Assembly: GCA_964462205.1 (NCBI GenBank)
Contig: CAYWWW010000002.1
Location: forward strand, 71,223 to 135,222
Origin: an uncultured Cardiobacteriales bacterium
GTDB taxonomy: Bacteria > Pseudomonadota > Gammaproteobacteria > CAYWWW01
Reading direction: 5' to 3'
DNA length: 64,000 bases
Each line of letters opens with the position of its first letter. The stretch's first letter is position 1. The notes beneath the pieces were generated by a model. That model was not told the DNA's origin. It was given only the letters and a program-made list of their open reading frames with translations, and did no database searches. This document shows, one piece after another, positions 1 to 64,000 of the stretch. The position numbers were made by a program, and so were the translations under genes.

Positions 1-128
1 CCCTTGGCGCAAAAAAGCAAGAAGGTTTTAATAATTAAGATATTGTAATATCTTTATATTTGTAAAAAGTGAAAATTTTAACTTTCAGACTATTTTAGAA
101 ATATTTTCTGAATAGGTATTTTTTAAGG

Positions 129-2723
129 CTATAACCAATGCTGAAGTCCCAAGCCAAAAGGGTGCGCAGCCGCTTGATGATGGGGCACTAGGCGAAAGCG
201 TAATTGTTGCCGACCAGAGAGTGGTGGTGCGCAGGAGAGACGAAAAATAGTGCTGCCATCGGGATGCCTTTCGCTTGCGCTCAACAATAAGGTATTGGCC
301 GGCGACGCAGTTGAACACTGCACTTGATGGCGTTCACCGCTGCAAAATAAGCATTCGAGGCGCACCTCGTTTTCGCTTAAACCATTTAAAAAGACTTTGA
401 AAGCCAAAGTAATTTTTTCTTGACTCTGAATTTTTTGCGCTGGCATTTCTAAAACTTCCCAACGAATACCCGACCAGGCCTGAAAAACCTGTTGTCGCCA
501 CTCTGCTAGAGCTTTGGCCGTTTCGCCGTCATTGATTTGTAAGCGATTAAAAAGGCCACTGGCGGGTGCATAGGCTTTACGCAAATATTCCTCCACCATG
601 CGCTGGGCATTGAAGCGCGGAATGGTATCCAACATGGCATTTTTGGCACGGCGCACCCAGGCTTCCGAATGACCGTTATCATTTTGATAGTATTCAGGAA
701 TAACTGCATATTCCAAAATATCGAGCAGCTCTTTGGCTTCTTCGGTATCTTGATCCAGCGCTGTGCCATCCGGGGAATTTGGCGGAATCGCCCAACCATT
801 GTCGCCGGTATAACCTTCGCCCCACCAGCCATCTAAAACACTTAAATTGATCACGCCGTTCATGCCAGCTTTTTGCCCTGAAGTACCACTGGCTTCTAAA
901 GGATAGGTCGGATTGTTTAACCAAACATCACAACCGGAAACCAATTTTCGTGCCAAGGCCATATCATAGTTTTCAATCAGAAAAATCTTGCCTTCTAAGC
1001 GCAAATCACGGCTCAGTTGTTGAATATCTTTAATTAACTGTTGACCAGGTTGATCTTTTGGATGCGCTTTGCCAGCAAATAAAAATACTACCGGACGTTT
1101 GCTATCATTGAGAATACGACAAATTCTTTCTAAATCTTTGAAAACTAAAGTTGCACGTTTATAGGTAGCAAAGCGACGCGCAAAACCAATAGTTAAAACA
1201 TTAGGCTTTTCTGGATTGAGATGCTGAAAGAGACGTTTAATATGTGCTTCTGAAAAGCCATGACGTTGATATTGCTGTTGAACTTTATCTTGCACGACTT
1301 TTAGCATCTGACCTTTTAATTCTTGATGAATGCTCCAAAAACTATAATCCGGTAATTTGGGGATGCGTTCCTGCCAATAGCGTTGGTCACAGAGATGGTT
1401 GCGCCATTCCAGACTTAATTGACTATCAAAATAGAGCTTCCACATATTGGCTAAAAAAGTATCTAAATGTACACCATTGGTAATGTAACCCATTGGATTT
1501 TCAGCAGGTGAAATATCAGGCCAGATATAACCCTCCATTTCTGAAGCCACGTGGCCATGAATACGACTGACACCATTGCAATGCCGACTGCCGCGCAAAG
1601 CCAAGCTCGTCATATTAAAACTATGCGGATCATGATGCCCGCCCAAAGCGCAGAGTTTATCAAAACCGATATGTAAATGGGTTTCTGACCAATGGCTTAG
1701 ATATTGTCGCAGGAGATCATGACCAAAAATATCATGACCGGCAGGCACCGGGGTGTGGGTGGTAAATACTTGTGCCGAAGCTGCCAATTCCCAAGCAGTT
1801 TCAAAGTTATAGCCTTGCGCAATCCATTCTCGGCAATGTTCCAGCGCCACAAAAGCGGCATGGCCTTCATTCATGTGTAAAACCGTTGGTGCTACGCTTA
1901 GAGCGCGGAGTGCGCGTAAACCACCAACGCCTAAAATCCATTCTTGTTGTAGGCGGGTTTGTCGGTCGCCGCCATAAAGTTGATGGGTGATTTTTCGGTC
2001 GGCTTCGCTGTTATCAGGATGATCGGTATCTAATAATAACAGGCTGATATTGCCGACTTGTGCTTTCCAGACAACAATTTTTAGACGACGTTCGGCTAGT
2101 TCTAGGTCTAAAATAAGCTCGCTACCCGAGGCGGTTATTGCTGGTTCTATCGCTAAATCCTGTGGCAGCAAAGTGGGATATTCGCTTTGTTGTTGGCCAT
2201 TTTTGTCAATGCGTTGGGTAAAATAACCTTTCCGATATAGTAAACCGACCGCCACAAAGGGTAAGCCTAAGTCACTGGCAGCTTTACAATGATCACCTGC
2301 TAAAATTCCTAAACCACCCGAATAGATCGCTATGCTTTCGTGTAAGCCAAATTCGGCACAAAAATAAGCGATGCAATCTTTTGCGGCATGAAGATGTGGC
2401 GATTTTTCTCTTTTCCAAACAAAGCCTTGCTCTAAAGTATAAGCTGCATGTTGCCGATAATGATCAAAAACCGATAAGGCATGATGAAAACTCGCCATAT
2501 ACACTTCATCTTGTACGGCGGCATCCAGATGCGCTTGATCAACTTGACGTAAAAAGATTTTTGGATTATCGCCACAATCCCGCCAGAGCAGTGGATCAAG
2601 CCGCGCAAACAAAGAACGAATGTCATTGTTCCAGGCGTAATAAAGATTATTGGCTAAATCAGTTAATCGGGTTAAGGGTTTAGGTAGAGTCGCTTCAGCT
2701 TCGATATAAAAAACAGTGGTCAT
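129..2723 (-). CDS. glgP: alpha-glucan (glycogen/maltodextrin) phosphorylase, GT35 family
   Basis: 864-aa ORF; pyridoxal-phosphate lysine signature EASGTSGQKAGMNGV; overall layout typical of bacterial alpha-glucan phosphorylases. Confidence 0.8.
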   Translation of the reverse strand: MTTVFYIEAEATLPKPLTRLTDLANNLYYAWNNDIRSLFARLDPLLWRDCGDNPKIFLRQVDQAHLDAAVQDEVYMASFHHALSVFDHYRQHAAYTLEQGFVWKREKSPHLHAAKDCIAYFCAEFGLHESIAIYSGGLGILAGDHCKAASDLGLPFVAVGLLYRKGYFTQRIDKNGQQQSEYPTLLPQDLAIEPAITASGSELILDLELAERRLKIVVWKAQVGNISLLLLDTDHPDNSEADRKITHQLYGGDRQTRLQQEWILGVGGLRALRALSVAPTVLHMNEGHAAFVALEHCREWIAQGYNFETAWELAASAQVFTTHTPVPAGHDIFGHDLLRQYLSHWSETHLHIGFDKLCALGGHHDPHSFNMTSLALRGSRHCNGVSRIHGHVASEMEGYIWPDISPAENPMGYITNGVHLDTFLANMWKLYFDSQLSLEWRNHLCDQRYWQERIPKLPDYSFWSIHQELKGQMLKVVQDKVQQQYQRHGFSEAHIKRLFQHLNPEKPNVLTIGFARRFATYKRATLVFKDLERICRILNDSKRPVVFLFAGKAHPKDQPGQQLIKDIQQLSRDLRLEGKIFLIENYDMALARKLVSGCDVWLNNPTYPLEASGTSGQKAGMNGVINLSVLDGWWGEGYTGDNGWAIPPNSPDGTALDQDTEEAKELLDILEYAVIPEYYQNDNGHSEAWVRRAKNAMLDTIPRFNAQRMVEEYLRKAYAPASGLFNRLQINDGETAKALAEWRQQVFQAWSGIRWEVLEMPAQKIQSQEKITLAFKVFLNGLSENEVRLECLFCSGERHQVQCSTASPANTLLLSASERHPDGSTIFRLSCAPPLSGRQQLRFRLVPHHQAAAHPFGLGLQHWL

Positions 2724-2853
2724 GGTTTTCCCGCGTCAATTAATTAAAATAATTAGATAAATTGAGCTATTTATAGTTTTGGAGAGAAGTTGAAAGTAAA
2801 AAATAACCTACCCTCTCCTCTGGCCGGAAAGGGAAGGGACAATATTAAGGATT

Positions 2854-3789
2854 TTAATCGTATTGGGTTTCTAAGAACAGGCGATATTCTTTCGGAATGA
2901 CATTAAACATGCGGCAGATGGGACTGGCGAAACCATTGTCATAACAACCATATTGACGTTCTAAGGCTTCGCGCTGTTTGGGATACCAGCCGCAAAAACC
3001 GTGTAAATTCAAGCTGTCTTCATAACGGGATTTGTCCACGCGCATTTTGACATTGCTGAAAATATAGCCGCTGGGCGTGCGTAAGGCGCTGACAAAGGCT
3101 TTGGCACCACCTGGGGACTGACTGCTGCCGCGTTCATTGCAATCCAATTCCCAAAAAATACCGTTGGGTTGTTCGCGAACAATGGTTAATTCATAGCGAC
3201 GGCGATCAGCAGCGGGAACGGCTTCATTTTTGGACATATTGGGTAAGCGCAGGCTGTTTTCCATTGGGTTGTCGGGTACGCTTGGCAATTGTGGCGCACC
3301 GGGGAACATGCTGGCTAATGGATCATCAGGATTGGGTTTTTGTTCTTCGGCTTCGATTTTGGCTTTCATATCATTAAAAGGTAAGCCGTTGACAAATAAG
3401 CGAATAGAAGATATTTGTTGCGCGGGATTAGCCTCAACCAGCATGACCACGACATCTTGGCCGCAACGCACGGCGATCTGTTGTTCCACGGCGGGGTCTT
3501 CGGCACTTGGATATTTGCTACGCGCTTGTACTTCAAAATTACCTTCAGGGGTGCGCGTCAGTAAAAACTCGCCCTCTGGTTGAATGTCAATAATATCATT
3601 GTCATAGGTTTCAATGGTGGTGTTGCCGGTATAAACGCAGGTGCCAGTTTCATTGCCGTCACCATTAAAATCGGGTAAGCGGGTTTGTTCTTCTTGCGCG
3701 CCTTGGCCGGAACCAAAACCAAGCGGTGCGCCAAAAAAGGCCAAAACTGGCCAAATGGAAAAAAGAGAAAAAAGAAGCAGAAAGCGCAT
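2854..3789 (-). CDS. hypothetical secreted protein, unknown function
   Basis: ORF-track frame 2854..3867 trimmed to the ATG at 3789, which is preceded by AGGA; N-terminus MRFLLLFSLFSIWPVLA looks like a signal peptide; no catalytic motif recognised. Confidence 0.5.
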   Translation of the reverse strand: MRFLLLFSLFSIWPVLAFFGAPLGFGSGQGAQEEQTRLPDFNGDGNETGTCVYTGNTTIETYDNDIIDIQPEGEFLLTRTPEGNFEVQARSKYPSAEDPAVEQQIAVRCGQDVVVMLVEANPAQQISSIRLFVNGLPFNDMKAKIEAEEQKPNPDDPLASMFPGAPQLPSVPDNPMENSLRLPNMSKNEAVPAADRRRYELTIVREQPNGIFWELDCNERGSSQSPGGAKAFVSALRTPSGYIFSNVKMRVDKSRYEDSLNLHGFCGWYPKQREALERQYGCYDNGFASPICRMFNVIPKEYRLFLETQYD

Positions 3790-3866
3790 AAGGAATCCTT
3801 GAAAAAGAAAGAAAAGAAGGGCATGGCGGTTGTAACACCGAGGGTCGTACTGGTCAAGCGTCAGCA

Positions 3867-4118
3867 TTATTTTTCTTGGTCAGTTTTTTTGCTGCTTTGT
3901 AAAATTTCTGCTTGCTTTTCCATGCTGTAGAGTAGTTTCTCGACTTCTTCCTTAGAATGTTGAAGTTTGATCTGGCAAATCTGTAATAGCACGGTAGCGC
4001 GTTGTAAATTTTCAATCAATAATTCTAAAGGCGTGTTTTCATCATTAAGAATTTCTTGAACTTTTGCTAATTCTGCTAAAGCATCAAGAGGATAATCGGC
4101 ATCAGATTGTGACATCAT
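3867..4118 (-). CDS. xseB: exodeoxyribonuclease VII small subunit
   Basis: 83-aa ORF; LDALAELAKVQEIL..TPLELLIENLQRATVLLQICQIKL fits the XseB helical-hairpin pattern including the conserved Cys. Confidence 0.6.
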   Translation of the reverse strand: MMSQSDADYPLDALAELAKVQEILNDENTPLELLIENLQRATVLLQICQIKLQHSKEEVEKLLYSMEKQAEILQSSKKTDQEK

Positions 4119-4266
4119 TAGGCTCCACAGGTTTAATGAAATAGTGAACTTTAGTTATACACTTGCATCCTAACACGCGCAAAAAAAGAAAAAATCCCTG
4201 TTCTTGACCGCTATTTTTTGCACGCTTTTGCTTTTATTAGCTCAACACGCAACGTTAAGGAGCTTT

Positions 4267-5277
4267 ATGCGAGTTTTTTTGGGTTTATTTTGTCTATTGT
4301 TTTTTACAACGACATTTGCGCAAGCAGCAGTTTTTGTTACAACGCCACGAGAAGAAGTTTTTTATGAAAAAATTGAAGGCATTGGCACAGCTTTAGCCAA
4401 AGAAAGTATCAATTTAAGTGCCAATGTGAGTGGTATTGTCAATAAAGTGCATTTCGATGACGGGCAAGTCATTGAACAAGGTCAACTTTTGTTGGAAATC
4501 ACCAATCGTGAACAAAGCGCTCTGTTAAGAGAGGCACAATCGCGTTTTAATGAAGCCAAAAGTCAATTTAATCGTTTGCAACAATTATCTGCTGAAGGCA
4601 ATGTTTCTAAAGCAACTTTAGATCAACAACGTCGCGAAATGGAAACGGCACAAGCGCGCTTACAAGCCGTGCAAGCACAATTGGCTGATCGAGTGGTATT
4701 AGCGCCGTTTTCCGGCGTTTTAGGTTTTCGGCAAGTGAGTGTTGGCGCTTTTTTAGAGGCAGGTCAAGCTATTAGCACTTTAGATGATATTTCGCAAATT
4801 CGTTTAGAATTTCCTGTTGCCAGCCTTTATTTATCAAAACTAACACCAGGGGTAAAGGTAGAAGCCAAAACCCAAGCCTTTCCTGATCAAGTGTTTATCG
4901 GCGAAATTCGCAGTGTGGATTCACGGATTGATCCAGTAACGCGGGCGATCACCGTTCGCGCTTTATTTGACAATACACAAGGTTTATTACGACCAGGTTT
5001 ATTGATGCAAGTCACCGTTTTTTCGACACCAAGAAAAGTGCAAGTGGTTGAGGAGTCTGTTCTGCAAATGTCTGGAAATAAATACTTTTTATTGACAGTC
5101 GAAGAAGAAAAAGCCAAGCGTATCGTGGTTGCGATAGGACAACGTGAGCCAGGTTTAGTGGAAATTATCAGTCCTGATTTGCGCGGTAAAACCATTATCA
5201 AGGACGGCATGAATGCGCGTCCAGGACAACCCGTTCGTATCGTCAATCCCGAAACAGTTTTAGGCAAAAAGGAGTAA
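4267..5277 (+). CDS. RND efflux periplasmic adaptor (membrane fusion protein, HlyD/AcrA family)
   Basis: ATG at 4267 preceded by AAGGAG; N-terminal hydrophobic anchor then coiled-coil-rich region; ends 7 nt before the RND permease gene. Confidence 0.8.
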   Translation: MRVFLGLFCLLFFTTTFAQAAVFVTTPREEVFYEKIEGIGTALAKESINLSANVSGIVNKVHFDDGQVIEQGQLLLEITNREQSALLREAQSRFNEAKSQFNRLQQLSAEGNVSKATLDQQRREMETAQARLQAVQAQLADRVVLAPFSGVLGFRQVSVGAFLEAGQAISTLDDISQIRLEFPVASLYLSKLTPGVKVEAKTQAFPDQVFIGEIRSVDSRIDPVTRAITVRALFDNTQGLLRPGLLMQVTVFSTPRKVQVVEESVLQMSGNKYFLLTVEEEKAKRIVVAIGQREPGLVEIISPDLRGKTIIKDGMNARPGQPVRIVNPETVLGKKE

Positions 5278-5283
5278 ATTATC

Positions 5284-8200
5284 ATGCTGTTATCTGATGT
5301 ATCAGTTAAACGTCCGGTCTTTGCTATTGTTGTTTCCTTGCTGTTAATTATTTTCGGTATTATGGCTTTTTTGTCTTTACCCTTGCGGCAATATCCCGAT
5401 ATTGATCCCCCCGTAGTTTCGATCACCACCGATTATCCAGGTGCTTCCGCAAATATCATTGATACCCAGATTACGGCTTTAATTGAAAGACGGATTGCTG
5501 GCATTGAAGGTATTGATTTTATTAGCTCCAGTAGTGAGGCTGGTCGTTCAAAAGTCGAAGTGCAATTCCGTTTAAGTCGCAATGTGGATGATGCGGCCAA
5601 TGATATTCGTGATCGTATTTCGCAAATTCTGGATAACCTTCCTGAAGAAGCCAATCCCCCCGAAGTGGAAAAAGTGGATTCCAATGATGATGTGATCCTT
5701 TGGTTAAATTTAACCAGTGATCAAATGTCTGTCATTGAATTAACTGATTATGCTCGGCGTTTTTTACAAGATCGCTTCGGTACTTTAGATGGCGTGGCGC
5801 GGGTGCGCGTCGGCGGTGGTTTGGAATATGCCATGCGGATTTGGTTAGATCGGCAAGCCTTGGCAGCGCGAAATTTAACGGTGGCCGATGTAGAAGCCGC
5901 TTTACGGCGGCAGAATGTTGAATTACCAGCAGGTTCTTTAGAGTCAACTGAGCGGCAATTTACTTTACGCATCGCTCGTCAGTTTAAGACCCCAGAGGAT
6001 TTCCAACAGTTGGTGATCACCCAAGGCGAAGATGGCTATTTGGTGCGTTTAGGCGATATTGGCCGCGTCGAGCTAACGGCACGCGAGTCGCGGACTTTTT
6101 TCCGTGGTAATCAAGTGCCTATGGTTGGTATTGGCATTGTTAAACAGTCCACTGCCAATACCTTAGCGGTGGTACAAGCGGCAAAAGCGCAAGCAAAACA
6201 ACTCAATGCTACCTTGCCGGAAGGGATGAAAATCGTTGAAAGTTATGATACTTCGGTGTTTATTCAAGGTGCCATTGACGAAGTTTATAAAACGCTAGGC
6301 TTTGCCATTGTTTTGGTCATCTTGGTGCTGTTTTTGTTTTTAGGAAGTGTGCGTGCTACGTTAATTCCAGCAGTCACCGTGCCAGTTTCGATTATTGCTA
6401 CCTTCACTGCACTCTATGCTTTTGGTTTTTCAGTAAATTTATTGACGCTTTTGGCCTTAGTTTTAGCCGTTGGTTTGGTGGTAGATGATGCGATTGTGGT
6501 CTTAGAAAATGTCTATCGGCGTATTCAACTTGGTGAATCGCCCTTGGTTGCCGCTTATTTGGGAACGCGACAAGTCGGTTTCGCGGTGATTGCCACGACT
6601 TTATCCTTAGTTGCGGTATTTGTACCGATTGCCTTTTTGGAAGGGGATATTGGTCGGTTGTTTTCCGAATTTGCCTTAACCTTGGCGGTAGCCGTGGGTT
6701 TTTCAAGCCTGGTGGCTTTAACTTTGTCGCCAGTGCTGGCTAGTAAATTTCTGCGTCCGGTTAATACTAAACCCCCGCTTTTTGTTCAGGTCATTGATAG
6801 TAGTACTTTGTTTTTGCAAAACATCTATCGCCATCTTTTGCGTTTTAATTTACGCTTTCCCTATTTAGTTATCGTCACTTTTCTGGCGCTGATTGTCCTA
6901 ACCGTCTGGCTATTGCCAAAAGTGCCGAGCGAATATGCACCGCGTGAGGATCGCGGTGCGTTTTTTGTCTTGGTCAACGGACCAGAAGGTGCTACTTATA
7001 ATTATATGCTTGATTATATGAATGAAATCGAAAAACGACTGATGCCCTATGTGGAAACGGGAGAAGTAACGCGGCTTTTGGTACGCGCACCGCGGGCTTT
7101 TGGTAATTTAGAGAGTTTTAACAGCGGTATTATTATCGTTGTCTTAAATGACTGGGGTAAACGTCGCAATGGTTTTGTTATCATGGATGAAGTCCGTAGT
7201 AAACTTGCCGATTTACCTGGTGTGCGTGCTTTTCCGGTGATGCGTCAAGGCTTTGGCAGTGCCGTTTCCAAGCCAGTGCAGTTTGTTATTCAAGGCAGTA
7301 ATTACGAAGAATTACAAGCCTGGCGCGATATTATTCAGGCAAAAATTGACGAAAATAATCCAGGCTTAGCAGGCGTGGACTTTGATTACAAGGAAACCCG
7401 ACCGCAGATGGAGATCAATATTGATACCCTACGCGCTGCGGATTTAGGTGTTGATATTGAAAATATTAGCCGTACTTTGGAAACTTTTTTTGCTTCTCGA
7501 CGGGTAACTACTTATATTGATCGCGGCGAAGAGTACGATGTTGTTTTAGAAGGAGAAAACGAACTGAGTCAACGTGTCACCGACATTAAAAATTTATATG
7601 TTCGCAATGATCGTGGACAACTCATTCCTTTAAGTCAATTCGTTACGATTCAAGAATTTGCCGACGCTGCAACCTTAAATCGCTATAACCGTTTGCGGGC
7701 GATTACTCTAGAAGCCAATTTAGCCGAAGGTTATACCTTGGGTGAAGCACTAGACTATTTGAATAACTTAGTCAAAGAACATCTACCGGAAACTGCCAGC
7801 GTGGATTACAAAGGCCAATCCAAAGATTTTCAATCGGCCAATCAATCCTTTTTGTTTATTTTTCTGTTAGGTGTCGTTATTGTTTATCTAGTATTGGCGG
7901 CACAATTTGAAAGTTTTGTCCATCCTTTTGTGGTGCTGTTGACCGTACCTTTGGCAGTTTTAGGTGCGCTTGGTGGCTTGTGGTTGAGCGGTAATTCTTT
8001 GAATTTATACAGTCAGATTGGTTTAGTGATGTTGGTCGGTCTAGCAACCAAAAATGGCATTTTAATTGTTGAATTTATTAACCAGTTGCGCGACGAGGGC
8101 ATGGCTTTTTTTGAAGCGATTGTTGAAGCCTCGGTGATTCGTCTGCGTCCGATTTTAATGACCGCCATTACCACCGTCATCGGTGCTATTCCCTTGTTAT

Positions 8201-8388
8201 TGTCCACAGGTCCTGGGGCGGAAACCCGCGCTGTCGTTGGCTTGGTGATTTTCTATGGTGTATTATTTGCTACTTTCTTGACTTTGCTAGTTATTCCTGT
8301 TGCCTATCGGCTATTGGCCTTTCGCACCGGTTCGCCGGAAGCCACGGCTAAGCGTTTGGCAGCGGCCTTGAAAAGTTCCTCTATCTAG
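5284..8388 (+). CDS. RND multidrug efflux permease (AcrB/MexB-like, HAE1 family)
   Basis: 1034-aa ORF; start preceded by AAGGAG; alternating large periplasmic loops and hydrophobic blocks typical of 12-TM RND transporters. Confidence 0.85.
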   Translation: MLLSDVSVKRPVFAIVVSLLLIIFGIMAFLSLPLRQYPDIDPPVVSITTDYPGASANIIDTQITALIERRIAGIEGIDFISSSSEAGRSKVEVQFRLSRNVDDAANDIRDRISQILDNLPEEANPPEVEKVDSNDDVILWLNLTSDQMSVIELTDYARRFLQDRFGTLDGVARVRVGGGLEYAMRIWLDRQALAARNLTVADVEAALRRQNVELPAGSLESTERQFTLRIARQFKTPEDFQQLVITQGEDGYLVRLGDIGRVELTARESRTFFRGNQVPMVGIGIVKQSTANTLAVVQAAKAQAKQLNATLPEGMKIVESYDTSVFIQGAIDEVYKTLGFAIVLVILVLFLFLGSVRATLIPAVTVPVSIIATFTALYAFGFSVNLLTLLALVLAVGLVVDDAIVVLENVYRRIQLGESPLVAAYLGTRQVGFAVIATTLSLVAVFVPIAFLEGDIGRLFSEFALTLAVAVGFSSLVALTLSPVLASKFLRPVNTKPPLFVQVIDSSTLFLQNIYRHLLRFNLRFPYLVIVTFLALIVLTVWLLPKVPSEYAPREDRGAFFVLVNGPEGATYNYMLDYMNEIEKRLMPYVETGEVTRLLVRAPRAFGNLESFNSGIIIVVLNDWGKRRNGFVIMDEVRSKLADLPGVRAFPVMRQGFGSAVSKPVQFVIQGSNYEELQAWRDIIQAKIDENNPGLAGVDFDYKETRPQMEINIDTLRAADLGVDIENISRTLETFFASRRVTTYIDRGEEYDVVLEGENELSQRVTDIKNLYVRNDRGQLIPLSQFVTIQEFADAATLNRYNRLRAITLEANLAEGYTLGEALDYLNNLVKEHLPETASVDYKGQSKDFQSANQSFLFIFLLGVVIVYLVLAAQFESFVHPFVVLLTVPLAVLGALGGLWLSGNSLNLYSQIGLVMLVGLATKNGILIVEFINQLRDEGMAFFEAIVEASVIRLRPILMTAITTVIGAIPLLLSTGPGAETRAVVGLVIFYGVLFATFLTLLVIPVAYRLLAFRTGSPEATAKRLAAALKSSSI

Positions 8389-8404
8389 TTTTTTAGGAGT
8401 AACT

Positions 8405-9055
8405 ATGAATTTTATCTATTCTCTTGTTTTGTTTATTTTTATATCAAGCGCCACAGCGCAAAATTGGTATCCTCTTGGTGATCAGGTTTTTCGCTATAGA
8501 AATATTGAGAATCCTGATGAACATTGCGAAATCCGCGTGCTTGATCAAAAAGATTTTATTATCAACGGCAGAACAGAAACTTTTTATTTAATTATTGAAT
8601 GTTTACCTATGCCAGCAACGATGGATCATGGCTTAAATGCAGAAAAACTAGCCTTATATGCTGACAGTGGCAATTGGTTTTGGATGCAGAATGATGCTAT
8701 CGGTCAAAAGGAACTACTGAATGTTAATTTTGCTGGCGAACTTGATGATCAGAGTGAAAATTTTGAAACCGGTTATTTTTTTCGTTGGCCAAAAGCGCCG
8801 CAAGGTCTTTATCGTCTCAATCCAACATTTTATGAAAATGCCTGGATGGCCTATCGCTATCCTATTGATAAAAAAATAGTTGCACCTAATGGTCAGACTT
8901 ATAGCGATCTTGCTGAGTATCTCTTTAGTGATGGTTATGGTTTTTGGCTGCATTATTTTCTTGCTCCAGATGTTGGGGTTGTGCGTTATTCCTTTTGGAG
9001 TCAAGAAGAACCTATCCAAACTTATCTCTTAACAAGCATTGATAAAAATCAATAA
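8405..9055 (+). CDS. hypothetical secreted protein, aromatic-rich, co-oriented third gene after the RND pair
   Basis: ATG preceded by AGGAG 17 nt after the RND stop; signal peptide MNFIYSLVLFIFISSATAQ; no similarity to outer-membrane factors recognised. Confidence 0.55.
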   Translation: MNFIYSLVLFIFISSATAQNWYPLGDQVFRYRNIENPDEHCEIRVLDQKDFIINGRTETFYLIIECLPMPATMDHGLNAEKLALYADSGNWFWMQNDAIGQKELLNVNFAGELDDQSENFETGYFFRWPKAPQGLYRLNPTFYENAWMAYRYPIDKKIVAPNGQTYSDLAEYLFSDGYGFWLHYFLAPDVGVVRYSFWSQEEPIQTYLLTSIDKNQ

Positions 9056-9066
9056 ACTAAAATCAT

Positions 9067-9100
9067 CTGCGTGATTTTTTATCACGCAGTTTCTTTTTTT
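9067..9100 (+). terminator. intrinsic terminator after the RND operon
   Basis: perfect 9-bp stem CTGCGTGAT/ATCACGCAG with TTTTT loop followed by a T-run (tttcttttttt). Confidence 0.7.
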
Positions 9101-9118
9101 ACCTTTGACTATAGCCTT

Positions 9119-11089
9119 ATGCCTATTTCTACCCTTGAACTCTTAGCGCCAGCAAAAAATCTTGCCATTGGTAAAGCTGCTATTACCCACGGTGCCGATG
9201 CCGTTTATATCGGTGGACCGGCTTTCAGCGCACGTTATCAAGCTAATAATAGTATTGAAGAAATTGCTGAACTTGCCACCTTCGCACATCGTTATCACGC
9301 CAAAATTTTTGTTGCCTTGAATACCATTTTTCATGACGAGGAATTAGAAGCCGTTGCGCAGTTAATTGATCAGCTCTTTCAAGCGGAAGTGGATGCTTTA
9401 ATTATTCAAGATATGGCTATTTTGGAATTAAATCTGCCACCTATTGCACTTCATGCTTCTACCCAATGCGATATTCGCACCCCAGCCAAAGCCAAATTTT
9501 TAGCCGAAGTTGGCTTATCACAATTGGTATTGGCGCGGGAATTATCGCTGGTGGAAATTGCAGAAACGCAGCAAGTTATTGGTGATAAAGCGGTTTTAGA
9601 ATATTTTATTCACGGGGCATTATGTGTAGCCTTTTCGGGGCAATGTTATATGTCCCATGCCGAAACTGGGCGAAGCGCCAATCGTGGCGATTGTTCGCAA
9701 GCCTGTCGGCTACCTTATACCTTAAAAAATGCCGCTGGTGAGATTATTGCTTTTGATAAACATTTGTTATCTATGAAAGACAATGATCAAACCAATAATT
9801 TAGAAGCCTTGGTCAATGCTGGTATTCGTTCTTTTAAGATTGAAGGCCGTTACAAAGATATCAATTATGTCAAAAATAATACCGCGCATTATCGGCAGCA
9901 TCTGGATGCGATTTTAGCAGCGCGTTCTGACTTAAAACCGGCCAGCAGCGGACGTGTGGACTATGCTTTTGTTCCTGATCCGCAAAAAACTTTTCAACGC
10001 GGCAGCACCGATTATTTCGCGCATGGTCGTCAAGAAAATAGCATTGCGGCCTTTGATTCGCCGAAGTTTTTAGGCATTCCGGTGGCAGAAATTATCAGCT
10101 TAAAAAATAATTGTTTAGGCGTGCAGTTAAAGCCGGAAATTACCTTACGCAATGGCGATGGCGTGAGTTTTTTGTATCGTCGCGAAAGTAAAGGCTTTAC
10201 CATCAATGCTATTCGCGAAGCGCATCTGCCCAAGTGGGGGAAAATGATTTGGTTGACAGCCAATGATAACAGCATTTTCAATGCGTTGGATGCCAATGCC
10301 TTGGCCGGTCAAGTGCTCTATCGTAATCGTGATCATGCTTGGGAAGAAAGCCTGAAACAAGCCTCAGCGGAACGTCGTTTAGGGGTGCGTTTTTTATTGC
10401 AAGAAAATCAAAATGGCTTGATTTTGCAAGCAATAGATGAAGATAATAACATCGCAATACAAAAACTAGCGGTAACAAATAAAGCACGACAGCCAGAAAA
10501 ATTAGCGGAGCAATGGCAGGCGCAATTATCGCGTTTGGGGGACTCATTATTTTATTGGCAGGGCTTAGATTTATCTTTGAATTATCAATGGTTTGTGACA
10601 GTTTCGCAGATGAATCAACTGCGTCGCGATATTTTGACAGCTTTACTGGCAGAGCGCTTACGTCGTTATATCCGCCCGCAACGGCAGCCAGCGCTCGAAC
10701 CTGCGCCGGTCTATCCTTTGGAGCAGCTTTCCTATTTAGCTAATGTTTATAATAATTTAGCGCGAAAATTTTATGCGCGTCATGGGGTCAAAATAATGGA
10801 TCCGGCCTTTGAAGCACATCAAACCGATCAAGAAGTCAGCCTGATGATCACTAAACATTGCTTACGTTTTTCCTTTCAACTTTGTCCGAAACAAGCCAAA
10901 GGTATCACTGGTGTGCAAGGGCAAATTCGTGCTGAACCCCTTTTTTTAAGCAATGGCCAAGAGCATTACACCTTGACCTTTGATTGTCGTCCTTGTGAGA
11001 TGCATATTCGTGGAAAAATCAAGAAAAACATCATTAAGCAATTGCCGCCAGGGTCACAACCGATCAAGTTTTTTCCGCAGAAAAGCTAA
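9119..11089 (+). CDS. U32 family peptidase-like protein, long form (RlhA/YdcP-like putative rRNA hydroxylase)
   Basis: N-terminus MPISTLELLAPAKNLAIGKAAITHGADAVYIGG matches the U32 N-terminal domain; 657 aa from the ATG at 9119 is close to E. coli YdcP length as recalled; ORF-track start at 9071 lies inside the terminator hairpin so the start was moved to the first ATG. Confidence 0.7.
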   Translation: MPISTLELLAPAKNLAIGKAAITHGADAVYIGGPAFSARYQANNSIEEIAELATFAHRYHAKIFVALNTIFHDEELEAVAQLIDQLFQAEVDALIIQDMAILELNLPPIALHASTQCDIRTPAKAKFLAEVGLSQLVLARELSLVEIAETQQVIGDKAVLEYFIHGALCVAFSGQCYMSHAETGRSANRGDCSQACRLPYTLKNAAGEIIAFDKHLLSMKDNDQTNNLEALVNAGIRSFKIEGRYKDINYVKNNTAHYRQHLDAILAARSDLKPASSGRVDYAFVPDPQKTFQRGSTDYFAHGRQENSIAAFDSPKFLGIPVAEIISLKNNCLGVQLKPEITLRNGDGVSFLYRRESKGFTINAIREAHLPKWGKMIWLTANDNSIFNALDANALAGQVLYRNRDHAWEESLKQASAERRLGVRFLLQENQNGLILQAIDEDNNIAIQKLAVTNKARQPEKLAEQWQAQLSRLGDSLFYWQGLDLSLNYQWFVTVSQMNQLRRDILTALLAERLRRYIRPQRQPALEPAPVYPLEQLSYLANVYNNLARKFYARHGVKIMDPAFEAHQTDQEVSLMITKHCLRFSFQLCPKQAKGITGVQGQIRAEPLFLSNGQEHYTLTFDCRPCEMHIRGKIKKNIIKQLPPGSQPIKFFPQKS

Positions 11090-11119
11090 ACTAAAAGGGA
11101 AAAAACCCGCAGTTTTAGA

Positions 11120-11728
11120 TTAACAATGCTTCTGCACTGGCACGCGAAATTCCAAGTCAATCGTTGACCAAGATTTGCCACGGTGCCAGGCGATTTGACA
11201 AACTTCTTCAAATTTGCTCCAAGCCATGTTGCTGTTAAAATCAAGAATATCCAGCGTTCCTGTGCCAGTTAATATGCCGTTGTTTTCGCTGATTTCCATC
11301 ATAATATTTTTGGTAACACCATTCATGGTGACGGCTAACTCGGCTTTTTTATTATCAATATTAAGAATTTTTGCTTTAATTTCAGTAGGATTAGTGAAAT
11401 TCATAAAAAGGCTGGTGACAGTATTTAAGTTGCGAATCATGGCAAAATCGCTTGGCCACTCGCTGCCCAGGCCATTACTCATATCGGCAGAAGTATCGAG
11501 AGAGTTGGGATCAATGCTGATTTCCGCGCCAAGTAAATTGCCTTTTTCGGCGCTAAGTTGATAATTAGTAAAGGTATTTTTGGTCACAACATAAGATTTA
11601 TCCGGCGCACCATAAAAAGTAAAACCAAACCAAAAGCCTTCTTTTTGGCCTTGATATAAGCAGGTGCCTGCCAAGGTTTGGCCAGCCAATAAAAACAAAA
11701 TAGCTAAAGAGAAAATGATTTTTTTCAT
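11120..11728 (-). CDS. secreted YceI-like protein (putative)
   Basis: signal peptide MKKIIFSLAILFLLAGQTLA; segments ISIDPNSLDTS, VTMNGVTK and TLDILDFN resemble YceI-family motifs recalled from E. coli YceI. Confidence 0.5.
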   Translation of the reverse strand: MKKIIFSLAILFLLAGQTLAGTCLYQGQKEGFWFGFTFYGAPDKSYVVTKNTFTNYQLSAEKGNLLGAEISIDPNSLDTSADMSNGLGSEWPSDFAMIRNLNTVTSLFMNFTNPTEIKAKILNIDNKKAELAVTMNGVTKNIMMEISENNGILTGTGTLDILDFNSNMAWSKFEEVCQIAWHRGKSWSTIDLEFRVPVQKHC

Positions 11729-11980
11729 AAAGATATTCCTTTAAAAATAATTTTTGCCAAAAAAGAACGATTGCTAAATTGGCGAGCGCATCCTAAAAGG
11801 CCATAAAAACTTTTGTCAATTTTTTTGTAAAATTTTTTACAGTAATTTTTAAAAAGATACTGAAAAATATAAAATAAAGTATTTTTTTCGCAGCATTGGA
11901 ATGCAAAAATCCGCGCTCACTTATCTTAATAATGTAATGAAATGCTTCTTTATGAAGCAGCATTTTGTTGTTTAGGCAAT

Positions 11981-12026
11981 AAAAATGCCCCGCTCTTCTA
12001 TGAAAAGAACGGGGCATGATTTTTTA
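11981..12026 (-). terminator. intrinsic terminator downstream of grxD
   Basis: stem ATGCCCCG/CGGGGCAT flanked by an A-run and a T-run, so it can terminate in either direction. Confidence 0.6.
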
Positions 12027-12038
12027 ATGGCCGAGAGT

Positions 12039-12386
12039 TTAATGTTCTGCCGTGCCGCTATTGCCTTGGTGTTTTGCCACCGCTGCCTTGATCAAAGGTT
12101 GTAACTCACCTTTTTGCGCCATTTCGACGGTGATGTCACAGCCGCCGATGAGTTCGCCATTGACATAGATTTGCGGAAACGTTGGCCAGTCGGCATAACG
12201 TGGCAGATTTTCAAAAACTTCGCGGTCGGTCAAGACGTTGACATAGGCAAATTCTTCGCCACAACTGGCTAAGGCTTGCGCGGCGCGTGAGGAAAAGCCA
12301 CACATCGGCATTTGCGGCGTGCCTTTCATGTAAATGACGACGGGGTGGGAGGTGACTTGCTCACGAATACGTTCTAATACGTCCAT
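12039..12386 (-). CDS. grxD: monothiol glutaredoxin (Grx4 family)
   Basis: 115 aa; CGFS active-site motif (MPMCGFSS); start preceded by GAGGA. Confidence 0.9.
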   Translation of the reverse strand: MDVLERIREQVTSHPVVIYMKGTPQMPMCGFSSRAAQALASCGEEFAYVNVLTDREVFENLPRYADWPTFPQIYVNGELIGGCDITVEMAQKGELQPLIKAAVAKHQGNSGTAEH

Positions 12387-12442
12387 AACATCCTCAAAAG
12401 TAAAAAATAAAACGATTTAGTCAACTATTAACCGCTAGCTAT

Positions 12443-14233
12443 TCAAACAGAGTCTAGGTGCGTCTGCAACCAAAGTTCCAGTAAGGCATTATGCCAAAGT
12501 TTGCTGCCTTGCAATTTTGTGTAATGCGCTTGCGGCTTGGCCAGCAATTTAGCCAGGTAATCCGGGTTAAATAAGCCGCGTTCGCGGCAGGCGGTAGATA
12601 ATAAAATATCCCGCATAAAATCAAAAAACTCGCCTTCAACATATTTCAAGGCCGGCACCGGAAAATAGCCTTTGGGACGGTCAATCACGCTGCTTGGCAG
12701 ATATTTTCGGGCGATGTTTTTTAGTATTCCCTTGCCGCCTTCAGCCAGTTTTAGGTCTTCTGGCATGGCCGCTGCCCATTCCACCACGTTTTTATCCAAA
12801 AACGGCATCCGCGCCTCCAAACCATGCGCCATGGTCATATTGTCCACACGCTTGACCGGATCATCCACGATGAGCGTCGTGACATCTAAACGCAGCACTT
12901 GATCCAAAAAACTATCGGCATTTTCATCTAATAATCGCTCGCCAAGCCATTGATAAACAAAATTTTCACCCTGAAATTTTGGCAATAACATCGCAAGCAC
13001 TTCCAAAGGCTCACGGTCGCAATAAAACGGTGCAAAACAAGCAACAGGATGATTTTTCCAGGAATTTTGCGCCGCACAAGCCGCCATTTGTGGATACCAA
13101 AAATAACCGGCAAACACCTCATCGGCACCTTGGCCGCTTTGCACGACTTTGACCTGCTTGGCAACCGCTTCGGCCAAGAGATAAAAAGCCACGGCATCTT
13201 GACCAACCATGGGTTCGGCCATTGCTGCCACTGCTTCGGGCAAACGCGGCAAAACTTGGCGATTGTCCAGGAAAATTTTTTCATGCTGGGTTTTATATTG
13301 ATCAACCACTTGATCTGAATAAAAAAATTCATCACCAGCTTCTTCATTTTTACTTTCAAAACCGATGCTAAAAGTATGCACTGGCCGGGTTTGCGCCAGC
13401 ATGGCGGTGATTAAACTCGAATCGAGGCCACCGGACAGCAAAATGCCGACCGGCACATCAGCGGCGCTATCACGACGTAAAATAGCCAATTGTAAACGTT
13501 TTTCCAGTTCTGCCTGCCACTCGCCGGCGCTCATCGCAGCTTCGGGACGCTTAGCGGTGAGTTGCCAATAGCGTTTAACCGTCAATTGGCCATTTTTAAG
13601 CCAAGCGCAATGTGCTGGTGGTAACTTTTTGATCCCTTTGATAATCGTCTCTGGTGCTGGTACGACCCCATGCAGCATCAAGTGAAAGGGCAAGGCGGTG
13701 GTTGCTAAATCCTTGGCTATTTTTCCGCTGGCAAGCAGCGCTTGCGTATTAGAAGCAAAATAAAAATCGCTGCCGACTTGGCTGTAATACAAGGGTTTAA
13801 TGCCGAATAAATCCCGAGCTAAAAATAATTTTTCCTCGGCTAAGTTCCAGATAGCAAAAGCATACATTCCTAAAAAGCGCGACAAACAGTCCTCACCCCA
13901 AGCATGAAAGGCTTTGCTTATCACCTCGGTGTCGCCGCTGCTAAAAAATTGGTAGCCGAGTTTTTCCAATTCTTGCCGCAATTCCCGATAGTTATAAATG
14001 GTGCCATTAAAAACAATGGCCAATTGCAAGGCATTGTCCACCATCGGCTGATGTGCGCGACTCGATAAGTCAATGATGGATAAGCGGCGATGCGCCAAAG
14101 TTATCCTTTGGTGCTGAAATATCCCCTGGCCATCGGGACCCCGCTGCGCCAAGGCGTTGAGCATTCGTTGTAAACTGCGCAAGGTCTCGGTCTGGTTATG
14201 ATCGGCTGAAAAAATACCGGCGATGCCGCACAT
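12443..14233 (-). CDS. asparagine synthase (glutamine-hydrolysing) family amidotransferase
   Basis: N-terminal MCGIAGIF with Cys2 nucleophile; PP-loop ILLSGGLDSS; 596 aa. Confidence 0.75.
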   Translation of the reverse strand: MCGIAGIFSADHNQTETLRSLQRMLNALAQRGPDGQGIFQHQRITLAHRRLSIIDLSSRAHQPMVDNALQLAIVFNGTIYNYRELRQELEKLGYQFFSSGDTEVISKAFHAWGEDCLSRFLGMYAFAIWNLAEEKLFLARDLFGIKPLYYSQVGSDFYFASNTQALLASGKIAKDLATTALPFHLMLHGVVPAPETIIKGIKKLPPAHCAWLKNGQLTVKRYWQLTAKRPEAAMSAGEWQAELEKRLQLAILRRDSAADVPVGILLSGGLDSSLITAMLAQTRPVHTFSIGFESKNEEAGDEFFYSDQVVDQYKTQHEKIFLDNRQVLPRLPEAVAAMAEPMVGQDAVAFYLLAEAVAKQVKVVQSGQGADEVFAGYFWYPQMAACAAQNSWKNHPVACFAPFYCDREPLEVLAMLLPKFQGENFVYQWLGERLLDENADSFLDQVLRLDVTTLIVDDPVKRVDNMTMAHGLEARMPFLDKNVVEWAAAMPEDLKLAEGGKGILKNIARKYLPSSVIDRPKGYFPVPALKYVEGEFFDFMRDILLSTACRERGLFNPDYLAKLLAKPQAHYTKLQGSKLWHNALLELWLQTHLDSV

Positions 14234-14290
14234 AGTTGGCTCCTAGCTGCAAAAAAGGTGGAAAAGGCGAAAAAAATGACAAATTGCCGT

Positions 14291-14319
14291 GTCAGTAAAA
14301 AAGGCAAGCAGTGTATAAT
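14291..14319 (+). promoter_or_regulatory. putative extended -10 promoter for sodB
   Basis: TGTATAAT at about 14312..14319, roughly 60 nt upstream of the sodB start; weak -35. Confidence 0.35.
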
Positions 14320-14382
14320 CTCTGGACGGTGGCGCAAGCTGCCTGACTTTTGATAGCCATTTTCATTTTTGAGGAATAAACC

Positions 14383-14967
14383 ATGCAACATCAACTGCCT
14401 GAATTGCCTTATGCTAAAGAGGCTTTAGCGCCTTATATTTCTGCCGAAACCTTGGATTATCATCACGGCAAACACCATCAAGCCTATGTTAATAATCTTA
14501 ACAAATTGATTCCAGGCACTGAATTTGAAGCGCTGCCTTTGGAAGAAATCATTATGAAAGCGCCAGCCGGTGGCGTTTTTAACAACGCCGCGCAAGTGTG
14601 GAATCACACCTTTTATTGGCACTGTCTTGCGCCCAATGCCGGTGGCGAACCAACCGGTGCTATTGCCGAAGCTATCAATCAAGCCTTTGGTTCTTTTGAA
14701 GAATTTAAGGCAAAATTTTCTGCGGCAGCGGTGGCCAATTTTGGTTCTGGCTGGACCTGGTTAGTGAAAAATGCCGATGGCAGTTTAAGCATTTACGATA
14801 GCAAAAACGCTGGCACCCCAATGACCGAAGGCAAAAAAGCCTTGTTGACCGTGGATGTTTGGGAACATGCCTACTATGTGGATTATCGTAATGCTCGTCC
14901 ACAATATGTTGAAAATTTTTGGAATTTAGTGAATTGGCATTTTGTTAATCAACAATTTGCTGCTTAA
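14383..14967 (+). CDS. sodB: superoxide dismutase (Fe type)
   Basis: 194 aa; near-colinear with E. coli SodB as recalled (LPYAKEALAP..ISAET..YHHGKHHQAYV, DVWEHAYY); GAGGA ribosome-binding site. Confidence 0.9.
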   Translation: MQHQLPELPYAKEALAPYISAETLDYHHGKHHQAYVNNLNKLIPGTEFEALPLEEIIMKAPAGGVFNNAAQVWNHTFYWHCLAPNAGGEPTGAIAEAINQAFGSFEEFKAKFSAAAVANFGSGWTWLVKNADGSLSIYDSKNAGTPMTEGKKALLTVDVWEHAYYVDYRNARPQYVENFWNLVNWHFVNQQFAA

Positions 14968-14984
14968 AGCTTAAGATTAAGTTA

Positions 14985-15212
14985 ATGGATAGTTTAACCA
15001 TTCAGAAGCATATTGAAGCCGCACTCCCCGATGCCAAAGTCACCGTGCAAGGCGGCGAAGGTAAATTTGAAGCCGTGGTGATAAGCGCAAGTTTTGCCGG
15101 TAAAACCTTGATTCAACGGCAACGTTTGGTCAATGCTGCCGTGCGCGAGCATTTAGAAAGCGGCGCTTTACATGCTTTATCTATGCGCACCTTGCTGCCG
15201 GAAGAAGTGTAA
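14985..15212 (+). CDS. BolA family protein (IbaG/YrbA-like)
   Basis: 75 aa; C-terminal HALSMRTLLPEE matches the BolA signature. Confidence 0.7.
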   Translation: MDSLTIQKHIEAALPDAKVTVQGGEGKFEAVVISASFAGKTLIQRQRLVNAAVREHLESGALHALSMRTLLPEEV

Positions 15213-15252
15213 CAAAAGCCTTAACCAAACCCTTTTTTTATCAAATACAAAA

Positions 15253-15284
15253 GGCATCTGAACGGATTCAGATGCCTTTTTTTT
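15253..15284. terminator. bidirectional intrinsic terminator between bolA-like and the convergent peptidase gene
   Basis: perfect 10-bp inverted repeat GGCATCTGAA/TTCAGATGCC with CGGA loop, A-run upstream and T8 downstream. Confidence 0.8.
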
Positions 15285-15302
15285 CGGCTTTTTCAGCTAT
15301 GC

Positions 15303-16190
15303 TTAGGGTTTTTGTACTTGAAAACTTGCGATATTAGAAACTTGCTTATCACTTTTTACAACTTGAACCTGCCAGGGTGCGGGTGTAGTGCCAACATTGA
15401 TTTCATAAGCTAAGGTTTGTGCATCCAAAAATAAGGGAACGCGATCATTAAAATCCGCATAGCCCACCATCTTAAAATTTAACTTGTCCGTTTCAGCAAA
15501 ATTTTCGCCAAAAAGAATTAACCATTGCCGTTCACCAGAGGCTTTAGTAACTAGCGGATTTGGATAAATAAAAGAAATTTCTGGTGCCGGCTGACTTGCG
15601 CTTTCTACGACTTGGTTAAAACGACGTGGTAAATAATTGTTATCTCTGGCTAAAACCCGATGCGTAACGCCATCAATGCTTCCTGAGGTGGTGGATTCGT
15701 AGAGCATCATGCTGCCATCGCTATTGTAATAATGAAATAACCGCACATGACTCCCTGCTTTATTGACAATATCGCCAGCTTTTAAGTCCGACCAATTGAT
15801 TTGCTTAGAAATATTTGGCAGGCTGCGGGTGCTATATTTGCTTGAGGTTTCCCAGACCCGGCTGACAAAACCCGAGCAGTCAATACCGGCAAAATCGGTG
15901 CGAATATGCGTGGAATCATGCAAGGTTTTTTTGTCGTTGCCAGCGATACGGCCAGCATTAACTCGACTTAAAAATTCAGAAACGCTATTAAACCCACCCC
16001 AGTTATAGGCCATGCCGGTAACTTTTTGACCAATGCTGCGGTTATTCCAATAACTATTGGCATTACCGGATTTTACCGTCCATTGGACATTGGCAAAGGT
16101 TTCGGCGTTATCAATAATTTTTTGCCGATCAATGGCTGGTGCAGAAAGGGTGAAGCAAAAAATAATCAGAAAAAGTATAAAACGCATCAT
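15303..16190 (-). CDS. secreted papain-fold cysteine peptidase/amidase-like protein (NlpC/P60 or CHAP-like)
   Basis: start trimmed to ATGATG at 16190/16187 preceded by GGAG; signal peptide MMRFILFLIIFCFTLSAPA; catalytic-looking Cys in AGIDCSGFVSRVW and downstream His in AGSHVRLF. Confidence 0.55.
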   Translation of the reverse strand: MMRFILFLIIFCFTLSAPAIDRQKIIDNAETFANVQWTVKSGNANSYWNNRSIGQKVTGMAYNWGGFNSVSEFLSRVNAGRIAGNDKKTLHDSTHIRTDFAGIDCSGFVSRVWETSSKYSTRSLPNISKQINWSDLKAGDIVNKAGSHVRLFHYYNSDGSMMLYESTTSGSIDGVTHRVLARDNNYLPRRFNQVVESASQPAPEISFIYPNPLVTKASGERQWLILFGENFAETDKLNFKMVGYADFNDRVPLFLDAQTLAYEINVGTTPAPWQVQVVKSDKQVSNIASFQVQKP

Positions 16191-16242
16191 AAACTCCGAC
16201 ATGAAAGAAATAAAAGTTGAAGAAAAAACTTTAAGAAACAAA

Positions 16243-17709
16243 TCAACGCCATTGCAGCACTTCGGCACCGTTTGGCGTGGTGATCAATTGTTGCAATTGA
16301 CCATTTTTATCGCTTAATAATTTGCGATAACTGGTGGTGTGATAGTCATTCGGCAAGGCTTTTTCAGCGATAATTTTTTGCTTTTCCAAGTCTATTTCCA
16401 AGACTTTTAAGCCGACATAACCATCGGGATAGACATATTCTGCTTCCAATAACAAGTTACCAGCGGCAGTTTTGCCAATGGGACCGACAACGCCAAGGTC
16501 GCCAGCAGGGTTGAATGGTAACTGACCTTTGGGTTGACCTTCACTATCAAGTAACAACAAATTGACTTCTCTCGGATTTTTCCAAGAAGTGCGGATAAAA
16601 TCCTCACCAAAAGGATAGCCTGGCAATATCGGTTGTGGGTTGGTTAAAAGATTTTTACCTTTAGCAACCGCTTGACATTGTTGTAGTTTGCAAACATAGG
16701 TTTGACCATTTTCTTGATAAAAACCTTGGCGATAACCTTCGCTTTTGGGTAAGTCCTCTAAAGAAAAGCGTTGCTGATTCATCTGAATACCCGCAGCTTG
16801 CAAGGTAAGCAATTGATCACCAAGAGTAATCATATCTTCTACTTGCGTGTCAAAAGTTAAATTTTCCAACCAGTTGCCATTGCGATCATATTTTTTCACG
16901 GTTAAGCCATCGGCATCTAAAAGATAGCGATGGCCAGCGGCATCTACGGTAAAGGTTTGTGCGCCAACGGTTTCTAGTTCTTCACCCTGTTGTAACTCTA
17001 GGTTTTCTTTATCTTTTCCCCAAGGAACACTGAGTGCTGCGCTTAATTCTGGTAATTGATTTTGTAAGGCTTGCGGCAAACGTTGTTGCCAGTATTGACG
17101 ACGTTTTTCTAAATCAGTTTTTTCAGCAGAAAAGTTTTTTGCTTCAGTAGCTTGTGGTTCAGGACAGGGGCTTTCAGTGGAGAGGCAAATAGACAAATCA
17201 AGCAGCAAAGTTAAAAATTCTTGGCAGTTATCAGAAAAAATTGGGGTAATGATTTTTCCTTCGGCAAAAATAGCTTCGCCTTGATAGACTGGACAAGGGA
17301 GGTCTTTTTCATAATGTTTTGTTTTTATAAATTTTTCCATCAATAATTGACCTTTACCTTGCGGTTGACCAAAGGCAAAATCACCTTGATAGCGCATTTG
17401 AAAAGCATCGTCAGTGACCGTTAAATTGCCTTCACCATGCGCACGACCGATTTGAAATGTACCTTGAAAATGCCGGAAAGGTTCGGCCAATAGCGGGTCT
17501 TGTCGAGTGAGATCACCTTTGCCGCTGGCGAAACCGGCGCTGAATTGGCCGCGATAATGCCAAATGGCGAGAATACGCTCTTGATTTTGCAAAGTTAAAC
17601 GGTATTCTCCGATACCTTCTTGACAATCGCCAGAAAGGCATTGCGCAGCTAAGAGCGGTGAAAAAAATAAAGCGATCAGTGGCAAGGCTATGAATGATAA
17701 ATTAAACAT
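16243..17709 (-). CDS. secreted MORN-repeat protein, unknown function
   Basis: signal peptide MFNLSFIALPLIALFFSPLLAA; three MORN-like repeats (YRGQFSAGFASGKGDL, FQGTFQIGRAHGEGNL, YQGDFAFGQPQGKGQL) then about 330 aa without recognisable domain. Confidence 0.55.
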   Translation of the reverse strand: MFNLSFIALPLIALFFSPLLAAQCLSGDCQEGIGEYRLTLQNQERILAIWHYRGQFSAGFASGKGDLTRQDPLLAEPFRHFQGTFQIGRAHGEGNLTVTDDAFQMRYQGDFAFGQPQGKGQLLMEKFIKTKHYEKDLPCPVYQGEAIFAEGKIITPIFSDNCQEFLTLLLDLSICLSTESPCPEPQATEAKNFSAEKTDLEKRRQYWQQRLPQALQNQLPELSAALSVPWGKDKENLELQQGEELETVGAQTFTVDAAGHRYLLDADGLTVKKYDRNGNWLENLTFDTQVEDMITLGDQLLTLQAAGIQMNQQRFSLEDLPKSEGYRQGFYQENGQTYVCKLQQCQAVAKGKNLLTNPQPILPGYPFGEDFIRTSWKNPREVNLLLLDSEGQPKGQLPFNPAGDLGVVGPIGKTAAGNLLLEAEYVYPDGYVGLKVLEIDLEKQKIIAEKALPNDYHTTSYRKLLSDKNGQLQQLITTPNGAEVLQWR

Positions 17710-17840
17710 GGGTCTTGACCTCTCAGTTGAAAGCGCTGATTATAAAAATCTTTTTCTAAAAGTTACCGCCACTGGTCAGGCTTTTTCTACCGTCTGTCGT
17801 TCAAGCAACTTGTCAACACTTTTTATCTTTTGAGGCAGTT

Positions 17841-19178
17841 ATGACTGAACTTTTATCCCCCGCCGGCACTTTGAAAAATATGCGTTATGCCTTTGCTTAC
17901 GGTGCCGACGCTGTTTATGCCGGTCAACCCCGTTATTCGTTGCGGGTGCGCAATAATGATTTTTTGAACGATAATTTAACCATCGGCATTCAAGAAGCAC
18001 ACACACAAGGTAAGCGGTTTTATCTCACCTTAAATGGCATTCCGCACAACAATAAAACCAAGACCTTTCTTCGTGACTTGGAAGAAATCATGGACTTAAA
18101 ACCCGATGGCGTGATTATGGCCGATCCTGGGTTAATTGCCTTGGTGCGTGAAAAATATCCCGAATTGCCGGTGCATTTATCGGTGCAAATGAATACGGTC
18201 AATAGTTTGTCGGTGAAGTTTTGGCAAAGTTTAGGCTTAACTCGGGTGATTTTATCCCGCGAACTCGGGCTAGATGAAATTACTGAAATTAAAAGTGATT
18301 GTGCCGATATGGAACTCGAAGTTTTTGTCCACGGTGCTTTGTGTATTGCTTATTCAGGACGTTGTTTATTATCAGGTTATTTTAACCATCGTGATCCCAA
18401 TCAAGGTGCCTGTACCAATGCTTGTCGTTGGGAATATCAAACCGTGGCCGCCGAAGAAAATTTAACCGGTGAAGTCTTACCGATTTCTCGCCAGGCATTG
18501 GAAGCCATGGAGGCAATACCTTTGCAAAATCAAGCACAAGTAGTCAAACGGCATCCGGCTGCTGATAAAGTTTATTTATTGCAGGAAGCGCAGCGTCCGG
18601 GGGAATATTTTCCGATTTTAGAAGATGAGCATGGAACCTATATCATGAATTCCAAAGACTTGCGCGCTGTGCAGCATGTAGATGCCTTAGTAAAAATGGG
18701 TATGGATTGCTTAAAAATTGAAGGTCGTACCAAATCGCATTACTACGTCGCCCGCACCGCGCAGGTCTATCGGCAAGCCATTGACGATGCAAAGGCCGAA
18801 CGACCATTTAATCCTAAGTTGCTTTGGGAACTAGAAAATTTGGCCAATCGTGGTTATACCGAAGGTTTTTATGATCGGCATCCGCCGAATCATTATCAAA
18901 ATTATCAGCAGGATATTTCCCGTAGCAGTCAACAGCAATTTGTCGCTGAAGTGCTTGATAGTCATGGAGACTGGTTGACCGTTGACGTAAAAAATAAATT
19001 TGCGGTTGGCGATACATTACAATGGTTATCCCCGTTGGGTAACGTGGATTTTGTGCTGACAGCCATGGAAAATCTCCACGGTGAAAAAATGGCTTTAGCA
19101 CCCGGTGCTGGTTATCGGGTACGCATCCCAATGCCCGCGCCTTTTCATCCCTATGCTTTGTTATTGCGTTATTTCTAA
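17841..19178 (+). CDS. trhP: U32 family peptidase-like protein, short form (YegQ/TrhP-like tRNA hydroxylation protein)
   Basis: 445 aa; N-terminus ELLSPAGTLKNMRYAFAYGADAVYAGQPRYSLRVRNN and internal EAQRPGEY..EDEHGTYIMNSKDLRA closely follow E. coli YegQ as recalled. Confidence 0.7.
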   Translation: MTELLSPAGTLKNMRYAFAYGADAVYAGQPRYSLRVRNNDFLNDNLTIGIQEAHTQGKRFYLTLNGIPHNNKTKTFLRDLEEIMDLKPDGVIMADPGLIALVREKYPELPVHLSVQMNTVNSLSVKFWQSLGLTRVILSRELGLDEITEIKSDCADMELEVFVHGALCIAYSGRCLLSGYFNHRDPNQGACTNACRWEYQTVAAEENLTGEVLPISRQALEAMEAIPLQNQAQVVKRHPAADKVYLLQEAQRPGEYFPILEDEHGTYIMNSKDLRAVQHVDALVKMGMDCLKIEGRTKSHYYVARTAQVYRQAIDDAKAERPFNPKLLWELENLANRGYTEGFYDRHPPNHYQNYQQDISRSSQQQFVAEVLDSHGDWLTVDVKNKFAVGDTLQWLSPLGNVDFVLTAMENLHGEKMALAPGAGYRVRIPMPAPFHPYALLLRYF

Positions 19179-19203
19179 AAGTAATTTTTTATTGGTTTTT
19201 CTT

Positions 19204-19219
19204 TTTATGCCTCTGCCTT
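19204..19219 (+). repeat. 16-nt repeat TTTATGCCTCTGCCTT, copy upstream of fbpA
   Basis: exact copy also at 20414..20429; 15-nt match at 45177..45191; one-mismatch copy at 26096..26109. Confidence 0.6.
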
Positions 19220-19313
19220 GATTAGCGATTGCAGGGAATGGCTTGCAATGCAAAATAAAAACGGTTAGCATTGCCTTGCTTTTGAAATTTAATCGTAAAA
19301 AAAGGAGAACTTT

Positions 19314-20321
19314 ATGATTCGTTTTGCTTTTATGTTTTTGTCTTTGTGGTTAGCTGGTAGTGCTCTGGCGCAAGGCGTGGTCAATGTTTATTCAGCACGC
19401 CAAGAAGCCTTAATTAAGCCATTATTCGATGAATTTACGCAAGAAACTGGTATTAAAGTTAATATTTTAAGTGCCAAGGCCGAGGCTTTAATTGAGCGTC
19501 TGCGTTTAGAAGGCGCTCGTTCACCTGCCGATATTTTGTTGACCGTAGATGCTGGCAACCTTTATACCGCCAAAGCCGATGGTTTATTTGAAGTTTTACC
19601 AGCTTCTGTTCGTGCTTCAGCGCCTGCTGCAATGCAAGATGCCGAAGGTGCTTGGGTAGCTTTGTCCATGCGGGCACGACCAATTTTTGCTGCTAAAGCA
19701 CGGGTGGCGGCTGACATGAGCATGAATTACGAAGATTTAGCTAATCCTGGCTTAAAAGGCAAAGTTTGTATTCGTTCTTCAGGAAATATCTATAATCAAT
19801 CCATGGTTGCGGCAATGCTTGCGCAGCTTGGTGCTGAAAAAACCACAGCTTGGGCAAAGGGACTGGTGGCCAATTTTGCGCGTCCGCCGGTGGGTGGCGA
19901 CCGCGACCAAATCAAAGCCGTGGCTGCGGGTGAATGTGATTTTGCCGTTGCTAACACCTATTATTATGCGGGGATGCTGACTGGTAGCAAAGCCGATGAA
20001 AAAGCCGCAGCCGAACAAGTTTTTATCATTTGGCCGAATCAAAATGATCGCGGTACGCATGTCAATGTCAGCGGTGCTGGTATCTTAAAATCTGCTAAAA
20101 ATACTGAAAATGCTGAAAAATTATTAACTTTTTTGTTAAGTCCAAAAGCGCAAGCCTGGTATGCTGAACAAAATGGTGAATATCCGGTGGTTGCAGGTGC
20201 AGCTTTAAGTGCCGTTTTGACAAATTTAGGTAGCTTCAAAAAAGAACAAGTGGATTGGAATGTTTTGGGAAAAAATAACGCTGAAGCCGTGAAACTTATG
20301 GATCGTGCCGGTTGGAAATAA
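19314..20321 (+). CDS. fbpA: Fe(3+)-binding periplasmic protein (FbpA/AfuA-type ABC substrate-binding protein)
   Basis: signal peptide; AGGAG ribosome-binding site; GARSPADI, ANTYYYAG and C-terminal MDRAGWK parallel Neisseria FbpA as recalled; no permease or ATPase gene adjacent. Confidence 0.65.
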   Translation: MIRFAFMFLSLWLAGSALAQGVVNVYSARQEALIKPLFDEFTQETGIKVNILSAKAEALIERLRLEGARSPADILLTVDAGNLYTAKADGLFEVLPASVRASAPAAMQDAEGAWVALSMRARPIFAAKARVAADMSMNYEDLANPGLKGKVCIRSSGNIYNQSMVAAMLAQLGAEKTTAWAKGLVANFARPPVGGDRDQIKAVAAGECDFAVANTYYYAGMLTGSKADEKAAAEQVFIIWPNQNDRGTHVNVSGAGILKSAKNTENAEKLLTFLLSPKAQAWYAEQNGEYPVVAGAALSAVLTNLGSFKKEQVDWNVLGKNNAEAVKLMDRAGWK

Positions 20322-20372
20322 GACCTTAGCTATTTATTTAACTGTAAAATTTTCGTAAAAATTCGTAAAAAA

Positions 20373-20399
20373 AGGACGCAATAGCCGCGTCCTTTTTTA
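20373..20399 (+). terminator. intrinsic terminator after fbpA
   Basis: stem AGGACGC/GCGTCCT with 7-nt loop followed by T6; A-run upstream. Confidence 0.7.
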
Positions 20400-20413
20400 T
20401 GGCGAAAATAAAG

Positions 20414-20429
20414 TTTATGCCTCTGCCTT
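20414..20429 (+). repeat. 16-nt repeat TTTATGCCTCTGCCTT, copy downstream of fbpA
   Basis: identical to 19204..19219; the two copies flank fbpA as direct repeats about 1.2 kb apart. Confidence 0.6.
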
Positions 20430-20475
20430 AAAATTCATTGCTATTGAAAAAACCAAGCGGAAAGACATCTTCTGC

Positions 20476-21135
20476 TTAAAATTTTCCACAGGCAGCTTCA
20501 ACATCTGCCGCCATTTTTTCAGGATGATGCGGTGGAAAAAAGGCACCTAAATACCTTCCTTCGGGAGTAAATAATAAACTCTGCGCACTGTGATCCAAAA
20601 GATAGGCATCTTGTTGTTCGGGATTAAAGGGATTGGCTTGTTTTTGATAAAAAATATCTAATGGTTTTGTCAATAGGCGCAACTCTGCTGCTTCTCCTGA
20701 TAAGGCAATAAAACTTTCATGAAAAAATGCCAGATATTCGGGTAAGCGTTCTGGTGTGTCGCGCTCAGGATCAAGCGAAATAAAATGTACTTGCAGGTTT
20801 TTTTGTGTACTTTCCGATAATTTTTGATACATTTCACTTAAAGAAAATAAAGCCATCGGACAAATATCTGGGCAAAAGGTATAACCAAAATAAATCAATT
20901 GACAGCGTGGTGCTTCTTTTGGAAAAAAATAATTTTTATCGTAACTTTGGCCAGCATAATGTAGAACTTGTTCAGGCCAGGTGCGTGCTTGTGAATCAGG
21001 ACGCAATTCTTGCCAGTCTATGCTTTTAAAATTTTGTAAAAATTGATTTTTTTCTGAAGTAGTTGGCGGTTGTAACCAAAAAGCCAGGCCAAGTGTGGCC
21101 AAGGCGAGTAGAATGTTGAAGGCTTTGGTCATCAT
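20476..21135 (-). CDS. SCO1/SenC family copper chaperone (thioredoxin fold)
   Basis: N-terminal membrane anchor; CPDICP metal-binding motif. Confidence 0.8.
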   Translation of the reverse strand: MMTKAFNILLALATLGLAFWLQPPTTSEKNQFLQNFKSIDWQELRPDSQARTWPEQVLHYAGQSYDKNYFFPKEAPRCQLIYFGYTFCPDICPMALFSLSEMYQKLSESTQKNLQVHFISLDPERDTPERLPEYLAFFHESFIALSGEAAELRLLTKPLDIFYQKQANPFNPEQQDAYLLDHSAQSLLFTPEGRYLGAFFPPHHPEKMAADVEAACGKF

Positions 21136-21150
21136 TATTAGGGAACCTCG

Positions 21151-22068
21151 ATGTTAATAAAAGAAAATCTTACTTGGTCGGAACGTCGCTTAGTCACTGA
21201 ACTTATTACCATTCGTGACTATATTCGCTTTGCTACCAGCCGTTTTGCAGCCGCAGAACTACATTATGGACATGGCTTTGAAGATGCCTTTTCGGAAGCG
21301 GTCTATCTGGTTTTAGCCGCCCTGCACTTACCGCAAAATTTGCCAGAACAGTATTTTTCTAGTCAATTGACCTTGGATGAGCGCCACCGCATATTACAAT
21401 TTTTTGATAAGCGAATAAATACACGAATGCCCGTGGCGTATTTGACGCAGGAAGCCTGGTTTGCTGGCATGTCCTTTTATGTTGACCAGCGGGTGTTAAT
21501 TCCCCGCTCGCCCCTGGCGGAAGTGATTGAGGCGGCTTTTGAGCCGTGGCTTGCGCCAGAAAAAATCTTTAATATCCTGGATTTATGTACAGGTAGTGGT
21601 TGTATTGCCTTAGCTTGTGCCAATTATTTGCCACATGTGCAAGTGGATGCAGCCGATATTTCGCCGGATGCTTTGGCTGTGGCAGCAAAAAATATTGCGC
21701 ATTATCAGGCGGAAGAGCAGGTGCATTTGGTGCAGTCGGATTATTTTGATGCGCTTTTGGGTAAGCAATATGATGTTATTATTAGTAATCCGCCCTATGT
21801 TCCTGCCACAAGTTTTAATCAATTACCACCGGAATATCATCACGAACCAAGAATTGGACTCTTAGCCGGTGAAGAAGGATTGCAAGCGGTCAATATTATT
21901 TTACAAGAAGCAAAACTTTATCTAAAAGAAGATGATAGTCTTTTAATTGTCGAGGTTGGCGAAAGCAAAGAAAGTGTTGAAGCGGCTTTCCCACATCTAC
22001 CCTTTACTTGGCTTGAATTTGCGCGTGGTGGCGAGGGGGTCTTCCTCCTTAAACGCTGCCAATTATAG
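21151..22068 (+). CDS. prmB: ribosomal protein uL3 glutamine N5-methyltransferase
   Basis: 305 aa; NPPY motif (VIISNPPYVP); N-terminal region and C-terminal PFTWLEF..GGEGVFLL parallel E. coli PrmB/YfcB as recalled. Confidence 0.8.
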   Translation: MLIKENLTWSERRLVTELITIRDYIRFATSRFAAAELHYGHGFEDAFSEAVYLVLAALHLPQNLPEQYFSSQLTLDERHRILQFFDKRINTRMPVAYLTQEAWFAGMSFYVDQRVLIPRSPLAEVIEAAFEPWLAPEKIFNILDLCTGSGCIALACANYLPHVQVDAADISPDALAVAAKNIAHYQAEEQVHLVQSDYFDALLGKQYDVIISNPPYVPATSFNQLPPEYHHEPRIGLLAGEEGLQAVNIILQEAKLYLKEDDSLLIVEVGESKESVEAAFPHLPFTWLEFARGGEGVFLLKRCQL

Positions 22069-22175
22069 GAATATCGCCAAAGGCGCTAAAAATGTTACAA
22101 TCCTACTGTTTTGTGTTTGCGACGAGCGCCACAGAGCATATATAGTTTTTTATCAATTATTTAATAGAGGTAGTT

Positions 22176-22544
22176 ATGGCTGAAAAATTGATGATTGTGA
22201 TGGTGAATACCGACCCTAAAAACGGTTCCGAATTGGGTGCGCCGTTTTTCCAAGCCACTGTTGCCGCAGCAATGGACTTAGAAGTAGAAGTAATTTTAAC
22301 TGCTCGCGCTGGGGAATTGGCAGTTGCTGGTGTTGCCGAAAAATTATTTGTACAAGAAGGCAGTCCGAAAAGCGTCTATGATTTTATTAAAGATGCGCAT
22401 GAAGCTGGCGTGAAATTCAAAGTCTGCACCCCGACTTTAGAGCTTTGGGGTAATAATTTAATTCCAGAAATTGTTGAAACCGTTGGCGGTGCCTATGTGA
22501 TTCAGCAAGCGATGGATGAAGATGTTGTCACCTTCACCTATTAA
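22176..22544 (+). CDS. DsrE/DsrF-like family protein
   Basis: 122 aa; conserved Cys in KFKVCTPTLELWG; size and hydrophobic pattern typical of the family. Confidence 0.55.
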   Translation: MAEKLMIVMVNTDPKNGSELGAPFFQATVAAAMDLEVEVILTARAGELAVAGVAEKLFVQEGSPKSVYDFIKDAHEAGVKFKVCTPTLELWGNNLIPEIVETVGGAYVIQQAMDEDVVTFTY

Positions 22545-22576
22545 AAAATAGCGATTAAAACTTTTTGATATTGAAT

Positions 22577-22606
22577 AAGGCGAAACGTTTTTCGCCTTAT
22601 TTTTTG
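22577..22606 (+). terminator. intrinsic terminator after the DsrE-like gene
   Basis: stem AAGGCGAAA/TTTCGCCTT with CGTT loop followed by ATTTTTT. Confidence 0.75.
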
Positions 22607-22647
22607 CTGTATATCTATAGATAATAACAAGGAAAAAAGGAAAAAAG

Positions 22648-23202
22648 ATGACCACCTGGCAGGAAGCGCAAGAAATGCATACCGCTGCGGAACAAGTTTG
22701 GAATGCCTCGCAAGTTCAGCAAGCCATTTCGGCTATGGCGTTGAAAATAAATAATTTATATAAAGAGTCTGAAGAAATTTTAGCACTAGTGATGATGAAT
22801 GGTGGCTTATTCACTGCTGCTTCACTTTTACCGCAACTGCATAGTGCCGTGCGTATGGATTATATTCATGCCAGTCGCTATGGACAAAATACCGAAGGCG
22901 GGGTGTTGACTTGGCACAGTAAGCCTAAGTCACCCTTGGCAAATACACATATCTTATTGATAGACGACATTTTTGATGAAGGCTATACCTTGGCGGCAAT
23001 TTATCATTTCTGCCAAGAAGTCGGCGCAGCTTCAGTGCGTTCGGCGGTGTTGACCACTAAGACGCACACCCGCAAAGTTCCTGATTTTTATCCAGATGTC
23101 AGCGGTTTAATGGTGCCAGATCGTTATGTTTATGGTATGGGTATGGATTACAAAGGATTTTTTCGCAATTTGCCAGCAATTTATGCAGTGCGGGAGGCGT
23201 AA
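22648..23202 (+). CDS. hpt: hypoxanthine-guanine phosphoribosyltransferase-like protein
   Basis: 184 aa; PRPP-binding motif HILLIDDIFDEGYTL; C-terminal VPDRYVYGMGMDY matches purine PRTases. Confidence 0.65.
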   Translation: MTTWQEAQEMHTAAEQVWNASQVQQAISAMALKINNLYKESEEILALVMMNGGLFTAASLLPQLHSAVRMDYIHASRYGQNTEGGVLTWHSKPKSPLANTHILLIDDIFDEGYTLAAIYHFCQEVGAASVRSAVLTTKTHTRKVPDFYPDVSGLMVPDRYVYGMGMDYKGFFRNLPAIYAVREA

Positions 23203-23976
23203 ATGCAGCGGGTTTTAGCCGTCATTGGCGGCACGGGTTTCAGCCAATTGCCAGGTTTGTCTATCGTGCGTCGCCAAGTGGTGAATACACCTTTTGGCGA
23301 GCCATCAGCGCCCTTAATTTTTGGCAGTTTTGCCGATGAACAAGTGATCTTTTTGCCGCGTCATGGTGAAGCGCATCAATTCCCGCCGCATCGTGTCAAT
23401 TATCGCGCCAATATCGCGGCTTTGGCAGCAAGCGGCGTGACCGATATTTTGGCGTTTAATGCCGTTGGTAGCTTAAATCCCAAAATGCTACCAGCGGCCT
23501 TGGTTTTGCCTGATCAATTGATAGATTACACTTATGGTCGCGCACAGACTTTTTTTGAAGGCGGCAGCAGTCAAGATGTTCAACATATTGATTTTACAGA
23601 ACCATTTTCAAGAAGTTTTCGTGAAATCTTGCTGAAAATCGCAGCGAAGGCCGAGATTGATTTATATGCTGGTGGCTGTTTGGCCGTTACCCAAGGACCA
23701 CGTTTGGAAACCGCAGCAGAAATCAAGAAGCTACAGCGTGAAGGTTGCGATCTTGTCGGTATGACGACCATGCCAGAAGCAGCTTTAGCACGCGAAAAAA
23801 ACTTGGCTTATGCCACTTGTGCGTTGGTGGCTAACTGGGCGGCAGGTCTCGAAGATCAACCGATCACTATGGAAGAAATTAACAGAAATGTTGAGAAAGC
23901 CACGGAAAATGCGAAAAATTTATTAACATATTTTCTTAAAAATTTACAGCAAGTGGATAAAATTTTAACTAATTAA
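23203..23976 (+). CDS. MTAP-family phosphorylase (5-prime-methylthioadenosine or methylthioinosine phosphorylase)
   Basis: N-terminus AVIGGTGF; 257 aa; ATG directly abuts the hpt stop codon and is preceded by GGAGG. Confidence 0.65.
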   Translation: MQRVLAVIGGTGFSQLPGLSIVRRQVVNTPFGEPSAPLIFGSFADEQVIFLPRHGEAHQFPPHRVNYRANIAALAASGVTDILAFNAVGSLNPKMLPAALVLPDQLIDYTYGRAQTFFEGGSSQDVQHIDFTEPFSRSFREILLKIAAKAEIDLYAGGCLAVTQGPRLETAAEIKKLQREGCDLVGMTTMPEAALAREKNLAYATCALVANWAAGLEDQPITMEEINRNVEKATENAKNLLTYFLKNLQQVDKILTN

Positions 23977-23992
23977 AAATAGAGTTGATAAT

Positions 23993-24349
23993 ATGGCCTT
24001 TGTTCTTCATTTATTAGATGCACCAAGCATATCCGATGCAGGAAGTGCCGAAGTATTTATTGATCAACAACGTGATTTTCCTGCTGTTCTTAACCCAAAG
24101 TTTGTTACTTTTGTCCAAGCAATTACCAAGGATTATCCTGATTTATCCCTAGAAGATGATGATAACGACAACGACCATAATCTCTGGGAAGAAGGTTTAG
24201 ACGATCAATCTTCTTACGGCAAGGTAAAAGAATTGGTGATCAAGGTGGAAGTCGCAGATGCGATTGTTTTAGAACGTTTAATTGCTGCCGCAGTTAAGAA
24301 TGACTTAAAGTTATACGATAGCGAAGGTGAAGTGGTTTATCCAGAATAA
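23993..24349 (+). CDS. hypothetical acidic protein
   Basis: 118-aa ORF with an acidic stretch (LEDDDNDNDHNLWEEGLDD); weak ribosome-binding site; no recognised domain. Confidence 0.4.
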   Translation: MAFVLHLLDAPSISDAGSAEVFIDQQRDFPAVLNPKFVTFVQAITKDYPDLSLEDDDNDNDHNLWEEGLDDQSSYGKVKELVIKVEVADAIVLERLIAAAVKNDLKLYDSEGEVVYPE

Positions 24350-24450
24350 TTATTTTAGCAGAAATGAGCGTCAAATTATTTTATAGATTTTCATGCTTCT
24401 TAATAAGAAATTTTATTTTTCAACACCATGCTATAGTTATTAGAGGATTT

Positions 24451-24778
24451 ATGGCAGTGCCTATCTACATGCTTCGCTACACTTTTGATTGTGGCTCTGG
24501 TATTTGCTTATAGTCAGCAAACGAAGCTGCACGTTCTCGTTTTGACTATGCTGTTTCCTTAAACAGAACTCAATCTTCCAGAGCATATTATCTGCCAAGG
24601 CCATGATTTAATAGCATGGTATGACCGTTTTTTGGATTGGGATGATCCTACTGCGCCAACGGCCAAGTCGCAAGGAGAACGTGCTGCCTTTCAAGTGGCA
24701 GCCGCTGCTTTTTTAACGCGCTTACGTCAGGAATTAGGTCAGGATTTCTCAATTTTTGCTGAGATCGAACTTCCTTAG
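24451..24778 (+). pseudogene. possible gene remnant (short ORF with good ribosome-binding site, in-frame TAG, protein-like C-terminal frame without a start)
   Basis: GAGGA then ATG at 24451 gives only 20 codons before TAG at 24511; a second frame (24563..24775) encodes a protein-like segment ending FLTRLRQELGQDFSIFAEIELP with no ATG. Confidence 0.3.
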
Positions 24779-24792
24779 TCTATGATCTTTGC

Positions 24793-25062
<270 letters not shown>

Positions 25063-25091
25063 TTACTCCACATTGATTTATCCTAATTGCT

Positions 25092-25406
25092 TTAATTCTG
25101 TAAATTCTTTAATTTTTCTGCTTTCCACGTCTGAAAATTATCGTAAATCTTGCCTATTGGCCAAGGTAGCCGCTCTTGCCGTTTACTCCAGGTTAAATGC
25201 ACTTCTGCGACACGGCCACTGCCATCATCAATTAAAAATAATACATCGTCTTGACCATCTATTCGTGCTAAAAACTTAACTTTTAAGCCGTATAAACAAT
25301 GTCTTGGCGGTAACTCTTGTTTGAGTTGGGTAATGAAAGTTTCAGCGGCATTTCGCTGTACCCACCAATTATCTGGCAGTTGTGCTTGCCAATTTTCGGG
25401 TAGCAT
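25092..25406 (-). CDS. hypothetical protein co-transcribed with coaD
   Basis: 104 aa; ATG directly follows the coaD stop (TAAATG); Trp-rich; no recognised motif. Confidence 0.5.
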   Translation of the reverse strand: MLPENWQAQLPDNWWVQRNAAETFITQLKQELPPRHCLYGLKVKFLARIDGQDDVLFLIDDGSGRVAEVHLTWSKRQERLPWPIGKIYDNFQTWKAEKLKNLQN

Positions 25407-25883
25407 TTAGGTTTTTTGTGTTTGAATTTCTGCTAAAACTGCTTTAGGAACAAAATGTTCGATATTGCCACCTAATCGTGCCAATTCGCGCACTAAACTC
25501 GATGATAAAAAGCCAAATTGCTGGGCGGGTGTCAAAAAAACCGTTTCTAATTCTGGTGCCAACTGCCGATTTAATTCCGCCAATTGCAGCTCATATTCAT
25601 AATCGGAAACTGCGCGTAAACCGCGTAAAATAACGCCAACGCCTTGTTCACGAGCAAAATCAATCAATAGACCAGAAAAACCAAGCACTTCGACTTGTTG
25701 AAAGTCGCTACAGGCTTTTTGCGCCAGCCGGATGCGTGTTTCTAAAGTAAAGTGCGGTCGCTTGGAAGGATTCTCGGCGACTGCCACAATCAAGCGCGAA
25801 AAAATTTTGCAGCCGCGCACGATAATGTCGAAATGTCCATTGGTTAAAGGGTCAAAGGTTCCTGGATAAATGGCGGTTATCAT
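25407..25883 (-). CDS. coaD: phosphopantetheine adenylyltransferase
   Basis: start trimmed to the ATG at 25883; AIYPGTFDPLTNGHFD nucleotidyltransferase motif; about 158 aa. Confidence 0.85.
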   Translation of the reverse strand: MITAIYPGTFDPLTNGHFDIIVRGCKIFSRLIVAVAENPSKRPHFTLETRIRLAQKACSDFQQVEVLGFSGLLIDFAREQGVGVILRGLRAVSDYEYELQLAELNRQLAPELETVFLTPAQQFGFLSSSLVRELARLGGNIEHFVPKAVLAEIQTQKT

Positions 25884-25890
25884 ATTGTTT

Positions 25891-26436
25891 CTACATTTTT
25901 TTATTGAGTAGTTGTAAATAAACTTGACCAAGAGGTTTTTGCTTTAACAACTGCCAATGTTTTAAATCGGTTGCTTGTAACGGAATTGGACTTTCTACAT
26001 ATAATAACCCATTACCTTTCAAAAGGTTGTAAGCGTTAGTGATGGCCATTGACCAAAGATTTTCGGCAAAAGGGGGATCTAAAAAAATAATATCATATAC
26101 CTCTGCCTTGTTTTTATAAAAACTTAGAAAATTTTGTTGATGTAAGGCGTAATTATTAGGTTGCCAATTTTTAAGATTTTGTTTCAAAAAAGAAAAAGTT
26201 AAGGGATCGATTTCACAAAAATCCACAAATGCCGCCTCTCTGGATAAACACTCAATACCCAAAGCGCCGCTGCCGGCGAAGGCATCTAGGCAATAGGCAC
26301 CAGGAATTTGCCATTGCAACCAATTAAATAAGGTTTCGCGGGCGCGGTCGCCACTGGGTCGCAATCCTGGTCGGTCAGGAAAGCGCAATAAATGGCGGCG
26401 CCAGCTACCACCAATGATACGTACTTGATTTGTCAC
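25891..26436 (-). CDS. rsmD: 16S rRNA (guanine966-N2)-methyltransferase
   Basis: 181 aa; DAFAGSGALGIE SAM-binding motif and IIFLDPPF motif. Confidence 0.8.
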   Translation of the reverse strand: MTNQVRIIGGSWRRHLLRFPDRPGLRPSGDRARETLFNWLQWQIPGAYCLDAFAGSGALGIECLSREAAFVDFCEIDPLTFSFLKQNLKNWQPNNYALHQQNFLSFYKNKAEVYDIIFLDPPFAENLWSMAITNAYNLLKGNGLLYVESPIPLQATDLKHWQLLKQKPLGQVYLQLLNKKM

Positions 26437-26484
26437 TTTTTGTGGTTTCTTGGCAATTTATTAAAAACTACCCAGCAATTAAAA

Positions 26485-27798
26485 TTATTGTCCAGTACCG
26501 ACTTGTATTTTTATCAAAGCATCTGGCAATAGGTACTTTTCAATGGCTTTGTTGACCTCTGCCTTGGATACCGCATGAATTTTTTCTTGAAATTTTCCGA
26601 TCCTATCCAATTCTAAATCATAAAAAGCGATGCTACCGACCTGGGATAAGATGCTGCGGTTGCTGCTGATTGTTAAAGGAAAGCTATTGATAAGATTTTC
26701 TTTAGCATCGTTAAACTCAGTATCACTGAAACCTTGTTGCCGTAAATTGTCGAGTGTTTCTTGAATAAGCGCTAAGGCTTGCGTGCTTTGTTCCACACGT
26801 GTTTGCAGCCGAATGCTAAAAATACTACCGTCGCGCATTGGAATGATATGGCTGTAAATTCCGTAGGTTAAGCCACGTTCAACCCGCACTTTTTGCATCA
26901 AGCGTGAAGAAAAACCATTGCCACCCAAAAGATGATTGGCAACCAGCAGCGGATAATAATCGGGATGCGTGCGCGGAATAGTGACATAACCTAAAATAAG
27001 ATGTGCTTGTTGGCTAGGGAAGTTAATAATTTGTTGTTTTGGCTCACTTTTAGTTAAGGAAACTTGTGCTGCCGCGCCGCCGTTATCAGCCAAAGCAGTG
27101 CTGACTTTTTCTGACAGTGCTTCGGCTTGTTGATGGCTTAGGTCGCCAACGATCACTAGTTTAGCATTGTGACGATGATAAAAATTCTGATAAAAAGTCT
27201 TTAGGTCTTCAATGGTTAGCGCCATAAGGCTTTTCTCTGTACCTAAGCTGGGTTGACCCAAAGCACTATCAGGAAAAAGTGCTTGATAAAAGGCTTCATT
27301 GGCCAGATAACTGGGGTCTTGTTGTTGATCGCGGTATTGGCTTAATAATTGCTCACGGACCCGCTGCCAGTCCTCTTGGCGAAATTCGGCTTTGCTGATA
27401 ATTTTTAGCCATAAATCAAGCGCTTCATTGAGCGTGTCGCTGTCGCTTAAACTGCGCAAGCGAATGCCTGCGCCCTCTCGACGCGAGGTCAAGGCAATTT
27501 CCGCGCCCAGGCTTTCTAATTTTTCTGCCCAATAGGTTTGCGGCTGACCATCGGCGTATTCATAAAACATGGCGTTGGTGGCATTGGCCAAACCGTTTTT
27601 TTCGCCATCATAAGCACTGCCAGCGGCAAATAATAATTCAATATCCACCATAGCCGGACTTGGACTATAAACCCAATAAACACCTAAGCCGGCTTTAGTT
27701 TGCCAATGGACAATATTTTCCAAGGCATTGCTGGAACTGCTAAAAATGCTTAAAAAAATCAGCGTCAGGAAATAATTTTTGCTGGGAAAAAACTGCAT
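26485..27798 (-). CDS. M16 family peptidase-like protein, partner subunit lacking HxxEH
   Basis: 437 aa with signal peptide; M16-like fold features but no inverted zinc motif; immediately downstream of the HxxEH-containing paralogue. Confidence 0.6.
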   Translation of the reverse strand: MQFFPSKNYFLTLIFLSIFSSSSNALENIVHWQTKAGLGVYWVYSPSPAMVDIELLFAAGSAYDGEKNGLANATNAMFYEYADGQPQTYWAEKLESLGAEIALTSRREGAGIRLRSLSDSDTLNEALDLWLKIISKAEFRQEDWQRVREQLLSQYRDQQQDPSYLANEAFYQALFPDSALGQPSLGTEKSLMALTIEDLKTFYQNFYHRHNAKLVIVGDLSHQQAEALSEKVSTALADNGGAAAQVSLTKSEPKQQIINFPSQQAHLILGYVTIPRTHPDYYPLLVANHLLGGNGFSSRLMQKVRVERGLTYGIYSHIIPMRDGSIFSIRLQTRVEQSTQALALIQETLDNLRQQGFSDTEFNDAKENLINSFPLTISSNRSILSQVGSIAFYDLELDRIGKFQEKIHAVSKAEVNKAIEKYLLPDALIKIQVGTGQ

Positions 27799-27825
27799 AA
27801 AAAATCCTTCAAAAATAATTAAAAT

Positions 27826-29220
27826 TTATTCTGCTTGTGCCAAGGGCATAATTTGACCAACGGTGAGATAACGCTCTTGAAAATATTGCTGAATAACATT
27901 TTTCAAGTCTTCATTGCTCACTTGCGCAATGCCATGATCAAAATAGGCATCGCTGGCTAAGGGCAGGCGCAAAGTGCTGTAATGTGCCAAGGTAAAGCCT
28001 TGATAAAAAATGCTATCCTGTTCATAAATGCGTTTGGCTTTCAAGCGGTTGCGAATGCGCTTAAACTCTTCTTCGCTTAAACCTTGATCAGCGATTTGTT
28101 GTAAGACTTGTTTTAAGGCTTCTTCTAAAGTGCTTAAACTATGACCAGGTTGTGGTTCAGCGGCGAGGATAAATAAGGTTTCTAGTCGTGCATCGGCGCT
28201 ATAACTACTGTCGGCATAGACAGCGATAGCTTGTTGACGAACCAAGGTTTGTGGTAAGCGGCTGCTATCACTGCCGGCCAGCGCTTCATTTAATACAGCC
28301 AAGGCAAAGGCGGGTTTGCCTTTCTCTAAAAAGGCTTCTTGGCTTATTGCCTGTTCTGTAGAAATTTCTTCGGCTAATAAACTTGGTAGCGTTGGCACAG
28401 GATAGGCAAGATATAGCAAATCATTTTGCGTATTGACTTCTAGGTTGATGACTTTCTTGCCAATAGGTTGAGGGTCTTGCTTAGTAGCGGGTTTATTTAA
28501 GGGTCGAGCAGGAATGTCGGAGAAATGCTTTTTGACCAAAGCAACAGCAGCAGCTACATCCACATCACCGGCCAAAACTAAAGTGGCGTTATTAGGTGAA
28601 TACCAAGTGGTAAACCAGTTTTTTACTTGATCAATGCTATAATTTTCAATATCTTGTCTCCAGCCAATAATCGGTTGGCGGTAGGGATTGGTGAAATAGG
28701 CTTGTGCATAAAAATATTCGTTGGCCTTGGCATAAGGATCATCTTCGCTGCGCAAAATACGTTCTTCTAAAACGACTTCTCGCTCACTTAAAAATTCCTT
28801 TTCTTTGAATAAGGGTGCGCGTAATCTATCGGCTTCTAAAGCCAAAATGGTATCGAGATGCTCCTTGGCAAATTTGGCGTAAAAGCCAGTAAAATCACGG
28901 CTGGTAAAAGCATTTTCTTCGCCGCCAAGTTTGGCAATGATGTTTGAGTATTGGCCATCGGGATACTGTGCGCTGCCTTTGAAGAGCATGTGTTCGAGCA
29001 TGTGCGAAATGCCAGTTTCGCCAGCTTTTTCATCGGCAGAACCAACACGATACCAAAGATGACTGACGATAATCGGCGCTTTGCTATTTTTTTGAATGAT
29101 CAAGCGTAAGCCATTGTCTAGGAAAAATTCCTGCGGTGCTTGCGTTTCAGCAAAAAGATTTTGTTGGATAAGAATTTGAAAAATAATTAAAAAAGTTAAG
29201 AATCGCATAATTTTTCTCAC
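27826..29220 (-). CDS. M16 family zinc peptidase (insulinase/pitrilysin-like)
   Basis: 464 aa with signal peptide; inverted zinc-binding motif HMLEH followed by a downstream Glu. Confidence 0.75.
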   Translation of the reverse strand: MRKIMRFLTFLIIFQILIQQNLFAETQAPQEFFLDNGLRLIIQKNSKAPIIVSHLWYRVGSADEKAGETGISHMLEHMLFKGSAQYPDGQYSNIIAKLGGEENAFTSRDFTGFYAKFAKEHLDTILALEADRLRAPLFKEKEFLSEREVVLEERILRSEDDPYAKANEYFYAQAYFTNPYRQPIIGWRQDIENYSIDQVKNWFTTWYSPNNATLVLAGDVDVAAAVALVKKHFSDIPARPLNKPATKQDPQPIGKKVINLEVNTQNDLLYLAYPVPTLPSLLAEEISTEQAISQEAFLEKGKPAFALAVLNEALAGSDSSRLPQTLVRQQAIAVYADSSYSADARLETLFILAAEPQPGHSLSTLEEALKQVLQQIADQGLSEEEFKRIRNRLKAKRIYEQDSIFYQGFTLAHYSTLRLPLASDAYFDHGIAQVSNEDLKNVIQQYFQERYLTVGQIMPLAQAE

Positions 29221-29402
29221 AAGTTGAAGAAAATAACAAAGCGCATAAACGCTGTGAACTGTCGAAGGGTAAATGCTGACTTAACATTTTGTCCAGACGG
29301 CGATTTATCGGGTTTCTTAATTTTTATCAAAAACTGCTTGGCTTTTTTTGGCATTTTATAACGCTTTTTGACAACCACTTTTAATCTATTTTTGGACAAG
29401 CA

Positions 29403-29612
29403 ATGGAAACTTTACAAACGCCTTTTGATCAAATTATTGAAATTCGTCAAATTATTCATGAAAGTGGCGTGCCTTTGCTGCGCTTGATTTTACGGGATGG
29501 ACAACGTTATCAATTGCTGGATTTGGATGTTGCTACGGCACATGCTTTGGGAAAAACGATCAAGATTTGGGCAGAGAAAACGGCGGCAAGTTTTAACCAG
29601 GAAAATTCCTAG
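29403..29612 (+). CDS. hypothetical small protein
   Basis: 69-aa ORF with ATG; weak ribosome-binding site; no recognised motif. Confidence 0.3.
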   Translation: METLQTPFDQIIEIRQIIHESGVPLLRLILRDGQRYQLLDLDVATAHALGKTIKIWAEKTAASFNQENS

Positions 29613-29672
29613 AAAAAACTTGCGCTTGGCTTCTCTTTAATTAGAAAATCTATATGAAGTAAATAATGTGTA

Positions 29673-30008
29673 CTAGAGGATCAGCGCATCTATTTTGGCG
29701 GCACAGATAAAATCATTTTCTGATAAGCCATTGATAGCGTGAGTGGTATAGGTTACTTGGCAAGTGTTATAACCAATGTGGAGGTCGGGATGATGATCTT
29801 CCTGATGCGAAACAAAGGCGATGGCATTAACCAACGCCATGATTTCATAGTGATTGCGGGCGCGAAAGCTGCGTGTTATCTGTGTGTAATTGCTGCTTAG
29901 TTGCCAATCGCTATGAATTTCGCTGCGCAGTTGGCTGATGGTGTCTTTCGTTAATGCAGGCATCCCACCTTCGCAGGCTTGGCAATGTTTTTGACGTAAA
30001 TCGCTCAT
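29673..30008 (-). CDS. phhB: pterin-4a-carbinolamine dehydratase
   Basis: 111 aa; signature EDHHPDLHIGYNTCQVTYTTHAINGLSENDF matches the PCD/DCoH motif; similar to Pseudomonas PhhB as recalled. Confidence 0.8.
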   Translation of the reverse strand: MSDLRQKHCQACEGGMPALTKDTISQLRSEIHSDWQLSSNYTQITRSFRARNHYEIMALVNAIAFVSHQEDHHPDLHIGYNTCQVTYTTHAINGLSENDFICAAKIDALIL

Positions 30009-30336
30009 GGTGTCCCCAAAATTCCCTCGTTATCAGCGAATTGGAAATAGCCAGCATTGAGATAATCAGTGACAGCAAGTACGTCTTCATCAAAATATTG
30101 CAAACCAAAGTGGACTTCGCAGGCTTGTACCATGTTTTTGAGTTTGCTTAGGTTGGTGGAGATACGTTCGGGTCGTTCATAAAGCAAAGCGCTTTTGAGC
30201 TTGAAAATTTTTGGACATGACAAGCGCTACAATCTTGTAAATAAAGTGTTTCTCCGGCAATTTGTCTGTCGCTGAATGGCGTAGCAAGAGCGGTAGTTGT
30301 GGCAAGAAAACCTAGTATTATCAATAAAAAAGGCAT
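30005..30336 (-). pseudogene. class I c-type cytochrome gene interrupted by a frameshift in an A5T4 homopolymer (or a sequencing error)
   Basis: GGAGG then ATG at 30336; signal peptide MPFLLIILGFLATTTALA; heme motif CSACH; frame stops at 30148 while the -1 frame continues to 30005 with a cytochrome-like C-terminus (KNMVQA..FDEDVLAVTDYL); run at about 30204..30212; stop overlaps the phhB start (ATGA). Confidence 0.5.
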
Positions 30337-30460
30337 TTTTCCTCCAAAATTGTTGAACCTTGAGCAGAAGCCAACCATACTGCGCATATTTTTTTGCTGC
30401 AACCTTAAAGCTGTGGCTGATAACGGTTTATTGCAGATAAATTTTTTCTAAATCAAAGTA

Positions 30461-31039
30461 ATGGAGAATTTTTTTGTGGAGAGAGTGAAAGATCGCTTGG
30501 TTTGGCTTGATTTGGAAATGACCGGTTTAGATACTTTTAATGATCAAATTATTGAAATTGCTACGATAGTTACCGATGCCGAATTAAATATTTTAGCCGA
30601 AGGTCCGGTTTTAGTCATTTATCAGGCTGAGGCGATCTTGGCGGCCATGGATGATTGGAATCAAAAGCAACACAGCGGCTCGGGTCTCCTGACACGGGTG
30701 CGTGCAAGTGGCCTCTCTTGTGCCGAGGCCGAGCAGCAAACTTTGGCTTTTCTCAAACGCTGGTTGCCGGCAAAAGCCTCGCCGATGTGCGGCAATAGTA
30801 TCTGCCAGGATCGACGATTTTTGGCGCGGTTAATGCCGGAGCTTGAAGATTTTTTTCATTATCGGAATTTAGATGTCAGTACGATAAAAGAGTTGGTCTT
30901 ACGGTGGTATCCTGAAGGGACTGCTAAATTTCAGAAAAAAAGCAGTCACTTGGCTTTGGATGATGTTCGGGATTCCATCGCCGAATTAAAGTTTTATCGC
31001 GAACATTTTTTTGTCTCGGCTAAGTCGTTTTTTTCATAA
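30461..31039 (+). CDS. orn: oligoribonuclease
   Basis: 192 aa; [32 protein letters not shown] and [14 protein letters not shown] parallel E. coli Orn as recalled. Confidence 0.9.
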
Positions 31040-31062
31040 AAACTACTCATAGCAGATAATTC

Positions 31063-31097
31063 GCACATCCTGATGTATTCAGAATGTGCTTTTTTTA
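31063..31097 (+). terminator. intrinsic terminator after orn
   Basis: stem GCACAT(CCTGA)/(TCAGA)ATGTGC followed by T7. Confidence 0.7.
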
Positions 31098-31155
31098 GCT
31101 TTTGATCTTATTGAAGATAAGTTAAAGACGAAGATTAAATAACTGTCGAAAAAAG

Positions 31156-33186
31156 TTATTCAGCGCCGTCCTCTTCCCCTTTGCTACGCTGGACGCTCGG
31201 ACGGTATTTGCGCCGTCGCAAGGGATAACGGCTGTTGCGTTTGCTATCCTCGTTGTCGTTATTCGCAGTCAACTTGGGGCGAATAATCACCGGTGCTTTA
31301 TCAGTTTTTTCGAGTTCGCTGGGATTTTTTTCGTTGGCTTTGTCTTGCTTTTCCAAAGCCTTGCCAGTTTTTTCTGCTGCTGGCGTTTTTTTGCTACCCG
31401 GCAACTGGACAGTTGGCGCTTGGCGTGGGGTGTCACTGAACTGATTTTTTGGCGTTGCTGGACTCGGCGTTGCTTCTACGACCTGTGCTATGGCCGTGGC
31501 TTGGCTTTTTTTCAGTGGTCGCGCAAACCATCTTAGCCAAAAACCTGACCAAAACCCGTAAGTTGCTTTGCTATCCTCTGTATCATTGGCGACGCTGGCC
31601 GTCTCTGCTGCTGGTTTTATGGCGAACAAACCTGGGTTGCTGGTCTGCGAGATATAGGCTTTATTTGGTTGTTGTTCTTTTAACCATTCGTAACTCCCCT
31701 TGCCTTCTGGTGCCGCGCTTACTACAACATCTTTGCTATCAATGTTTTGCAGATGTGGGTTGGGAATAACCAATAACTGTGTCTGGTAAAAACTTTCAAA
31801 TTCTTGAATAGTATGTCTTTTTTCATTCAAGAGATAAGTTGCAACATCCAGAGGTACTTGCGCGGTGATTTTGCCAGGCTTGCTTTCCGACTGCATCGCC
31901 AATTCATGACAGAGACGCAACACATAATCGGCAGAAGATGGCGTGCTGCGCACCCGACCAGAACCGCCACAGCGTGGACAAACAATTTGACTGGTTTCCC
32001 CCAAAGACGGTTGCAAGCGCTGGCGTGACATTTCCAGTAAACCAAAGCGGGAAATGCGACCGACTTGGACGCGGGCACGGTCTTGATACAGCGCTTCTTT
32101 GAGGCGATTTTCGACTTCGCGCTGGTGGCGATTGTCGCTCATATCAATAAAATCAATAACAATCAAGCCGCCAATATCGCGCAAGCGCAGTTGACGGGCG
32201 ATTTCATCTGCCGCTTCCAAGTTGGTATTTAAGGCAGTTTCTTCGATGTCGTTGCCGGCGGTGGCGCGGGCGGAGTTGATGTCAATGGCTACCAAGGCTT
32301 CGGTGTAATCCACGACAATCGAGCCGCCAGACGGCAGTTGAATTTCATGTTGATAGGCGGTTTCAATTTGATTTTCAACGCGAAATTGATTGAATAGCGG
32401 AATTTCCGACTCATAAAAATGCAGTTTTTCGACGCTGTGCGGCATCATGGTCTGCATAAAAGTTTTTGCTTCGGCAAAGCGCTCTGGTTCATCAATAAGA
32501 ATTTCGTCAATATCAGGCCGTAAATAATCGCGTAAGGCGCGAATAATCAGTTTGCTTTCTTGATGAATCAGTGCGGGTTTGCGCGACGGTTTCTGATAAG
32601 CCTCTTCAATGCTTTGCCAAACTTTCAATAAATAATCTAAATCCCATTGGAGCTCTTGTTGATTGCGGCCTACGCCGGCGGTGCGCACGATAATCCCCAT
32701 GCCCTCGGGGATGATAAGGCTCCCCATGATTTCCTTCATGGCTTGGCGGTCTTCGCCTTCGATGCGCCGCGACACGCCACCAGCGCGGGGATTATTCGGC
32801 ATCAATACCAGATAACGTCCAGCCAAACTGACATAAGTCGTCAGCGCAGCACCTTTGTTACCGCGTTCTTCTTTTTCAATTTGAACAATGACTTGCTGAC
32901 CTTCGCTGAGGCTGTCTTTGATCTGGCCACGGACGATATTGCCTTCCCCCTGCAAAAAATTACGGGCGATTTCTTTAAAAGGCAAAAAACCATGGCGTTC
33001 ACCACCATAATCCACAAACGCCGCTTCTAAGCTCGGTTCGATACGGGTGATGGTGCCTTTGTAAATATTGGCTTTTTTTTGTTCTCGACTTAACAGTTCG
33101 GTGTCGAAATCGTAGAGTTTGTCGCCATCCATGATTGCAACCCGAAGTTCTTCGGGATGGGTGGCATTGATTAACATCCGTTTCAT
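31156..33186 (-). CDS. rne: ribonuclease E (short-tail form)
   Basis: 676 aa; N-terminal S1 and catalytic region (MKRMLINAT..); Zn-link motif [10 protein letters not shown]; Arg/Lys-rich C-terminal tail; divergent from rluC as in E. coli. Confidence 0.85.
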
Positions 33187-33634
33187 AAAAAATCAGGTAC
33201 TCGTGAAAAAGGTTGAGAAAAGCGTTGCATGATAATTGGCAAAATAACGCGACCGGTGCAACGAAAAAAAGCGGCATTGGGATGCTTGGCAGGCGGCCAA
33301 GCCAGAATCCCGAGGCGCTGAATCGTACAAATCTTGATAGAAAGAGAGGTCTCTGACCGGGCAGACAGAATTGGTTAGACAGGACTTTTATGCGGCAGAA
33401 AAAAGCCCGATGACAGAAAAAAGTCAATACACGCCAGCCTATGCTTGAACGGCAGTGCGCTGCCAAAGCATATAGCAGCCATGCTATGCTCGCGTTTTTG
33501 ACAGTGGCGGATGTTTTATGGTGTGCATTATTGATAGATAAACCCAGCAGCCATAAAAACCATAAGTTGGTATTTTTATCAAACATTATCAATAGCTTGT
33601 TGAAGTTTGGTAAAGAGCATCCCTGGCTGTCGAG
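33187..33634 (-). promoter_or_regulatory. rne promoter and long 5-prime leader region (shared divergent region with rluC)
   Basis: 448-bp non-coding gap upstream of rne; E. coli rne has a long structured autoregulatory leader; contains one copy of the AGCATCCCAATGCC motif. Confidence 0.4.
33274..33287 (-). repeat. conserved motif AGCATCCCAATGCC, copy in the rne leader
   Basis: minus-strand reading gives GCCAAGCATCCCAATGCCG; other copies at 39262..39275 and 45908..45920 in the same orientation as the downstream gene. Confidence 0.5.
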
Positions 33635-33673
33635 GTGTGGCCTTTCAACTTTTTTCTTTCTGGTTCTCTCTGC

Positions 33674-34699
33674 ATGGTCAAGCCGTTTTCTTTAGAAAAT
33701 AATCTGTTACAAGTTGCTACTGCCTACGCTGGACAGCGTTTGGATAATTTTTTGCTCTCGCGTTTGCCGCTGACGCGCGGGCATTTGTATAAGTTGATCC
33801 GTACCGGTCAGATCCGCGTCAATGGCAGCCGACAAGCGCCATCGGCGAGGTTAGCCAGCGGTGACGCGATTCGTCTGCCGCCTTTTTTATGTCAGCCCAC
33901 CTGCCAAATGCCGCCACCGCTGCTGCCAGAGCGGGCGAGAAGCGCGCTAAAAACCGCCATTATTTTTGAAAATGATGCTTTTATTGTGCTAGATAAACCC
34001 GCCGGCATTCCCGCCCACGCCGGCAGCGGTTTGCAGTATGGCGTGATTGACATTGTAAGACAACAACTGCCCAACTTCCCCGACTTGGCCTTGGTACACC
34101 GCCTTGATCGTGCCACCAGCGGTCTTTTATTGTTGGCTAAAACCCCGACTGTTTTGCGAACGTTGATCGCGCAGTGGCCAAGTGTTGAAAAAACCTACCT
34201 CGGCGTGGTGGATGATCAACACAACTATTGGCAGTCGAATGACCAGCCACCGACACGAGCTTGGCGTGCGGTGACTTTACCGTTATGGCGTGTGCCGCCG
34301 GAACAAGCTGACAAAGCCAAAGGTAAAGTGCTGGTGCATCCCAATGGCAAAACCGCGCAGACCGATTTTTTTTGTCTCGCCAGTGCGTCAAGCAGCGAGC
34401 AACATCGTCCATGGCGCTTGTTGGCAGCACAACTGCACAGCGGTCGGATGCACCAGATTCGCGTTCATGCCGCGGCTTCTGGTTTTCCCTTGGCCGGCGA
34501 TGTCTTATATCATCCCAAGCCGCGCTGGCCTTCGCCGGAATGGACGGGTTTGCTATTACATGCTTGGCAGTTATCGTTTATTTGGGAAGGGGAAAGGCAG
34601 CTTTTTCAGGCAGATCCGCAACATTGGCACAGCGCTTTACCACGGCTGTTTCCTGATTTTTCGCTGAAAAATGCCGAATTGCCAACGGCCAAGCCATAA
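33674..34699 (+). CDS. rluC: 23S rRNA pseudouridine synthase RluC-like
   Basis: start trimmed to the ATG at 33674; S4-like N-terminus and catalytic HRLDRATSGLLLLAK motif; divergent from rne. Confidence 0.75.
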   Translation: MVKPFSLENNLLQVATAYAGQRLDNFLLSRLPLTRGHLYKLIRTGQIRVNGSRQAPSARLASGDAIRLPPFLCQPTCQMPPPLLPERARSALKTAIIFENDAFIVLDKPAGIPAHAGSGLQYGVIDIVRQQLPNFPDLALVHRLDRATSGLLLLAKTPTVLRTLIAQWPSVEKTYLGVVDDQHNYWQSNDQPPTRAWRAVTLPLWRVPPEQADKAKGKVLVHPNGKTAQTDFFCLASASSSEQHRPWRLLAAQLHSGRMHQIRVHAAASGFPLAGDVLYHPKPRWPSPEWTGLLLHAWQLSFIWEGERQLFQADPQHWHSALPRLFPDFSLKNAELPTAKP

Positions 34700-34713
34700 A
34701 ATTTATTATTGTC

Positions 34714-35442
34714 ATGTCATCTCCTGATTTTAAAACGCTGACTTCTAAAGATTTTCCAGAAAATTTCGATAAAATAAGGCATTGTGAATTGCTTATTTTC
34801 GATTGGGATGGCACCTTGGCCAATTCCACTGACCGCATTATTGATGCCATGCAGCGTGCCGCGGTTGCTTGCCATTTGCCGCCGCCAAGTGCCTCGGCGG
34901 TTGCGGCGATCATCGGTTTGGCTTTGCCGGAAGCCTTAGCGCAACTTTTTCCCGCTGCCACTACCACCACTTTGGCTTGTTTAAGTGCTGGTTATCGCCA
35001 ATGGTTTTTATACGACAGTTCCGTCCCTGATGATTTATTCCCAGGTGTTGCGCACTTGCTACAGGACTTACAGCAAGCGGGTTTTTTATTGGCCGTAGCC
35101 ACTGGCAAAAGCCGTCTTGGCTTAAATCGCAGTTTGCGCAAGCAGCAGGTGGCTTCTTATTTTGTCTATAGCCGCTGTGCCGATGAAAGTGCCTCAAAAC
35201 CTAATCCGCTGATGTTAAAACAAATTTTAGCAGCTTGTGCCTTGCCGCCAACGGCAAGCTGTTTGGTCGGCGACAGTGTTTTTGATATACAGATGGCGCA
35301 AACCTTGGCGATAACCACGCAGGCGGTCGGTTTTGGTGCCGGGCATCCCGATGCCTTGCAAGCCTTGTCGCCGGATTATTATTTTTCTACCCCGGAAGCC
35401 TGGATTGCTTTTTGGCGGAATGTTTTAAGCGAATTTTTTTAA
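34714..35442 (+). CDS. HAD-superfamily hydrolase
   Basis: motif I LLIFDWDGTL; 242 aa; same position as the HAD hydrolase after rluC in Pseudomonas-type synteny (from memory). Confidence 0.7.
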   Translation: MSSPDFKTLTSKDFPENFDKIRHCELLIFDWDGTLANSTDRIIDAMQRAAVACHLPPPSASAVAAIIGLALPEALAQLFPAATTTTLACLSAGYRQWFLYDSSVPDDLFPGVAHLLQDLQQAGFLLAVATGKSRLGLNRSLRKQQVASYFVYSRCADESASKPNPLMLKQILAACALPPTASCLVGDSVFDIQMAQTLAITTQAVGFGAGHPDALQALSPDYYFSTPEAWIAFWRNVLSEFF

Positions 35443-35545
35443 TTTTTTATAAGTAAAATTTTAATTTTTTTGAATATAAGTTAAGATATTGCTTAAACTT
35501 GGAACCTCTTATTTAACCCTTGATTTTTAACCTTAGTGAACCCTT

Positions 35546-36517
35546 ATGGAACCTAATCAGACGACGAGCAGTGCTGATACGTCAGTCAAAGCTTTTGAAA
35601 CCAACACCTGGTCTTTGGCGCTACTCGAAAAAATGCTTTTTGCCAGTATCGAAGAACAACGTCGCGCCCGTCGCTGGCGGATTTTTTTGCAACTTTTAAC
35701 CCTATCCTATCTTTTGCTGGTGTTGTTTTTGGTCTTAGACATTGAGATGCCGAAAGATTTTGCTATCAGCGAAGGTCACACCGCCCGCATTGACATTGAA
35801 GGCACTATCAGCGACGGCGGCGATACCGATGCTTTGCGGGTCAATCGCGCTTTGCAGGCAGCTTTTGAAGACCCGGATACCAAGGGGGTAGTGTTATACG
35901 CCAATAGCCCTGGCGGTAGCCCGGTGCAGTCGGGGATGATTTATCGGGAAATTCTTAAATTAAAACAAGAGCATCCTGAGACAAAAGTCTATGCCGTGAT
36001 AAGCGATCTTTGTGCCTCTGGCTGTTATTATATTGCGGCGGCAGCCGATAAAATTTATGCCGACCCGGCGAGTTTAGTCGGTTCGATTGGTGTGCGTTTT
36101 GATAGCTTTGGTTTTGTTGATTTATTGGAGAAAATCGGCGTTGAGCGGCGCTTAGTGACTGCGGGTGAAAATAAAGGCATGTTAGACCCTTTTTTACCGA
36201 TTGACCCGCTGCAAAAAGCGCATGTTGAAAATTTATTAGCCGATATCCATCAACAATTTATCAAAGCCGTACAAGATGGACGGGGTGAACGCTTGGCCGA
36301 CGACGAGAAAATTTTTTCCGGCTTAATCTGGACCGGCGACAGCGCCATTGCCCTTGGCTTAGTGGATGAACTGGCGGACTTGTCTTATGTCGCCAAAACG
36401 GTGATCGGTGCGGAAACCATTGTGCGTTATGGCCAAAAGCGACCCTTGGATGATGTTTTTGCTTCAATAACGCAGGCTTTTTGGCGTAATATGGCCAAGG
36501 CTTTTACCTTGTATTGA
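35546..36517 (+). CDS. sppA: signal peptide peptidase SppA (S49 family, 36K type)
   Basis: N-terminal TM segment; S49 core (VVLYANSPGGSPV.., SDLCASGCYYIA, GSIGV). Confidence 0.7.
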   Translation: MEPNQTTSSADTSVKAFETNTWSLALLEKMLFASIEEQRRARRWRIFLQLLTLSYLLLVLFLVLDIEMPKDFAISEGHTARIDIEGTISDGGDTDALRVNRALQAAFEDPDTKGVVLYANSPGGSPVQSGMIYREILKLKQEHPETKVYAVISDLCASGCYYIAAAADKIYADPASLVGSIGVRFDSFGFVDLLEKIGVERRLVTAGENKGMLDPFLPIDPLQKAHVENLLADIHQQFIKAVQDGRGERLADDEKIFSGLIWTGDSAIALGLVDELADLSYVAKTVIGAETIVRYGQKRPLDDVFASITQAFWRNMAKAFTLY

Positions 36518-36580
36518 GCGCAAATTTTTTGCTTTGCGCGATCCTTTAACCTTTTTTGGTAACCTTTTTGGGAGTAAATC

Positions 36581-37207
36581 ATGGCGGATTTTCGTAAAGC
36601 GCTGGTTGTGGATGACTCAAAACTTGCCCGTTTTACCTTGACTAAAATCCTCGAAAAAATGGGTTTTGAGGTCTCCGGGGTCATCTCTGGCGAGGAGGCG
36701 TTGCTTGCGGTAGAGCAAGCGCCACCAGATTTGATTTTCATGGATTTTCAAATGCCTGGCATTGATGGTTATGAAGCCAGCGCTCGTATTACCGCACAAA
36801 AATCTATTCCTATCATTATCTGCACCGCGCAAGAGGATTACGAACAGGAGTTGGCGCGTGCCAAAGCACACGGCGCTTTTGACCTGTTACGCAAACCGGT
36901 GACGGAAGAAGGTGTGGAAGGCGTGATGCAAAAAATTCACAAGCATTGGCAAGCAGCACCCCAACAAGCGGTGGTTGCTCCGGCTGCCGTGCCGGCTGAC
37001 GTGGTGACCCCGCTGCCTTCTCCCGAAATGCTGGCGGCGTTTTTTCAACAAGAAGCCGCCTGGTGTCAAAGCCAAGTGCAAGAGGCGCTGCGTGGCCTGT
37101 TGATGGAAAAAATTTCGCTCTACTTGGCCAGGGAATTAACGCCTATCTTGATGCAAAAACTTCAGGTGCATTTTCAAGAATGGTTAGAAAAGCACGGAAA
37201 AAGCTGA
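36581..37207 (+). CDS. stand-alone response-regulator receiver protein with uncharacterised C-terminal tail
   Basis: GGGAG ribosome-binding site; REC residues VVDDS, phospho-acceptor Asp in LIFMDFQMPGIDG, IICTAQ, LRKP; about 85-aa tail with no helix-turn-helix. Confidence 0.8.
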   Translation: MADFRKALVVDDSKLARFTLTKILEKMGFEVSGVISGEEALLAVEQAPPDLIFMDFQMPGIDGYEASARITAQKSIPIIICTAQEDYEQELARAKAHGAFDLLRKPVTEEGVEGVMQKIHKHWQAAPQQAVVAPAAVPADVVTPLPSPEMLAAFFQQEAAWCQSQVQEALRGLLMEKISLYLARELTPILMQKLQVHFQEWLEKHGKS

Positions 37208-37268
37208 AATTATTTTATAACCAGCTTGATAATAATCGCGTAACCTTTATTTATTCTTAGGATAAGCA

Positions 37269-37886
37269 ATGAAAACAGCATTAGTGGTGGATGATTCCCG
37301 TTTGGCGCGAATCAGTTTGACAAAAATTCTTGAAAAATTAGGCATGCAGGTAGATGCCGTTGAAAACGGTCGGGTGGCGCTGGATTTTTTGAAATCAACA
37401 GATAATCCGCGTCCTGACATTATTTTTATGGATTATTTAATGCCTGAAATGAATGGTTACGAAGCGACCAAGGCTATCAGTAGTAATCCCCATACCATGC
37501 ACATTCCCGTCATCATCTGCACCTCGCAGGAAGACGAAGACAGAGAGCGGCAACGCGCCCGCGCCAATGGTGCGCAAGGCTTTATCAAAAAGCCCATCAC
37601 CGATGAAAAAGTCAATGAAGTTATTCAAGATATGCGCTCAAAAACCCGTGCTGCACCGGCAGCGACAAGTGCACCACCTTCCGATGAAGCGCTACAAAAA
37701 TCTATCAAAACCACCTTGCAAAAATATCTGCCCGACTTAACCGCCGAGATTGCCAAAAAAGTCGAGCATGATTTACTCGAGCATCTGCAAAAGGTCGCAG
37801 CACAACAAAAAGCGCAGCATGAACAACTGGATAGCTTGCATAAACGCCTAAGTCGTATTGAGCAGTTTTTGATGAAAAAAACTTAA
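37269..37886 (+). CDS. stand-alone response-regulator receiver protein, paralogue of the upstream gene
   Basis: AGGA ribosome-binding site; REC residues VVDDS, IIFMDYLMPEMNG, ICTSQ, IKKP; Ala/Pro-rich linker then helical-looking tail. Confidence 0.8.
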   Translation: MKTALVVDDSRLARISLTKILEKLGMQVDAVENGRVALDFLKSTDNPRPDIIFMDYLMPEMNGYEATKAISSNPHTMHIPVIICTSQEDEDRERQRARANGAQGFIKKPITDEKVNEVIQDMRSKTRAAPAATSAPPSDEALQKSIKTTLQKYLPDLTAEIAKKVEHDLLEHLQKVAAQQKAQHEQLDSLHKRLSRIEQFLMKKT

Positions 37887-37906
37887 AACTGAAAAACTTA
37901 AAACTG
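37877..37906 (+). repeat. tandem duplication of a 15-bp unit (AAAAACTTAAAACTG x2) overlapping the stop codon of the second receiver gene
   Basis: two perfect adjacent copies. Confidence 0.6.
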
Positions 37907-37932
37907 AAATGCAAAAGCAGCAATGGATTTTG

Positions 37933-38556
37933 CTAAGGAACGGCAAAGCCAACTTGCCGTAAGGCTTTGGCCAGCGCTATCAATGGCAGGCCAATCAACC
38001 CGCTGGGGTCTTGATTTTCCAAGGATTCCAGCAAACTTATTCCCAAGCCCTCGCTGTGCAGACTGCCGGCGGCATCCCAAGCCGCTTCTTTCGCGAGATA
38101 GCGGTCAATTTCCGCTGGCGATAATTCGCGCACCCGTAATTTTTGGACATCCAGATGCGTAAGTGTTTGCTTTGTTTGCTGTTGAAATAAGCAAAAAGCG
38201 GTGTAACAGAGCAGATTTTGGCCGGACATTTTGCGTAATTGCTGATAAGCACCGTCACGGCTGCCGCCTTTGCCTAAAATTTCCGCATTCAGCAACAAGC
38301 ATTGATCACTACCGATCACCCAGGCATGGGGATGCCGCGCAGCAACGGCTTGCGCCTTAGCTTTGGCCAGACGCAGCGTATAGTTAGCAGCGCTTTCCAA
38401 GGCTTGCGGTGTTTCGTCAACGTCGCTAGTTTCACAAGTAAAATCAAGCTGTAAACGTTGCAGTAACGCCCGCCGATACGGCGAGGCCGAGGCCAAAAGC
38501 AAAGGCATGGTGCTGGCGGTTGCTGGGGAGCGGGGTGCGCTGGCTGGTTCTGGCAT
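37933..38556 (-). CDS. maf: Maf-like nucleotide pyrophosphatase (YceF-type)
   Basis: MPLLLASASPYRRALLQRLQL..DVDETP matches the Maf N-terminus; ATG at 38556 has AAGGAA; an alternative start at 38508 would remove a 16-aa extension. Confidence 0.8.
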   Translation of the reverse strand: MPEPASAPRSPATASTMPLLLASASPYRRALLQRLQLDFTCETSDVDETPQALESAANYTLRLAKAKAQAVAARHPHAWVIGSDQCLLLNAEILGKGGSRDGAYQQLRKMSGQNLLCYTAFCLFQQQTKQTLTHLDVQKLRVRELSPAEIDRYLAKEAAWDAAGSLHSEGLGISLLESLENQDPSGLIGLPLIALAKALRQVGFAVP

Positions 38557-38680
38557 CGTTGGTTCCTTTATTTTTAATGGCTTTAAGGCTTGCTATGCTA
38601 TTTTATTTTTCAAATTATTGGCTTATGGTTTTATTTTGATGAAAATAAACACCTGAAAAGCCCCTGGATATTTGCGGCTC

Positions 38681-39202
38681 ATGATAACACTAGATATGCC
38701 CCTGCCCTATCTGCGCTTGGCACGCGACCAAACGGTTTTACAAGGCGAGACCCCCTTGCGGGATTTTCCGCGTCTGTTGCCGGAACTGACCGATTTCCCC
38801 GCCACTGACAGCCCGCAGCTCTACTACCGATTAGCCTGGCGGCTTTGGCCAGCCTCAAGCCTCGCTGCTGCACAAGGACAATTGATCACCACCTTGCCTT
38901 TGCGCTGTCAACGGTGTTTGCTGCCATTGGCTTGGCCGCTGGTCTATGACCTGCATTGGGTATTTATTGACAAGCCGGAGGATGCTGAGGTTTTGCCGGA
39001 GGATGTAGAAGCGATTGATCCAAAAGAAGCGCTGTCGGTATTGAATTTACGCTATCTTTTAGAAGACAGCCTGCTTTTGGCGCTGCCTTTGTTTCCGCGG
39101 CATCCCGATGCGGATTGCGCGGGACTCGGCACGATTGGCAAAGCACGGCCACAGCCCTTTGCGGCACTGGCCGACTTAAAAATTCGTAAAAAAGACCCCT
39201 AA
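38681..39202 (+). CDS. yceD: YceD family protein (DUF177)
   Basis: start trimmed to the ATG at 38681; Cys pairs CQRC and DADCAGLG; position directly upstream of rpmF. Confidence 0.7.
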   Translation: MITLDMPLPYLRLARDQTVLQGETPLRDFPRLLPELTDFPATDSPQLYYRLAWRLWPASSLAAAQGQLITTLPLRCQRCLLPLAWPLVYDLHWVFIDKPEDAEVLPEDVEAIDPKEALSVLNLRYLLEDSLLLALPLFPRHPDADCAGLGTIGKARPQPFAALADLKIRKKDP

Positions 39203-39275
39203 AAAATTTTAGTAAAACTCCCCTGAAAAAATTTCTGAAAAATTTCTAAAAAATTCGCCAAAGCATCCCAATGCC
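39203..39275 (+). promoter_or_regulatory. phased A-tract array ending in the motif AGCATCCCAATGCC, upstream of rpmF
   Basis: five A5-6 tracts at roughly 10-13-bp spacing then CGCCAAAGCATCCCAATGCC (motif 39262..39275), about 130 nt upstream of rpmF. Confidence 0.45.
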
Positions 39276-39404
39276 CTGCGCTAGGTGGAGGCTAGGCCAA
39301 GCACTTTGCGCAGGTCTGGTGCAGGGTTACACGAAAAGCCTTGTGCTGCATCCTGATTTTTCTGTATTATTTGCCACTTTTTTATTTGTAACGAGGAAAC
39401 CCCT

Positions 39405-39608
39405 ATGGCCGTTCAACAAGCCCGCACCACCCGCTCCCGCCGTGGGATGCGCCGTGCCCATGATGCGCTCTCCCCACCGACTTTAAGCACCGACCCGCAA
39501 ACCGGTAAATTGCATCGTCGTCATCACATTGGTGCCGATGGTTTTTACCGTGGTCGCAAAGTCTTGTTGACCAAACAAGACAAGCAAGATAGTCAAAGCG
39601 ACGAATAA
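39405..39608 (+). CDS. rpmF: 50S ribosomal protein L32 (bL32)
   Basis: [22 protein letters not shown].. is the canonical L32 N-terminus; GAGGAA ribosome-binding site. Confidence 0.9.
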
Positions 39609-39617
39609 ACCATTGTT

Positions 39618-40643
39618 ATGGCAAACATTACTATTGCCTTAGATGCGATGGGCGGCGATGCCGGTGTCGCGACCACCGTGCCGGCAGCCTTGGCTTGTGC
39701 GCGGCGGCATCCCGATGTCACCTGGCTTTTGGTTGGCGAAGCGGCAGCTTTAGCGGCGGCTTTGCCAAAAGTTTTGCCGAAAAATCTGGAAGTTGTACCA
39801 GCCAGCCAAGTCATTGGCATGGATGAACCGCCGCTGCAAGCCTTGCGTAGCAAACGCGATTCTTCCCTGCGTGTGGCTTTGGAACTGGTGAAAGCCGGTC
39901 GCGCACAAGGTTGTGTCAGCGCTGGCAACACCGGTGCTTTGGTGGCGGTGTCGCGTTATGTTTTGAAAACCTTTGCCGATTTGGAGCGCCCAGCCATTTG
40001 TGCGCCGATGCCGACGCGGCAAAAACCGGTGCTGATGCTGGATTTGGGTGCCAATGTGGATTGCAATCCTTTGTTATTGCAACAATTTGCGATTATGGGT
40101 GCGAGTTTGGCACAGCAAGTCTATCAGCGTCCGCGTCCCAAAGTGGCCTTGCTGAACATCGGTTCTGAAGACATCAAAGGCAATGCGCAAGTCAAAGCCA
40201 CGGCAGAATTATTGGAACAAGCGGCATTGCCGTGGTTTGATTATGTTGGTTTTGCCGAAGGGGATAGCATTTTTAGCGGCGATTATGATGTGATTGTTTC
40301 CGATGGTTTTATTGGCAATATCGCCTTGAAAACCAGCGAAGGCACTGCCAAACTTATCAGCCATTTTTTGAAAAAAAGCATTCATGCCAATTTTTTCAAT
40401 ACCTTGTTGGCGCTTCTTGCCAGTCCGTTATTACAAAATTTGAAACAAAAAATTGACCCGCGGCATTACAATGGCGCGAATTTACTGGGCTTGCGTGGCG
40501 TGGTGATCAAAAGTCACGGCAGCGCTGATGCCTTTTCTTTTCAGAATGCGTTGGAAACGGCGCGGGTCAGTATTGCGCAAAACGTGCCGGCGTTGCTGGC
40601 CGCGCATTTAGAACGAGAAAAAGAACCTGAGGAAAGGCTTTGA
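39618..40643 (+). CDS. plsX: phosphate acyltransferase PlsX
   Basis: N-terminus ITIALDAMGGD; 341 aa; rpmF-plsX-fabH order. Confidence 0.9.
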   Translation: MANITIALDAMGGDAGVATTVPAALACARRHPDVTWLLVGEAAALAAALPKVLPKNLEVVPASQVIGMDEPPLQALRSKRDSSLRVALELVKAGRAQGCVSAGNTGALVAVSRYVLKTFADLERPAICAPMPTRQKPVLMLDLGANVDCNPLLLQQFAIMGASLAQQVYQRPRPKVALLNIGSEDIKGNAQVKATAELLEQAALPWFDYVGFAEGDSIFSGDYDVIVSDGFIGNIALKTSEGTAKLISHFLKKSIHANFFNTLLALLASPLLQNLKQKIDPRHYNGANLLGLRGVVIKSHGSADAFSFQNALETARVSIAQNVPALLAAHLEREKEPEERL

Positions 40644-41596
40644 TTTATGCACGATTGGTCGGTAGTGGTAGTTACCTGCCACCGAATATTGTTACCAATG
40701 ACGATTTAGCCAAAATCGTTGACACCAGCGACACCTGGATTCAGGAGCGCACCGGCATCCGCCAGCGGCATATCGCCACCTCCGAAAGTACCTTAGACCT
40801 TGCCGAACAAGCGGCGCTACAGGCGTTGGCGGCGGCAGGCAAAAAAGCGCAAGAAATTGATTTAATTATTATTGCGACCACTACCCCTGACCGCGTTTTC
40901 CCGAGCACCGCGACTTTATTGCAAGCGCGTTTGGGGATTGCCGGTTGTCCCGCCTTTGATTTGCAAGCGGTTTGTAGCGGTTTTGTTTATGGTTTGGCGG
41001 TGGTCAATGCCTTTATCAAAACCGGACTTTGTAAAAATGCGCTCTTGGTCGGTGCCGAAACCTTGTCGCGGATTGTGGATTGGACTGACCGCTCCACCTG
41101 TGTGCTGTTTGGCGATGGCGCGGGCGCGGTAGTGATAAGCGCTGATACTGCGCCGGGAATTCTTTCCACCCATATCTATGCCGATGGAAAATATCAAGAT
41201 TTATTAACCGTCCCGAAAGGTATTGGTCAAGCGGCCAACGATTTATCGCCTTTCATTCAGATGAAAGGCAGTGAAGTTTTTAAGGTGAGCGTGGCGACTT
41301 TAGATCACCTGGTTGAAGAAACCTTGACCGCCAATAAACTCACCAAAGCGGATTTGGATTGGTTAATTCCGCATCAGGCCAATTTTCGCATCATTCAAGC
41401 CACCGCCAAGCGCTTGCAGTTGCCGATGGAACGGGTGGTTTTAACGCTGCAAAAACATGGCAATACCTCGGCGGCTTCGATTCCTTTGGCCTTGGATGAT
41501 GCTTGGCGCAGCGGTCAATTAAAGACCGGCGAATTGCTATTATTCGAGGCTTTTGGCGGTGGTTTTACCTGGGGTTCGGCACTGGTGCGCCTCTAA
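40640..41596 (+). CDS. fabH: 3-oxoacyl-ACP synthase III
   Basis: 318 aa; active-site Cys in AFDLQAVCSGFVYGL; His/Asn region (IPHQANFRI..GNTSAASIP); 4-nt overlap with plsX. Confidence 0.9.
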   Translation: MIYARLVGSGSYLPPNIVTNDDLAKIVDTSDTWIQERTGIRQRHIATSESTLDLAEQAALQALAAAGKKAQEIDLIIIATTTPDRVFPSTATLLQARLGIAGCPAFDLQAVCSGFVYGLAVVNAFIKTGLCKNALLVGAETLSRIVDWTDRSTCVLFGDGAGAVVISADTAPGILSTHIYADGKYQDLLTVPKGIGQAANDLSPFIQMKGSEVFKVSVATLDHLVEETLTANKLTKADLDWLIPHQANFRIIQATAKRLQLPMERVVLTLQKHGNTSAASIPLALDDAWRSGQLKTGELLLFEAFGGGFTWGSALVRL

Positions 41597-41638
41597 AAAT
41601 TGTTGCGTCTCTAAAAAATTTATAGCGAACTTATAAAA

Positions 41639-42115
41639 ATGGCGCAGGAAATCGAACGCAAGTTCTTGTTAAAAAATGATCTTTGGCGAGATGCGATTGT
41701 TGAAAGTCAAAGCATTCGCCAAGGCTATCTGACGGCGGAAGCGGGGAGTCGCAGCTCCATTCGCATTCGCCTGGCCGGTGAAAAAGCAACCTTGAATATC
41801 AAAAGTTTAACTTTAGGAATTTCCCGGCTGGAATTTGAATACCCGATTCCGCTGGCCGATGCCGAGGCGCTTTTGGCGTTGTGCTTGCCAGCACAAATTC
41901 ACAAAGTGCGGCATCTTGTTCCTTTTGAAGGTTTTGTTTTTGAAATTGATGAGTTTTTCGGCGATAACCAGGGTTTGCTGGTCGCCGAATTGGAATTACT
42001 TAGCGAAGCGGCGACTTTTCCACGTCCGCCGTGGCTTGGCGAGGAGGTGAGCCACGACCCGCGCTATTACAATGTGCGTTTATTGACTTCCCCTTTTAAC
42101 ACCTGGCCGAAGTAA
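41639..42115 (+). CDS. CYTH-domain protein (triphosphate tunnel metalloenzyme; class IV adenylyl cyclase/triphosphatase-like)
   Basis: N-terminal ExExK signature (EIERKFLL); 158 aa. Confidence 0.65.
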   Translation: MAQEIERKFLLKNDLWRDAIVESQSIRQGYLTAEAGSRSSIRIRLAGEKATLNIKSLTLGISRLEFEYPIPLADAEALLALCLPAQIHKVRHLVPFEGFVFEIDEFFGDNQGLLVAELELLSEAATFPRPPWLGEEVSHDPRYYNVRLLTSPFNTWPK

Positions 42116-42122
42116 TTTTGCG

Positions 42123-43961
42123 ATGTCCGATAGGCTACTTCCGCCCTTTGATGCAAAGACATTTTTGGCGACAGCGCCAGAAAAAAGCGGTGTTTATCAG
42201 ATGTATAACGCTAAAAAGCAGTGTTTGTACGTCGGTAAGGCCAAAAATCTCAAAAAACGCCTGACCAGTTATTTTCAACGCCAAGTCAGCGCCAAAACGG
42301 CGCGGCTGGTGGCGGAAATTCAACAGATTGAACTCATTATTACCCAATCCGAAGCCGAAGCGCTGCTTTTGGAAAGCAATCTCATCAAAGCTCGGCAGCC
42401 GCGTTACAACGTCCTGTTGCGCGACGATAAAAGTTATCCTTTTTTGCTTTTGGAAGATGGCGACTTTCCACGTTTGGCCTTTTATCGCGGCCATAAACCG
42501 AAAGCAGGCCAAGCCTTCGGGCCGTATCCCAATGCCCAGGCGGTGCGGGAAAATCTCGTGTTATTACAAAAAGTTTTTCGGCTGCGTGTCTGTGAGGACA
42601 GTGTGTTCAAAAATCGTGACCGTCCCTGTTTAGAGTACCAAATTCAACGCTGTAGTGCGCCTTGTGTCGGTTTAGTGGCACCTGCGGATTATCACAGCGA
42701 AGCCGAACGCGCGCGCGATTTTTTATCGGGGAAAGACGTACAGTTTTTGCTGAAACAATTGGTGGACAATATGCAGCAGGCGGCACAGGCTTTGGAATAC
42801 GAACGGGCCGCTTATTTTCGCGATCAGATCGCCCGCTTACAGCAGATGCGTCAAGAGCAAACTGTTTATAGTGACGCTGGCGATGTAGATATTTTTTCCT
42901 TGGTTGACAATGGCTTGCAGGCCGCTTTGGCCGTTTTGTGGGTGCGCCAAGGACGACTGCTCGGCAGCGACGTGCGTTTATTAACCTTGCCGGAAAGTTT
43001 AAGTACTGAGGCGATTTTGACCTCAGCAATTCCGCAGTATTATCAAAAACATTTGCCACCAAAGACCATTATTTTGCCGCAAGCGCTTAAAGCGGCAGCG
43101 CTGTGGCAAGCCGCCTGGCAACAGCAGGACGGGCAAGCGCGTCAATGTATCAGCGGCCAACACAATGCTTTACAAAAGCGTTGGTTAGCGATGGCAGAGG
43201 CCAATGCCACCCAGCATCTCCAGGCGCAAGCCGCGAAATTTGCCGCCTGGCAGGCCGGTTTTGCCGCTATCGCCGAGGTTTTGGCGCTACCGGCATTGGA
43301 ACGCATTGAATGTTTTGACATCAGCCATCAGCACGGCCAAGGCACCGTCGCCGGTTTGGTCACGTTTACGCCAGACGGTGCCTTGAAAAGCGCCTATCGG
43401 CGTTATCATATTGAAAACATTACGCCAGGCGATGACTATGCTGCCTTGGCGCAGGCGGTGACGCGGCGTTTTCGTAACACTGAAATTTATCCTGAAATTT
43501 ATCCTGATTTATTGTTGATTGATGGCGGCAAAGGTCAAGTGCAGGCAGTGCAGGCAGCGCTGGCAACCCTTGGCGCAGCTTTGCCGACCTTGCCAATGCT
43601 TGGCATTACCAAAAATAAGGAACGCAAAGCTGGTGAGGAGCGCTTTTATCGGCCAGAACTTGAGCAATTTTTGGCTTTGCCACCAACGCATCCGGCTTTG
43701 CGCTGTCTTTTGGCGATTCGCGATGAAGCACACGGTTTTGCTTTGCGCGGCGGCCAGTTACGGCAAAAAAAGCGCCTGCTGCAATCGCGTTTAGAAGCGA
43801 TTCCTGGCCTCGGCAAAAAACGTCGGCAACTGCTGTTGCAATACTTTGGCGGTTTTCGCGAAGTCGAGGCGGCGGCACCAGCCGATTTGGCCAAGGTGCC
43901 GGGCATTGGGATGACCTTAGCGCAGTTGATTTATGCGCATCTTCATGCAGAAAGTCCATGA
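42123..43961 (+). CDS. uvrC: excinuclease ABC subunit C
   Basis: 612 aa; GIY-YIG N-terminus (GVYQMYN..CLYVGKAKNLKKRL); C-terminal helix-hairpin-helix region. Confidence 0.9.
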   Translation: MSDRLLPPFDAKTFLATAPEKSGVYQMYNAKKQCLYVGKAKNLKKRLTSYFQRQVSAKTARLVAEIQQIELIITQSEAEALLLESNLIKARQPRYNVLLRDDKSYPFLLLEDGDFPRLAFYRGHKPKAGQAFGPYPNAQAVRENLVLLQKVFRLRVCEDSVFKNRDRPCLEYQIQRCSAPCVGLVAPADYHSEAERARDFLSGKDVQFLLKQLVDNMQQAAQALEYERAAYFRDQIARLQQMRQEQTVYSDAGDVDIFSLVDNGLQAALAVLWVRQGRLLGSDVRLLTLPESLSTEAILTSAIPQYYQKHLPPKTIILPQALKAAALWQAAWQQQDGQARQCISGQHNALQKRWLAMAEANATQHLQAQAAKFAAWQAGFAAIAEVLALPALERIECFDISHQHGQGTVAGLVTFTPDGALKSAYRRYHIENITPGDDYAALAQAVTRRFRNTEIYPEIYPDLLLIDGGKGQVQAVQAALATLGAALPTLPMLGITKNKERKAGEERFYRPELEQFLALPPTHPALRCLLAIRDEAHGFALRGGQLRQKKRLLQSRLEAIPGLGKKRRQLLLQYFGGFREVEAAAPADLAKVPGIGMTLAQLIYAHLHAESP

Positions 43962-44491
43962 ATTACCTCCCAAATATCTTGACCCTTAGCCGTTTTTTGG
44001 CCGCGATTCTCACCGCTTGCGCCTACTTACAGCACGCTACCGCCTTGGCGACGCTATTTTTAGCCTGGGCGGCGGTGAGCGATGTATTGGACGGCTGGCT
44101 GGCGCGGCGCTTACAGGCAACCTCGGCTTTCGGCGCAACTTTGGATTTATTTGCTGATAAGTTTTTGGTTTTATTGTTACTGGTGATTTTACTCTGGCGC
44201 AATCCCGAATTTTGGCCTAGCTTTTGGCTGGCGTTCTTGCTGACCTTGACCCTGCTGCGCGAAGGCGTGATGGCTTGGCTACGGCAACGGCAACCATTGA
44301 CGGTGAAATCTTGGGGGAAGTTAAAAACTTTCTTGCAATTCAGTGGGTTGTTTTTATTGCTGTGGCCTGCGACTTTTGCCTTTGGCTTGGCGATTTTTGC
44401 TTTGGCGACGGCGGTGGGTTTTTGGTCGCTGTGGCGCTATTGGCAAAGCGCTGGCGCTGCAAAGTCAATGAAAGCTGTTGAAAATGGGTAA
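43958..44491 (+). CDS. pgsA: CDP-diacylglycerol--glycerol-3-phosphate 3-phosphatidyltransferase
   Basis: CDP-alcohol phosphatidyltransferase motif DVLDGWLARR..G..LDLFADK; 4-nt overlap with uvrC as in enterobacterial uvrC-pgsA. Confidence 0.85.
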   Translation: MNYLPNILTLSRFLAAILTACAYLQHATALATLFLAWAAVSDVLDGWLARRLQATSAFGATLDLFADKFLVLLLLVILLWRNPEFWPSFWLAFLLTLTLLREGVMAWLRQRQPLTVKSWGKLKTFLQFSGLFLLLWPATFAFGLAIFALATAVGFWSLWRYWQSAGAAKSMKAVENG

Positions 44492-44543
44492 AAATACGAT
44501 GGAAGGAAAAGAATGCTAGGCGGTATAAAAGAAATGCAAGAAA

Positions 44544-44627
44544 TACCGGAGGTCGGACTCGAACCGACACTGTGTCACCACAATCGGATTTTGAATCCGA
44601 CGCGTCTACCGATTTCGCCACTCCGGC
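44544..44627 (-). tRNA. tRNA-Leu (anticodon CAA)
   Basis: minus-strand sequence GCCGGAGTGGCGAAATCGGTAGACGCGTCGGATTCAAAATCCGATTGTGGTGACACAGTGTCGGTTCGAGTCCGACCTCCGGTA folds as a class II tRNA with long variable arm; anticodon loop TTCAAAA; CCA not encoded. Confidence 0.85.
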
Positions 44628-44662
44628 AAGGAAGTGCGGCATTATAGGGATTTTTTTTGGCC

Positions 44663-45781
44663 ATGCAAGCAAAAATTTTTAATACCGCCGCAAACCGCTC
44701 AGAAAACAGCGCTGAGCGACTTTGGACGCTGGCTGATTTCCATTATGTGTTGCCAGCGCAGTTGATCGCGCAACTGCCGCTGCCGCTGCGTTCGGCCAGC
44801 CGTTTATTGTGTGTAGCGCCTGGCAGCCAAGATTTTTTACACAAAACTATCAAAGACTTGCCTGATCTATTGCAGCCTGGCGACTTGCTTGTTTTCAACG
44901 ACACCAAGGTGCTGCCGGCGCGGTTTTTTATGCAACGGCAATCCGGCGCGGTGCATGAACTGCTGATGGAACGTATCTTGCCAACTACAAAACAATTTTT
45001 AGCCAAAGTCCGTCGTTCCAAAGCCTTGAAAGTCAATGAAGTTTTATCGTTGGTCAATCAGCCAGAAATTTATTTTACGGTTTTGTCGAAAGGCGAAGAC
45101 GGCCTTATCACCTTGCGTTTTGACTGGCCAGCCGCACCAGAGGCGACCTTGCTGGACTTATGCGAAACCTACGGTCTTATGCCTCTGCCTTCTTATATTG
45201 AACGGGCGGCAACGTTGGCCGATCACAGCCGCTACCAGACAGTTTTTGCCAAAAATCCAGGCGCGGTGGCGGCACCGACAGCGAGCTTACATTTCGATGC
45301 CGAACTTTTGGCACAATTGGCGGCAAAGGGCGTGGCGCAAACTTTTGTCACCCTGCATGTGGGTGCTGGCACCTTTACGCCGGTGCGTGTGGCCAATATT
45401 GCCGAACACACCATGCACGCCGAGCGCTTTTTTTTGCCAGAGGCGACGAAAGAATTGATTTTAGAAACAAAAAAACAAGGCCGACGGGTGATCGCCGTCG
45501 GCACCACGGTGCTGCGGACTTTGGAAGGTGCTTACCAGCAAGGCTTTCAGGCTGGTGCTGCCGAAACGACAATTTTTATTTACCCAGGCTTTACTTTTCA
45601 GATGGTGGATGGCTTGTTGACCAATTTTCATCTGCCAGAGTCCACGTTATTGATGCTGGTGGCAGCCTTTGCTGGTTATGAAACCACCATGGCGGCCTAT
45701 CAGGCGGCGATTCAACAAAGCTATCGTTTTTATAGTTACGGCGATGCCATGTTGATTTTGCCAGGTTGCTTTGCTGGATGA
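44663..45781 (+). CDS. queA: S-adenosylmethionine:tRNA ribosyltransferase-isomerase
   Basis: colinear with E. coli QueA as recalled (FHYVLP..RSASRLL, DLLVFNDTKVLPAR, GHMPLP-like MPLPSYIER, VGAGTF, TNFHLPESTLLMLV, FYSYGDAM); start uncertain (ATG 44663 or TTG 44657). Confidence 0.85.
   Translation: MQAKIFNTAANRSENSAERLWTLADFHYVLPAQLIAQLPLPLRSASRLLCVAPGSQDFLHKTIKDLPDLLQPGDLLVFNDTKVLPARFFMQRQSGAVHELLMERILPTTKQFLAKVRRSKALKVNEVLSLVNQPEIYFTVLSKGEDGLITLRFDWPAAPEATLLDLCETYGLMPLPSYIERAATLADHSRYQTVFAKNPGAVAAPTASLHFDAELLAQLAAKGVAQTFVTLHVGAGTFTPVRVANIAEHTMHAERFFLPEATKELILETKKQGRRVIAVGTTVLRTLEGAYQQGFQAGAAETTIFIYPGFTFQMVDGLLTNFHLPESTLLMLVAAFAGYETTMAAYQAAIQQSYRFYSYGDAMLILPGCFAG
45177..45191 (+). repeat. 15-nt copy of the TTATGCCTCTGCCTT repeat inside queA
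   Basis: exact 15-nt match to the copies flanking fbpA; here it encodes LMPLP. Confidence 0.5.
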
Positions 45782-45826
45782 TGGTGAAGGATGGGAATGC
45801 TGTCAATTTCAAAAAATACCATGAGT

Positions 45827-45920
45827 TAAAAATTTTCGCCTAAAAGTTTATCTAAAAGTTTCATTCAAAAAAGTTATCTAAAAAAGTTATCTAAAAAAGT
45901 TATTGAGAGCATCCCAATGC
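45827..45920 (+). promoter_or_regulatory. AT-rich tandem repeat array ending in AGCATCCCAATGC, overlapping the bioF-like start codon
   Basis: units TAAAAGTTTATC / TAAAAGTTTCAT / TCAAAAAAGTTATC / TAAAAAAGTTATC / TAAAAAAGTTATTG then GAGAGCATCCCAATGCG, in which ATG is the bioF-like start. Confidence 0.45.
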
Positions 45921-47053
45921 GCCAACCTGAAACAATTTTAGCCGAAAAGCGCCAAAAACAGCTTTGGCGACAACGCCAAACCCTGACTTCGGCCAATGCT
46001 GCCTGGGTGCAAGTGCAAGGCCGTTGGTTCAGTAACTTCACCAGTAACGATTACTTAGGCTTGGCCTCTCATCCGGCTTTAGCCCAAGCGGCTTATCACG
46101 CCGGTCAGCGCTATGGCTGGGGGAGTGGCGCGTCACCCTTGATTTCCGGTTTTACGGCAGAACATCAAGCACTTGAAGAAGAATTGGCCGATTGGTTAAA
46201 TTATCCAGCGGTTTTATTGTTTAACAGCGGACATGCGGCAAACACCGGAATTTTAAGCAGTTTCCTGGAGCATTCCGATGTGGTCATTGCTGATAAAGCC
46301 ATTCATGCCTCGATGATTGATGGTGTTTTAGCGGCGCAAGCGCGGTTGCTGCGTTTTTCGCATAACGATATTTTGGCGGCGGAAAAACTCCTGCAAACGC
46401 ATCCCGAGGCGCTGTTTTTAAGCGAAGGCGTTTTTAGCATGGATGGCGACAGTCCGCCTTTGGCAGCTTGGCAGGCCAAACTTGTGCAACGGCTGTGGTT
46501 TTTGGATGACGCGCATGGTTTTGGCATTTGGGGGGAGCAAGGGCGCGGAACTTTGTGGCAGCAGAACTTGGCCTTGCGTCCGCCGCTGCTTTTAGGAACT
46601 TTTGGCAAAGCCTTTGGCAGCCACGGGGCATTTATTGCTTGTTCAACAACTTGGCGGGATTTTTTTCTGCATGAAGCCAGGAGTTTGATCTATTCAACGG
46701 CGATGCCAGCGGCGGTGGCAGCAGCGAATCGCCAAGCCTTGAAATTACTGCGGCATGGCGAGGCGCGTCGAGAAAAACTTTTTGAAAATATTGCTGAATT
46801 TCGGGATTATGCCGAAAAAGCCGGCTGGCCGGTAGGAAAAAGTTTTTCAGCGATTCAATGGCTAAATTTACAAACCGCTGAAAAAACTTTAGCAGTTCAA
46901 CAAAAACTTTGGCAATCCGGCATTTGGGTGAGCGCCATTCGTCCGCCGACAGTGCCGCCACAGACGGCGCGGTTGCGGATCAGTTTTTCTAGTTTACATT
47001 CAAGTCAGCAAATTCAAAGACTTTTGCAAGAATTAGATAAAATTCTTGTTTAG
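45917..47053 (+). CDS. bioF: 8-amino-7-oxononanoate synthase-like PLP-dependent alpha-oxoamine synthase
   Basis: 378 aa; FSNFTSNDYLGL, GVFSMDGD, PLP-lysine context TFGKAFG, C-terminal AIRPPTVP..TARLR all parallel E. coli BioF as recalled; no other bio genes adjacent. Confidence 0.65.
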   Translation: MRQPETILAEKRQKQLWRQRQTLTSANAAWVQVQGRWFSNFTSNDYLGLASHPALAQAAYHAGQRYGWGSGASPLISGFTAEHQALEEELADWLNYPAVLLFNSGHAANTGILSSFLEHSDVVIADKAIHASMIDGVLAAQARLLRFSHNDILAAEKLLQTHPEALFLSEGVFSMDGDSPPLAAWQAKLVQRLWFLDDAHGFGIWGEQGRGTLWQQNLALRPPLLLGTFGKAFGSHGAFIACSTTWRDFFLHEARSLIYSTAMPAAVAAANRQALKLLRHGEARREKLFENIAEFRDYAEKAGWPVGKSFSAIQWLNLQTAEKTLAVQQKLWQSGIWVSAIRPPTVPPQTARLRISFSSLHSSQQIQRLLQELDKILV

Positions 47054-48432
47054 AAAGAACGGCTGTAGCCAATACTCAGTTCCAGTTGGTCTTCCATTTG
47101 AATTTCAATGGTCTGCGCTGGGTCTAAAGGATTGTTGCCTTTTACAGCAGTACCTTGTGCATACATCAAAGCAAAATCTAAGGCGCTGTTATTGCCTAAA
47201 CGACGGGTAAAGCCAAAGGTGTAATGGGTTTCAATGGTGGCCGGCGCTAAAATATTGAATAACACTTCGCTTTCTGAAATCGGCTGTTCGGCATAACTAA
47301 AACCAAGGCGATACGTCCACTTATCATTGCGTTGCCATTGGTAGCCGAGTTTATAAACCAAGACATCATCCCAACCAAAGCCTGGGCCGTTACTACCACC
47401 TAAACAGCCACTCCCCGCTGCCGGTGTGCCGGCGAATGGATTGGCCGGTTGGCAACCGGTGAATAAAGGCGCGATAGGGTTAGAAACACTTTTGACTTGA
47501 TTGTAATAAATGCCTTGCACATCAAAAAATAAAATAGCGCGTGGGTTGATGGAAACGGCAATACCAGCATTGAGCACTGGCGGAATGTCGAAATCGCCAC
47601 CATTGGCAAATAAGCCTTGATATTCTTTGAATTTACTCATATTGATTTTGCTTTGATAAGACAAACCAGCGCGTAAACGCGGGGATAATTGTCCTTGCCA
47701 GCCGACGCGCAAGCCAAAACCGGTGCTGTCGTCGTAGTCATTATTGGTTAAATCCTCTGGATTCAAGGAAAAGGGCGCAAAATTGCCCAGTCCTTCGGCC
47801 TTAAAGCGTTGATAAACAAAAACACCGCTAATACCTAAGCCATGATTTTGATTAACGCGGTAAGAGTAGGTCAGCAAGGTGCCAAGCTGCATTAAGTCCA
47901 CACCAGTGCGTCCGGCACCATAAGTTCCTGGTAAATCAAAGAATAAAGGTGCGCCAGTGTTGGGGTCAAAGCCACCGAAAACCGTGGCGGTGCCGCCTTC
48001 ATATTCGCTGTTTAAGCCGCCATTGCCATAAACGCTTAGGGTTAAAGCGGATTTTTGATTGAAGCGTTTATGAATACCAAAGGAGGGAATAAAGAAGTTT
48101 TCGTTATCGCTATCAATGCTTTGCGGTCCAATACTAAAACTCGCTTGACCAGTGTTGGGGTCAAAAAAACGCGAAGGTGTGCCGGTGCTTTGATAATTGC
48201 GGCTCGGCATAAACCAGCTTAAACCGAAATCAAATTGACTTTCATCAATAAAAGCCATGCCGGCATTGTTGGTGGCGGCGGAAAGGCTATCTTGTCCTAA
48301 AGCCGCACCAGCACCGGCCAGGCCTTTTTCTTTAATGCTGTAACTATGTGAAAAATAAGCGTTGGTAGCAAGTACCGAAGCAGAAGCGAGAATAGAAGCC
48401 GTACAAAAAGCCAGCCGAAGCAGTTTTATCAT
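47050..48432 (-). CDS. outer-membrane long-chain fatty acid / hydrophobic compound transporter (FadL/TodX/OmpP1 family)
   Basis: start trimmed to the ATG at 48432 preceded by AGGA; signal peptide MIKLLRLAFCTASILASASVLA; NAGMAF-type N-terminal motif; C-terminal aromatic residue. Confidence 0.7.
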   Translation of the reverse strand: MIKLLRLAFCTASILASASVLATNAYFSHSYSIKEKGLAGAGAALGQDSLSAATNNAGMAFIDESQFDFGLSWFMPSRNYQSTGTPSRFFDPNTGQASFSIGPQSIDSDNENFFIPSFGIHKRFNQKSALTLSVYGNGGLNSEYEGGTATVFGGFDPNTGAPLFFDLPGTYGAGRTGVDLMQLGTLLTYSYRVNQNHGLGISGVFVYQRFKAEGLGNFAPFSLNPEDLTNNDYDDSTGFGLRVGWQGQLSPRLRAGLSYQSKINMSKFKEYQGLFANGGDFDIPPVLNAGIAVSINPRAILFFDVQGIYYNQVKSVSNPIAPLFTGCQPANPFAGTPAAGSGCLGGSNGPGFGWDDVLVYKLGYQWQRNDKWTYRLGFSYAEQPISESEVLFNILAPATIETHYTFGFTRRLGNNSALDFALMYAQGTAVKGNNPLDPAQTIEIQMEDQLELSIGYSRSF

Positions 48433-48561
48433 GATTATTATCCTAGGGTGATGGTAAAAAACCCAGGCATCATGAAACAACGTTAATTTTTTATCAACAA
48501 GAACAATTATTTATTTTGAAATAGTTAAATTATCAATAAATAATATGCCAGGTAAAATTTT

Positions 48562-48837
48562 TTAAGCCTCACTTTGACTGATAAAAGTAGCTAAGGCATT
48601 GACTGCTTCCACGGCATCACCACCAAGTGCTTCAATATCAATATGTTCCTCATATTGTCCAGCAAGTTTCATCAATCCCATAATACTTTTGGCATTGGCG
48701 CGTAACGGCGGTTTACCTAACCAAATTTCTGCTGAAAAGCTGCGCGCTAGTGTGGCAATTTTGGCACAGGGTCGCGCATGAAGACCAAGATGATGTCCAA
48801 TTTTTACCTGTTTTTTCACTAACAGCATGAGGGACAA
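48562..48837 (-). CDS. HPr-family phosphocarrier protein (NPr/PtsO-like)
   Basis: His-15 motif GLHARP; Ser-46 region NAKSIMGLM; last gene of the rpoN-ptsN-rapZ cluster. Confidence 0.75.
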   Translation of the reverse strand: MSLMLLVKKQVKIGHHLGLHARPCAKIATLARSFSAEIWLGKPPLRANAKSIMGLMKLAGQYEEHIDIEALGGDAVEAVNALATFISQSEA

Positions 48838-49259
48838 CAGGAATTATCATCAATGCCATTGCGACCACCGGCCAGTGCCAGATGGCTTAATTGATCGAGG
48901 TCGGTAGGAAAATAATTTAAGACGCGCAAGAGCATGGGTAAATTGACCCCGCTGACTAGACGATAATTTTGCGGATTACCAATTTTTTTGACAATATTAC
49001 AAGGAGTTGCACCATAAATGTCAATTAAAATAAGTGTTTTTTTCTCTTTTAAGAGGGAACTTAGATGTTCAATAAATTCAGGAGAATCATTTTGCATTTG
49101 ATAGGAAATGCAATAAACAGGTATTTGATTTTCACCAAAAATAGTTAAGGCAGTATCAAGAAGCGATTGACCGATTTGGCCATGCGTAATTAAAAGAATT
49201 TGTTGGGTATTATCAACTGCCGTCTGTGCGCTGTGTGGCTTCAGCCAGGTTGTGTGCAT
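48819..49259 (-). CDS. PTS EIIA component, mannose/fructose family
   Basis: 146 aa; N-terminal ILLITHGQIG with His as in EIIA-Man; between rapZ and HPr. Confidence 0.6.
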   Translation of the reverse strand: MHTTWLKPHSAQTAVDNTQQILLITHGQIGQSLLDTALTIFGENQIPVYCISYQMQNDSPEFIEHLSSLLKEKKTLILIDIYGATPCNIVKKIGNPQNYRLVSGVNLPMLLRVLNYFPTDLDQLSHLALAGGRNGIDDNSCCPSCC

Positions 49260-50137
49260 GTTGGTAAATCTCGATGTTGTAATAATAAAGAATAACTTGG
49301 CAGCGCTTGTTTTTGAAAAAACGCAAAAAGTTGTTCAGCCGCATATACCGAGCGATGAAAACCACCGCTGCAACCGTAGGAAACTGTTAATAAAGGTCGT
49401 GCGCTATTATTAAAATGCGGAAGCCAGGTTAATAAAAAATTTTGTAAGTCGCTTAACATTGCCTGCATTTCTGAATTTTCTCTAAAAAAATCCTGTACTT
49501 GCGGACTATTTCCTGGTAAATCACGCAGGTGATCTAACCAGTGTGGATTCGGTAAACAACGGAGATCAAAGATATAATCGCTATCCGCAGGTAAGCCATG
49601 CCGATAAGCAAAAGATTGAAAAACCAAGAGCATTTTTCGGTCTGTCTCAGGAATTAAGCGTTCTCTTAACCAATGGCGCAAATCATGTACGCTCATTTCG
49701 CTAGTATCTAATACTAAATCTGCTATAGATTCAATAGGTTCAAGTGTTTTTTCTTCTAAAGTCAGTGCTTGCGTTAAAGCAATCTGTTGGGTTTGCAAGG
49801 GATGTTTGCGGCGGGTATCGGCATAACGTTGTAAGAGATTTTCGTTTTTAGCGCGTAAAAAAATAGTTAAGATATTTAAGTGCGGGTCTTGCCGTAATTG
49901 TTTCAAAATGTTTGGAAAATTTTCCAGTTCACTTAAACCGCTACGGATGTCAATGCCAATAGCAAAACGCTCTAAATGCAATTTCCGATGAAAATTTTCT
50001 TCACAAAGATGCGCAACGGTCACTGCCAATAAACTTAACGGCAGGTTATCAATACTGTAAAAACCATGATCTTCCAGGGTGCGTAGCGCGGCAGATTTGC
50101 CAGCACCAGATAAGCCACTGATTATAAAAAGCTGCAT
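49241..50137 (-). CDS. rapZ: RNase adapter protein RapZ (YhbJ)
   Basis: 298 aa; N-terminal Walker A GLSGAGKS; conserved position after ptsN. Confidence 0.85.
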   Translation of the reverse strand: MQLFIISGLSGAGKSAALRTLEDHGFYSIDNLPLSLLAVTVAHLCEENFHRKLHLERFAIGIDIRSGLSELENFPNILKQLRQDPHLNILTIFLRAKNENLLQRYADTRRKHPLQTQQIALTQALTLEEKTLEPIESIADLVLDTSEMSVHDLRHWLRERLIPETDRKMLLVFQSFAYRHGLPADSDYIFDLRCLPNPHWLDHLRDLPGNSPQVQDFFRENSEMQAMLSDLQNFLLTWLPHFNNSARPLLTVSYGCSGGFHRSVYAAEQLFAFFQKQALPSYSLLLQHRDLPTCTQPG

Positions 50138-50451
50138 AGAGAATTTCCTGAAGTCAATAAGCCGCTATCCAGATGATAAATATGATCAATAGTCGTGATT
50201 GGCGCACAGTAGGCTGCTGGCAGCTTTTGTAGTGCTCCGTTAAAATAGAGATTTTGCCGATTGGCAAGTCCTGGGTCTAGGCCATAATAACGATCACAAA
50301 ATATAAAAATACCAACTAAATCATCGCTAATCAGTTGTGCACCGCGTTGTAACAGTAACCAACTTAACAGCGTTTTACCACTTTCGGCAGCACCAAGTAG
50401 CAAAATTCCACACCCTTGCCAACGCAGAAGATTGCCATGCCGATAAATCAT
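50122..50451 (-). CDS. mini HPr kinase/phosphorylase-like P-loop protein (truncated HprK core)
   Basis: P-loop region GILLLGAAESGKTLLSWLLLQRGAQLISDD aligns with the HprK Walker A region; only about 109-118 aa fit between ptsN and rapZ; start taken as the ATG at 50451, 2 nt after the ptsN stop. Confidence 0.5.
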   Translation of the reverse strand: MIYRHGNLLRWQGCGILLLGAAESGKTLLSWLLLQRGAQLISDDLVGIFIFCDRYYGLDPGLANRQNLYFNGALQKLPAAYCAPITTIDHIYHLDSGLLTSGNSLCSFL

Positions 50452-50453
50452 CT

Positions 50454-50927
50454 TTAAAAGCAACCGGGACATGGCCATTGTGCAAAGATGGCAAGAATAT
50501 CCACTGGTTTTTCAGTTTGTTCCAAATGCTGACGTTGTTGGCTTTGGCTAAAGCCTTCAGCCAGCGCCGCAAAAATTTTCAAGTGTGCTTGCTGTCCTTC
50601 TGTAGAAGGGACGAGCAGCGCAAAAAATTGTTTGGTTAAGCTGTCATCGGTATCGGAAAAGTCACTGATGCCTGGTAAAACTTTGAGATAGGCACCAAGC
50701 GGTTGCTCTATTTTATCAAGACGCGCATGGGGTAAAGCAATGCCGTGGCCAATACCAGTGCTGCCAAGTTTTTCTCTTTGAAACAAGGCTTTAAGAATAC
50801 TTTCAGAAGATTCGCCACAGCCGCTGCTCAATAATTGACTTAATAATTCTAGGCTGCGTTTTTTGCTAGTAATTTGCGATGAGATGACAATGCGCTCAGG
50901 TAATAATAAATCAGCAATGCTTGTCAT
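50454..50927 (-). CDS. ptsN: PTS IIA-Ntr (nitrogen regulatory protein)
   Basis: 157 aa; phosphorylation-site motif GIGHGIALPHAR; immediately downstream of rpoN. Confidence 0.85.
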   Translation of the reverse strand: MTSIADLLLPERIVISSQITSKKRSLELLSQLLSSGCGESSESILKALFQREKLGSTGIGHGIALPHARLDKIEQPLGAYLKVLPGISDFSDTDDSLTKQFFALLVPSTEGQQAHLKIFAALAEGFSQSQQRQHLEQTEKPVDILAIFAQWPCPGCF

Positions 50928-50956
50928 GATAGTAATTTTTTGAAAATTAAATAATT

Positions 50957-52348
50957 TTAGGGATGTTTGCCTATGGAATCCATACCCGTTCTTTTGCGTA
51001 AATGTGCCGGAGGGATACCTAATTGTTCGCGGTATTTAGCGACGGTACGTCTGGCAATATGGATAGCACTGCCAGCTAAACTTTTTACTAACTGGCTGTC
51101 ACTCAAAGGTTTTTCTGGGTTTTCTTGTTGAATCATCTGACGAATTAAGGCTTGCACGGCGGTGGCGGCATGTTCACTATTTTGTCCGCTGGCATTGGAA
51201 AAAAAGCGACGCAAAGGGAGAAGTCCCCGCGGGGTTAAGAGGTATTTGTTATTGGTTGCCCGCGAAATAGTGGATTCATGAAAGCCAAGCTCTTCAGCAA
51301 TATCCTTTAGAATCAATGGTTTAAGATATTGATCACCATGTAATAAAAAATCCTCCTGATAGCGGATCACGGCTTCGGCAATTTTTAAGAGGGTATCATG
51401 GCGTTGGGAAAGGCTTTGTAAGATACTCCGCGCTTCTTGTAATTGCTGCTTGAGGTAATCTTTTTCACCATGTTTTTTAAGTAACTGAATATAATGTGTA
51501 TTTAAGCGGATATTGGGAAAGGCTTCTTGATTTAAGCGTATCCGCCAGCCTTGATTTTCCGAGGTTAAAACTAAGTCAGGGATGATAATTTCAGCAGCAA
51601 TGCTTTCTTCTATATTTTCTAAAGGGTATGGTCTTAAACTTTGTAACAAACTATAGGCTTGTTGCAAACTTTTCTGACTACAAGCAAACGTTTGCCGCAA
51701 TTTCTGAAATTGTTGTTCTGCCAAGAGTTCGAGGTATTGTGGTTGACAAAGTTGCTCGGCCAAGTGGTGTGCCGGCGTGCGTTTGGCTATAGCGGCCAAT
51801 TGCAAAGCTAAAAAAGCCGAAAAATCATAACAGCCAATGCCCAAGGGTTCTTGCTGCTGCAACCAATTGCGCACTTTAGTGATGTTTTCAGGCAAACAAT
51901 CTATGCCTTGTTGCTGAAAAATTTCTTGAATTTCCTCTAAATGATACGGACAGAAACCCAATTCATCGAGCAATTGAATCAAACCCAAGGCACAGGGTTG
52001 CGAGGCTTCAGGTAAAGCAATTTCTGCTTCTAAAATCAACGCATCACGCCAACTTTGTCCGGGACTGGCTTGGTTGCTTAAAAAATCCTCTTCTTCGTTG
52101 ATCGGTGCAGACAAAAAATTTTCAAAGGGATCAAGGCTTTCTAACTCAATCGGCGTACTTTCTTCTAAATTATCATCACGCATTTCTTCTTCCGCGGTTG
52201 GCTCAACTTCTTCAAGCAAGGCATTACTTTCCAGCGCCGAGGTGAGTTCTTGGCGTAGTTCTAAAGCAGAATACTGAAGAAATTTCAATGTCTTCTGCAA
52301 TTGCGCGGTAAGTGTAGTTTGTGCTTTTTGCTGAATTCCTAGTTGCAC
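50957..52348 (-). CDS. rpoN: RNA polymerase sigma-54 factor
   Basis: 463 aa; C-terminal RpoN box ARRTVAKYRE; acidic region and helix-turn-helix region present. Confidence 0.9.
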   Translation of the reverse strand: MQLGIQQKAQTTLTAQLQKTLKFLQYSALELRQELTSALESNALLEEVEPTAEEEMRDDNLEESTPIELESLDPFENFLSAPINEEEDFLSNQASPGQSWRDALILEAEIALPEASQPCALGLIQLLDELGFCPYHLEEIQEIFQQQGIDCLPENITKVRNWLQQQEPLGIGCYDFSAFLALQLAAIAKRTPAHHLAEQLCQPQYLELLAEQQFQKLRQTFACSQKSLQQAYSLLQSLRPYPLENIEESIAAEIIIPDLVLTSENQGWRIRLNQEAFPNIRLNTHYIQLLKKHGEKDYLKQQLQEARSILQSLSQRHDTLLKIAEAVIRYQEDFLLHGDQYLKPLILKDIAEELGFHESTISRATNNKYLLTPRGLLPLRRFFSNASGQNSEHAATAVQALIRQMIQQENPEKPLSDSQLVKSLAGSAIHIARRTVAKYREQLGIPPAHLRKRTGMDSIGKHP

Positions 52349-52415
52349 GGTTATTCTATCGCTAAAAGAAAAGAAAGTTGTCTATCATACCTGATTTTGC
52401 TTAGTTCTCCACTTT

Positions 52416-53156
52416 CTATAATTGAAAGCGTTCACCTAAGTAATACTGTCGCACCGCTGGATTGACAAGTATTTGTTTTTTATCGCCTTCAGCCAAAATC
52501 CGGCCTTGGTAGAGAATATAACTGTAATCACAAATTGCTAAAGTTTCCCGCACGTTATGATCAGTAATCAAGATGCCGATACCTAAATTCCGCAACCGCC
52601 GAATCCAGCCTTGTAACTGTTCCACTGATAAGGGATCAACAGCGGCAAACGGTTCATCTAAAAGCAAAAATTTCGGTTCTATAGCCAAAGCGCGGGCAAA
52701 TTCTAACCGCCGTTTTTCGCCACCCGATAAACGCTGTGCGCTTTGCTCTTGCAAAGCCAAAAGATCAAAGCGTTCTAATAATAACTGACAGCGTTGCTGT
52801 CGTTTTTCCAAAGAGAGTTTTTTATGATGATTTTCTAAGGCTAACAACAAGTTATCTCTAACACTGAGATCGCGAAATAAAGCACTTTCCTGCGATAAAT
52901 AACCAAGTCCCAGACGCGCCCGCGCATACATGGGCAGATGGCGAATATTTTCGTTGTTAAACGTGAGTTGACCGCTATCCGCTGCTAAAGCACCGATCAA
53001 AATTTTGAAAAAAGTCGTCTTGCCTGCACCATTAGGACCTAATAAACCAATCACTTGCCCGCTTTTTACTTCCAGATGCACTTGATTGAGCAAGGTGCGT
53101 CCGGCCAATTGTTTTACCAATGCCGTCGCCTTGAGTTGATGGATTGCGGCAGCCAT
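52416..53156 (-). CDS. lptB: LPS export ABC transporter ATP-binding protein
   Basis: Walker A GPNGAGKTT, ABC signature LSGGEKRR, Walker B LLLDEP; lptCAB-rpoN synteny. Confidence 0.9.
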   Translation of the reverse strand: MAAAIHQLKATALVKQLAGRTLLNQVHLEVKSGQVIGLLGPNGAGKTTFFKILIGALAADSGQLTFNNENIRHLPMYARARLGLGYLSQESALFRDLSVRDNLLLALENHHKKLSLEKRQQRCQLLLERFDLLALQEQSAQRLSGGEKRRLEFARALAIEPKFLLLDEPFAAVDPLSVEQLQGWIRRLRNLGIGILITDHNVRETLAICDYSYILYQGRILAEGDKKQILVNPAVRQYYLGERFQL

Positions 53157-53662
53157 CAGGGGGTAGCACTTGACTTAGGATAGAGCAGCATCTCAATGCC
53201 GCCTTTACCACTGGCTTTAAGACGACTTTGATTTAAATCATAGGTTAAACTTTGGCTGCGCATCTGATTTTTCCCTTGGGATAATTCGGCATCGCCTTCT
53301 AAAATTAAAAGACCACTATCCAGGCGATAGGATAAACGTTTTGCTTGTCCCTGCCATAGACCATCGTTGCTTTGCTGTTGAAAACGCAGCGGATTTCCAT
53401 TGGCTTCCAAGCGACTTGGCTGTTGATTATCAAAAAAAACGATGACTTTGTCCGCGCTTAAACGAAAACTATCCTGGTTAATTTGCACTTTACCGCTATA
53501 AATAGCTTGATTATTTTTTAAGTCAACTTCTAAACTATCAGCTTTAATTTGAATGACTTGCTGACTGAGAAGTGTATCTTGTCCCTGCGCTAAATTAAAA
53601 CCAAAACTTAAAATACATAACATCAACGGCAAAAAAAATAGCTCTATTGGCTTAAAGCGCAT
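53156..53662 (-). CDS. lptA: LPS transport periplasmic protein LptA
   Basis: 168 aa; signal peptide; OstA-like beta-jellyroll pattern; between lptC and lptB. Confidence 0.8.
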   Translation of the reverse strand: MRFKPIELFFLPLMLCILSFGFNLAQGQDTLLSQQVIQIKADSLEVDLKNNQAIYSGKVQINQDSFRLSADKVIVFFDNQQPSRLEANGNPLRFQQQSNDGLWQGQAKRLSYRLDSGLLILEGDAELSQGKNQMRSQSLTYDLNQSRLKASGKGGIEMLLYPKSSATP

Positions 53663-54301
53663 TTATTTAACTTCCATAGGCATTGGGATGACGGGAGGCA
53701 TTGCTTGCTGGTGGTTTTTATCTAAATAAATCCAGGTTTCTACTTGAGATAAATGCAAGCGCTGCGCTTGATAAAATAAGCCAGCAGCTTGGCCAGCGCT
53801 CATTTTGGCCTGCCAAAAGATTGGATCATTACTTTTGGCCGTGCGATTTTTTAGATCAATAACGAGCGTCTTTAAGTCTAAGACTAAATCTTGCTGTGAA
53901 AGTGCAGCTTGTTCTAAAAACAATTGATTTTCTTTGGAAAAACCAGTTTTTGCCTCTACTGAAAAATCCTGCCATTGCCAGCGCAAATCGAAAAATTCGA
54001 CTGCTGGCGAGGCATCCAAATGCAATTTTTGCACACTTGCCTGTTGTTGCATTGGTAAAAATAGACGATCTTCTCGATCAACTTCTTGATCAATTTCATT
54101 AAAAGTTAAGTCTTTGTTGATTTCTCCTGATGTTTCAGCGTTGGCATAACTACTGACCGTCACTTGATAAAAAGTGCTGGTGGTAAAATTCGGTGAGAGG
54201 TTATCTAAAGATAACTGTGGCGCTTGCTGTCCTATAAACCAGAGAAAAACCAACAGGGTAAGCGACAATAACAACCAAAGACGTAGGCTTAGTTTAAGCA
54301 T
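53663..54301 (-). CDS. lptC: LPS export system protein LptC
   Basis: start trimmed to the ATG at 54301 (MLKLSLRLWLLLSLTLLVFLWF membrane anchor); about 212 aa; position between kdsC and lptA. Confidence 0.7.
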   Translation of the reverse strand: MLKLSLRLWLLLSLTLLVFLWFIGQQAPQLSLDNLSPNFTTSTFYQVTVSSYANAETSGEINKDLTFNEIDQEVDREDRLFLPMQQQASVQKLHLDASPAVEFFDLRWQWQDFSVEAKTGFSKENQLFLEQAALSQQDLVLDLKTLVIDLKNRTAKSNDPIFWQAKMSAGQAAGLFYQAQRLHLSQVETWIYLDKNHQQAMPPVIPMPMEVK

Positions 54302-54347
54302 AAAATGTATTGTTCTCAAACAATGGCCAGGCGATTTATCTGCATCA

Positions 54348-54902
54348 TCAATCAAGGTAACTTTGCCAAAGGTCGGCAAGTTTATTCTGCGCCAGGAGCA
54401 AACCTTCAGCAATTTCCCGTACTGCGCCAGCGCCACCGCTGTGGGTGGTTTGCCAATGGCTATGTGCTTTGACCAAAGGATGCGCGTTAGCAACGCTGAT
54501 GGCCAAACCGACACGGGTCATCACTGATAAGTCCACTACATCATCGCCAACAAAGGCTAGATGCTTAGCGGGTAATTGCCAAGCGGCGCAGAGTGCTTCA
54601 AATGCGGGAAGTTTTTTTCGGTAGCCTTGATAAACATCACTGATGCCCAAGTCTTGCATCCGATGCGCTACTACTTGTGAAGAACGTCCGGTGATAATCC
54701 CTAAGCGAAAGCCTTGTTCTAACAGCAAACGCAGCCCATGACCATCCAAGGCATGAAAGGATTTATATTCCTGACCATCATCACCAAGATAGAGACGGCC
54801 ATCGGTCAATACCCCGTCAACATCAAAAATAATCCCACGAATATCTTTAGCTTGTTCTGGAATATTTTGTTTACTAAGGGAAAAAGTTGAGAGTCGGTTC
54901 AT
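54348..54902 (-). CDS. kdsC: 3-deoxy-D-manno-octulosonate 8-phosphate phosphatase
   Basis: HAD motif I IIFDVDGVLTDG; 184 aa; kdsD-kdsC order. Confidence 0.9.
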   Translation of the reverse strand: MNRLSTFSLSKQNIPEQAKDIRGIIFDVDGVLTDGRLYLGDDGQEYKSFHALDGHGLRLLLEQGFRLGIITGRSSQVVAHRMQDLGISDVYQGYRKKLPAFEALCAAWQLPAKHLAFVGDDVVDLSVMTRVGLAISVANAHPLVKAHSHWQTTHSGGAGAVREIAEGLLLAQNKLADLWQSYLD

Positions 54903-55873
54903 GATAATCCAGCGCGTAAAATATCTTGAAGGTGAATAATGCCTTGCACAGTTCCTTGTGTATCCGTAACAGGAAGAATTTGAATGGCTTTTTCTTTTAA
55001 TAATTGTAAAGCGCTATAGGCCAGTGTCTCGCGGTCAACGGTCACTGGTGTGACGGTCATCCACAGGTCAATGGGTGCCTTGAGGTCGAGGTTTGGCAAA
55101 GCACGACGTAGATCACCATCGGTAAAAATACCTTGTAAAATATTCTCTTGAGAGATAACCAACACCGCACCCAAACGCTTGGCAGTCATTTCGACTAAGG
55201 CTTGTTGTAAGCTAGTTCCAGGTAAAATTCTTGGTAAATCCTCATCTTGGTGCATGATGTCAGCTACCCGCAGCCATAAACGTTTTCCTAAGGCACCACC
55301 GGGATGACTCAAGGCAAAATCCTCCTTGCCAAAACCTTGTTCTTCCGACAAGGCAATGGCTAAGGCATCGCCCAAAGCCAACATCGCTGTGGTGCTGGCT
55401 GTTGGTGCCAAGCCTAATTGACAAGCTTCTTGGGAAATCACCACTGGCAAAACCGCGGCGGCTTGTTTGGCCAATGGGCTGTCAAGATTGCCAGTAATCG
55501 CCAATAACGGACAGCCAATGCGTTGTAATGCTGGTAATAAATTGACAATTTCTGCTGTCGTACCGGAATAGGATAAAACAATCAGCACATCATCACGGCA
55601 AATCATGCCTAAGTCGCCGTGTGCAGCCTCGCCAGCATGAACAAAAAAGGCTGGACTGCCGGTAGAAGCCAAGGTTGCGGCCAATTTACTGCCGATATGT
55701 CCTGATTTGCCGATGCCAAGCACGACCAAACGGCCGCGACAGCCAGCGCAAAGGCGAAAGGCTTGCTGAAAACGCGTTGGTGTCAAGGCACGGCGGCTTT
55801 CGATAAGCGCTTGTTCTTCCAGTGCTAATACCCGGCAGGCAATATTATAAAGCTGATCTTCTTGATTTATCAT
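54899..55873 (-). CDS. kdsD: arabinose-5-phosphate isomerase
   Basis: start trimmed to the ATG at 55873; SIS domain (VVLGIGKSGHIGSKLAATLASTGSPAFFVH) followed by tandem CBS-like region. Confidence 0.85.
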   Translation of the reverse strand: MINQEDQLYNIACRVLALEEQALIESRRALTPTRFQQAFRLCAGCRGRLVVLGIGKSGHIGSKLAATLASTGSPAFFVHAGEAAHGDLGMICRDDVLIVLSYSGTTAEIVNLLPALQRIGCPLLAITGNLDSPLAKQAAAVLPVVISQEACQLGLAPTASTTAMLALGDALAIALSEEQGFGKEDFALSHPGGALGKRLWLRVADIMHQDEDLPRILPGTSLQQALVEMTAKRLGAVLVISQENILQGIFTDGDLRRALPNLDLKAPIDLWMTVTPVTVDRETLAYSALQLLKEKAIQILPVTDTQGTVQGIIHLQDILRAGLS

Positions 55874-55881
55874 TTTGATTT

Positions 55882-56769
55882 TTATAAGTTTTTGTCCGAG
55901 CGGTGCAAGGCCAGTATGGCTTCCTGGCTTGACAAGCGTGGCTTGAAATCTAAAAGTTTTTCGGAAGAAGTGCAATCCATGATTAAACTATGCTCAGCAT
56001 GATGAAACCAGTGCGGATCAGCGCTTGCATCATCCCAATCCCCTAAAAATTGCAAAGTTTGCTTAAATAGCCAAACTGGCATTGGCCAAGCAATACCATG
56101 ATAATACTTGATATAATCTTGCCAAGTTAAAGCGGGTTGCGCACTTAAACAAAAATTACCGGTTAATTGTCGTGACACCAAGGCCAAAATGCCTTGTGCA
56201 GCATCGCTAGTGGCTAGACAAGAAAATTTTCCAGGATGTTGAAAATTTGGATAAAAAGGTAAAGCAAGCATCCTCGCTACCATGATTTGCAGGGGTTGAC
56301 CTAAAAGCATTGGCAGCCGCAAACTTGCTGTTTTTAAAGAAGATAAATTAAGATTTGCCAAATATTGTTCAACGGCAATTTTATCTTGCGCGTAAGGAAA
56401 GCGACTATGGGTTAATTCCGCGGCAATGCTTGAAATAAAGAGCAGGTAGGATAGGCCAAAGTCAGCAGCTAGGGAAAAAAGTCTTTGACTTTGTTGAACA
56501 TTTTGGAAAAATCGCCAACGTGCACGATTGGGATGCTGGCTGCGCATTCCCCCTAATAAAAAAGCGCTATGCAGACAAATATCACTTTTTCGTAAAGCGT
56601 GCAGTGCTGGCGGCGCAGAAAAATCGCTTTGAATATGCAAATAATTTCGATGTTTGACATGGTGCGCCGGTCGTTTATCAATGCCAAAAACAAAATAACC
56701 AGCTTTTAATAAAGCGGGTAATAGATAATAAGCCAAACTACCGCTGGCACCCGTTAAAAAGATTTTCAT
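55882..56769 (-). CDS. NAD-dependent epimerase/dehydratase family protein
   Basis: N-terminal Rossmann motif IFLTGASGSLA; YAQDK (YxxxK) catalytic motif; 295 aa. Confidence 0.6.
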   Translation of the reverse strand: MKIFLTGASGSLAYYLLPALLKAGYFVFGIDKRPAHHVKHRNYLHIQSDFSAPPALHALRKSDICLHSAFLLGGMRSQHPNRARWRFFQNVQQSQRLFSLAADFGLSYLLFISSIAAELTHSRFPYAQDKIAVEQYLANLNLSSLKTASLRLPMLLGQPLQIMVARMLALPFYPNFQHPGKFSCLATSDAAQGILALVSRQLTGNFCLSAQPALTWQDYIKYYHGIAWPMPVWLFKQTLQFLGDWDDASADPHWFHHAEHSLIMDCTSSEKLLDFKPRLSSQEAILALHRSDKNL

Positions 56770-56781
56770 AGTTCATCACAT

Positions 56782-56818
56782 AAAAAGGGAGCCTTGGCTC
56801 CCCTTCACTTTTTTTTAA
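56782..56818 (-). terminator. intrinsic terminator downstream of dps
   Basis: hairpin GGGAGCC..GGCTCCC flanked by an A-run and a T-run; read on the minus strand it is followed by TTTTTA. Confidence 0.6.
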
Positions 56819-56832
56819 ACATTATGAACGTC

Positions 56833-57276
56833 TTATTTTTGATCCAGCGCGTAACCCAACATCCAAAGATTTTTTTCTAACCAAGCGATATGGCCAGTCA
56901 TCACATCGGTCGTGGTAATATCTTTTTCGGCTTCAGCAGCAGCAAATAAGGCTTTGGCTTCGGCCAATAAGGCTTGAAAATCGGCTTGAATAGATTGTAA
57001 AACTTCGGTCGCAGTAAAGTTTTCGCGTGTTTCTTCGGCAATGGTGGCCAAGCTTAAGTATTCTTTGACGGTTGCTGCTGGTTTACAACCCAATTGCAAC
57101 ATGCGCTCGGCTACATCGTCAAAAATTTTAAAGAAGTAATTATAAAAACCTTCAGTCATTTCATGGACAGCAAAAAACTGCAAGCCTTTGACATTCCAAT
57201 GATATTTATGAAGTTTAATGCCGATGACATGAAAATCCGCTAACATTTTTTGCATGGTGTCGCTATAGTTAGGCAT
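56833..57276 (-). CDS. dps: Dps family DNA-binding ferritin-like protein
   Basis: 147 aa; ferroxidase-centre region HWNVKGLQFFAVHEMTE..FDDVAERM typical of Dps. Confidence 0.85.
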   Translation of the reverse strand: MPNYSDTMQKMLADFHVIGIKLHKYHWNVKGLQFFAVHEMTEGFYNYFFKIFDDVAERMLQLGCKPAATVKEYLSLATIAEETRENFTATEVLQSIQADFQALLAEAKALFAAAEAEKDITTTDVMTGHIAWLEKNLWMLGYALDQK

Positions 57277-57441
57277 GGTGCTACTCCTAGTAGTAAGTGA
57301 AAAATAAATGATGTCAAAAAATCAAAATTATCATGGTGCTGTATCGTGTGCCATGTCGAAACAGTGCTTACCATAAGCCTTTTTTACCGCTATGCCAAGT
57401 AAAATCATGCATGATAATTCCAATGGCAATAATTGTTTTGC

Positions 57442-58497
57442 TCAACTTATCTTATTTTCTTGTGGCTGGGTTTGATATTCGGGCATGATTTCGCGGTGAA
57501 AATAATCCAGATGTGTCAGCACCAATTCGGCATCTACCGCGCCAGCACCAATAGCCGAAACGAGGTGTGTTACCCCAGCTTTCTGCAATTTTTCAATGAC
57601 TTTTTTACAGTCAGTAGCATTGCCGACCATAACCATTCCCAGCGCTTGTAAGAGTTCCAAGGAAATGCCAGCGCTTAAAAATTGTTCAAAAAGATGAAAG
57701 CGATGGTAATAATTATAACCTTCATATAAATTTTTTAATAAAGGTCGTGTTTGTTCGAGTAAGGCTTTATAAAACCATTCCAATGCCGGTTTTGCCGCTT
57801 GCCAAGCGGCTTGCCGATTGGGCAGGCAGAGGCTGCCAAGGGTCACGGCAATGCGCGGCGGTTCAGGCCAAGCCCACTGTTTAAGAAATTGCTTGATGTC
57901 CGCTTCAATCATAAACCACGGCTTAAACGGGCCGATTAACACCCCTAAACCTTCTTTCGCAGCAAAAACAAAACTTTCTGGACTCGCCGCTGCCGTCCAC
58001 AATGGCGGCAATTGTTGCAAAGGTTGGGGTAAAACGGTTAAGGGTATGCCTTGGTAGTCCACTTGATCTTTTCCAGACCAGGCTTTTTTAAGCCATTGTA
58101 AATGTTCAAAAGTAATGGAGCGGCTATCTCCCATACTTTGTGAAAAAACTTGGTATTCTTCCGGGGAGAAACCACGGCCAATACCGACTTCTAAGCGTCC
58201 CTCCGATAATACATCTAAAGTTCCCAAACGCTCGGCAACCCGCAAGGGATGATGGTAGGGTAAAGGTACCACGCCATAACCTAAACGTAAGGTTTTGGTT
58301 TTGGCCGCCAAATAGCTTAAAAAAACATCCGGGGCACTGGAATGCGAAAAGGCCGGCATAAAATGATGTTCAACCAGCCAGATGCCATGAAAACCAAAGG
58401 CTTCCGCTTGCTGTGCTTCTAAAATTGTCCGTTGAAAAACGCTTTTTTCGCTTTGTCCTGGGAGAACCGATAATTCATAAAAAAGATCGAAATACAT
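57442..58497 (-). CDS. LLM-class flavin-dependent oxidoreductase (luciferase-like monooxygenase)
   Basis: 351 aa; N-terminal pattern FGFHGIWLVEHHF and GRLEVGIGRG typical of the luciferase-like family. Confidence 0.75.
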   Translation of the reverse strand: MYFDLFYELSVLPGQSEKSVFQRTILEAQQAEAFGFHGIWLVEHHFMPAFSHSSAPDVFLSYLAAKTKTLRLGYGVVPLPYHHPLRVAERLGTLDVLSEGRLEVGIGRGFSPEEYQVFSQSMGDSRSITFEHLQWLKKAWSGKDQVDYQGIPLTVLPQPLQQLPPLWTAAASPESFVFAAKEGLGVLIGPFKPWFMIEADIKQFLKQWAWPEPPRIAVTLGSLCLPNRQAAWQAAKPALEWFYKALLEQTRPLLKNLYEGYNYYHRFHLFEQFLSAGISLELLQALGMVMVGNATDCKKVIEKLQKAGVTHLVSAIGAGAVDAELVLTHLDYFHREIMPEYQTQPQENKIS

Positions 58498-58527
58498 TTC
58501 TTTATTTTGGCCTGAAAAGTAAGCGGG

Positions 58528-59589
58528 TTATTTTATTAAATTCTGCTCTAAATTTCTTTGTAAATCATGACCAATAGCTTGAATCAGTCTTGGTCCACGA
58601 TAGATAAAACCCGTGTATAACTGTAGTAATGTGGCACCAGCCTTTAATTTTTCTCGGGCATCTTCTGCTGTAAAGATGCCGCCGGCGGCGATAATGGGAA
58701 AGTTTTCCGGTAGATAGCCGCGTAATTCTCGAAGGATGGCCGTGCTTGGCAAAAATAAAGGTTTACCGCTTAAACCACCGCTTTCTTGCACATGTTTTTC
58801 TGGTGAAAGCCTGTCGCGTGCAATGGTAGTGTTGGTAGCAATAATCCCATCCCATTGATAGTTAATGATTAAATCACAAATATTTTTCAGTTCTTCTGCG
58901 GATAAATCTGGAGCAATTTTTAACAATAATGGTTTTTTAAACGCAAATTTTTCGCTTAATGCTTGCCTAGTTTTTGTTATCCCTGCCAAAAGCCTTTCCA
59001 ATTGCTCACCAAATTGTAAGGTACGCAAATCCGCCGTATTGGGAGAGGAGATATTGATGGTGAAATAATCAGCAGCAAGATAGGCTTGCGTTAAACCAAA
59101 TTGATAATCCACCACAGCATTAGCAAGGGGGGTATCTTTATTTTTGCCAAGATTGATACCAAGAATAACGTTTGGCCGATTTTTTGCATTGAGATGCGTG
59201 ACAGCAGCGTTAATACCTTGGTTATTAAAACCCATTCGGTTAATAATTGCTTGATTTTTCGGTAAACGAAATAAGCGTGGTTTTGCATTACCAGGTTGCG
59301 GAAGCGGGGTTAAGGTGCCGATTTCAATAAAACCAAAACCAAATTTTGCTAGACTGTGAAGATATTTACCATCCTTATCAAAGCCAGCCGCTAAGCCAAT
59401 TGGGTTTAAAAAATGTAAACCAAAACAGTCAACTGGTGCGATTGGCGTGGGATTGCGCGGCAGAAATTGGCTGGCGCTGAGGCTTAAATGATGCGCGATT
59501 TCTGGAGGTAGTGAAAAAAGCATCGGCTTCGCCAAGTCGTATAAATGATTTAAAAGGCTAAACGAAGGCTTTGGGTCTTGATTACGCAT
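58528..59589 (-). CDS. pyrD: dihydroorotate dehydrogenase (quinone), class 2
   Basis: NPIGLAAGFDKDG, IEIGTLTP, NRMGFNN, GINLGKNK, INISSPNT and ATNTT motifs parallel E. coli PyrD as recalled; start taken at the second ATG (59589). Confidence 0.85.
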   Translation of the reverse strand: MRNQDPKPSFSLLNHLYDLAKPMLFSLPPEIAHHLSLSASQFLPRNPTPIAPVDCFGLHFLNPIGLAAGFDKDGKYLHSLAKFGFGFIEIGTLTPLPQPGNAKPRLFRLPKNQAIINRMGFNNQGINAAVTHLNAKNRPNVILGINLGKNKDTPLANAVVDYQFGLTQAYLAADYFTINISSPNTADLRTLQFGEQLERLLAGITKTRQALSEKFAFKKPLLLKIAPDLSAEELKNICDLIINYQWDGIIATNTTIARDRLSPEKHVQESGGLSGKPLFLPSTAILRELRGYLPENFPIIAAGGIFTAEDAREKLKAGATLLQLYTGFIYRGPRLIQAIGHDLQRNLEQNLIK

Positions 59590-60238
59590 GGCGCTGGTCT
59601 GGCTTTTGCGCAATCATGCGCACAACGGAGGCAAGTCCTTGATGACCTAGCCCTTCTTGAAGAAAAGTTTCTTTTTCTGCCAGATAAATCATTTTGTAAT
59701 CGGAGAAATCTTGCCTTAGACGTTCTAAACTATACAAAAAATCAATGTTGCGTGGTCCACCGCTTTCATGTTTCTGTTGATAGTCAAGTTGTCGTTTGCT
59801 AAATACTTCAAAAATCGCTAATCCAGACGGAGAAAGATGCTTTTTGATCAGTTCGTGTAAAATTATCTGCATTTTTTCAGAAAGATGCAGATAGATGACG
59901 ATAATAATAGAAAAAGTTTCGTCTGGCCAAACGCTCGACTCAACAACATTCCCCTGCAACCAATGCAGGCTACAGTTACGCTGCTGTGCTAGGGTTTGCG
60001 ACTTGCTGATAGCAACCGTAGAAATATCTATCGCCGTGACCGCAAAGCCTTTTTCCGCTAGCCAAACCCCATTACGGCCTTCACCATCGCCAAGCAACAG
60101 GGCTTTTTTTGGCAGGTCAGGATTGCAAAAAATGTTTTTAGAGCAGGCTTCTTGTAAAAAAGCATTGGCTTCGGTGCCGTAGTAATAATCACTGGTTTCA
60201 GAAAACTTCTCGTCCCAGAAAATTTTGGTATTTTCCAT
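59582..60238 (-). CDS. class I SAM-dependent methyltransferase
   Basis: motif I LLLGDGEGRNGVWLAEKG and post-I AIDIS; 218 aa. Confidence 0.6.
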   Translation of the reverse strand: MENTKIFWDEKFSETSDYYYGTEANAFLQEACSKNIFCNPDLPKKALLLGDGEGRNGVWLAEKGFAVTAIDISTVAISKSQTLAQQRNCSLHWLQGNVVESSVWPDETFSIIIVIYLHLSEKMQIILHELIKKHLSPSGLAIFEVFSKRQLDYQQKHESGGPRNIDFLYSLERLRQDFSDYKMIYLAEKETFLQEGLGHQGLASVVRMIAQKPDQRHA

Positions 60239-60368
60239 AAGTTAGAACTTTAAAAAAGTAGAAAAAATTTTTTACAACAAACTTTTTTCAGCAAAGTGAC
60301 TTGATGAGGTCTTGAGAGATGTTGCTTTTCGTAGAAGCAAAGATTCTGAAAAGAAATGAGAAAAATTA

Positions 60369-60441
60369 TGTCCTGGATAGGAGTTGAACCTATGACCTTC
60401 CCCTTAGGAGGGGGACGCTCTATCCACTGAGCTACCAAGAC
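60369..60441 (-). tRNA. tRNA-Arg (anticodon CCT)
   Basis: minus-strand sequence GTCTTGGTAGCTCAGTGGATAGAGCGTCCCCCTCCTAAGGGGAAGGTCATAGGTTCAACTCCTATCCAGGACA folds into a canonical cloverleaf with 7-bp acceptor stem; anticodon loop CTCCTAA; CCA not encoded. Confidence 0.85.
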
Positions 60442-60530
60442 AAGACTGATGAGGTTAGGCAAAAAGATAACCAGCGTCAAGTATTTGCTAGGGCTTCTTT
60501 ATGGATTTTTTGTTTACCAATGTAACCTAA

Positions 60531-62702
60531 ATGATAAATATGGTGGATTTGCAATTATTCTTACAAAATGATTTGAAAAAACAAAGTGATTGGCAGGCAT
60601 TATTTTTACAATATTTGCCGCCAACGTCGCGTTTTTGGAAAGTTTTTCCTGATGCTTGGCAAGTCTATGAACAAGGTTCTTCGCCGCAATATCCTTTTGG
60701 TGTAGTCGTGGCTAAAACGCTTTTGACTCTGCCCATAGATGAAAATATGTTAATTATTAGCTTGTTGGCAGATCGTCATTTAGAAAGTTTATGGCCGAAA
60801 TCCCGTTTAATAGCTGAATTTAATGAAGAGTTTTCAGATTTGGTTTTGGCAACCCGACGCTTAAATCAATTTAAGGATTCCCGTGGAGAAGATAATCCTG
60901 AACAACAGGAATTGCTGCGCAGGATGTTGATTGTTTTGGCAAAAGATGTTCGCGGTATGGTAGTAAAGCTCGCTTTTCGCTTGGAAAGGTTAAGAATTTT
61001 AGTGCGTGCCTCTGAAGAAGAGCAAAAAACAGTTGCCAAAGAAACTTTGGATTTATTTTCGCCGATAGCCAACCGTCTTGGACTCTTTGAATTCAAATGG
61101 CTTTTAGAGGATTTAGCCTTTCGTTATCTTGAGCCAAATTATTATAAATACATTGCAAATTTTTTAGATGAAAAACGTCAGGAACGCGAAGCCTATATGC
61201 GCCTGGCAACACTTGAAATTCATCAGGTTTTAGAATATGCCAATATTAAAACTTGTGAGGTCAGTGGCAGACCAAAACATATTTATAGTATTTTCAAAAA
61301 GATGAAGCGAAAAAATATTGATGTAAGCCAATTACAAGATTTGCGTGCTTTGCGTATTTTATTACCCGGCAGTGCTATAGCGCCTTGTTTTCAAGCCTTG
61401 GCGGTGGTGCATCAATTATGGCCACCATTACAAGCAATTGAAGATTATATTTCCTCACCTAAACCCAATGGTTATCAATCCTTACATACCGTGGTCTTAG
61501 GTCCACAGCAAAAAGTTTTAGAGGTGCAAATTCGCACGCAAGCCATGCACGAACATGCAGAATTTGGTGTGGCGGCGCATTGGCGCTACAAAGAAGGTTT
61601 GAGTATGGATCAAGCACTTTTAAATAATATCAATGCCTTGAGAAAGACTTTGGAAAATATGTCCACCACTGATGAAGATGATATCAGTGTTTTTTCTGCT
61701 GAATTAGCTTCGGATAGCATCTATGTTTTAACACCAAAAAATCAAGTTATTTCCTTACCACGCGGTGCCACAGCATTAGACTTTGCTTTTCATATTCATA
61801 CCGATTTAGGCTATCGTTGTCGTGGTGCAAAGGTGGATGGCAAAATTGTTCCCTTAAATACAACCTTAGTTACTGGAAATACAGTGGAAATATTAAGTGG
61901 TAAGCTAGATGCGCCACGTCCAGACTGGTTAAATCAGGAGAAAGGTTATCTACGAACGACACGCGCACGCAGTAAGGTGCGTTTATGGTTTCGCCAACAA
62001 GCACCGCAGCAAGAATGGAAAAAAATTCGTGATTGGTTAGAAGACCTTTGTCAAGAAAGTAAAAGTGGTTACAAAATAGCTGACGTAATCAAGCATTTCG
62101 CGCAAGGTAATAGCGATAAATTTTTTCAAAGCGTTCATAGTCGTATCATTAGTAAAGATGCAATTGAAGCCTTTCTAAAAATTACTCCACAAAATTTTTC
62201 GGTAGAGCGAAAATTTTCTGAAAAGAAGGAAAACGCACAAAAAACAGTTAAAAAAATTCTTTATGTTGCTGGTATTCCAGATGTTTTAACCAAAATGGCG
62301 CAATGTTGTCAGCCACAAGAAAAGGATGCTTTGGTGGCTTTTGTTAGTCATTATCGTGGGGTGGTTATTCATCGTAAAGATTGTCCGAATGTCAATAAAT
62401 TAGGCAAAGAACAAAGACGCAGACTCCTACCTGCTTATTGGGGTGAAGAAAATCAAGACAGCCTACAGATTATTGAAATTGAAGTTTTGGCTTTTGATCG
62501 CTATCGTTTACTTTCTGATATTTCAAAGGTTTTTTCAAATTGTCAATTGAATGTCTTAGAGACACATACCAAAACCAACCCGGCAAGTCGGGAAGTAAAT
62601 ATGTCATTTATTATTGAATATAAAGCATTTGATTTAGTAGAAAAAGCGCTAACTGCCATTCGACAATTAGCACAGGTTTGGCAAGCGGAATATATTATCT
62701 AA
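60531..62702 (+). CDS. relA: GTP pyrophosphokinase, (p)ppGpp synthetase I
   Basis: 723 aa; synthetase core GRPKHIYSI..PKPNGYQSLHTVVLGP..EVQIRT..GVAAHWRYKEG parallels E. coli RelA as recalled; no intact HD hydrolase His-Asp motif seen; TGS and ACT-like C-terminal regions. Confidence 0.8.
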   Translation: MINMVDLQLFLQNDLKKQSDWQALFLQYLPPTSRFWKVFPDAWQVYEQGSSPQYPFGVVVAKTLLTLPIDENMLIISLLADRHLESLWPKSRLIAEFNEEFSDLVLATRRLNQFKDSRGEDNPEQQELLRRMLIVLAKDVRGMVVKLAFRLERLRILVRASEEEQKTVAKETLDLFSPIANRLGLFEFKWLLEDLAFRYLEPNYYKYIANFLDEKRQEREAYMRLATLEIHQVLEYANIKTCEVSGRPKHIYSIFKKMKRKNIDVSQLQDLRALRILLPGSAIAPCFQALAVVHQLWPPLQAIEDYISSPKPNGYQSLHTVVLGPQQKVLEVQIRTQAMHEHAEFGVAAHWRYKEGLSMDQALLNNINALRKTLENMSTTDEDDISVFSAELASDSIYVLTPKNQVISLPRGATALDFAFHIHTDLGYRCRGAKVDGKIVPLNTTLVTGNTVEILSGKLDAPRPDWLNQEKGYLRTTRARSKVRLWFRQQAPQQEWKKIRDWLEDLCQESKSGYKIADVIKHFAQGNSDKFFQSVHSRIISKDAIEAFLKITPQNFSVERKFSEKKENAQKTVKKILYVAGIPDVLTKMAQCCQPQEKDALVAFVSHYRGVVIHRKDCPNVNKLGKEQRRRLLPAYWGEENQDSLQIIEIEVLAFDRYRLLSDISKVFSNCQLNVLETHTKTNPASREVNMSFIIEYKAFDLVEKALTAIRQLAQVWQAEYII

Positions 62703-62709
62703 ATGATTC

Positions 62710-63915
62710 CTAGCGACTAAAAAAGTGCCTTTTGCTTTTTAAGGCAATTATTTCCTCATAAAACTGTTGTAATTGTTCGGCCATCGCTAGTGCTGACCAG
62801 CGTTGAATATAGACGCTGGCTTCTTTTTTAAGCCTATTCTTTACCTCTGGATTGGTTAAAATTTCTGTAACTTTATCAGCAAAATAAACAGGATCATCTT
62901 CTGAAATTAAAGCACCACTGTGTTCCTGTAAAATATCTTTGGTTCCCATCACCGATAAAGCTACCACCGGCGTACCAACGGCTAATGCTTCCAATAATAC
63001 TAAGCCTTGGGTTTCGGTTCTGGATGCAAAAACAAAGGCATCCGCAGCACTGCATAATTCTTGTACACCCTGCTCACGATCCAGATAACCTAAAAATAAA
63101 ATATGTTCTTGAATTTCAAGCTGTGCAGTTAAGCGCCGGAGATGAACTTCCGCTGGACCTTGCCCGGCAATTGCCAATAAAATATTTGGGAAGGTTTTGG
63201 TTAATAATTTAACTACCTGTAATAAAAAATCTATATTCTTCTCAAAAGCCACGCGACCGACAAAAGCTAATAAAGGTCTTTGGCTATCAATTTGATATTT
63301 TTGGCGAAAAGTCATCGGTTCACGTCGTGAAAAACGACTTAGATCAATACCAGTTGGCAAAACGCGCAACGGTTTTCGCACGCCGTAGCGATGTAATACT
63401 TTGGCAATCATCTGACTGGGTACAATAATACCTTGTGCGCGTTGACAATGTCGCCGTGCTAGATAGCGGGTAAATAAACGCAGTGGCCGTTGTGGCATAA
63501 AGGGAAAGTAATGCTGCAAGTATTCTTCAAAAAGGGTGTGATAGCTTAAAACTAAGGGAATTTTCAACCGACGTTTTAAGCGCACACCGAGCATTTGTGC
63601 AACAAATGGCGTTTGTACATGAATCAGATCAAATTTTTCTTCTTTTAACTTACGCCAATTAAGCAAAATATTGCGAACTTTCATGATTCGATCTTCAGGA
63701 TCAAATTCTATTTTTCGGGACGGCAAACGGATAATATCTTCTTCACTTTCTATAATATTGATGTTTTTTTCATTTTCTTCATCAACCCCATAATCTGGCA
63801 CAATCAACACCACTCTGTGACCAAGTTTTTGTAATTCATGCCGAAAAGTTTGAATAGAACTGGAGACCCCATTGACGCGGGGAAAATAAACATCGCTTAT
63901 CATCAAAATTTTCAT
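62710..63915 (-). CDS. glycosyltransferase family 4 (GT-B fold, group 1)
   Basis: start trimmed to the ATG at 63915 (MKILMISDVYFPRVNGV); E-x7-E region FASRTETQGLVLLEALAVG. Confidence 0.7.
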   Translation of the reverse strand: MKILMISDVYFPRVNGVSSSIQTFRHELQKLGHRVVLIVPDYGVDEENEKNINIIESEEDIIRLPSRKIEFDPEDRIMKVRNILLNWRKLKEEKFDLIHVQTPFVAQMLGVRLKRRLKIPLVLSYHTLFEEYLQHYFPFMPQRPLRLFTRYLARRHCQRAQGIIVPSQMIAKVLHRYGVRKPLRVLPTGIDLSRFSRREPMTFRQKYQIDSQRPLLAFVGRVAFEKNIDFLLQVVKLLTKTFPNILLAIAGQGPAEVHLRRLTAQLEIQEHILFLGYLDREQGVQELCSAADAFVFASRTETQGLVLLEALAVGTPVVALSVMGTKDILQEHSGALISEDDPVYFADKVTEILTNPEVKNRLKKEASVYIQRWSALAMAEQLQQFYEEIIALKSKRHFFSR

Positions 63916-64000
63916 AGCCTTTTCCCTTACCACGGATAAATACAGCAAAAATATTTTGGACAAAGCTACTATAAAGAAATTTTGAGAAAACTGCGACTCC

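What the first reader, a model, noticed from the sequence alone, without database searches (positions are those of the whole stretch)
39203..39275. Recurring palindromic motif AGCATCCCAATGCC in the same orientation as three downstream genes, twice preceded by phased A-tract arrays
The 14-mer occurs at 39262..39275 (upstream of rpmF-plsX-fabH), 45908..45920 (13 of 14; overlaps the bioF-like ATG) and 33274..33287 on the minus strand (rne leader). GCAT/ATGC form inverted arms around CCCA. At the rpmF and bioF sites it is preceded by four to five A-tracts spaced about 10-13 bp, the spacing that produces intrinsically bent DNA. Three copies of a 13-14-mer in 64 kb are far above chance. This may be an operator or promoter module for an unknown regulator, or a small repeated element.
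Basis: seen in the sequence. Interest (0 to 1): 0.55.

Follow-up and report, generated by a model that had tools for sequence, protein, structure and literature searches.

The report
Genome-scattered over-represented 14-base quasi-palindrome
The three "operator" copies belong to a short DNA word (rGCATCCCrATGCC) scattered far too often through genes and spacers of one uncultured gammaproteobacterial lineage, and it is still being created by directed base changes, as DNA-uptake signal sequences are.

Summary
The three copies are the intergenic members of a dispersed family. The 12-mer CATCCCAATGCC occurs 5 times perfectly, 8 times with one mismatch and 18 times with two, against 0.005, 0.35 and 5.9 expected. 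GCAT-N4-ATGC occurs 15 times against 1.5 expected, and other spacings are at chance. Ten of the 13 best copies lie inside genes, in several frames and both orientations, and are fitted in with rare codons and amino-acid replacements. A closer relative (85-88% nt identity) shares the enrichment. It has gained further copies by clustered substitutions (E->N, Q->N, ED->NA). A more distant relative (75-80%) has no perfect copy, and its yceD-rpmF spacer lacks the motif and A-tract array but keeps a conserved promoter-like block. The A-tract arrays are real, but they repeat every 12-13 bp, so they are not helically phased, and similar arrays are common in this genome's spacers. A gene-specific operator or promoter is not supported. 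My best reading is a lineage-specific word kept up by a sequence-specific drive, most like a DNA uptake sequence (about 0.4). HIP-like or architectural-site readings are not excluded. Only about 80 kb of this clade could be examined.

The parts
39262..39275 (+). AGCATCCCAATGCC, exact 14-mer, in the yceD-rpmF spacer, 60 nt after the yceD stop and 130 nt before the rpmF ATG
   Evidence: Absent from the orthologous spacer of the JGI relative.
33273..33286 (-). AGCATCCCAATGCC, exact 14-mer, in the rne 5' leader, 87 nt before the rne ATG. Its first bases overlap a GCTTGGC/GCCAAGC hairpin.
45908..45921 (+). AGCATCCCAATGCG (13/14). Its ATG is the start codon of the bioF-like aminotransferase gene.
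   Evidence: The closer relative has GCATCCACATGCG here; the distant relative has no motif.
19122..19135 (+). CGCATCCCAATGCC inside the U32 peptidase (TrhP/YegQ-like) gene, 48 nt from its stop, read as R-I-P-M-P
   Evidence: Homologues have R-I-P-L-P (L in 105 of 119, M in 2), so the window changed L to M and created the word.
42523..42536 (+). CGTATCCCAATGCC inside uvrC, sense, read as Y-P-N-A
   Evidence: Identical in the closer relative; TATCCCAACGCC in the distant relative.
43902..43915 (-). GTCATCCCAATGCC, antisense, at the 3' end of uvrC, about 45-50 nt before the pgsA start. It uses the rare Gly codon GGG (7% usage).
   Evidence: The distant relative has GGC (CATGCCAATGCC).
53679..53692 (-). 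GTCATCCCAATGCC at the C-terminus of the ORF in the lptC position (I-P-M-P), 17 nt before the lptA start
   Evidence: Conserved in the closer relative.
53187..53200 (+). AGCATCTCAATGCC, antisense, in the 3' end of lptA
   Evidence: Identical in the closer relative; CATTTCTATGCC in the distant relative.
34335..34348 (+). TGCATCCCAATGGC inside rluC, sense, read as H-P-N-G
35342..35355 (+). GGCATCCCGATGCC inside the HAD hydrolase gene (G-H-P-D-A), with perfect 5-bp inverted arms and the rare GGG codon
38323..38336 (-). GGCATCCCCATGCC inside maf (R-H-P-H-A), with perfect 5-bp arms
56029..56042 (+). ATCATCCCAATCCC, antisense, in the epimerase gene
57774..57787 (+). ACCATTCCAATGCC, antisense, in the luciferase-like monooxygenase gene
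39099..39112 (+). GGCATCCCGATGCG, a weaker member, inside yceD (R-H-P-D-A, Arg as CGG)
255..268 (-). GGCATCCCGATGGC, a weaker member, inside the phosphorylase-like gene. Arg is encoded by AGG (2% usage).
39201..39258 (+). Array of five A-tracts with a period of about 12 bp, directly 5' of the rpmF-side motif. Association with the motif is uncertain.
45842..45903 (+). Tandem array of a 13-nt unit (AAAAAAGTTATCT, 4.8 copies), directly 5' of the bioF-side motif. Only 2 units in the closer relative.

Best explanation
Descriptive part, about 0.9 confidence. The 14-mer is not a private control site of rpmF, bioF and rne. It is one instance of a lineage-specific, chromosome-dispersed, hugely over-represented quasi-palindromic word: consensus rGCAT-CCCr-ATGCC, with 5-bp inverted arms at a fixed 4-bp spacing and an asymmetric C-rich centre. 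The word is kept up at the DNA level whatever it overlaps, whether spacers, gene ends or gene interiors, in several frames and on both strands. Mechanistic part, inferred, about 0.4 confidence (this is the confidence value given for the whole explanation). The word behaves like a DNA-uptake-enhancing sequence (DUS/USS type). A sequence-specific step favours DNA that carries the word. The likeliest such step is preferential uptake and recombination of 'self' DNA by a competence receptor, possibly a dimer given the inverted arms. Any mutation that improves a near-match then spreads, and copies pile up wherever proteins or spacers tolerate them. What is shown: the excess, the fixed spacing, the codon and amino-acid distortions, the new copies gained in a sister lineage, and the absence of perfect copies in the next relative. 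What is inferred: that the favouring step is DNA uptake. The A-tract arrays beside two copies are probably ordinary spacer features of this AT-tract-rich genome and not part of the word.
For: Excess: 12-mer counts of 5/8/18 (0/1/2 mismatches) against 0.005/0.35/5.9 in order-3 Markov simulations; 13 14-mer sites against 0.59 expected. In 1.23 Mb of other proteobacterial loci the rates are 0/0.47/7.0 per 64 kb. Architecture: GCAT-N4-ATGC occurs 15 times against 1.46 expected, spacings of 0-12 other than 4 give 0-3, and the half-sites alone are not enriched. No larger repeat surrounds the word. DNA-level pressure: Pro is CCC in 9 of 10 H-P-[DNH] tripeptides against 19% usage overall. Rare GGG, AGG and CGG codons supply the left 'GG'. 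TrhP has L->M at a position where 105 of 119 homologues have L. The copies sit in at least two sense frames as well as antisense. Ongoing gain: the closer relative L204 (85-88% nt identity) has 3 perfect and 4 one-mismatch copies in 15.8 kb. Five of the 6 window copies in the shared region are fully conserved, while only 28% of random 12-mers are (by my arithmetic P about 0.008). L204 has extra copies made by clustered substitutions, polarised by the outgroup: bioF THPEA->THPNA, uvrC QHLQA->QHLNA, fadL NPED->NPNA. Lineage specificity: the JGI relative (58 kb, 75-80% identity) has 0 perfect and 3 one-mismatch copies. Permissive placement: 9 of 13 copies lie within 110 nt of a gene end (P about 0.003). 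This matches the published description of uptake sequences, which are hundreds to thousands of copies, lie in genes and spacers, gather in permissive regions and show reading-frame bias (10.1101/2025.10.24.684340). Independent assemblies agree: L081 matches the window with 0 mismatches in 5274 nt.
Against: Only 64 kb of this genome and 15.8 kb of the sister lineage could be examined, so genome-wide abundance is an extrapolation. Copies are uneven in the window: 8 of 13 fall in the 32-48 kb quarter (P about 0.017). Known uptake sequences are not palindromic. About half of them sit in terminators, often as inverted pairs. Here no copy forms a convincing terminator, and the only hit is a weak minus-strand match. 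Density is about 0.2 per kb at <=1 mismatch, which from my own knowledge is at the low end for uptake sequences. No competence or pilus gene lies in the window, so competence of the host is unknown. The host is outside the only two families known to have uptake sequences. Orientation is mildly skewed: 9:4 on the + strand, and 11:4 with the two L204 gains. That leaves room for a polar signal.
Confidence: 0.4

Rival explanations
1. Binding-site array of an abundant chromosome-organising protein (Noc/SlmA/MatP/ParB-like). A dimeric DNA-binding protein recognises the 5-4-5 inverted repeat. The sites are selected for chromosome organisation or segregation and so may lie inside genes and cluster regionally.
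For: Inverted arms with strictly fixed spacing. The flanks are roughly symmetric: G at -1 in 10 of 12 copies and C at +1 in 9 of 12 (my count). Copies cluster regionally, with 8 of 13 in one 16-kb quarter. Existing sites are conserved above background in the sister lineage. From my own knowledge, known sites of this kind are 12-16-bp palindromes that often lie in coding DNA.
Against: From my own knowledge, the density (0.2-0.44 per kb) is roughly ten times that of known systems. The centre is asymmetric and conserved. New sites arise fast in gene interiors at the cost of amino-acid changes. The next relative lacks perfect copies, whereas such systems are usually shared across families.
Confidence: 0.15
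2. HIP-like iterated palindrome. The word is created and kept up by a methylation-linked, sequence-specific short-patch repair that converts near-matches to matches, as proposed for cyanobacterial HIP1.
For: It is a palindrome-like, hyper-abundant word found in genes and spacers, lineage-specific and conserved above background. HIP1 is 15-300-fold over-represented and tied to orphan methyltransferases (PMC5861425 and PMC4390886, seen as abstracts).
Against: The word is 14 bp with an asymmetric centre, not a perfect 8-mer. The gains include transversions at several positions at once (G->T, G->C, C->A), which a T:G-type patch repair would not produce. No DNA methyltransferase or Vsr-like gene lies in the window.
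Confidence: 0.12
3. Polar recombination or repair signal (Chi-like, or a translocase-orienting sequence), selected on the leading strand.
For: GC skew is positive across the whole window, so the + strand is probably the leading strand. 9 of 13 copies are on +, and 11 of 15 when the two new L204 copies are added. The word is dispersed in genes.
Against: The skew is not significant (my arithmetic gives P about 0.06-0.13), and it is confounded with gene orientation. From my own knowledge, known Chi and KOPS words are 5-8 nt and only a few-fold enriched. Here a 12-mer is about 1000-fold enriched. The C-rich strand, not the G-rich one, is the one favoured on the presumed leading strand.
Confidence: 0.08
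4. One reading: an operator or promoter element of a regulon that includes rpmF-plsX-fabH, bioF and rne, with the A-tract arrays acting as upstream bent DNA.
For: All three intergenic copies face the downstream gene. By my own count from the ORF coordinates, 9 of 13 copies lie within 200 nt upstream of some start codon. The two strongest AT-rich arrays both abut a copy. The bioF arrangement is partly retained in the closer relative.
Against: Most copies are inside genes, and four of those are antisense. The new copies arise in gene interiors. The motif and array are absent from the orthologous rpmF spacer, while a nearly invariant promoter-like block downstream is kept. No promoter is predicted at the motif and no partner element is shared. 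The A-tracts are not helically phased. The second word, TTATGCCTCTGCCTT, behaves differently: its two intergenic copies are retained in the distant relative.
Confidence: 0.07
5. Templated patch conversion. An abundant short nucleic acid carrying the word (for example a retron-like or other small DNA or RNA) anneals to near-matches and overwrites them.
For: In three independent L204 gains the 3' hexamer was rewritten to AATGC(C/G) next to a pre-existing (C/A)ATC(C/T)C, with 3-5 changes inside 6 nt.
Against: The surrounding sequence is also highly diverged, so stepwise change is equally possible. No such element was seen in the window. There is no precedent for this that I know of.
Confidence: 0.04
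6. Chance, codon or peptide bias, or an assembly artefact.
For: H-P-D is a common peptide in PlsX homologues, so that weak copy may be protein-driven.
Against: None of the shuffles or simulations comes near the observed counts. Several frames and both strands are used. Disfavoured codons are used to fit the word. The same copies are present in independent assemblies.
Confidence: 0.01

Closest known systems
DNA uptake sequences of Neisseriaceae (DUS, 10-12 nt, read by the minor pilin ComP)
   Same: A short specific word that is hundreds- to a thousand-fold over-represented and lies in genes and spacers. It gathers in permissive places and shows reading-frame preference. It is shared by sister lineages and lacking in the next relative, which loosely resembles dialect-like lineage specificity. 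Copies occur in uvrC (2 in the window, 3 in L204).
   Different: DUS is not palindromic. About half of DUS copies sit in terminators, often as inverted pairs, and none do here. From my own knowledge DUS density is about 1 per kb, against about 0.2-0.4 here. The host is an unrelated gammaproteobacterial clade. Neither a receptor nor competence has been shown.
Uptake signal sequences of Pasteurellaceae (USS: 9-nt core plus helically phased AT-rich flanks)
   Same: The same genomic signature as above. From my own knowledge of the USS flanks, the AT-rich tracts next to a core recall the A-tract arrays beside two copies here.
   Different: Only 2 of 13 copies have A-tract neighbours, and these repeat every 12-13 bp and not once per helical turn. 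The sequences are unrelated and the taxon is different.
HIP1 (GCGATCGC) and alternate highly iterated palindromes of cyanobacteria
   Same: A palindrome-like word that is hyper-abundant inside and outside genes, lineage-specific, conserved more than its surroundings, and of debated function.
   Different: HIPs are perfect 8-mers tied to methyltransferases that read their inner bases. This word is a 14-bp quasi-palindrome with an asymmetric centre. No methyltransferase link could be tested.
Palindromic chromosome-organisation sites (Noc NBS, SlmA SBS, MatP matS, ParB parS)
   Same: From my own knowledge, these are 12-16-bp inverted repeats with fixed spacing that often lie inside genes and cluster regionally.
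   Different: From my own knowledge, they are far sparser and usually conserved over wide taxonomic ranges. They are not known to spread by rapid gains that change amino acids.
Chi and KOPS-type polar words
   Same: Dispersed in coding DNA, with some strand preference.
   Different: From my own knowledge, they are 5-8 nt, only a few-fold enriched and strongly polar. This word is 12-14 nt, about 1000-fold enriched and weakly skewed.

Membership tests
DNA uptake enhancing sequences (DUS/USS) | A specific 9-12-nt word present in hundreds to thousands of copies, far above chance | tested here: met
   5 perfect copies against 0.005 expected in 64 kb, and 3 perfect copies in 15.8 kb of the sister lineage. 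The genome-wide number is only an extrapolation.
DNA uptake enhancing sequences (DUS/USS) | Copies both in genes and in spacers, concentrated in permissive regions, with reading-frame bias | tested here: met
   10 of 13 copies are in genes. 9 of 13 lie within 110 nt of a gene end. The CAT|CCC|AAT|GCC frame dominates.
DNA uptake enhancing sequences (DUS/USS) | A large fraction lies within intrinsic terminators, often as inverted pairs | tested here: not met
   No inverted pairs of the word. The only terminator-like hit is a weak minus-strand match at 39278-39259.
DNA uptake enhancing sequences (DUS/USS) | Shared among related species, with dialect variation | tested here: inconclusive
   Shared by the window and L204. 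The JGI relative has 0 perfect copies and only a slight excess of near-matches, with no distinct dialect.
DNA uptake enhancing sequences (DUS/USS) | The host has competence machinery and a sequence-specific receptor (ComP or ComN minor pilin) | not testable with these tools
   No pilus or com genes in the 64-kb window. The rest of the genome could not be fetched.
DNA uptake enhancing sequences (DUS/USS) | Preferential uptake of DNA carrying the word | not testable with these tools
   Needs an experiment.
DNA uptake enhancing sequences (DUS/USS) | The host belongs to Neisseriaceae or Pasteurellaceae | tested here: not met
   The best named homologues are Thiothrix, Halothiobacillaceae and Thiohalobacterales at 53-66% identity. 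Only two relatives exist above 80% identity.
Highly iterated palindromes (HIP1-like) | A perfect short palindrome | tested here: not met
   5-bp arms, but a conserved asymmetric centre CCCr.
Highly iterated palindromes (HIP1-like) | A cognate (orphan) DNA methyltransferase reads the word | not testable with these tools
   The window holds only protein, rRNA and small-molecule-type methyltransferase domains. No methylation data are available.
   3 of 13 sites are intergenic. The new gains lie in gene interiors.
   Absent from the yceD-rpmF spacer of the JGI relative. The bioF site is degenerate in L204 and absent in the JGI relative. The rne site could not be compared.
Sigma-54 promoter (reverse complement GGCATTGGGATGC) | GG and GC elements separated as GG-N10-GC and pointing toward the gene | tested here: not met
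   The sequence shows GG-N9-GC, and in the three spacers it points away from the downstream genes (read directly). The consensus spacing is from my own knowledge.
REP / MITE-type intergenic repeats | A longer conserved unit confined to spacers | tested here: not met
   No similarity beyond the 14 bp. Most copies are in genes.
Intrinsically bent A-tract DNA / UP-element | A-tracts repeated in phase with the helix (about 10-11 bp) | tested here: not met
   Periods are about 12 and 13 bp. Coherence at 10.5 bp is 0.41 and 0.28.
Chi / KOPS polar words | A short (5-8 nt) word strongly co-oriented with replication | tested here: inconclusive
   The length does not fit. Orientation is 9:4 (11:4 with the L204 gains) on the strand with positive GC skew, which is not significant.

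The most novel reading that the evidence does not exclude
This is a third, independently evolved family of DNA-uptake-enhancing sequences, the first outside Neisseriaceae and Pasteurellaceae. It sits in an uncultured gammaproteobacterial clade, and the one sister contig whose source is known comes from a Yellowstone hot-spring mat. It is young enough to be caught in expansion: abundant in two sister lineages, still gaining copies, and essentially absent from the next relative. Its quasi-palindromic 14-mer would imply a dimeric receptor.
Probability: 0.3. Interest if true: 0.85.

Novelty: new variant of a known kind. Interest (0 to 1): 0.6.

Why it matters
According to a 2025 survey (10.1101/2025.10.24.684340), words that mark 'self' DNA for uptake are known from only two bacterial families, and how such systems arise is unresolved. 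Here the word is abundant in two sister lineages. Fresh copies can be polarised against an outgroup that has no perfect copy. That would give a natural time series for the birth of such a system: which positions are gained first, what protein cost is tolerated, and which gene was acquired alongside it. If the mechanism turns out to be something else, such as a HIP-like repair drive or a dense architectural site array, it would still be a new example of a strong sequence-specific force shaping coding DNA. There is also a practical lesson. Three intergenic copies of a word do not make a regulon until its copies inside genes have been counted.

Tried and rejected
1. Sigma-70 promoter scan at the three spacers. 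Nothing lies at the motif. The rne spacer has a candidate far upstream at 33614-33585.

2. Sigma-54 reading of the reverse complement. The spacing is one base short and the orientation is wrong.

3. Sigma-32-like and sigma-28-like readings (CTAAAAA-N13/14-TCCCAATG). I dropped these as numerology. They fit only the two A-tract sites and cannot explain the copies inside genes.

4. RNA structure. The folds of 39255-39345 and of the rne leader are not unusual (z = -1.85 and -0.95), and the word pairs differently in each.

5. Rfam finds only two tRNAs in the window.

6. A larger repeat or mobile element around the word: none.

7. A protein-motif explanation. It is rejected for the family as a whole because several frames and rare codons are used, but it is accepted as possible for the weak PlsX 'HPD' copy.

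8. A dialect in the distant relative: none found.

9. Getting more of the genome.
- The genome-contig scan with PlsX was swamped by distant homologues of at most 54% identity.
- The metagenome scan with YceD found nothing.
- Other window proteins, including the one at its end, are not on record.
For that reason I did not run the same scan on metagenomes.

10. Literature search for the word itself returned only unrelated primer sequences.

Full report
**1. The observation.** AGCATCCCAATGCC is exact at 39262-39275 (+) and at 33273-33286 (-). A 13/14 copy lies at 45908-45921 (+), and its ATG is the first start codon of the aminotransferase (bioF-like) ORF at 45917. All three copies face the downstream gene.

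Both the rpmF and the bioF copies follow five A-tracts. TRF reports an 11-nt unit at 39226-39255 and 24-25-nt rows covering 39178-39242. It reports a 13-nt unit in 4.8 copies at 45842-45903.

**2. The three copies are a fraction of a larger family.** With up to two mismatches the 14-mer has 13 sites against 0.59 expected, and none of 100 shuffles reached 13. The 12-mer CATCCCAATGCC occurs 5, 8 and 18 times at 0, 1 and 2 mismatches, against 0.005, 0.35 and 5.9 in order-3 Markov simulations. It is the top over-represented 11-12-mer family of the window.

The unit is a quasi-palindrome.
- GCAT-N4-ATGC occurs 15 times against 1.46 expected.
- Every other spacing from 0 to 12 gives 0-3.
- The half-sites alone are not enriched.
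- The centre is CCCA, CCCG or a near variant.
- The flanks are G(G) on the left and C(C) on the right.

The consensus is therefore rGCAT-CCCr-ATGCC. Nothing beyond these 14 bp is shared between copies.

**3. Where the copies lie.** Ten of the 13 best copies are inside genes.
- Sense orientation: trhP/yegQ-like U32 gene, rluC, the HAD hydrolase gene, maf, uvrC, and the ORF in the lptC position.
- Antisense orientation: the uvrC 3' end, lptA, the epimerase gene and the luciferase-like monooxygenase gene.

Sense copies use two frames, CAT|CCC|AAT|GCC and ATC|CCA|ATG|CCC.

The DNA is bent to fit the word.
- Pro is CCC in 9 of 10 H-P-[D/N/H] tripeptides, against 19% CCC usage overall.
- The left 'GG' is supplied by AGG (2% usage), CGG (17%) or GGG (7%).
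- The uvrC antisense copy uses GGG where the relative has GGC.
- In the TrhP-like protein the family motif R-I-P-L-P (L in 105 of 119 homologues, M in 2) has become R-I-P-M-P. That change creates CCAATGCC.

Nine of 13 copies lie within 110 nt of a gene end (P about 0.003, threshold chosen after the fact). Eight of 13 lie in the 32-48 kb quarter (P about 0.017).

**4. Relatives.** This clade is sparsely sampled. Protein searches found only two relatives above 80% identity, and the next homologues are at 53-66% (Thiothrix, Halothiobacillaceae, Thiohalobacterales).

*The more distant relative.* Three syntenic contigs, L082, L083 and L205, total 58 kb at 75-80% nt identity. They come from IMG 3300040982, a 44 C Yellowstone mat (PMC9600594). 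They hold 0 perfect and 3 one-mismatch copies. At the orthologous positions of the window's copies the relative usually differs by one to four bases.

Its yceD-rpmF spacer is short and lacks both the A-tract array and the word. The roughly 70 nt before rpmF are almost invariant between the two genomes (TTGTGC-18 nt-TATTAT, then the ribosome-binding region). In the window that block lies downstream of the word.

*The closer relative.* L204 (Logan SRR24236066, 15.8 kb, 85-88% nt identity) has 3 perfect and 4 one-mismatch copies. Five of the six window copies in the shared region are conserved base for base. Only 28% of random 12-mers are, which by my arithmetic gives P about 0.008.

L204 also has copies the window lacks. 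The outgroup shows these are gains.

| Gene | Window / outgroup | L204 |
|---|---|---|
| bioF | T-H-P-E-A | T-H-P-N-A (perfect 12-mer) |
| uvrC | Q-H-L-Q-A | Q-H-L-N-A |
| fadL | N-P-E-D | N-P-N-A |

Each gain took 3-5 substitutions within six bases, all toward the consensus. The word is therefore lineage-specific, maintained once formed, and still being created at the cost of amino-acid changes.

**5. What this excludes.**
- A gene-specific operator or promoter is not supported. Most copies are in genes, new ones arise in gene interiors, and the rpmF copy is absent from the orthologous spacer while a conserved promoter-like block is kept. No sigma-70-type promoter is predicted at the word. 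The reverse complement misses the sigma-54 spacing by one base.
- RNA-level roles find no support.
- REP/MITE-type elements are excluded by the lack of any larger unit and by the location in genes.
- Chance, peptide bias and assembly artefact are excluded by the statistics, the multiple frames, the rare codons and the agreement of independent assemblies.

**6. The A-tract arrays.** They are real, but A/T tracts are numerous in every spacer of 90 nt or more (3-19 each), and TRF lists short A-rich tandem arrays at many places without the word. Their periods are about 12 and 13 bp. Coherence at 10.5 bp is 0.41 and 0.28, so planar bending does not follow.

Two points remain unexplained. The two highest-scoring AT-rich arrays of the window both end 3-6 nt before a copy. 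The bioF arrangement persists in L204 with two repeat units and a drifted centre, GCATCCACATGCG. I treat the association as suggestive and unresolved.

**7. Mechanism.** A roughly 1000-fold excess of a 12-14-mer that ignores reading frame, distorts codons and proteins, gathers in permissive places and keeps gaining copies in one lineage calls for a strong sequence-specific force. The best-characterised force that produces this signature is preferential uptake and recombination of DNA carrying an uptake sequence. The published description fits: hundreds to thousands of copies, in genes and spacers, in permissive regions, with frame bias, and even a bias toward UvrABC genes (10.1101/2025.10.24.684340).

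Several things speak against simple membership.
- The word is quasi-palindromic.
- It does not sit in terminators.
- Density is modest.
- The host is outside the two known families.
- Competence cannot be assessed from this window.

I therefore put 'works like an uptake sequence' at about 0.4 and do not file it as a DUS or USS.

The rivals are these.
- Dense architectural protein sites (0.15). The fixed-spacing inverted arms and the clustering favour this. The density and the rapid, costly gains argue against it.
- A HIP-like methylation or repair drive (0.12). The palindromic form favours it. The multi-position transversions and the 14-bp asymmetric form argue against it (HIP1 references).
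- A polar Chi-like signal (0.08). Orientation is 9:4 to 11:4 on the strand with positive GC skew.
- Templated patch conversion (0.04).

**8. Limits.** Only about 80 kb of the motif-rich clade was reachable. Genome-wide statements are extrapolations. Several P values rest on thresholds chosen after seeing the data.

Noticed in passing
window 19205-19219, 20415-20429, 45177-45191; L083 11361 and 12546: A second exact 15-mer, TTATGCCTCTGCCTT, occurs three times. Two copies flank the periplasmic binding-protein gene (19314-20321), and both are retained at the orthologous spots in the distant relative with one mismatch each. That is the behaviour of a genuinely conserved cis element, unlike the main word. 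The third copy lies inside queA and encodes L-M-P-L-P.
   Followed up: partly
window 39336-39404; L082 5531-5602: The roughly 70 nt just upstream of rpmF are almost identical in the window and the distant relative, while the flanking genes are only 69-78% identical. The block contains TTGTGC-18 nt-TATTAT and the ribosome-binding region, and is probably the real rpmF promoter and leader.
   Followed up: partly
window 39336 (start of L081); L204 contig end: The Logan assembly of SRR7048222 breaks exactly at 39336, right after the A-tract/word/hairpin segment. By my estimate from gene lengths, the SRR24236066 contig also ends about 300 nt upstream of plsX. This suggests the upstream segment is polymorphic or hard to assemble, for example through repeat copy-number variation.
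   Followed up: no
window 45842-45903 versus L204 10965-10995: The 13-nt A-rich unit upstream of bioF is present in about 5 copies in the window and 2 in the closer relative. It is a variable-number tandem repeat directly before a start codon.
   Followed up: partly
whole window, e.g. 11811-11838, 20344-20372, 37877-37909, 60265-60295: AAAATTTT is the most frequent octamer (36 copies). Many spacers carry short tandem arrays of A-rich 10-15-nt units.
   Followed up: partly
window 19237-19275; L083 11395-11430: An inverted repeat, TTGCAATGC-N17-GCATTGC, lies upstream of the binding-protein gene and is partly conserved in the distant relative. It may be an operator or a leader structure.
   Followed up: no
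window 1-12000: This stretch (phosphorylase-like gene, RND efflux pump, a second U32 peptidase) is not syntenic with the distant relative, which has ccm genes there. It holds no copy of the main word at <=1 mismatch.
   Followed up: no
window 33290-33310 (-): A perfect 7-bp hairpin, GCTTGGC-CGCCT-GCCAAGC, lies in the long rne leader (about 390 nt if the predicted promoter at 33614-33585 is used). It overlaps the first bases of the word and is followed 13 nt later by a run of seven T.
   Followed up: no
window 24350-25091, 29221-29672, 30009-30460: Three long gaps (450-740 nt) are left between ORFs of >=100 aa. In the relative the first gap holds small genes (an 88-aa ferredoxin and a 53-aa ORF). 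The others were not examined.
   Followed up: no

Follow-up and report, generated by a model that had tools for sequence, protein, structure and literature searches.

HprK/P is a sensor that ties carbon status to the phosphorylation of HPr at Ser46, and the role of the proteobacterial enzyme within the regulatory PTS-Ntr is poorly understood. In the stretch of 64,000 nucleotides analysed here (hereafter, the window), only a short HprK-like open reading frame (ORF), called mini-HprK below, lies between ptsN and rapZ, and the question is whether it is a decaying hprK, a minimal kinase, or a protein with another function. The canonical rpoN-hpf-ptsN-hprK-rapZ-EIIA(Man)-ptsH-ptsI cluster holds a full-length HprK, as in Xanthomonas campestris (PMC6916182).

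The genes of the cluster are arranged on the minus strand in the order lptA-lptB-rpoN-ptsN-mini-HprK-rapZ-EIIA(Man)-HPr/NPr (Table 1). A gap of 29 nt separates rpoN from ptsN, the ORF begins 2 nt after ptsN and overlaps rapZ by 16 nt, and the distance between ptsN and rapZ is 316 nt; an earlier note on this sequence, which had given the same gaps and overlap and a slot of about 320 nt, was correct on all of them. The genomic association of HprK/P-type genes, namely ptsN, rapZ, EIIA(Man), and HPr with a Ser-46 site, was thus found at this locus. The NPr of the operon carries His17 (GLHARP) and a Ser-46-type site at Ser48 (NAKSIMGLM), which are kept in the orthologues. When the cluster was scanned for promoters and terminators, no operon-splitting signal above the shuffle expectation was observed. 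An Rfam scan gave two tRNAs only and no GlmY/GlmZ-like RNA, and tblastn detected no second hprK, detached C-terminal HprK half, or EI elsewhere in the window.

Table 1. Features of the rpoN-ptsN-rapZ cluster and of mini-HprK. Positions are those of the window, and residues are those of the 109-aa protein.
Feature	Positions	Strand	Basis
rpoN (sigma-54), 463 aa	50957..52348	-	TIGR02395, 375.5 bits (cutoff 277)
rpoN-ptsN spacer, 29 nt; position of hpf in canonical clusters	50928..50956	-	sequence
ptsN (EIIA-Ntr), 157 aa; stop 2 nt ahead of the mini-HprK ATG	50454..50927	-	Pfam PTS_EIIA_2, E=7.6e-26; TIGR01419, E=4e-27
mini-HprK CDS, 109 aa	50122..50451	-	ORF translation; same-order orthologues (n=4); dN/dS
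Recognisable HprK core, residues 1-62 (strand A/HG motif, P-loop, helix 1, D-E hairpin)	50266..50451	-	hhalign, Pfam
His5-Gly6, equivalent of His140 of L. casei HprK/P	50434..50439	-	alignments; invariant in 4 orthologues
Walker A GAAESGKT, residues 20-27; Lys26 = Lys161, Thr27 = Ser162	50371..50394	-	translation
Asp43-Asp44 (DD of LISDD) = Asp178/Asp179	50320..50325	-	alignments
Degenerate signature LYFNGALQKL; Glu204 replaced by Leu68, Arg206 by Phe70	50221..50250	-	alignments A1 and A3, PDB alignments
Lineage-specific tail, residues 63-109; last 16 nt overlap rapZ	50125..50265	-	hhalign alignment stops at residue 62
rapZ, 298 aa; start 16 nt within the mini-HprK ORF	49241..50137	-	NF003828 RapZ, 300.6 bits (cutoff 244)
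Mannose-family EIIA, 146 aa; 19-nt overlap with rapZ	48819..49259	-	Pfam EIIA-man, E=1.5e-11
HPr/NPr-family phosphocarrier, 88 aa	48562..48828	-	Pfam PTS-HPr, E=1.4e-23

The absence of hpf between rpoN and ptsN, also pointed out earlier, was borne out: with four different HPF proteins as tblastn queries, no hpf turned up in the cluster or in the whole 64-kb window, nor at the orthologous loci L001 and L002. The gene is present between rpoN and ptsN in L038, L041, and E. coli. Since L040, which is among the nearest sampled relatives, is also without hpf, this absence is not peculiar to the lineage of the window.

The longest ORF (50122-50478, minus strand) encodes 118 aa, and an internal ATG at 50451 gives a protein of 109 aa. 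In the orthologue L001, an in-frame stop lies inside the 5' extension, and the upstream start was consequently ruled out as the shared one. Hence, the start common to the orthologues is codon 10 of the 118-aa ORF, which is ATG in three lineages and TTG in L002. Judging from this comparison, the product of mini-HprK is most likely 109 aa long.

Subsequently to be settled is the kinship of this product. The Pfam profile Hpr_kinase_C (PF07475) matched it with E=4.5e-8 and 33.3 bits, exactly the cutoff, and only over positions 5-54 of 171, and the best PDB match was the HprK of Coxiella (3tqf, E=7.9e-6). When a profile made from the orthologues only was compared with an HprK profile using hhalign, a match of 99.3% (E=5e-20) was obtained over 68 columns, restricted to residues 1-62, which correspond approximately to residues 136-197 of L. 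casei HprK/P. This match includes the HG motif and the Asp-Asp hairpin as well as the P-loop; a generic P-loop protein without kinship to HprK, which the earlier note had named as the finding that would overturn its reading, was thereby ruled out. The curated models for whole enzymes were not reached: the HprK/P equivalog TIGR00679 (cutoff 240) gave 33.8 bits, which places mini-HprK outside the full-length family, and the NCBIfam model NF003883 for Coxiella-type proteins, named 'HPr kinase/phosphorylase-related protein' (cutoff 252), gave 29.2 bits, over positions 18-61 of its 189 only, and 31.5 bits for the 109-aa orthologue P0004. For the HprK-related kinases A and B (cutoff 200), TIGR04355 gave 11 bits (E=0.16) and no match to TIGR04352 was reported. 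The Hpr_kinase_N domain is absent, the ORF beginning immediately past ptsN. The description of an HprK-like P-loop ORF without the N-terminal domain and much of the C-terminal core therefore held up on Pfam, 3tqf, and hhalign. Taken together, the sequence comparisons indicate that mini-HprK genuinely derives from HprK, with losses at both ends that leave 109 codons, and they trace its ancestor to the hprK normally sited between ptsN and rapZ.

In L. casei HprK/P, the positions of His140, Lys161, Ser162, the Mg-binding Glu204, the signature at 203-212, Arg245, the K3 loop, and the HPr contacts have been mapped (PMC9399212). Asp179 is the proton acceptor/donor, the signature reads LEIRGLGIID (hEhRGhGhh), the C-terminal helices serve in HPr docking and hexamer building, and Arg245 is supplied by the neighbouring subunit (PMC9399212). 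The P-loop of mini-HprK fits the Walker A consensus (G/A)xxxxGK(S/T). Among the four mini-HprK orthologues, His5, Gly20, Ser24, Gly25, Lys26, Thr27, Asp43, and Asp44 are invariant, and the Asp-Asp pair is also invariant in 97 of the 97 sequences of alignment A3. The signature, on the other hand, is degenerate, and its remnant differs between the orthologues (LYFQGT, LYLNAQ, and LCLHGQ). The protein ends at about residue 236-250 of the L. casei enzyme, ahead of any equivalent of Arg245, and no Arg occurs in its tail, SGLLTSGNSLCSFL; the protein also has neither the K3 loop (266-271) nor the C-terminal helices. Mini-HprK has lost both the catalytic Glu and the later Arg, which are at least 90% conserved among the 97 mostly short HprKs of A3. 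Catalytic residues beyond the P-loop are thus kept in part: the equivalents of His140 and Asp178/Asp179 are invariant, but Glu204, the 203-212 signature, and Arg245 are gone. No sequence similarity to HprK was detectable in the tail (residues 63-109). The motif YYGLDPGLA is lineage-specific and invariant in mini-HprK.

An AF2 model built with a 97-sequence alignment showed a pLDDT of 77-87 over residues 1-62 and 56-58 in the tail, falling below 50 at residues 97-109. This model matched approximately the first half of L. casei HprK/P and of Coxiella 3tqf, with a TM score of 0.73 normalised to the query and 0.49 to the target. An AF2 run with the orthologues only reached a pLDDT of just 52 and is of low confidence as a test of the tail fold.

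Whether the ORF is a gene at all was judged from its orthologues (n=4), in which gene order, reading frame, and length are all kept. The dN/dS of mini-HprK was 0.09-0.24 at a dS of 0.3 to approximately 2.4 (Fisher p down to 1e-16); by part, the core gave 0.13-0.17 (Fisher p between 1e-4 and 1e-14) and the tail 0.17-0.37. The values of the whole ORF are close to those of ptsN (0.09-0.14). Variable sites numbered 33, 23, and 62 at codon positions 1, 2, and 3, respectively, and the other reading frames were all stop-rich. This substitution pattern shows mini-HprK to be a real gene of the translated type, under purifying selection. The idea of a decaying hprK, put forward in the earlier note, could draw on the loss of approximately two thirds of the ancestral gene, on the degenerate signature, and on a relative, L040, in which hprK has gone entirely. 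It was not supported, and a pseudogene was ruled out by the dN/dS and by the frame, intact and of identical length in four lineages; furthermore, no remnants of the deleted hprK parts were found by tblastn of the window. Decay would thus be a very improbable account of the ORF.

Selection on the ORF might also be pictured without a function of the protein itself, if its translation coupled ptsN to rapZ or if it carried the ribosome-binding site of rapZ. The tight packing at both junctions is consistent with such coupling, and the invariant C-terminal TSGNSLCSFL spans an AGGAAA just upstream of the rapZ start together with the start codon. Also in favour, L040 manages without a gene here, its ptsN and rapZ lying 2 nt apart. 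Amino-acid constraint, however, runs along the entire ORF and is strongest in the P-loop core, distant from both junctions, where pure coupling would allow a dN/dS of approximately 1. We consider this explanation improbable.

In the relatives with 42-47% RapZ identity, the slot holds either a full-length hprK of 312-315 aa or none. The canonical, ancestral arrangement was found in L038 (315 aa) and L041 (312 aa), in agreement with the earlier statement that such clusters normally hold an hprK of about 310 aa. In this comparison of the locus in relatives, which the earlier note had proposed, the reduced length is kept in the four mini-HprK orthologues. A scan of a genome collection for close relatives returned only alphaproteobacterial short HprKs; a first metagenome scan with RapZ gave no matches, and a second gave only two distant loci. 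Other HprK stumps of 104-119 aa (P0007, P0018, P0029, and P0035) were observed in unrelated metagenomic contigs. They end at approximately the same point as mini-HprK, past the strand aligned with IDHIYHLD, and have Tyr or His at the Glu204 position, where the window protein has Leu. Their genes lie directly after ptsN or hpf, usually ahead of EIIA(Man)-HPr; they show 31-37% identity to the window protein and, unlike it, have no adjacent rapZ. In a neighbour-joining (NJ) tree, the clade of the window grouped with P0018 (119 aa) and P0021 (145 aa) at 38% bootstrap, and the remaining mini forms fell outside. At this support, the mini forms may have either a common origin or arisen by independent truncation.

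On these comparisons, mini-HprK would more probably be a small P-loop protein with a regulatory role than either a normal kinase or a pseudogene. The invariant parts that it keeps would be the phosphate- and nucleotide-binding elements, and the same surfaces touch HPr around Ser46 in a subunit of HprK/P; the lost parts are the Mg-binding Glu204 with the signature, the Arg245 that a neighbouring subunit would supply, the K3 loop, and the helices at the C-terminus for HPr docking and oligomerisation. Since the phosphate-binding and HPr-facing parts are kept and the catalytic and docking parts are lost, a binding regulator would be expected rather than a canonical kinase. Such a protein could be a small ATP-, PPi-, or Pi-binding partner of NPr, whose gene is the second one downstream, or of a different PTS-Ntr protein, and would modulate phosphoryl flow through binding and not through efficient canonical Ser phosphorylation or phosphorolysis, as a pseudokinase-like relic. 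We tentatively regard mini-HprK as such a selected, non-canonical nucleotide- or phosphate-binding partner, a reading with a probability slightly short of even. The strictly invariant His, Lys, Thr, and Asp-Asp would be equally expected of an active enzyme, and the canonical Ser-46 motif in the NPr of the operon fits continued Ser phosphorylation; both observations speak against a binding regulator.

They would fit a genuine minimal HPr(Ser) kinase, the other possibility named in the earlier note, which would use ATP or PPi to phosphorylate Ser48 of NPr, with Glu204 and Arg245 replaced by other residues or by a partner protein. The equivalents of His140, Lys161, Ser/Thr162, and Asp178/179 are invariant, strand A, the P-loop, and the D-E hairpin, which contact HPr (PMC9399212), are still present, and NPr has NAKSIMGLM; moreover, the invariant YYGLDPGLA could provide new ligands, and NPr kinase activity is documented for a truncated alphaproteobacterial HprK (PMC2937029). 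However, the active truncated forms have lost neither the ExRGxG signature nor the later Arg (conserved in at least 90% of A3), and both are gone here; also missing are the K3 loop and the C-terminal helix through which the neighbouring subunit docks HPr. The variability of the signature remnant among the orthologues and a score far under the 240-bit equivalog cutoff point in the same direction, and we regard a minimal kinase as rather unlikely, though worth keeping in view beside the preferred binding regulator. More speculatively still, proteins of approximately 105-120 aa in which only the front of the HprK catalytic domain is left (approximately 95 of some 170 residues) might form an unrecognised PTS-Ntr class in gammaproteobacteria-like lineages, either as the smallest known P-loop Ser kinases, working with none of Glu204, Arg245, and the C-terminal helix, or as pseudokinase-type readers of ATP, PPi, or Pi that gate NPr.

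A long-selected HprK stump shows how small a part of the enzyme is still of biological value, and mini-HprK is a natural case in which to ask whether proteins of the HprK type can work by binding instead of catalysis. It also calls for caution in annotation, as some pipelines name such ORFs 'serine kinase of HPr protein' although none of the curated cutoffs is passed. The advance is an incremental one and would become field-changing only if activity or a new partner were demonstrated.

Compared with known systems, mini-HprK occupies the same ptsN-rapZ slot as full-length HprK/P (L038, L041, and the X. campestris map; archetype L. casei, 1JB1/1KKL), with which it shares a homologous strand A, HG motif, Walker A, helix 1, and Asp-Asp hairpin. 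Whereas full-length HprK/P has 312-325 aa, the 109 aa of mini-HprK are without the N-terminal domain of approximately 130 aa, Glu204 and the signature, the Arg245 loop, the K3 loop, and the C-terminal helices. The N-terminal domain is dispensable in known truncated forms, and the truncated HprK of Brucella melitensis phosphorylates NPr at Ser61 (PMC2937029). Truncated alphaproteobacterial HprKs (approximately 140-175 aa) resemble mini-HprK in being without the N-terminal domain and the C-terminal conserved region and in being encoded with EIIA(Man) and NPr in a purely regulatory PTS. They are, however, 30-60 residues longer, keep the signature and the downstream Arg, and are located after chvI-chvG and not in the ptsN-rapZ slot; with signature, Arg, and chvG context all absent, mini-HprK does not belong to that type. 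The HprK-like protein of Coxiella burnetii (3TQF), for which a literature search found no characterisation, is gammaproteobacterial and has no N-terminal domain (PMC2405797). It aligns without gaps over residues 5-98 of the 109-aa protein (14-107 of the 118-aa ORF). Its chain, 181 residues as deposited and longer than mini-HprK, keeps the GxGII of the signature (alignment shown to residue 110), but, as in mini-HprK, Glu204 and Arg206 are absent (YILITGIGII). Because the Coxiella protein also lacks both residues, their loss is not proof of inactivity in this branch.

The mini-HprK ORF between ptsN and rapZ lies in a cluster running from lptA to the gene for NPr, the 88-aa phosphocarrier of the operon. 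Rechecking of the coordinates reproduced the figures of the earlier note: ptsN and rapZ are 316 nt apart, the internal ATG of mini-HprK follows the ptsN stop after a 2-nt gap, mini-HprK overlaps rapZ by 16 nt, and 29 nt separate rpoN and ptsN. Further downstream, rapZ overlaps the EIIA(Man) gene by 19 nt and the latter overlaps the NPr gene by 10 nt. No convincing terminator was detected within the cluster by a consensus scan; given this and the overlaps, the ptsN-to-NPr arrangement looks like one translationally coupled operon. The reported absence of hpf between rpoN and ptsN also held, as four HPF queries gave no match in the 64-kb window; the gene may be elsewhere in the genome.

Features of the cluster and of related loci
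Feature	Sequence	Coordinates	Strand	Remark
lptA	window	53156-53662	minus	
lptB	window	52416-53156	minus	LptB 313.8 bits (cutoff 240)
rpoN	window	50957-52348	minus	TIGR02395 375.5 bits (cutoff 277)
rpoN-ptsN spacer	window	50928-50956	minus	no recognisable Shine-Dalgarno
ptsN	window	50454-50927	minus	PTS_EIIA_2 E=7.6e-26
PtsN C-terminus	window	50454-50480	minus	QWPCPGCF
Upstream of mini-HprK start	window	50452-50470		no recognisable Shine-Dalgarno
mini-HprK ORF	window	50122-50478	minus	
Asn64 codon	window	50260-50262		
rapZ	window	49241-50137	minus	NF003828 300.6 bits (cutoff 244)
EIIA(Man)	window		minus	EIIA-man E=1.5e-11
EIIA(Man) tail	window	48819-48880		SCCPSCC
HPr/NPr-family protein	window	48562-48828	minus	PTS-HPr E=1.4e-23
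RNase E/G-family protein	window	31156-33186		676 aa
Additional mini-HprK ORF	L033	680-1003		hpf, ptsN or EIIA(Man) adjacent
Additional mini-HprK ORF	L034	487-819		as above
Additional mini-HprK ORF	L035	5001-5360		as above
Additional mini-HprK ORF	L037	279-593		as above
Split ptsN	L034	31-509		ORFs of 99 and 60 aa
Locus without hprK	L040	3519-4855		

The AGGAAA ahead of rapZ falls within the Ser-Gly-Asn codons of mini-HprK, and this is probably why the last 11 residues of mini-HprK are invariant. PtsN ends in a Cys-x-x-Cys motif, as in the orthologous loci (WPCPDCF, WPCPSCF and WPCRECF among L001, L002 and L026), and the motif is kept although the overlapping mini-HprK frame is unused in L001; PtsN of the more distant relative L038 ends otherwise. 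The EIIA(Man) homologue is extended at its N-terminus by about 20 residues, which overlap the rapZ 3' end, and its tail is Cys-rich, versus SWHSSCF or SWHASCF in the orthologues. RapZ is an RNase E adaptor in enterobacteria; the RNase E/G-family gene lies 16 kb from the cluster, and no GlmY/GlmZ-like RNA was found in the window by Rfam.

mini-HprK clearly descends from the HprK family. Pfam Hpr_kinase_C matched it with E=4.5e-8, over profile positions 5-54 of 171 only and with a score exactly equal to the gathering score. Among solved structures the closest was 3TQF, the HprK-like protein of Coxiella burnetii, with an ungapped alignment across ORF residues 14-107 (118-aa numbering); HprK/P of L. 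casei, S. xylosus and M. pneumoniae came next. When the profile of four orthologues was compared with that of full-length and alphaproteobacterial HprKs, a probability of 99.3% (E=5e-20) was obtained over 68 columns, the last of them at residue 62 (109-aa numbering). Judged from these alignments, the homologous part is strand A with the HG motif, the Walker A loop, helix 1 and the Asp-Asp hairpin, whereas the final 47 residues are unrecognisable as HprK by sequence. The HprK-like assignment of the earlier note was therefore upheld beyond the P-loop, and identity as a generic P-loop protein was rejected.

An AF2 model, which leans on the 97-sequence HprK alignment supplied to it, had a mean pLDDT of 72 (77-87 for residues 1-60, 56-58 for 61-80 and <50 for 97-109) and a pTM of 0.66. 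It superposed on approximately the first half of the catalytic domain in both L. casei and Coxiella, with TM-scores of 0.73 (query-normalised) and 0.49 (target-normalised). With the four orthologues alone, the pLDDT was 52, too uncertain to support a tail fold. mini-HprK was shown to be the front part of an HprK catalytic domain, about 95 of about 170 residues, within a PTS-Ntr operon.

Close relatives of mini-HprK formed only four clusters (78-99% identity, 109-118 aa) in a search of 5.8 billion proteins, and an exhaustive representative search gave only one 50%-identity cluster. The gene order on their contigs, including L001, recovered from a pink/white/grey mat at 44 degree C in Yellowstone (PMC9600594), and L002 and L026 from Logan assemblies, was identical to that of the window. 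Because L001 has an in-frame stop within the 5' extension and codon 10 is TTG in L002, the shared start is codon 10, giving 109 aa. Asn64 (LANRQ) is a strain-specific change within an otherwise conserved motif; Tyr (LAYRQ) occupies this position in all other orthologues, the 99%-identical ENA sequence P0001 included.

The dN/dS of mini-HprK (Nei-Gojobori, non-overlapping codons) was 0.09-0.24 with dS of 0.31-2.4 (0.13-0.17 for residues 1-60, 0.17-0.37 for residues 61-103), and those of ptsN, rapZ and NPr were 0.09-0.14, 0.03-0.12 and ~0.04, respectively. Comparison of pN with pS gave Fisher p down to 1e-16, variable sites numbered 33, 23 and 62 at codon positions 1, 2 and 3, and the remaining reading frames carried 2-12 stops each. 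These results, together with the intact frame, rule out a decaying pseudogene, which we regard as highly improbable; hence, of the earlier interpretation the HprK derivation stood and the decay did not. Selection on the amino-acid sequence likewise makes it improbable that the ORF is kept solely for translational coupling. mini-HprK was accordingly shown to be a conserved protein under selection.

In HprK/P, the catalytic site comprises His140, Lys161, Asp179 (proton acceptor/donor) and Arg245; Ser162 and Glu204 are Mg ligands; and residues 203-212 are required for catalysis and the K3 loop (266-271) for dephosphorylation (PMC9399212). On one subunit HPr touches strand A (135-140), the P-loop and the D-E hairpin (174-185); on the adjacent subunit it touches Arg245 and the C-terminal helix (PMC9399212). 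With the L. casei residues mapped at an offset of 135, His140 corresponds to His5 (invariant, 4/4 orthologues), and Lys161, Ser162 and Asp178/Asp179 to the invariant Lys26, Thr27 and Asp43/Asp44. The signature 203-212, LEIRGLGIID, reads LYFNGALQKL (Glu to Leu, Arg to Phe) and is variable among orthologues. The protein stops around L. casei residue 236-250 with no Arg in its tail; the Arg245 loop, K3 loop, both C-terminal helices and the N-terminal domain (~130 aa) are absent, in agreement with the loss of the N-terminal domain and much of the C-terminal core noted earlier. Beyond the P-loop, therefore, His5 and Asp43/Asp44 are kept and the Glu204 and Arg245 equivalents lost. The 97-sequence alignment, in which short alphaproteobacterial HprKs predominate, has the Glu and the later Arg in 90% or more of its members, indicating that enzyme-like short forms keep what mini-HprK lost.

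The invariant elements would be phosphate- or nucleotide-binding and oriented towards HPr, and the lost parts would have served Mg-assisted transfer, the trans-acting Arg245, phosphorolysis and HPr docking on the neighbouring subunit. As the former are retained and the latter gone, we tentatively favour mini-HprK as a pseudokinase-like, ligand-binding regulatory partner of NPr. A true minimal kinase seems rather unlikely: the main points in its favour are the strict conservation of the catalytic base Asp44 and of the Lys-Thr pair, and the textbook Ser-46 motif of NPr (NAKSIMGLM with Ser48), but the Glu204 signature, Arg245, K3 loop and C-terminal helices are missing, and kinase activity is structurally doubtful.

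RapZ sequences of at least 91% identity occurred only inside the same small group (three clusters), the next match among 5.8 billion proteins being 47%; the host therefore belongs to an isolated, divergent gammaproteobacterial lineage. No close relative was found in the species-representative genome collection, where the scan gave alphaproteobacterial matches only. Among three relatives with RapZ identity of 42-47%, full hprK genes were present in L038, rpoN-hpf-ptsN-hprK(315 aa)-rapZ-EIIA(Man)-NPr-EI, and L041, rpoN-hpf-ptsN-hprK(312 aa)-rapZ-HPr-EI. The published Xanthomonas cluster has the same arrangement, and the full-length HprK encoded there has Ser kinase activity (PMC6916182). L040, whose RapZ heads the match list outside the lineage at 47% (several others, that of L041 among them, come just as close), reads rpoN-ptsN-rapZ-EIIA(Man) and has junctions of 2 nt; the mini-gene slot is empty, and the missing hpf is common to L040 and the window. 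The window lineage is thus between the full and empty hprK states, yet stably maintained.

The exhaustive search also gave additional HprK-like ORFs of 104-119 aa on unrelated metagenomic contigs: P0029 (hpf-mini-EIIA(Man)-HPr), P0018 (hpf-ptsN-mini), and P0007 and P0035 (ptsN-mini-EIIA(Man)). They have approximately a common structural endpoint, have Glu204 replaced by Tyr or His and score far under curated HprK cutoffs. Four further ORFs with a common endpoint indicate that the miniature architecture is recurrent, and they may represent an unrecognised mini-HprK class; a neighbour-joining tree over 95 columns neither supported nor refuted a single origin with the window protein. On the 1-kb contig L034, the ptsN ahead of the local mini-HprK ORF is broken, either through a frameshift error or because the gene is decaying.

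The literature searched described only truncated alphaproteobacterial and Coxiella forms as short HprKs (PMC2405797, PMC2937029), and contained no report of kinase activity for 3TQF. mini-HprK fell outside HprK/P, alpha-type truncated HprK and the Coxiella-type related protein in membership tests. Like mini-HprK, 3TQF lacks the Mg-binding Glu204 and Arg206, having YILITGIGII where HprK/P has LLEIRGLGII, whereas alpha-type truncated HprK retains the Glu and the later Arg, both of which mini-HprK has lost.
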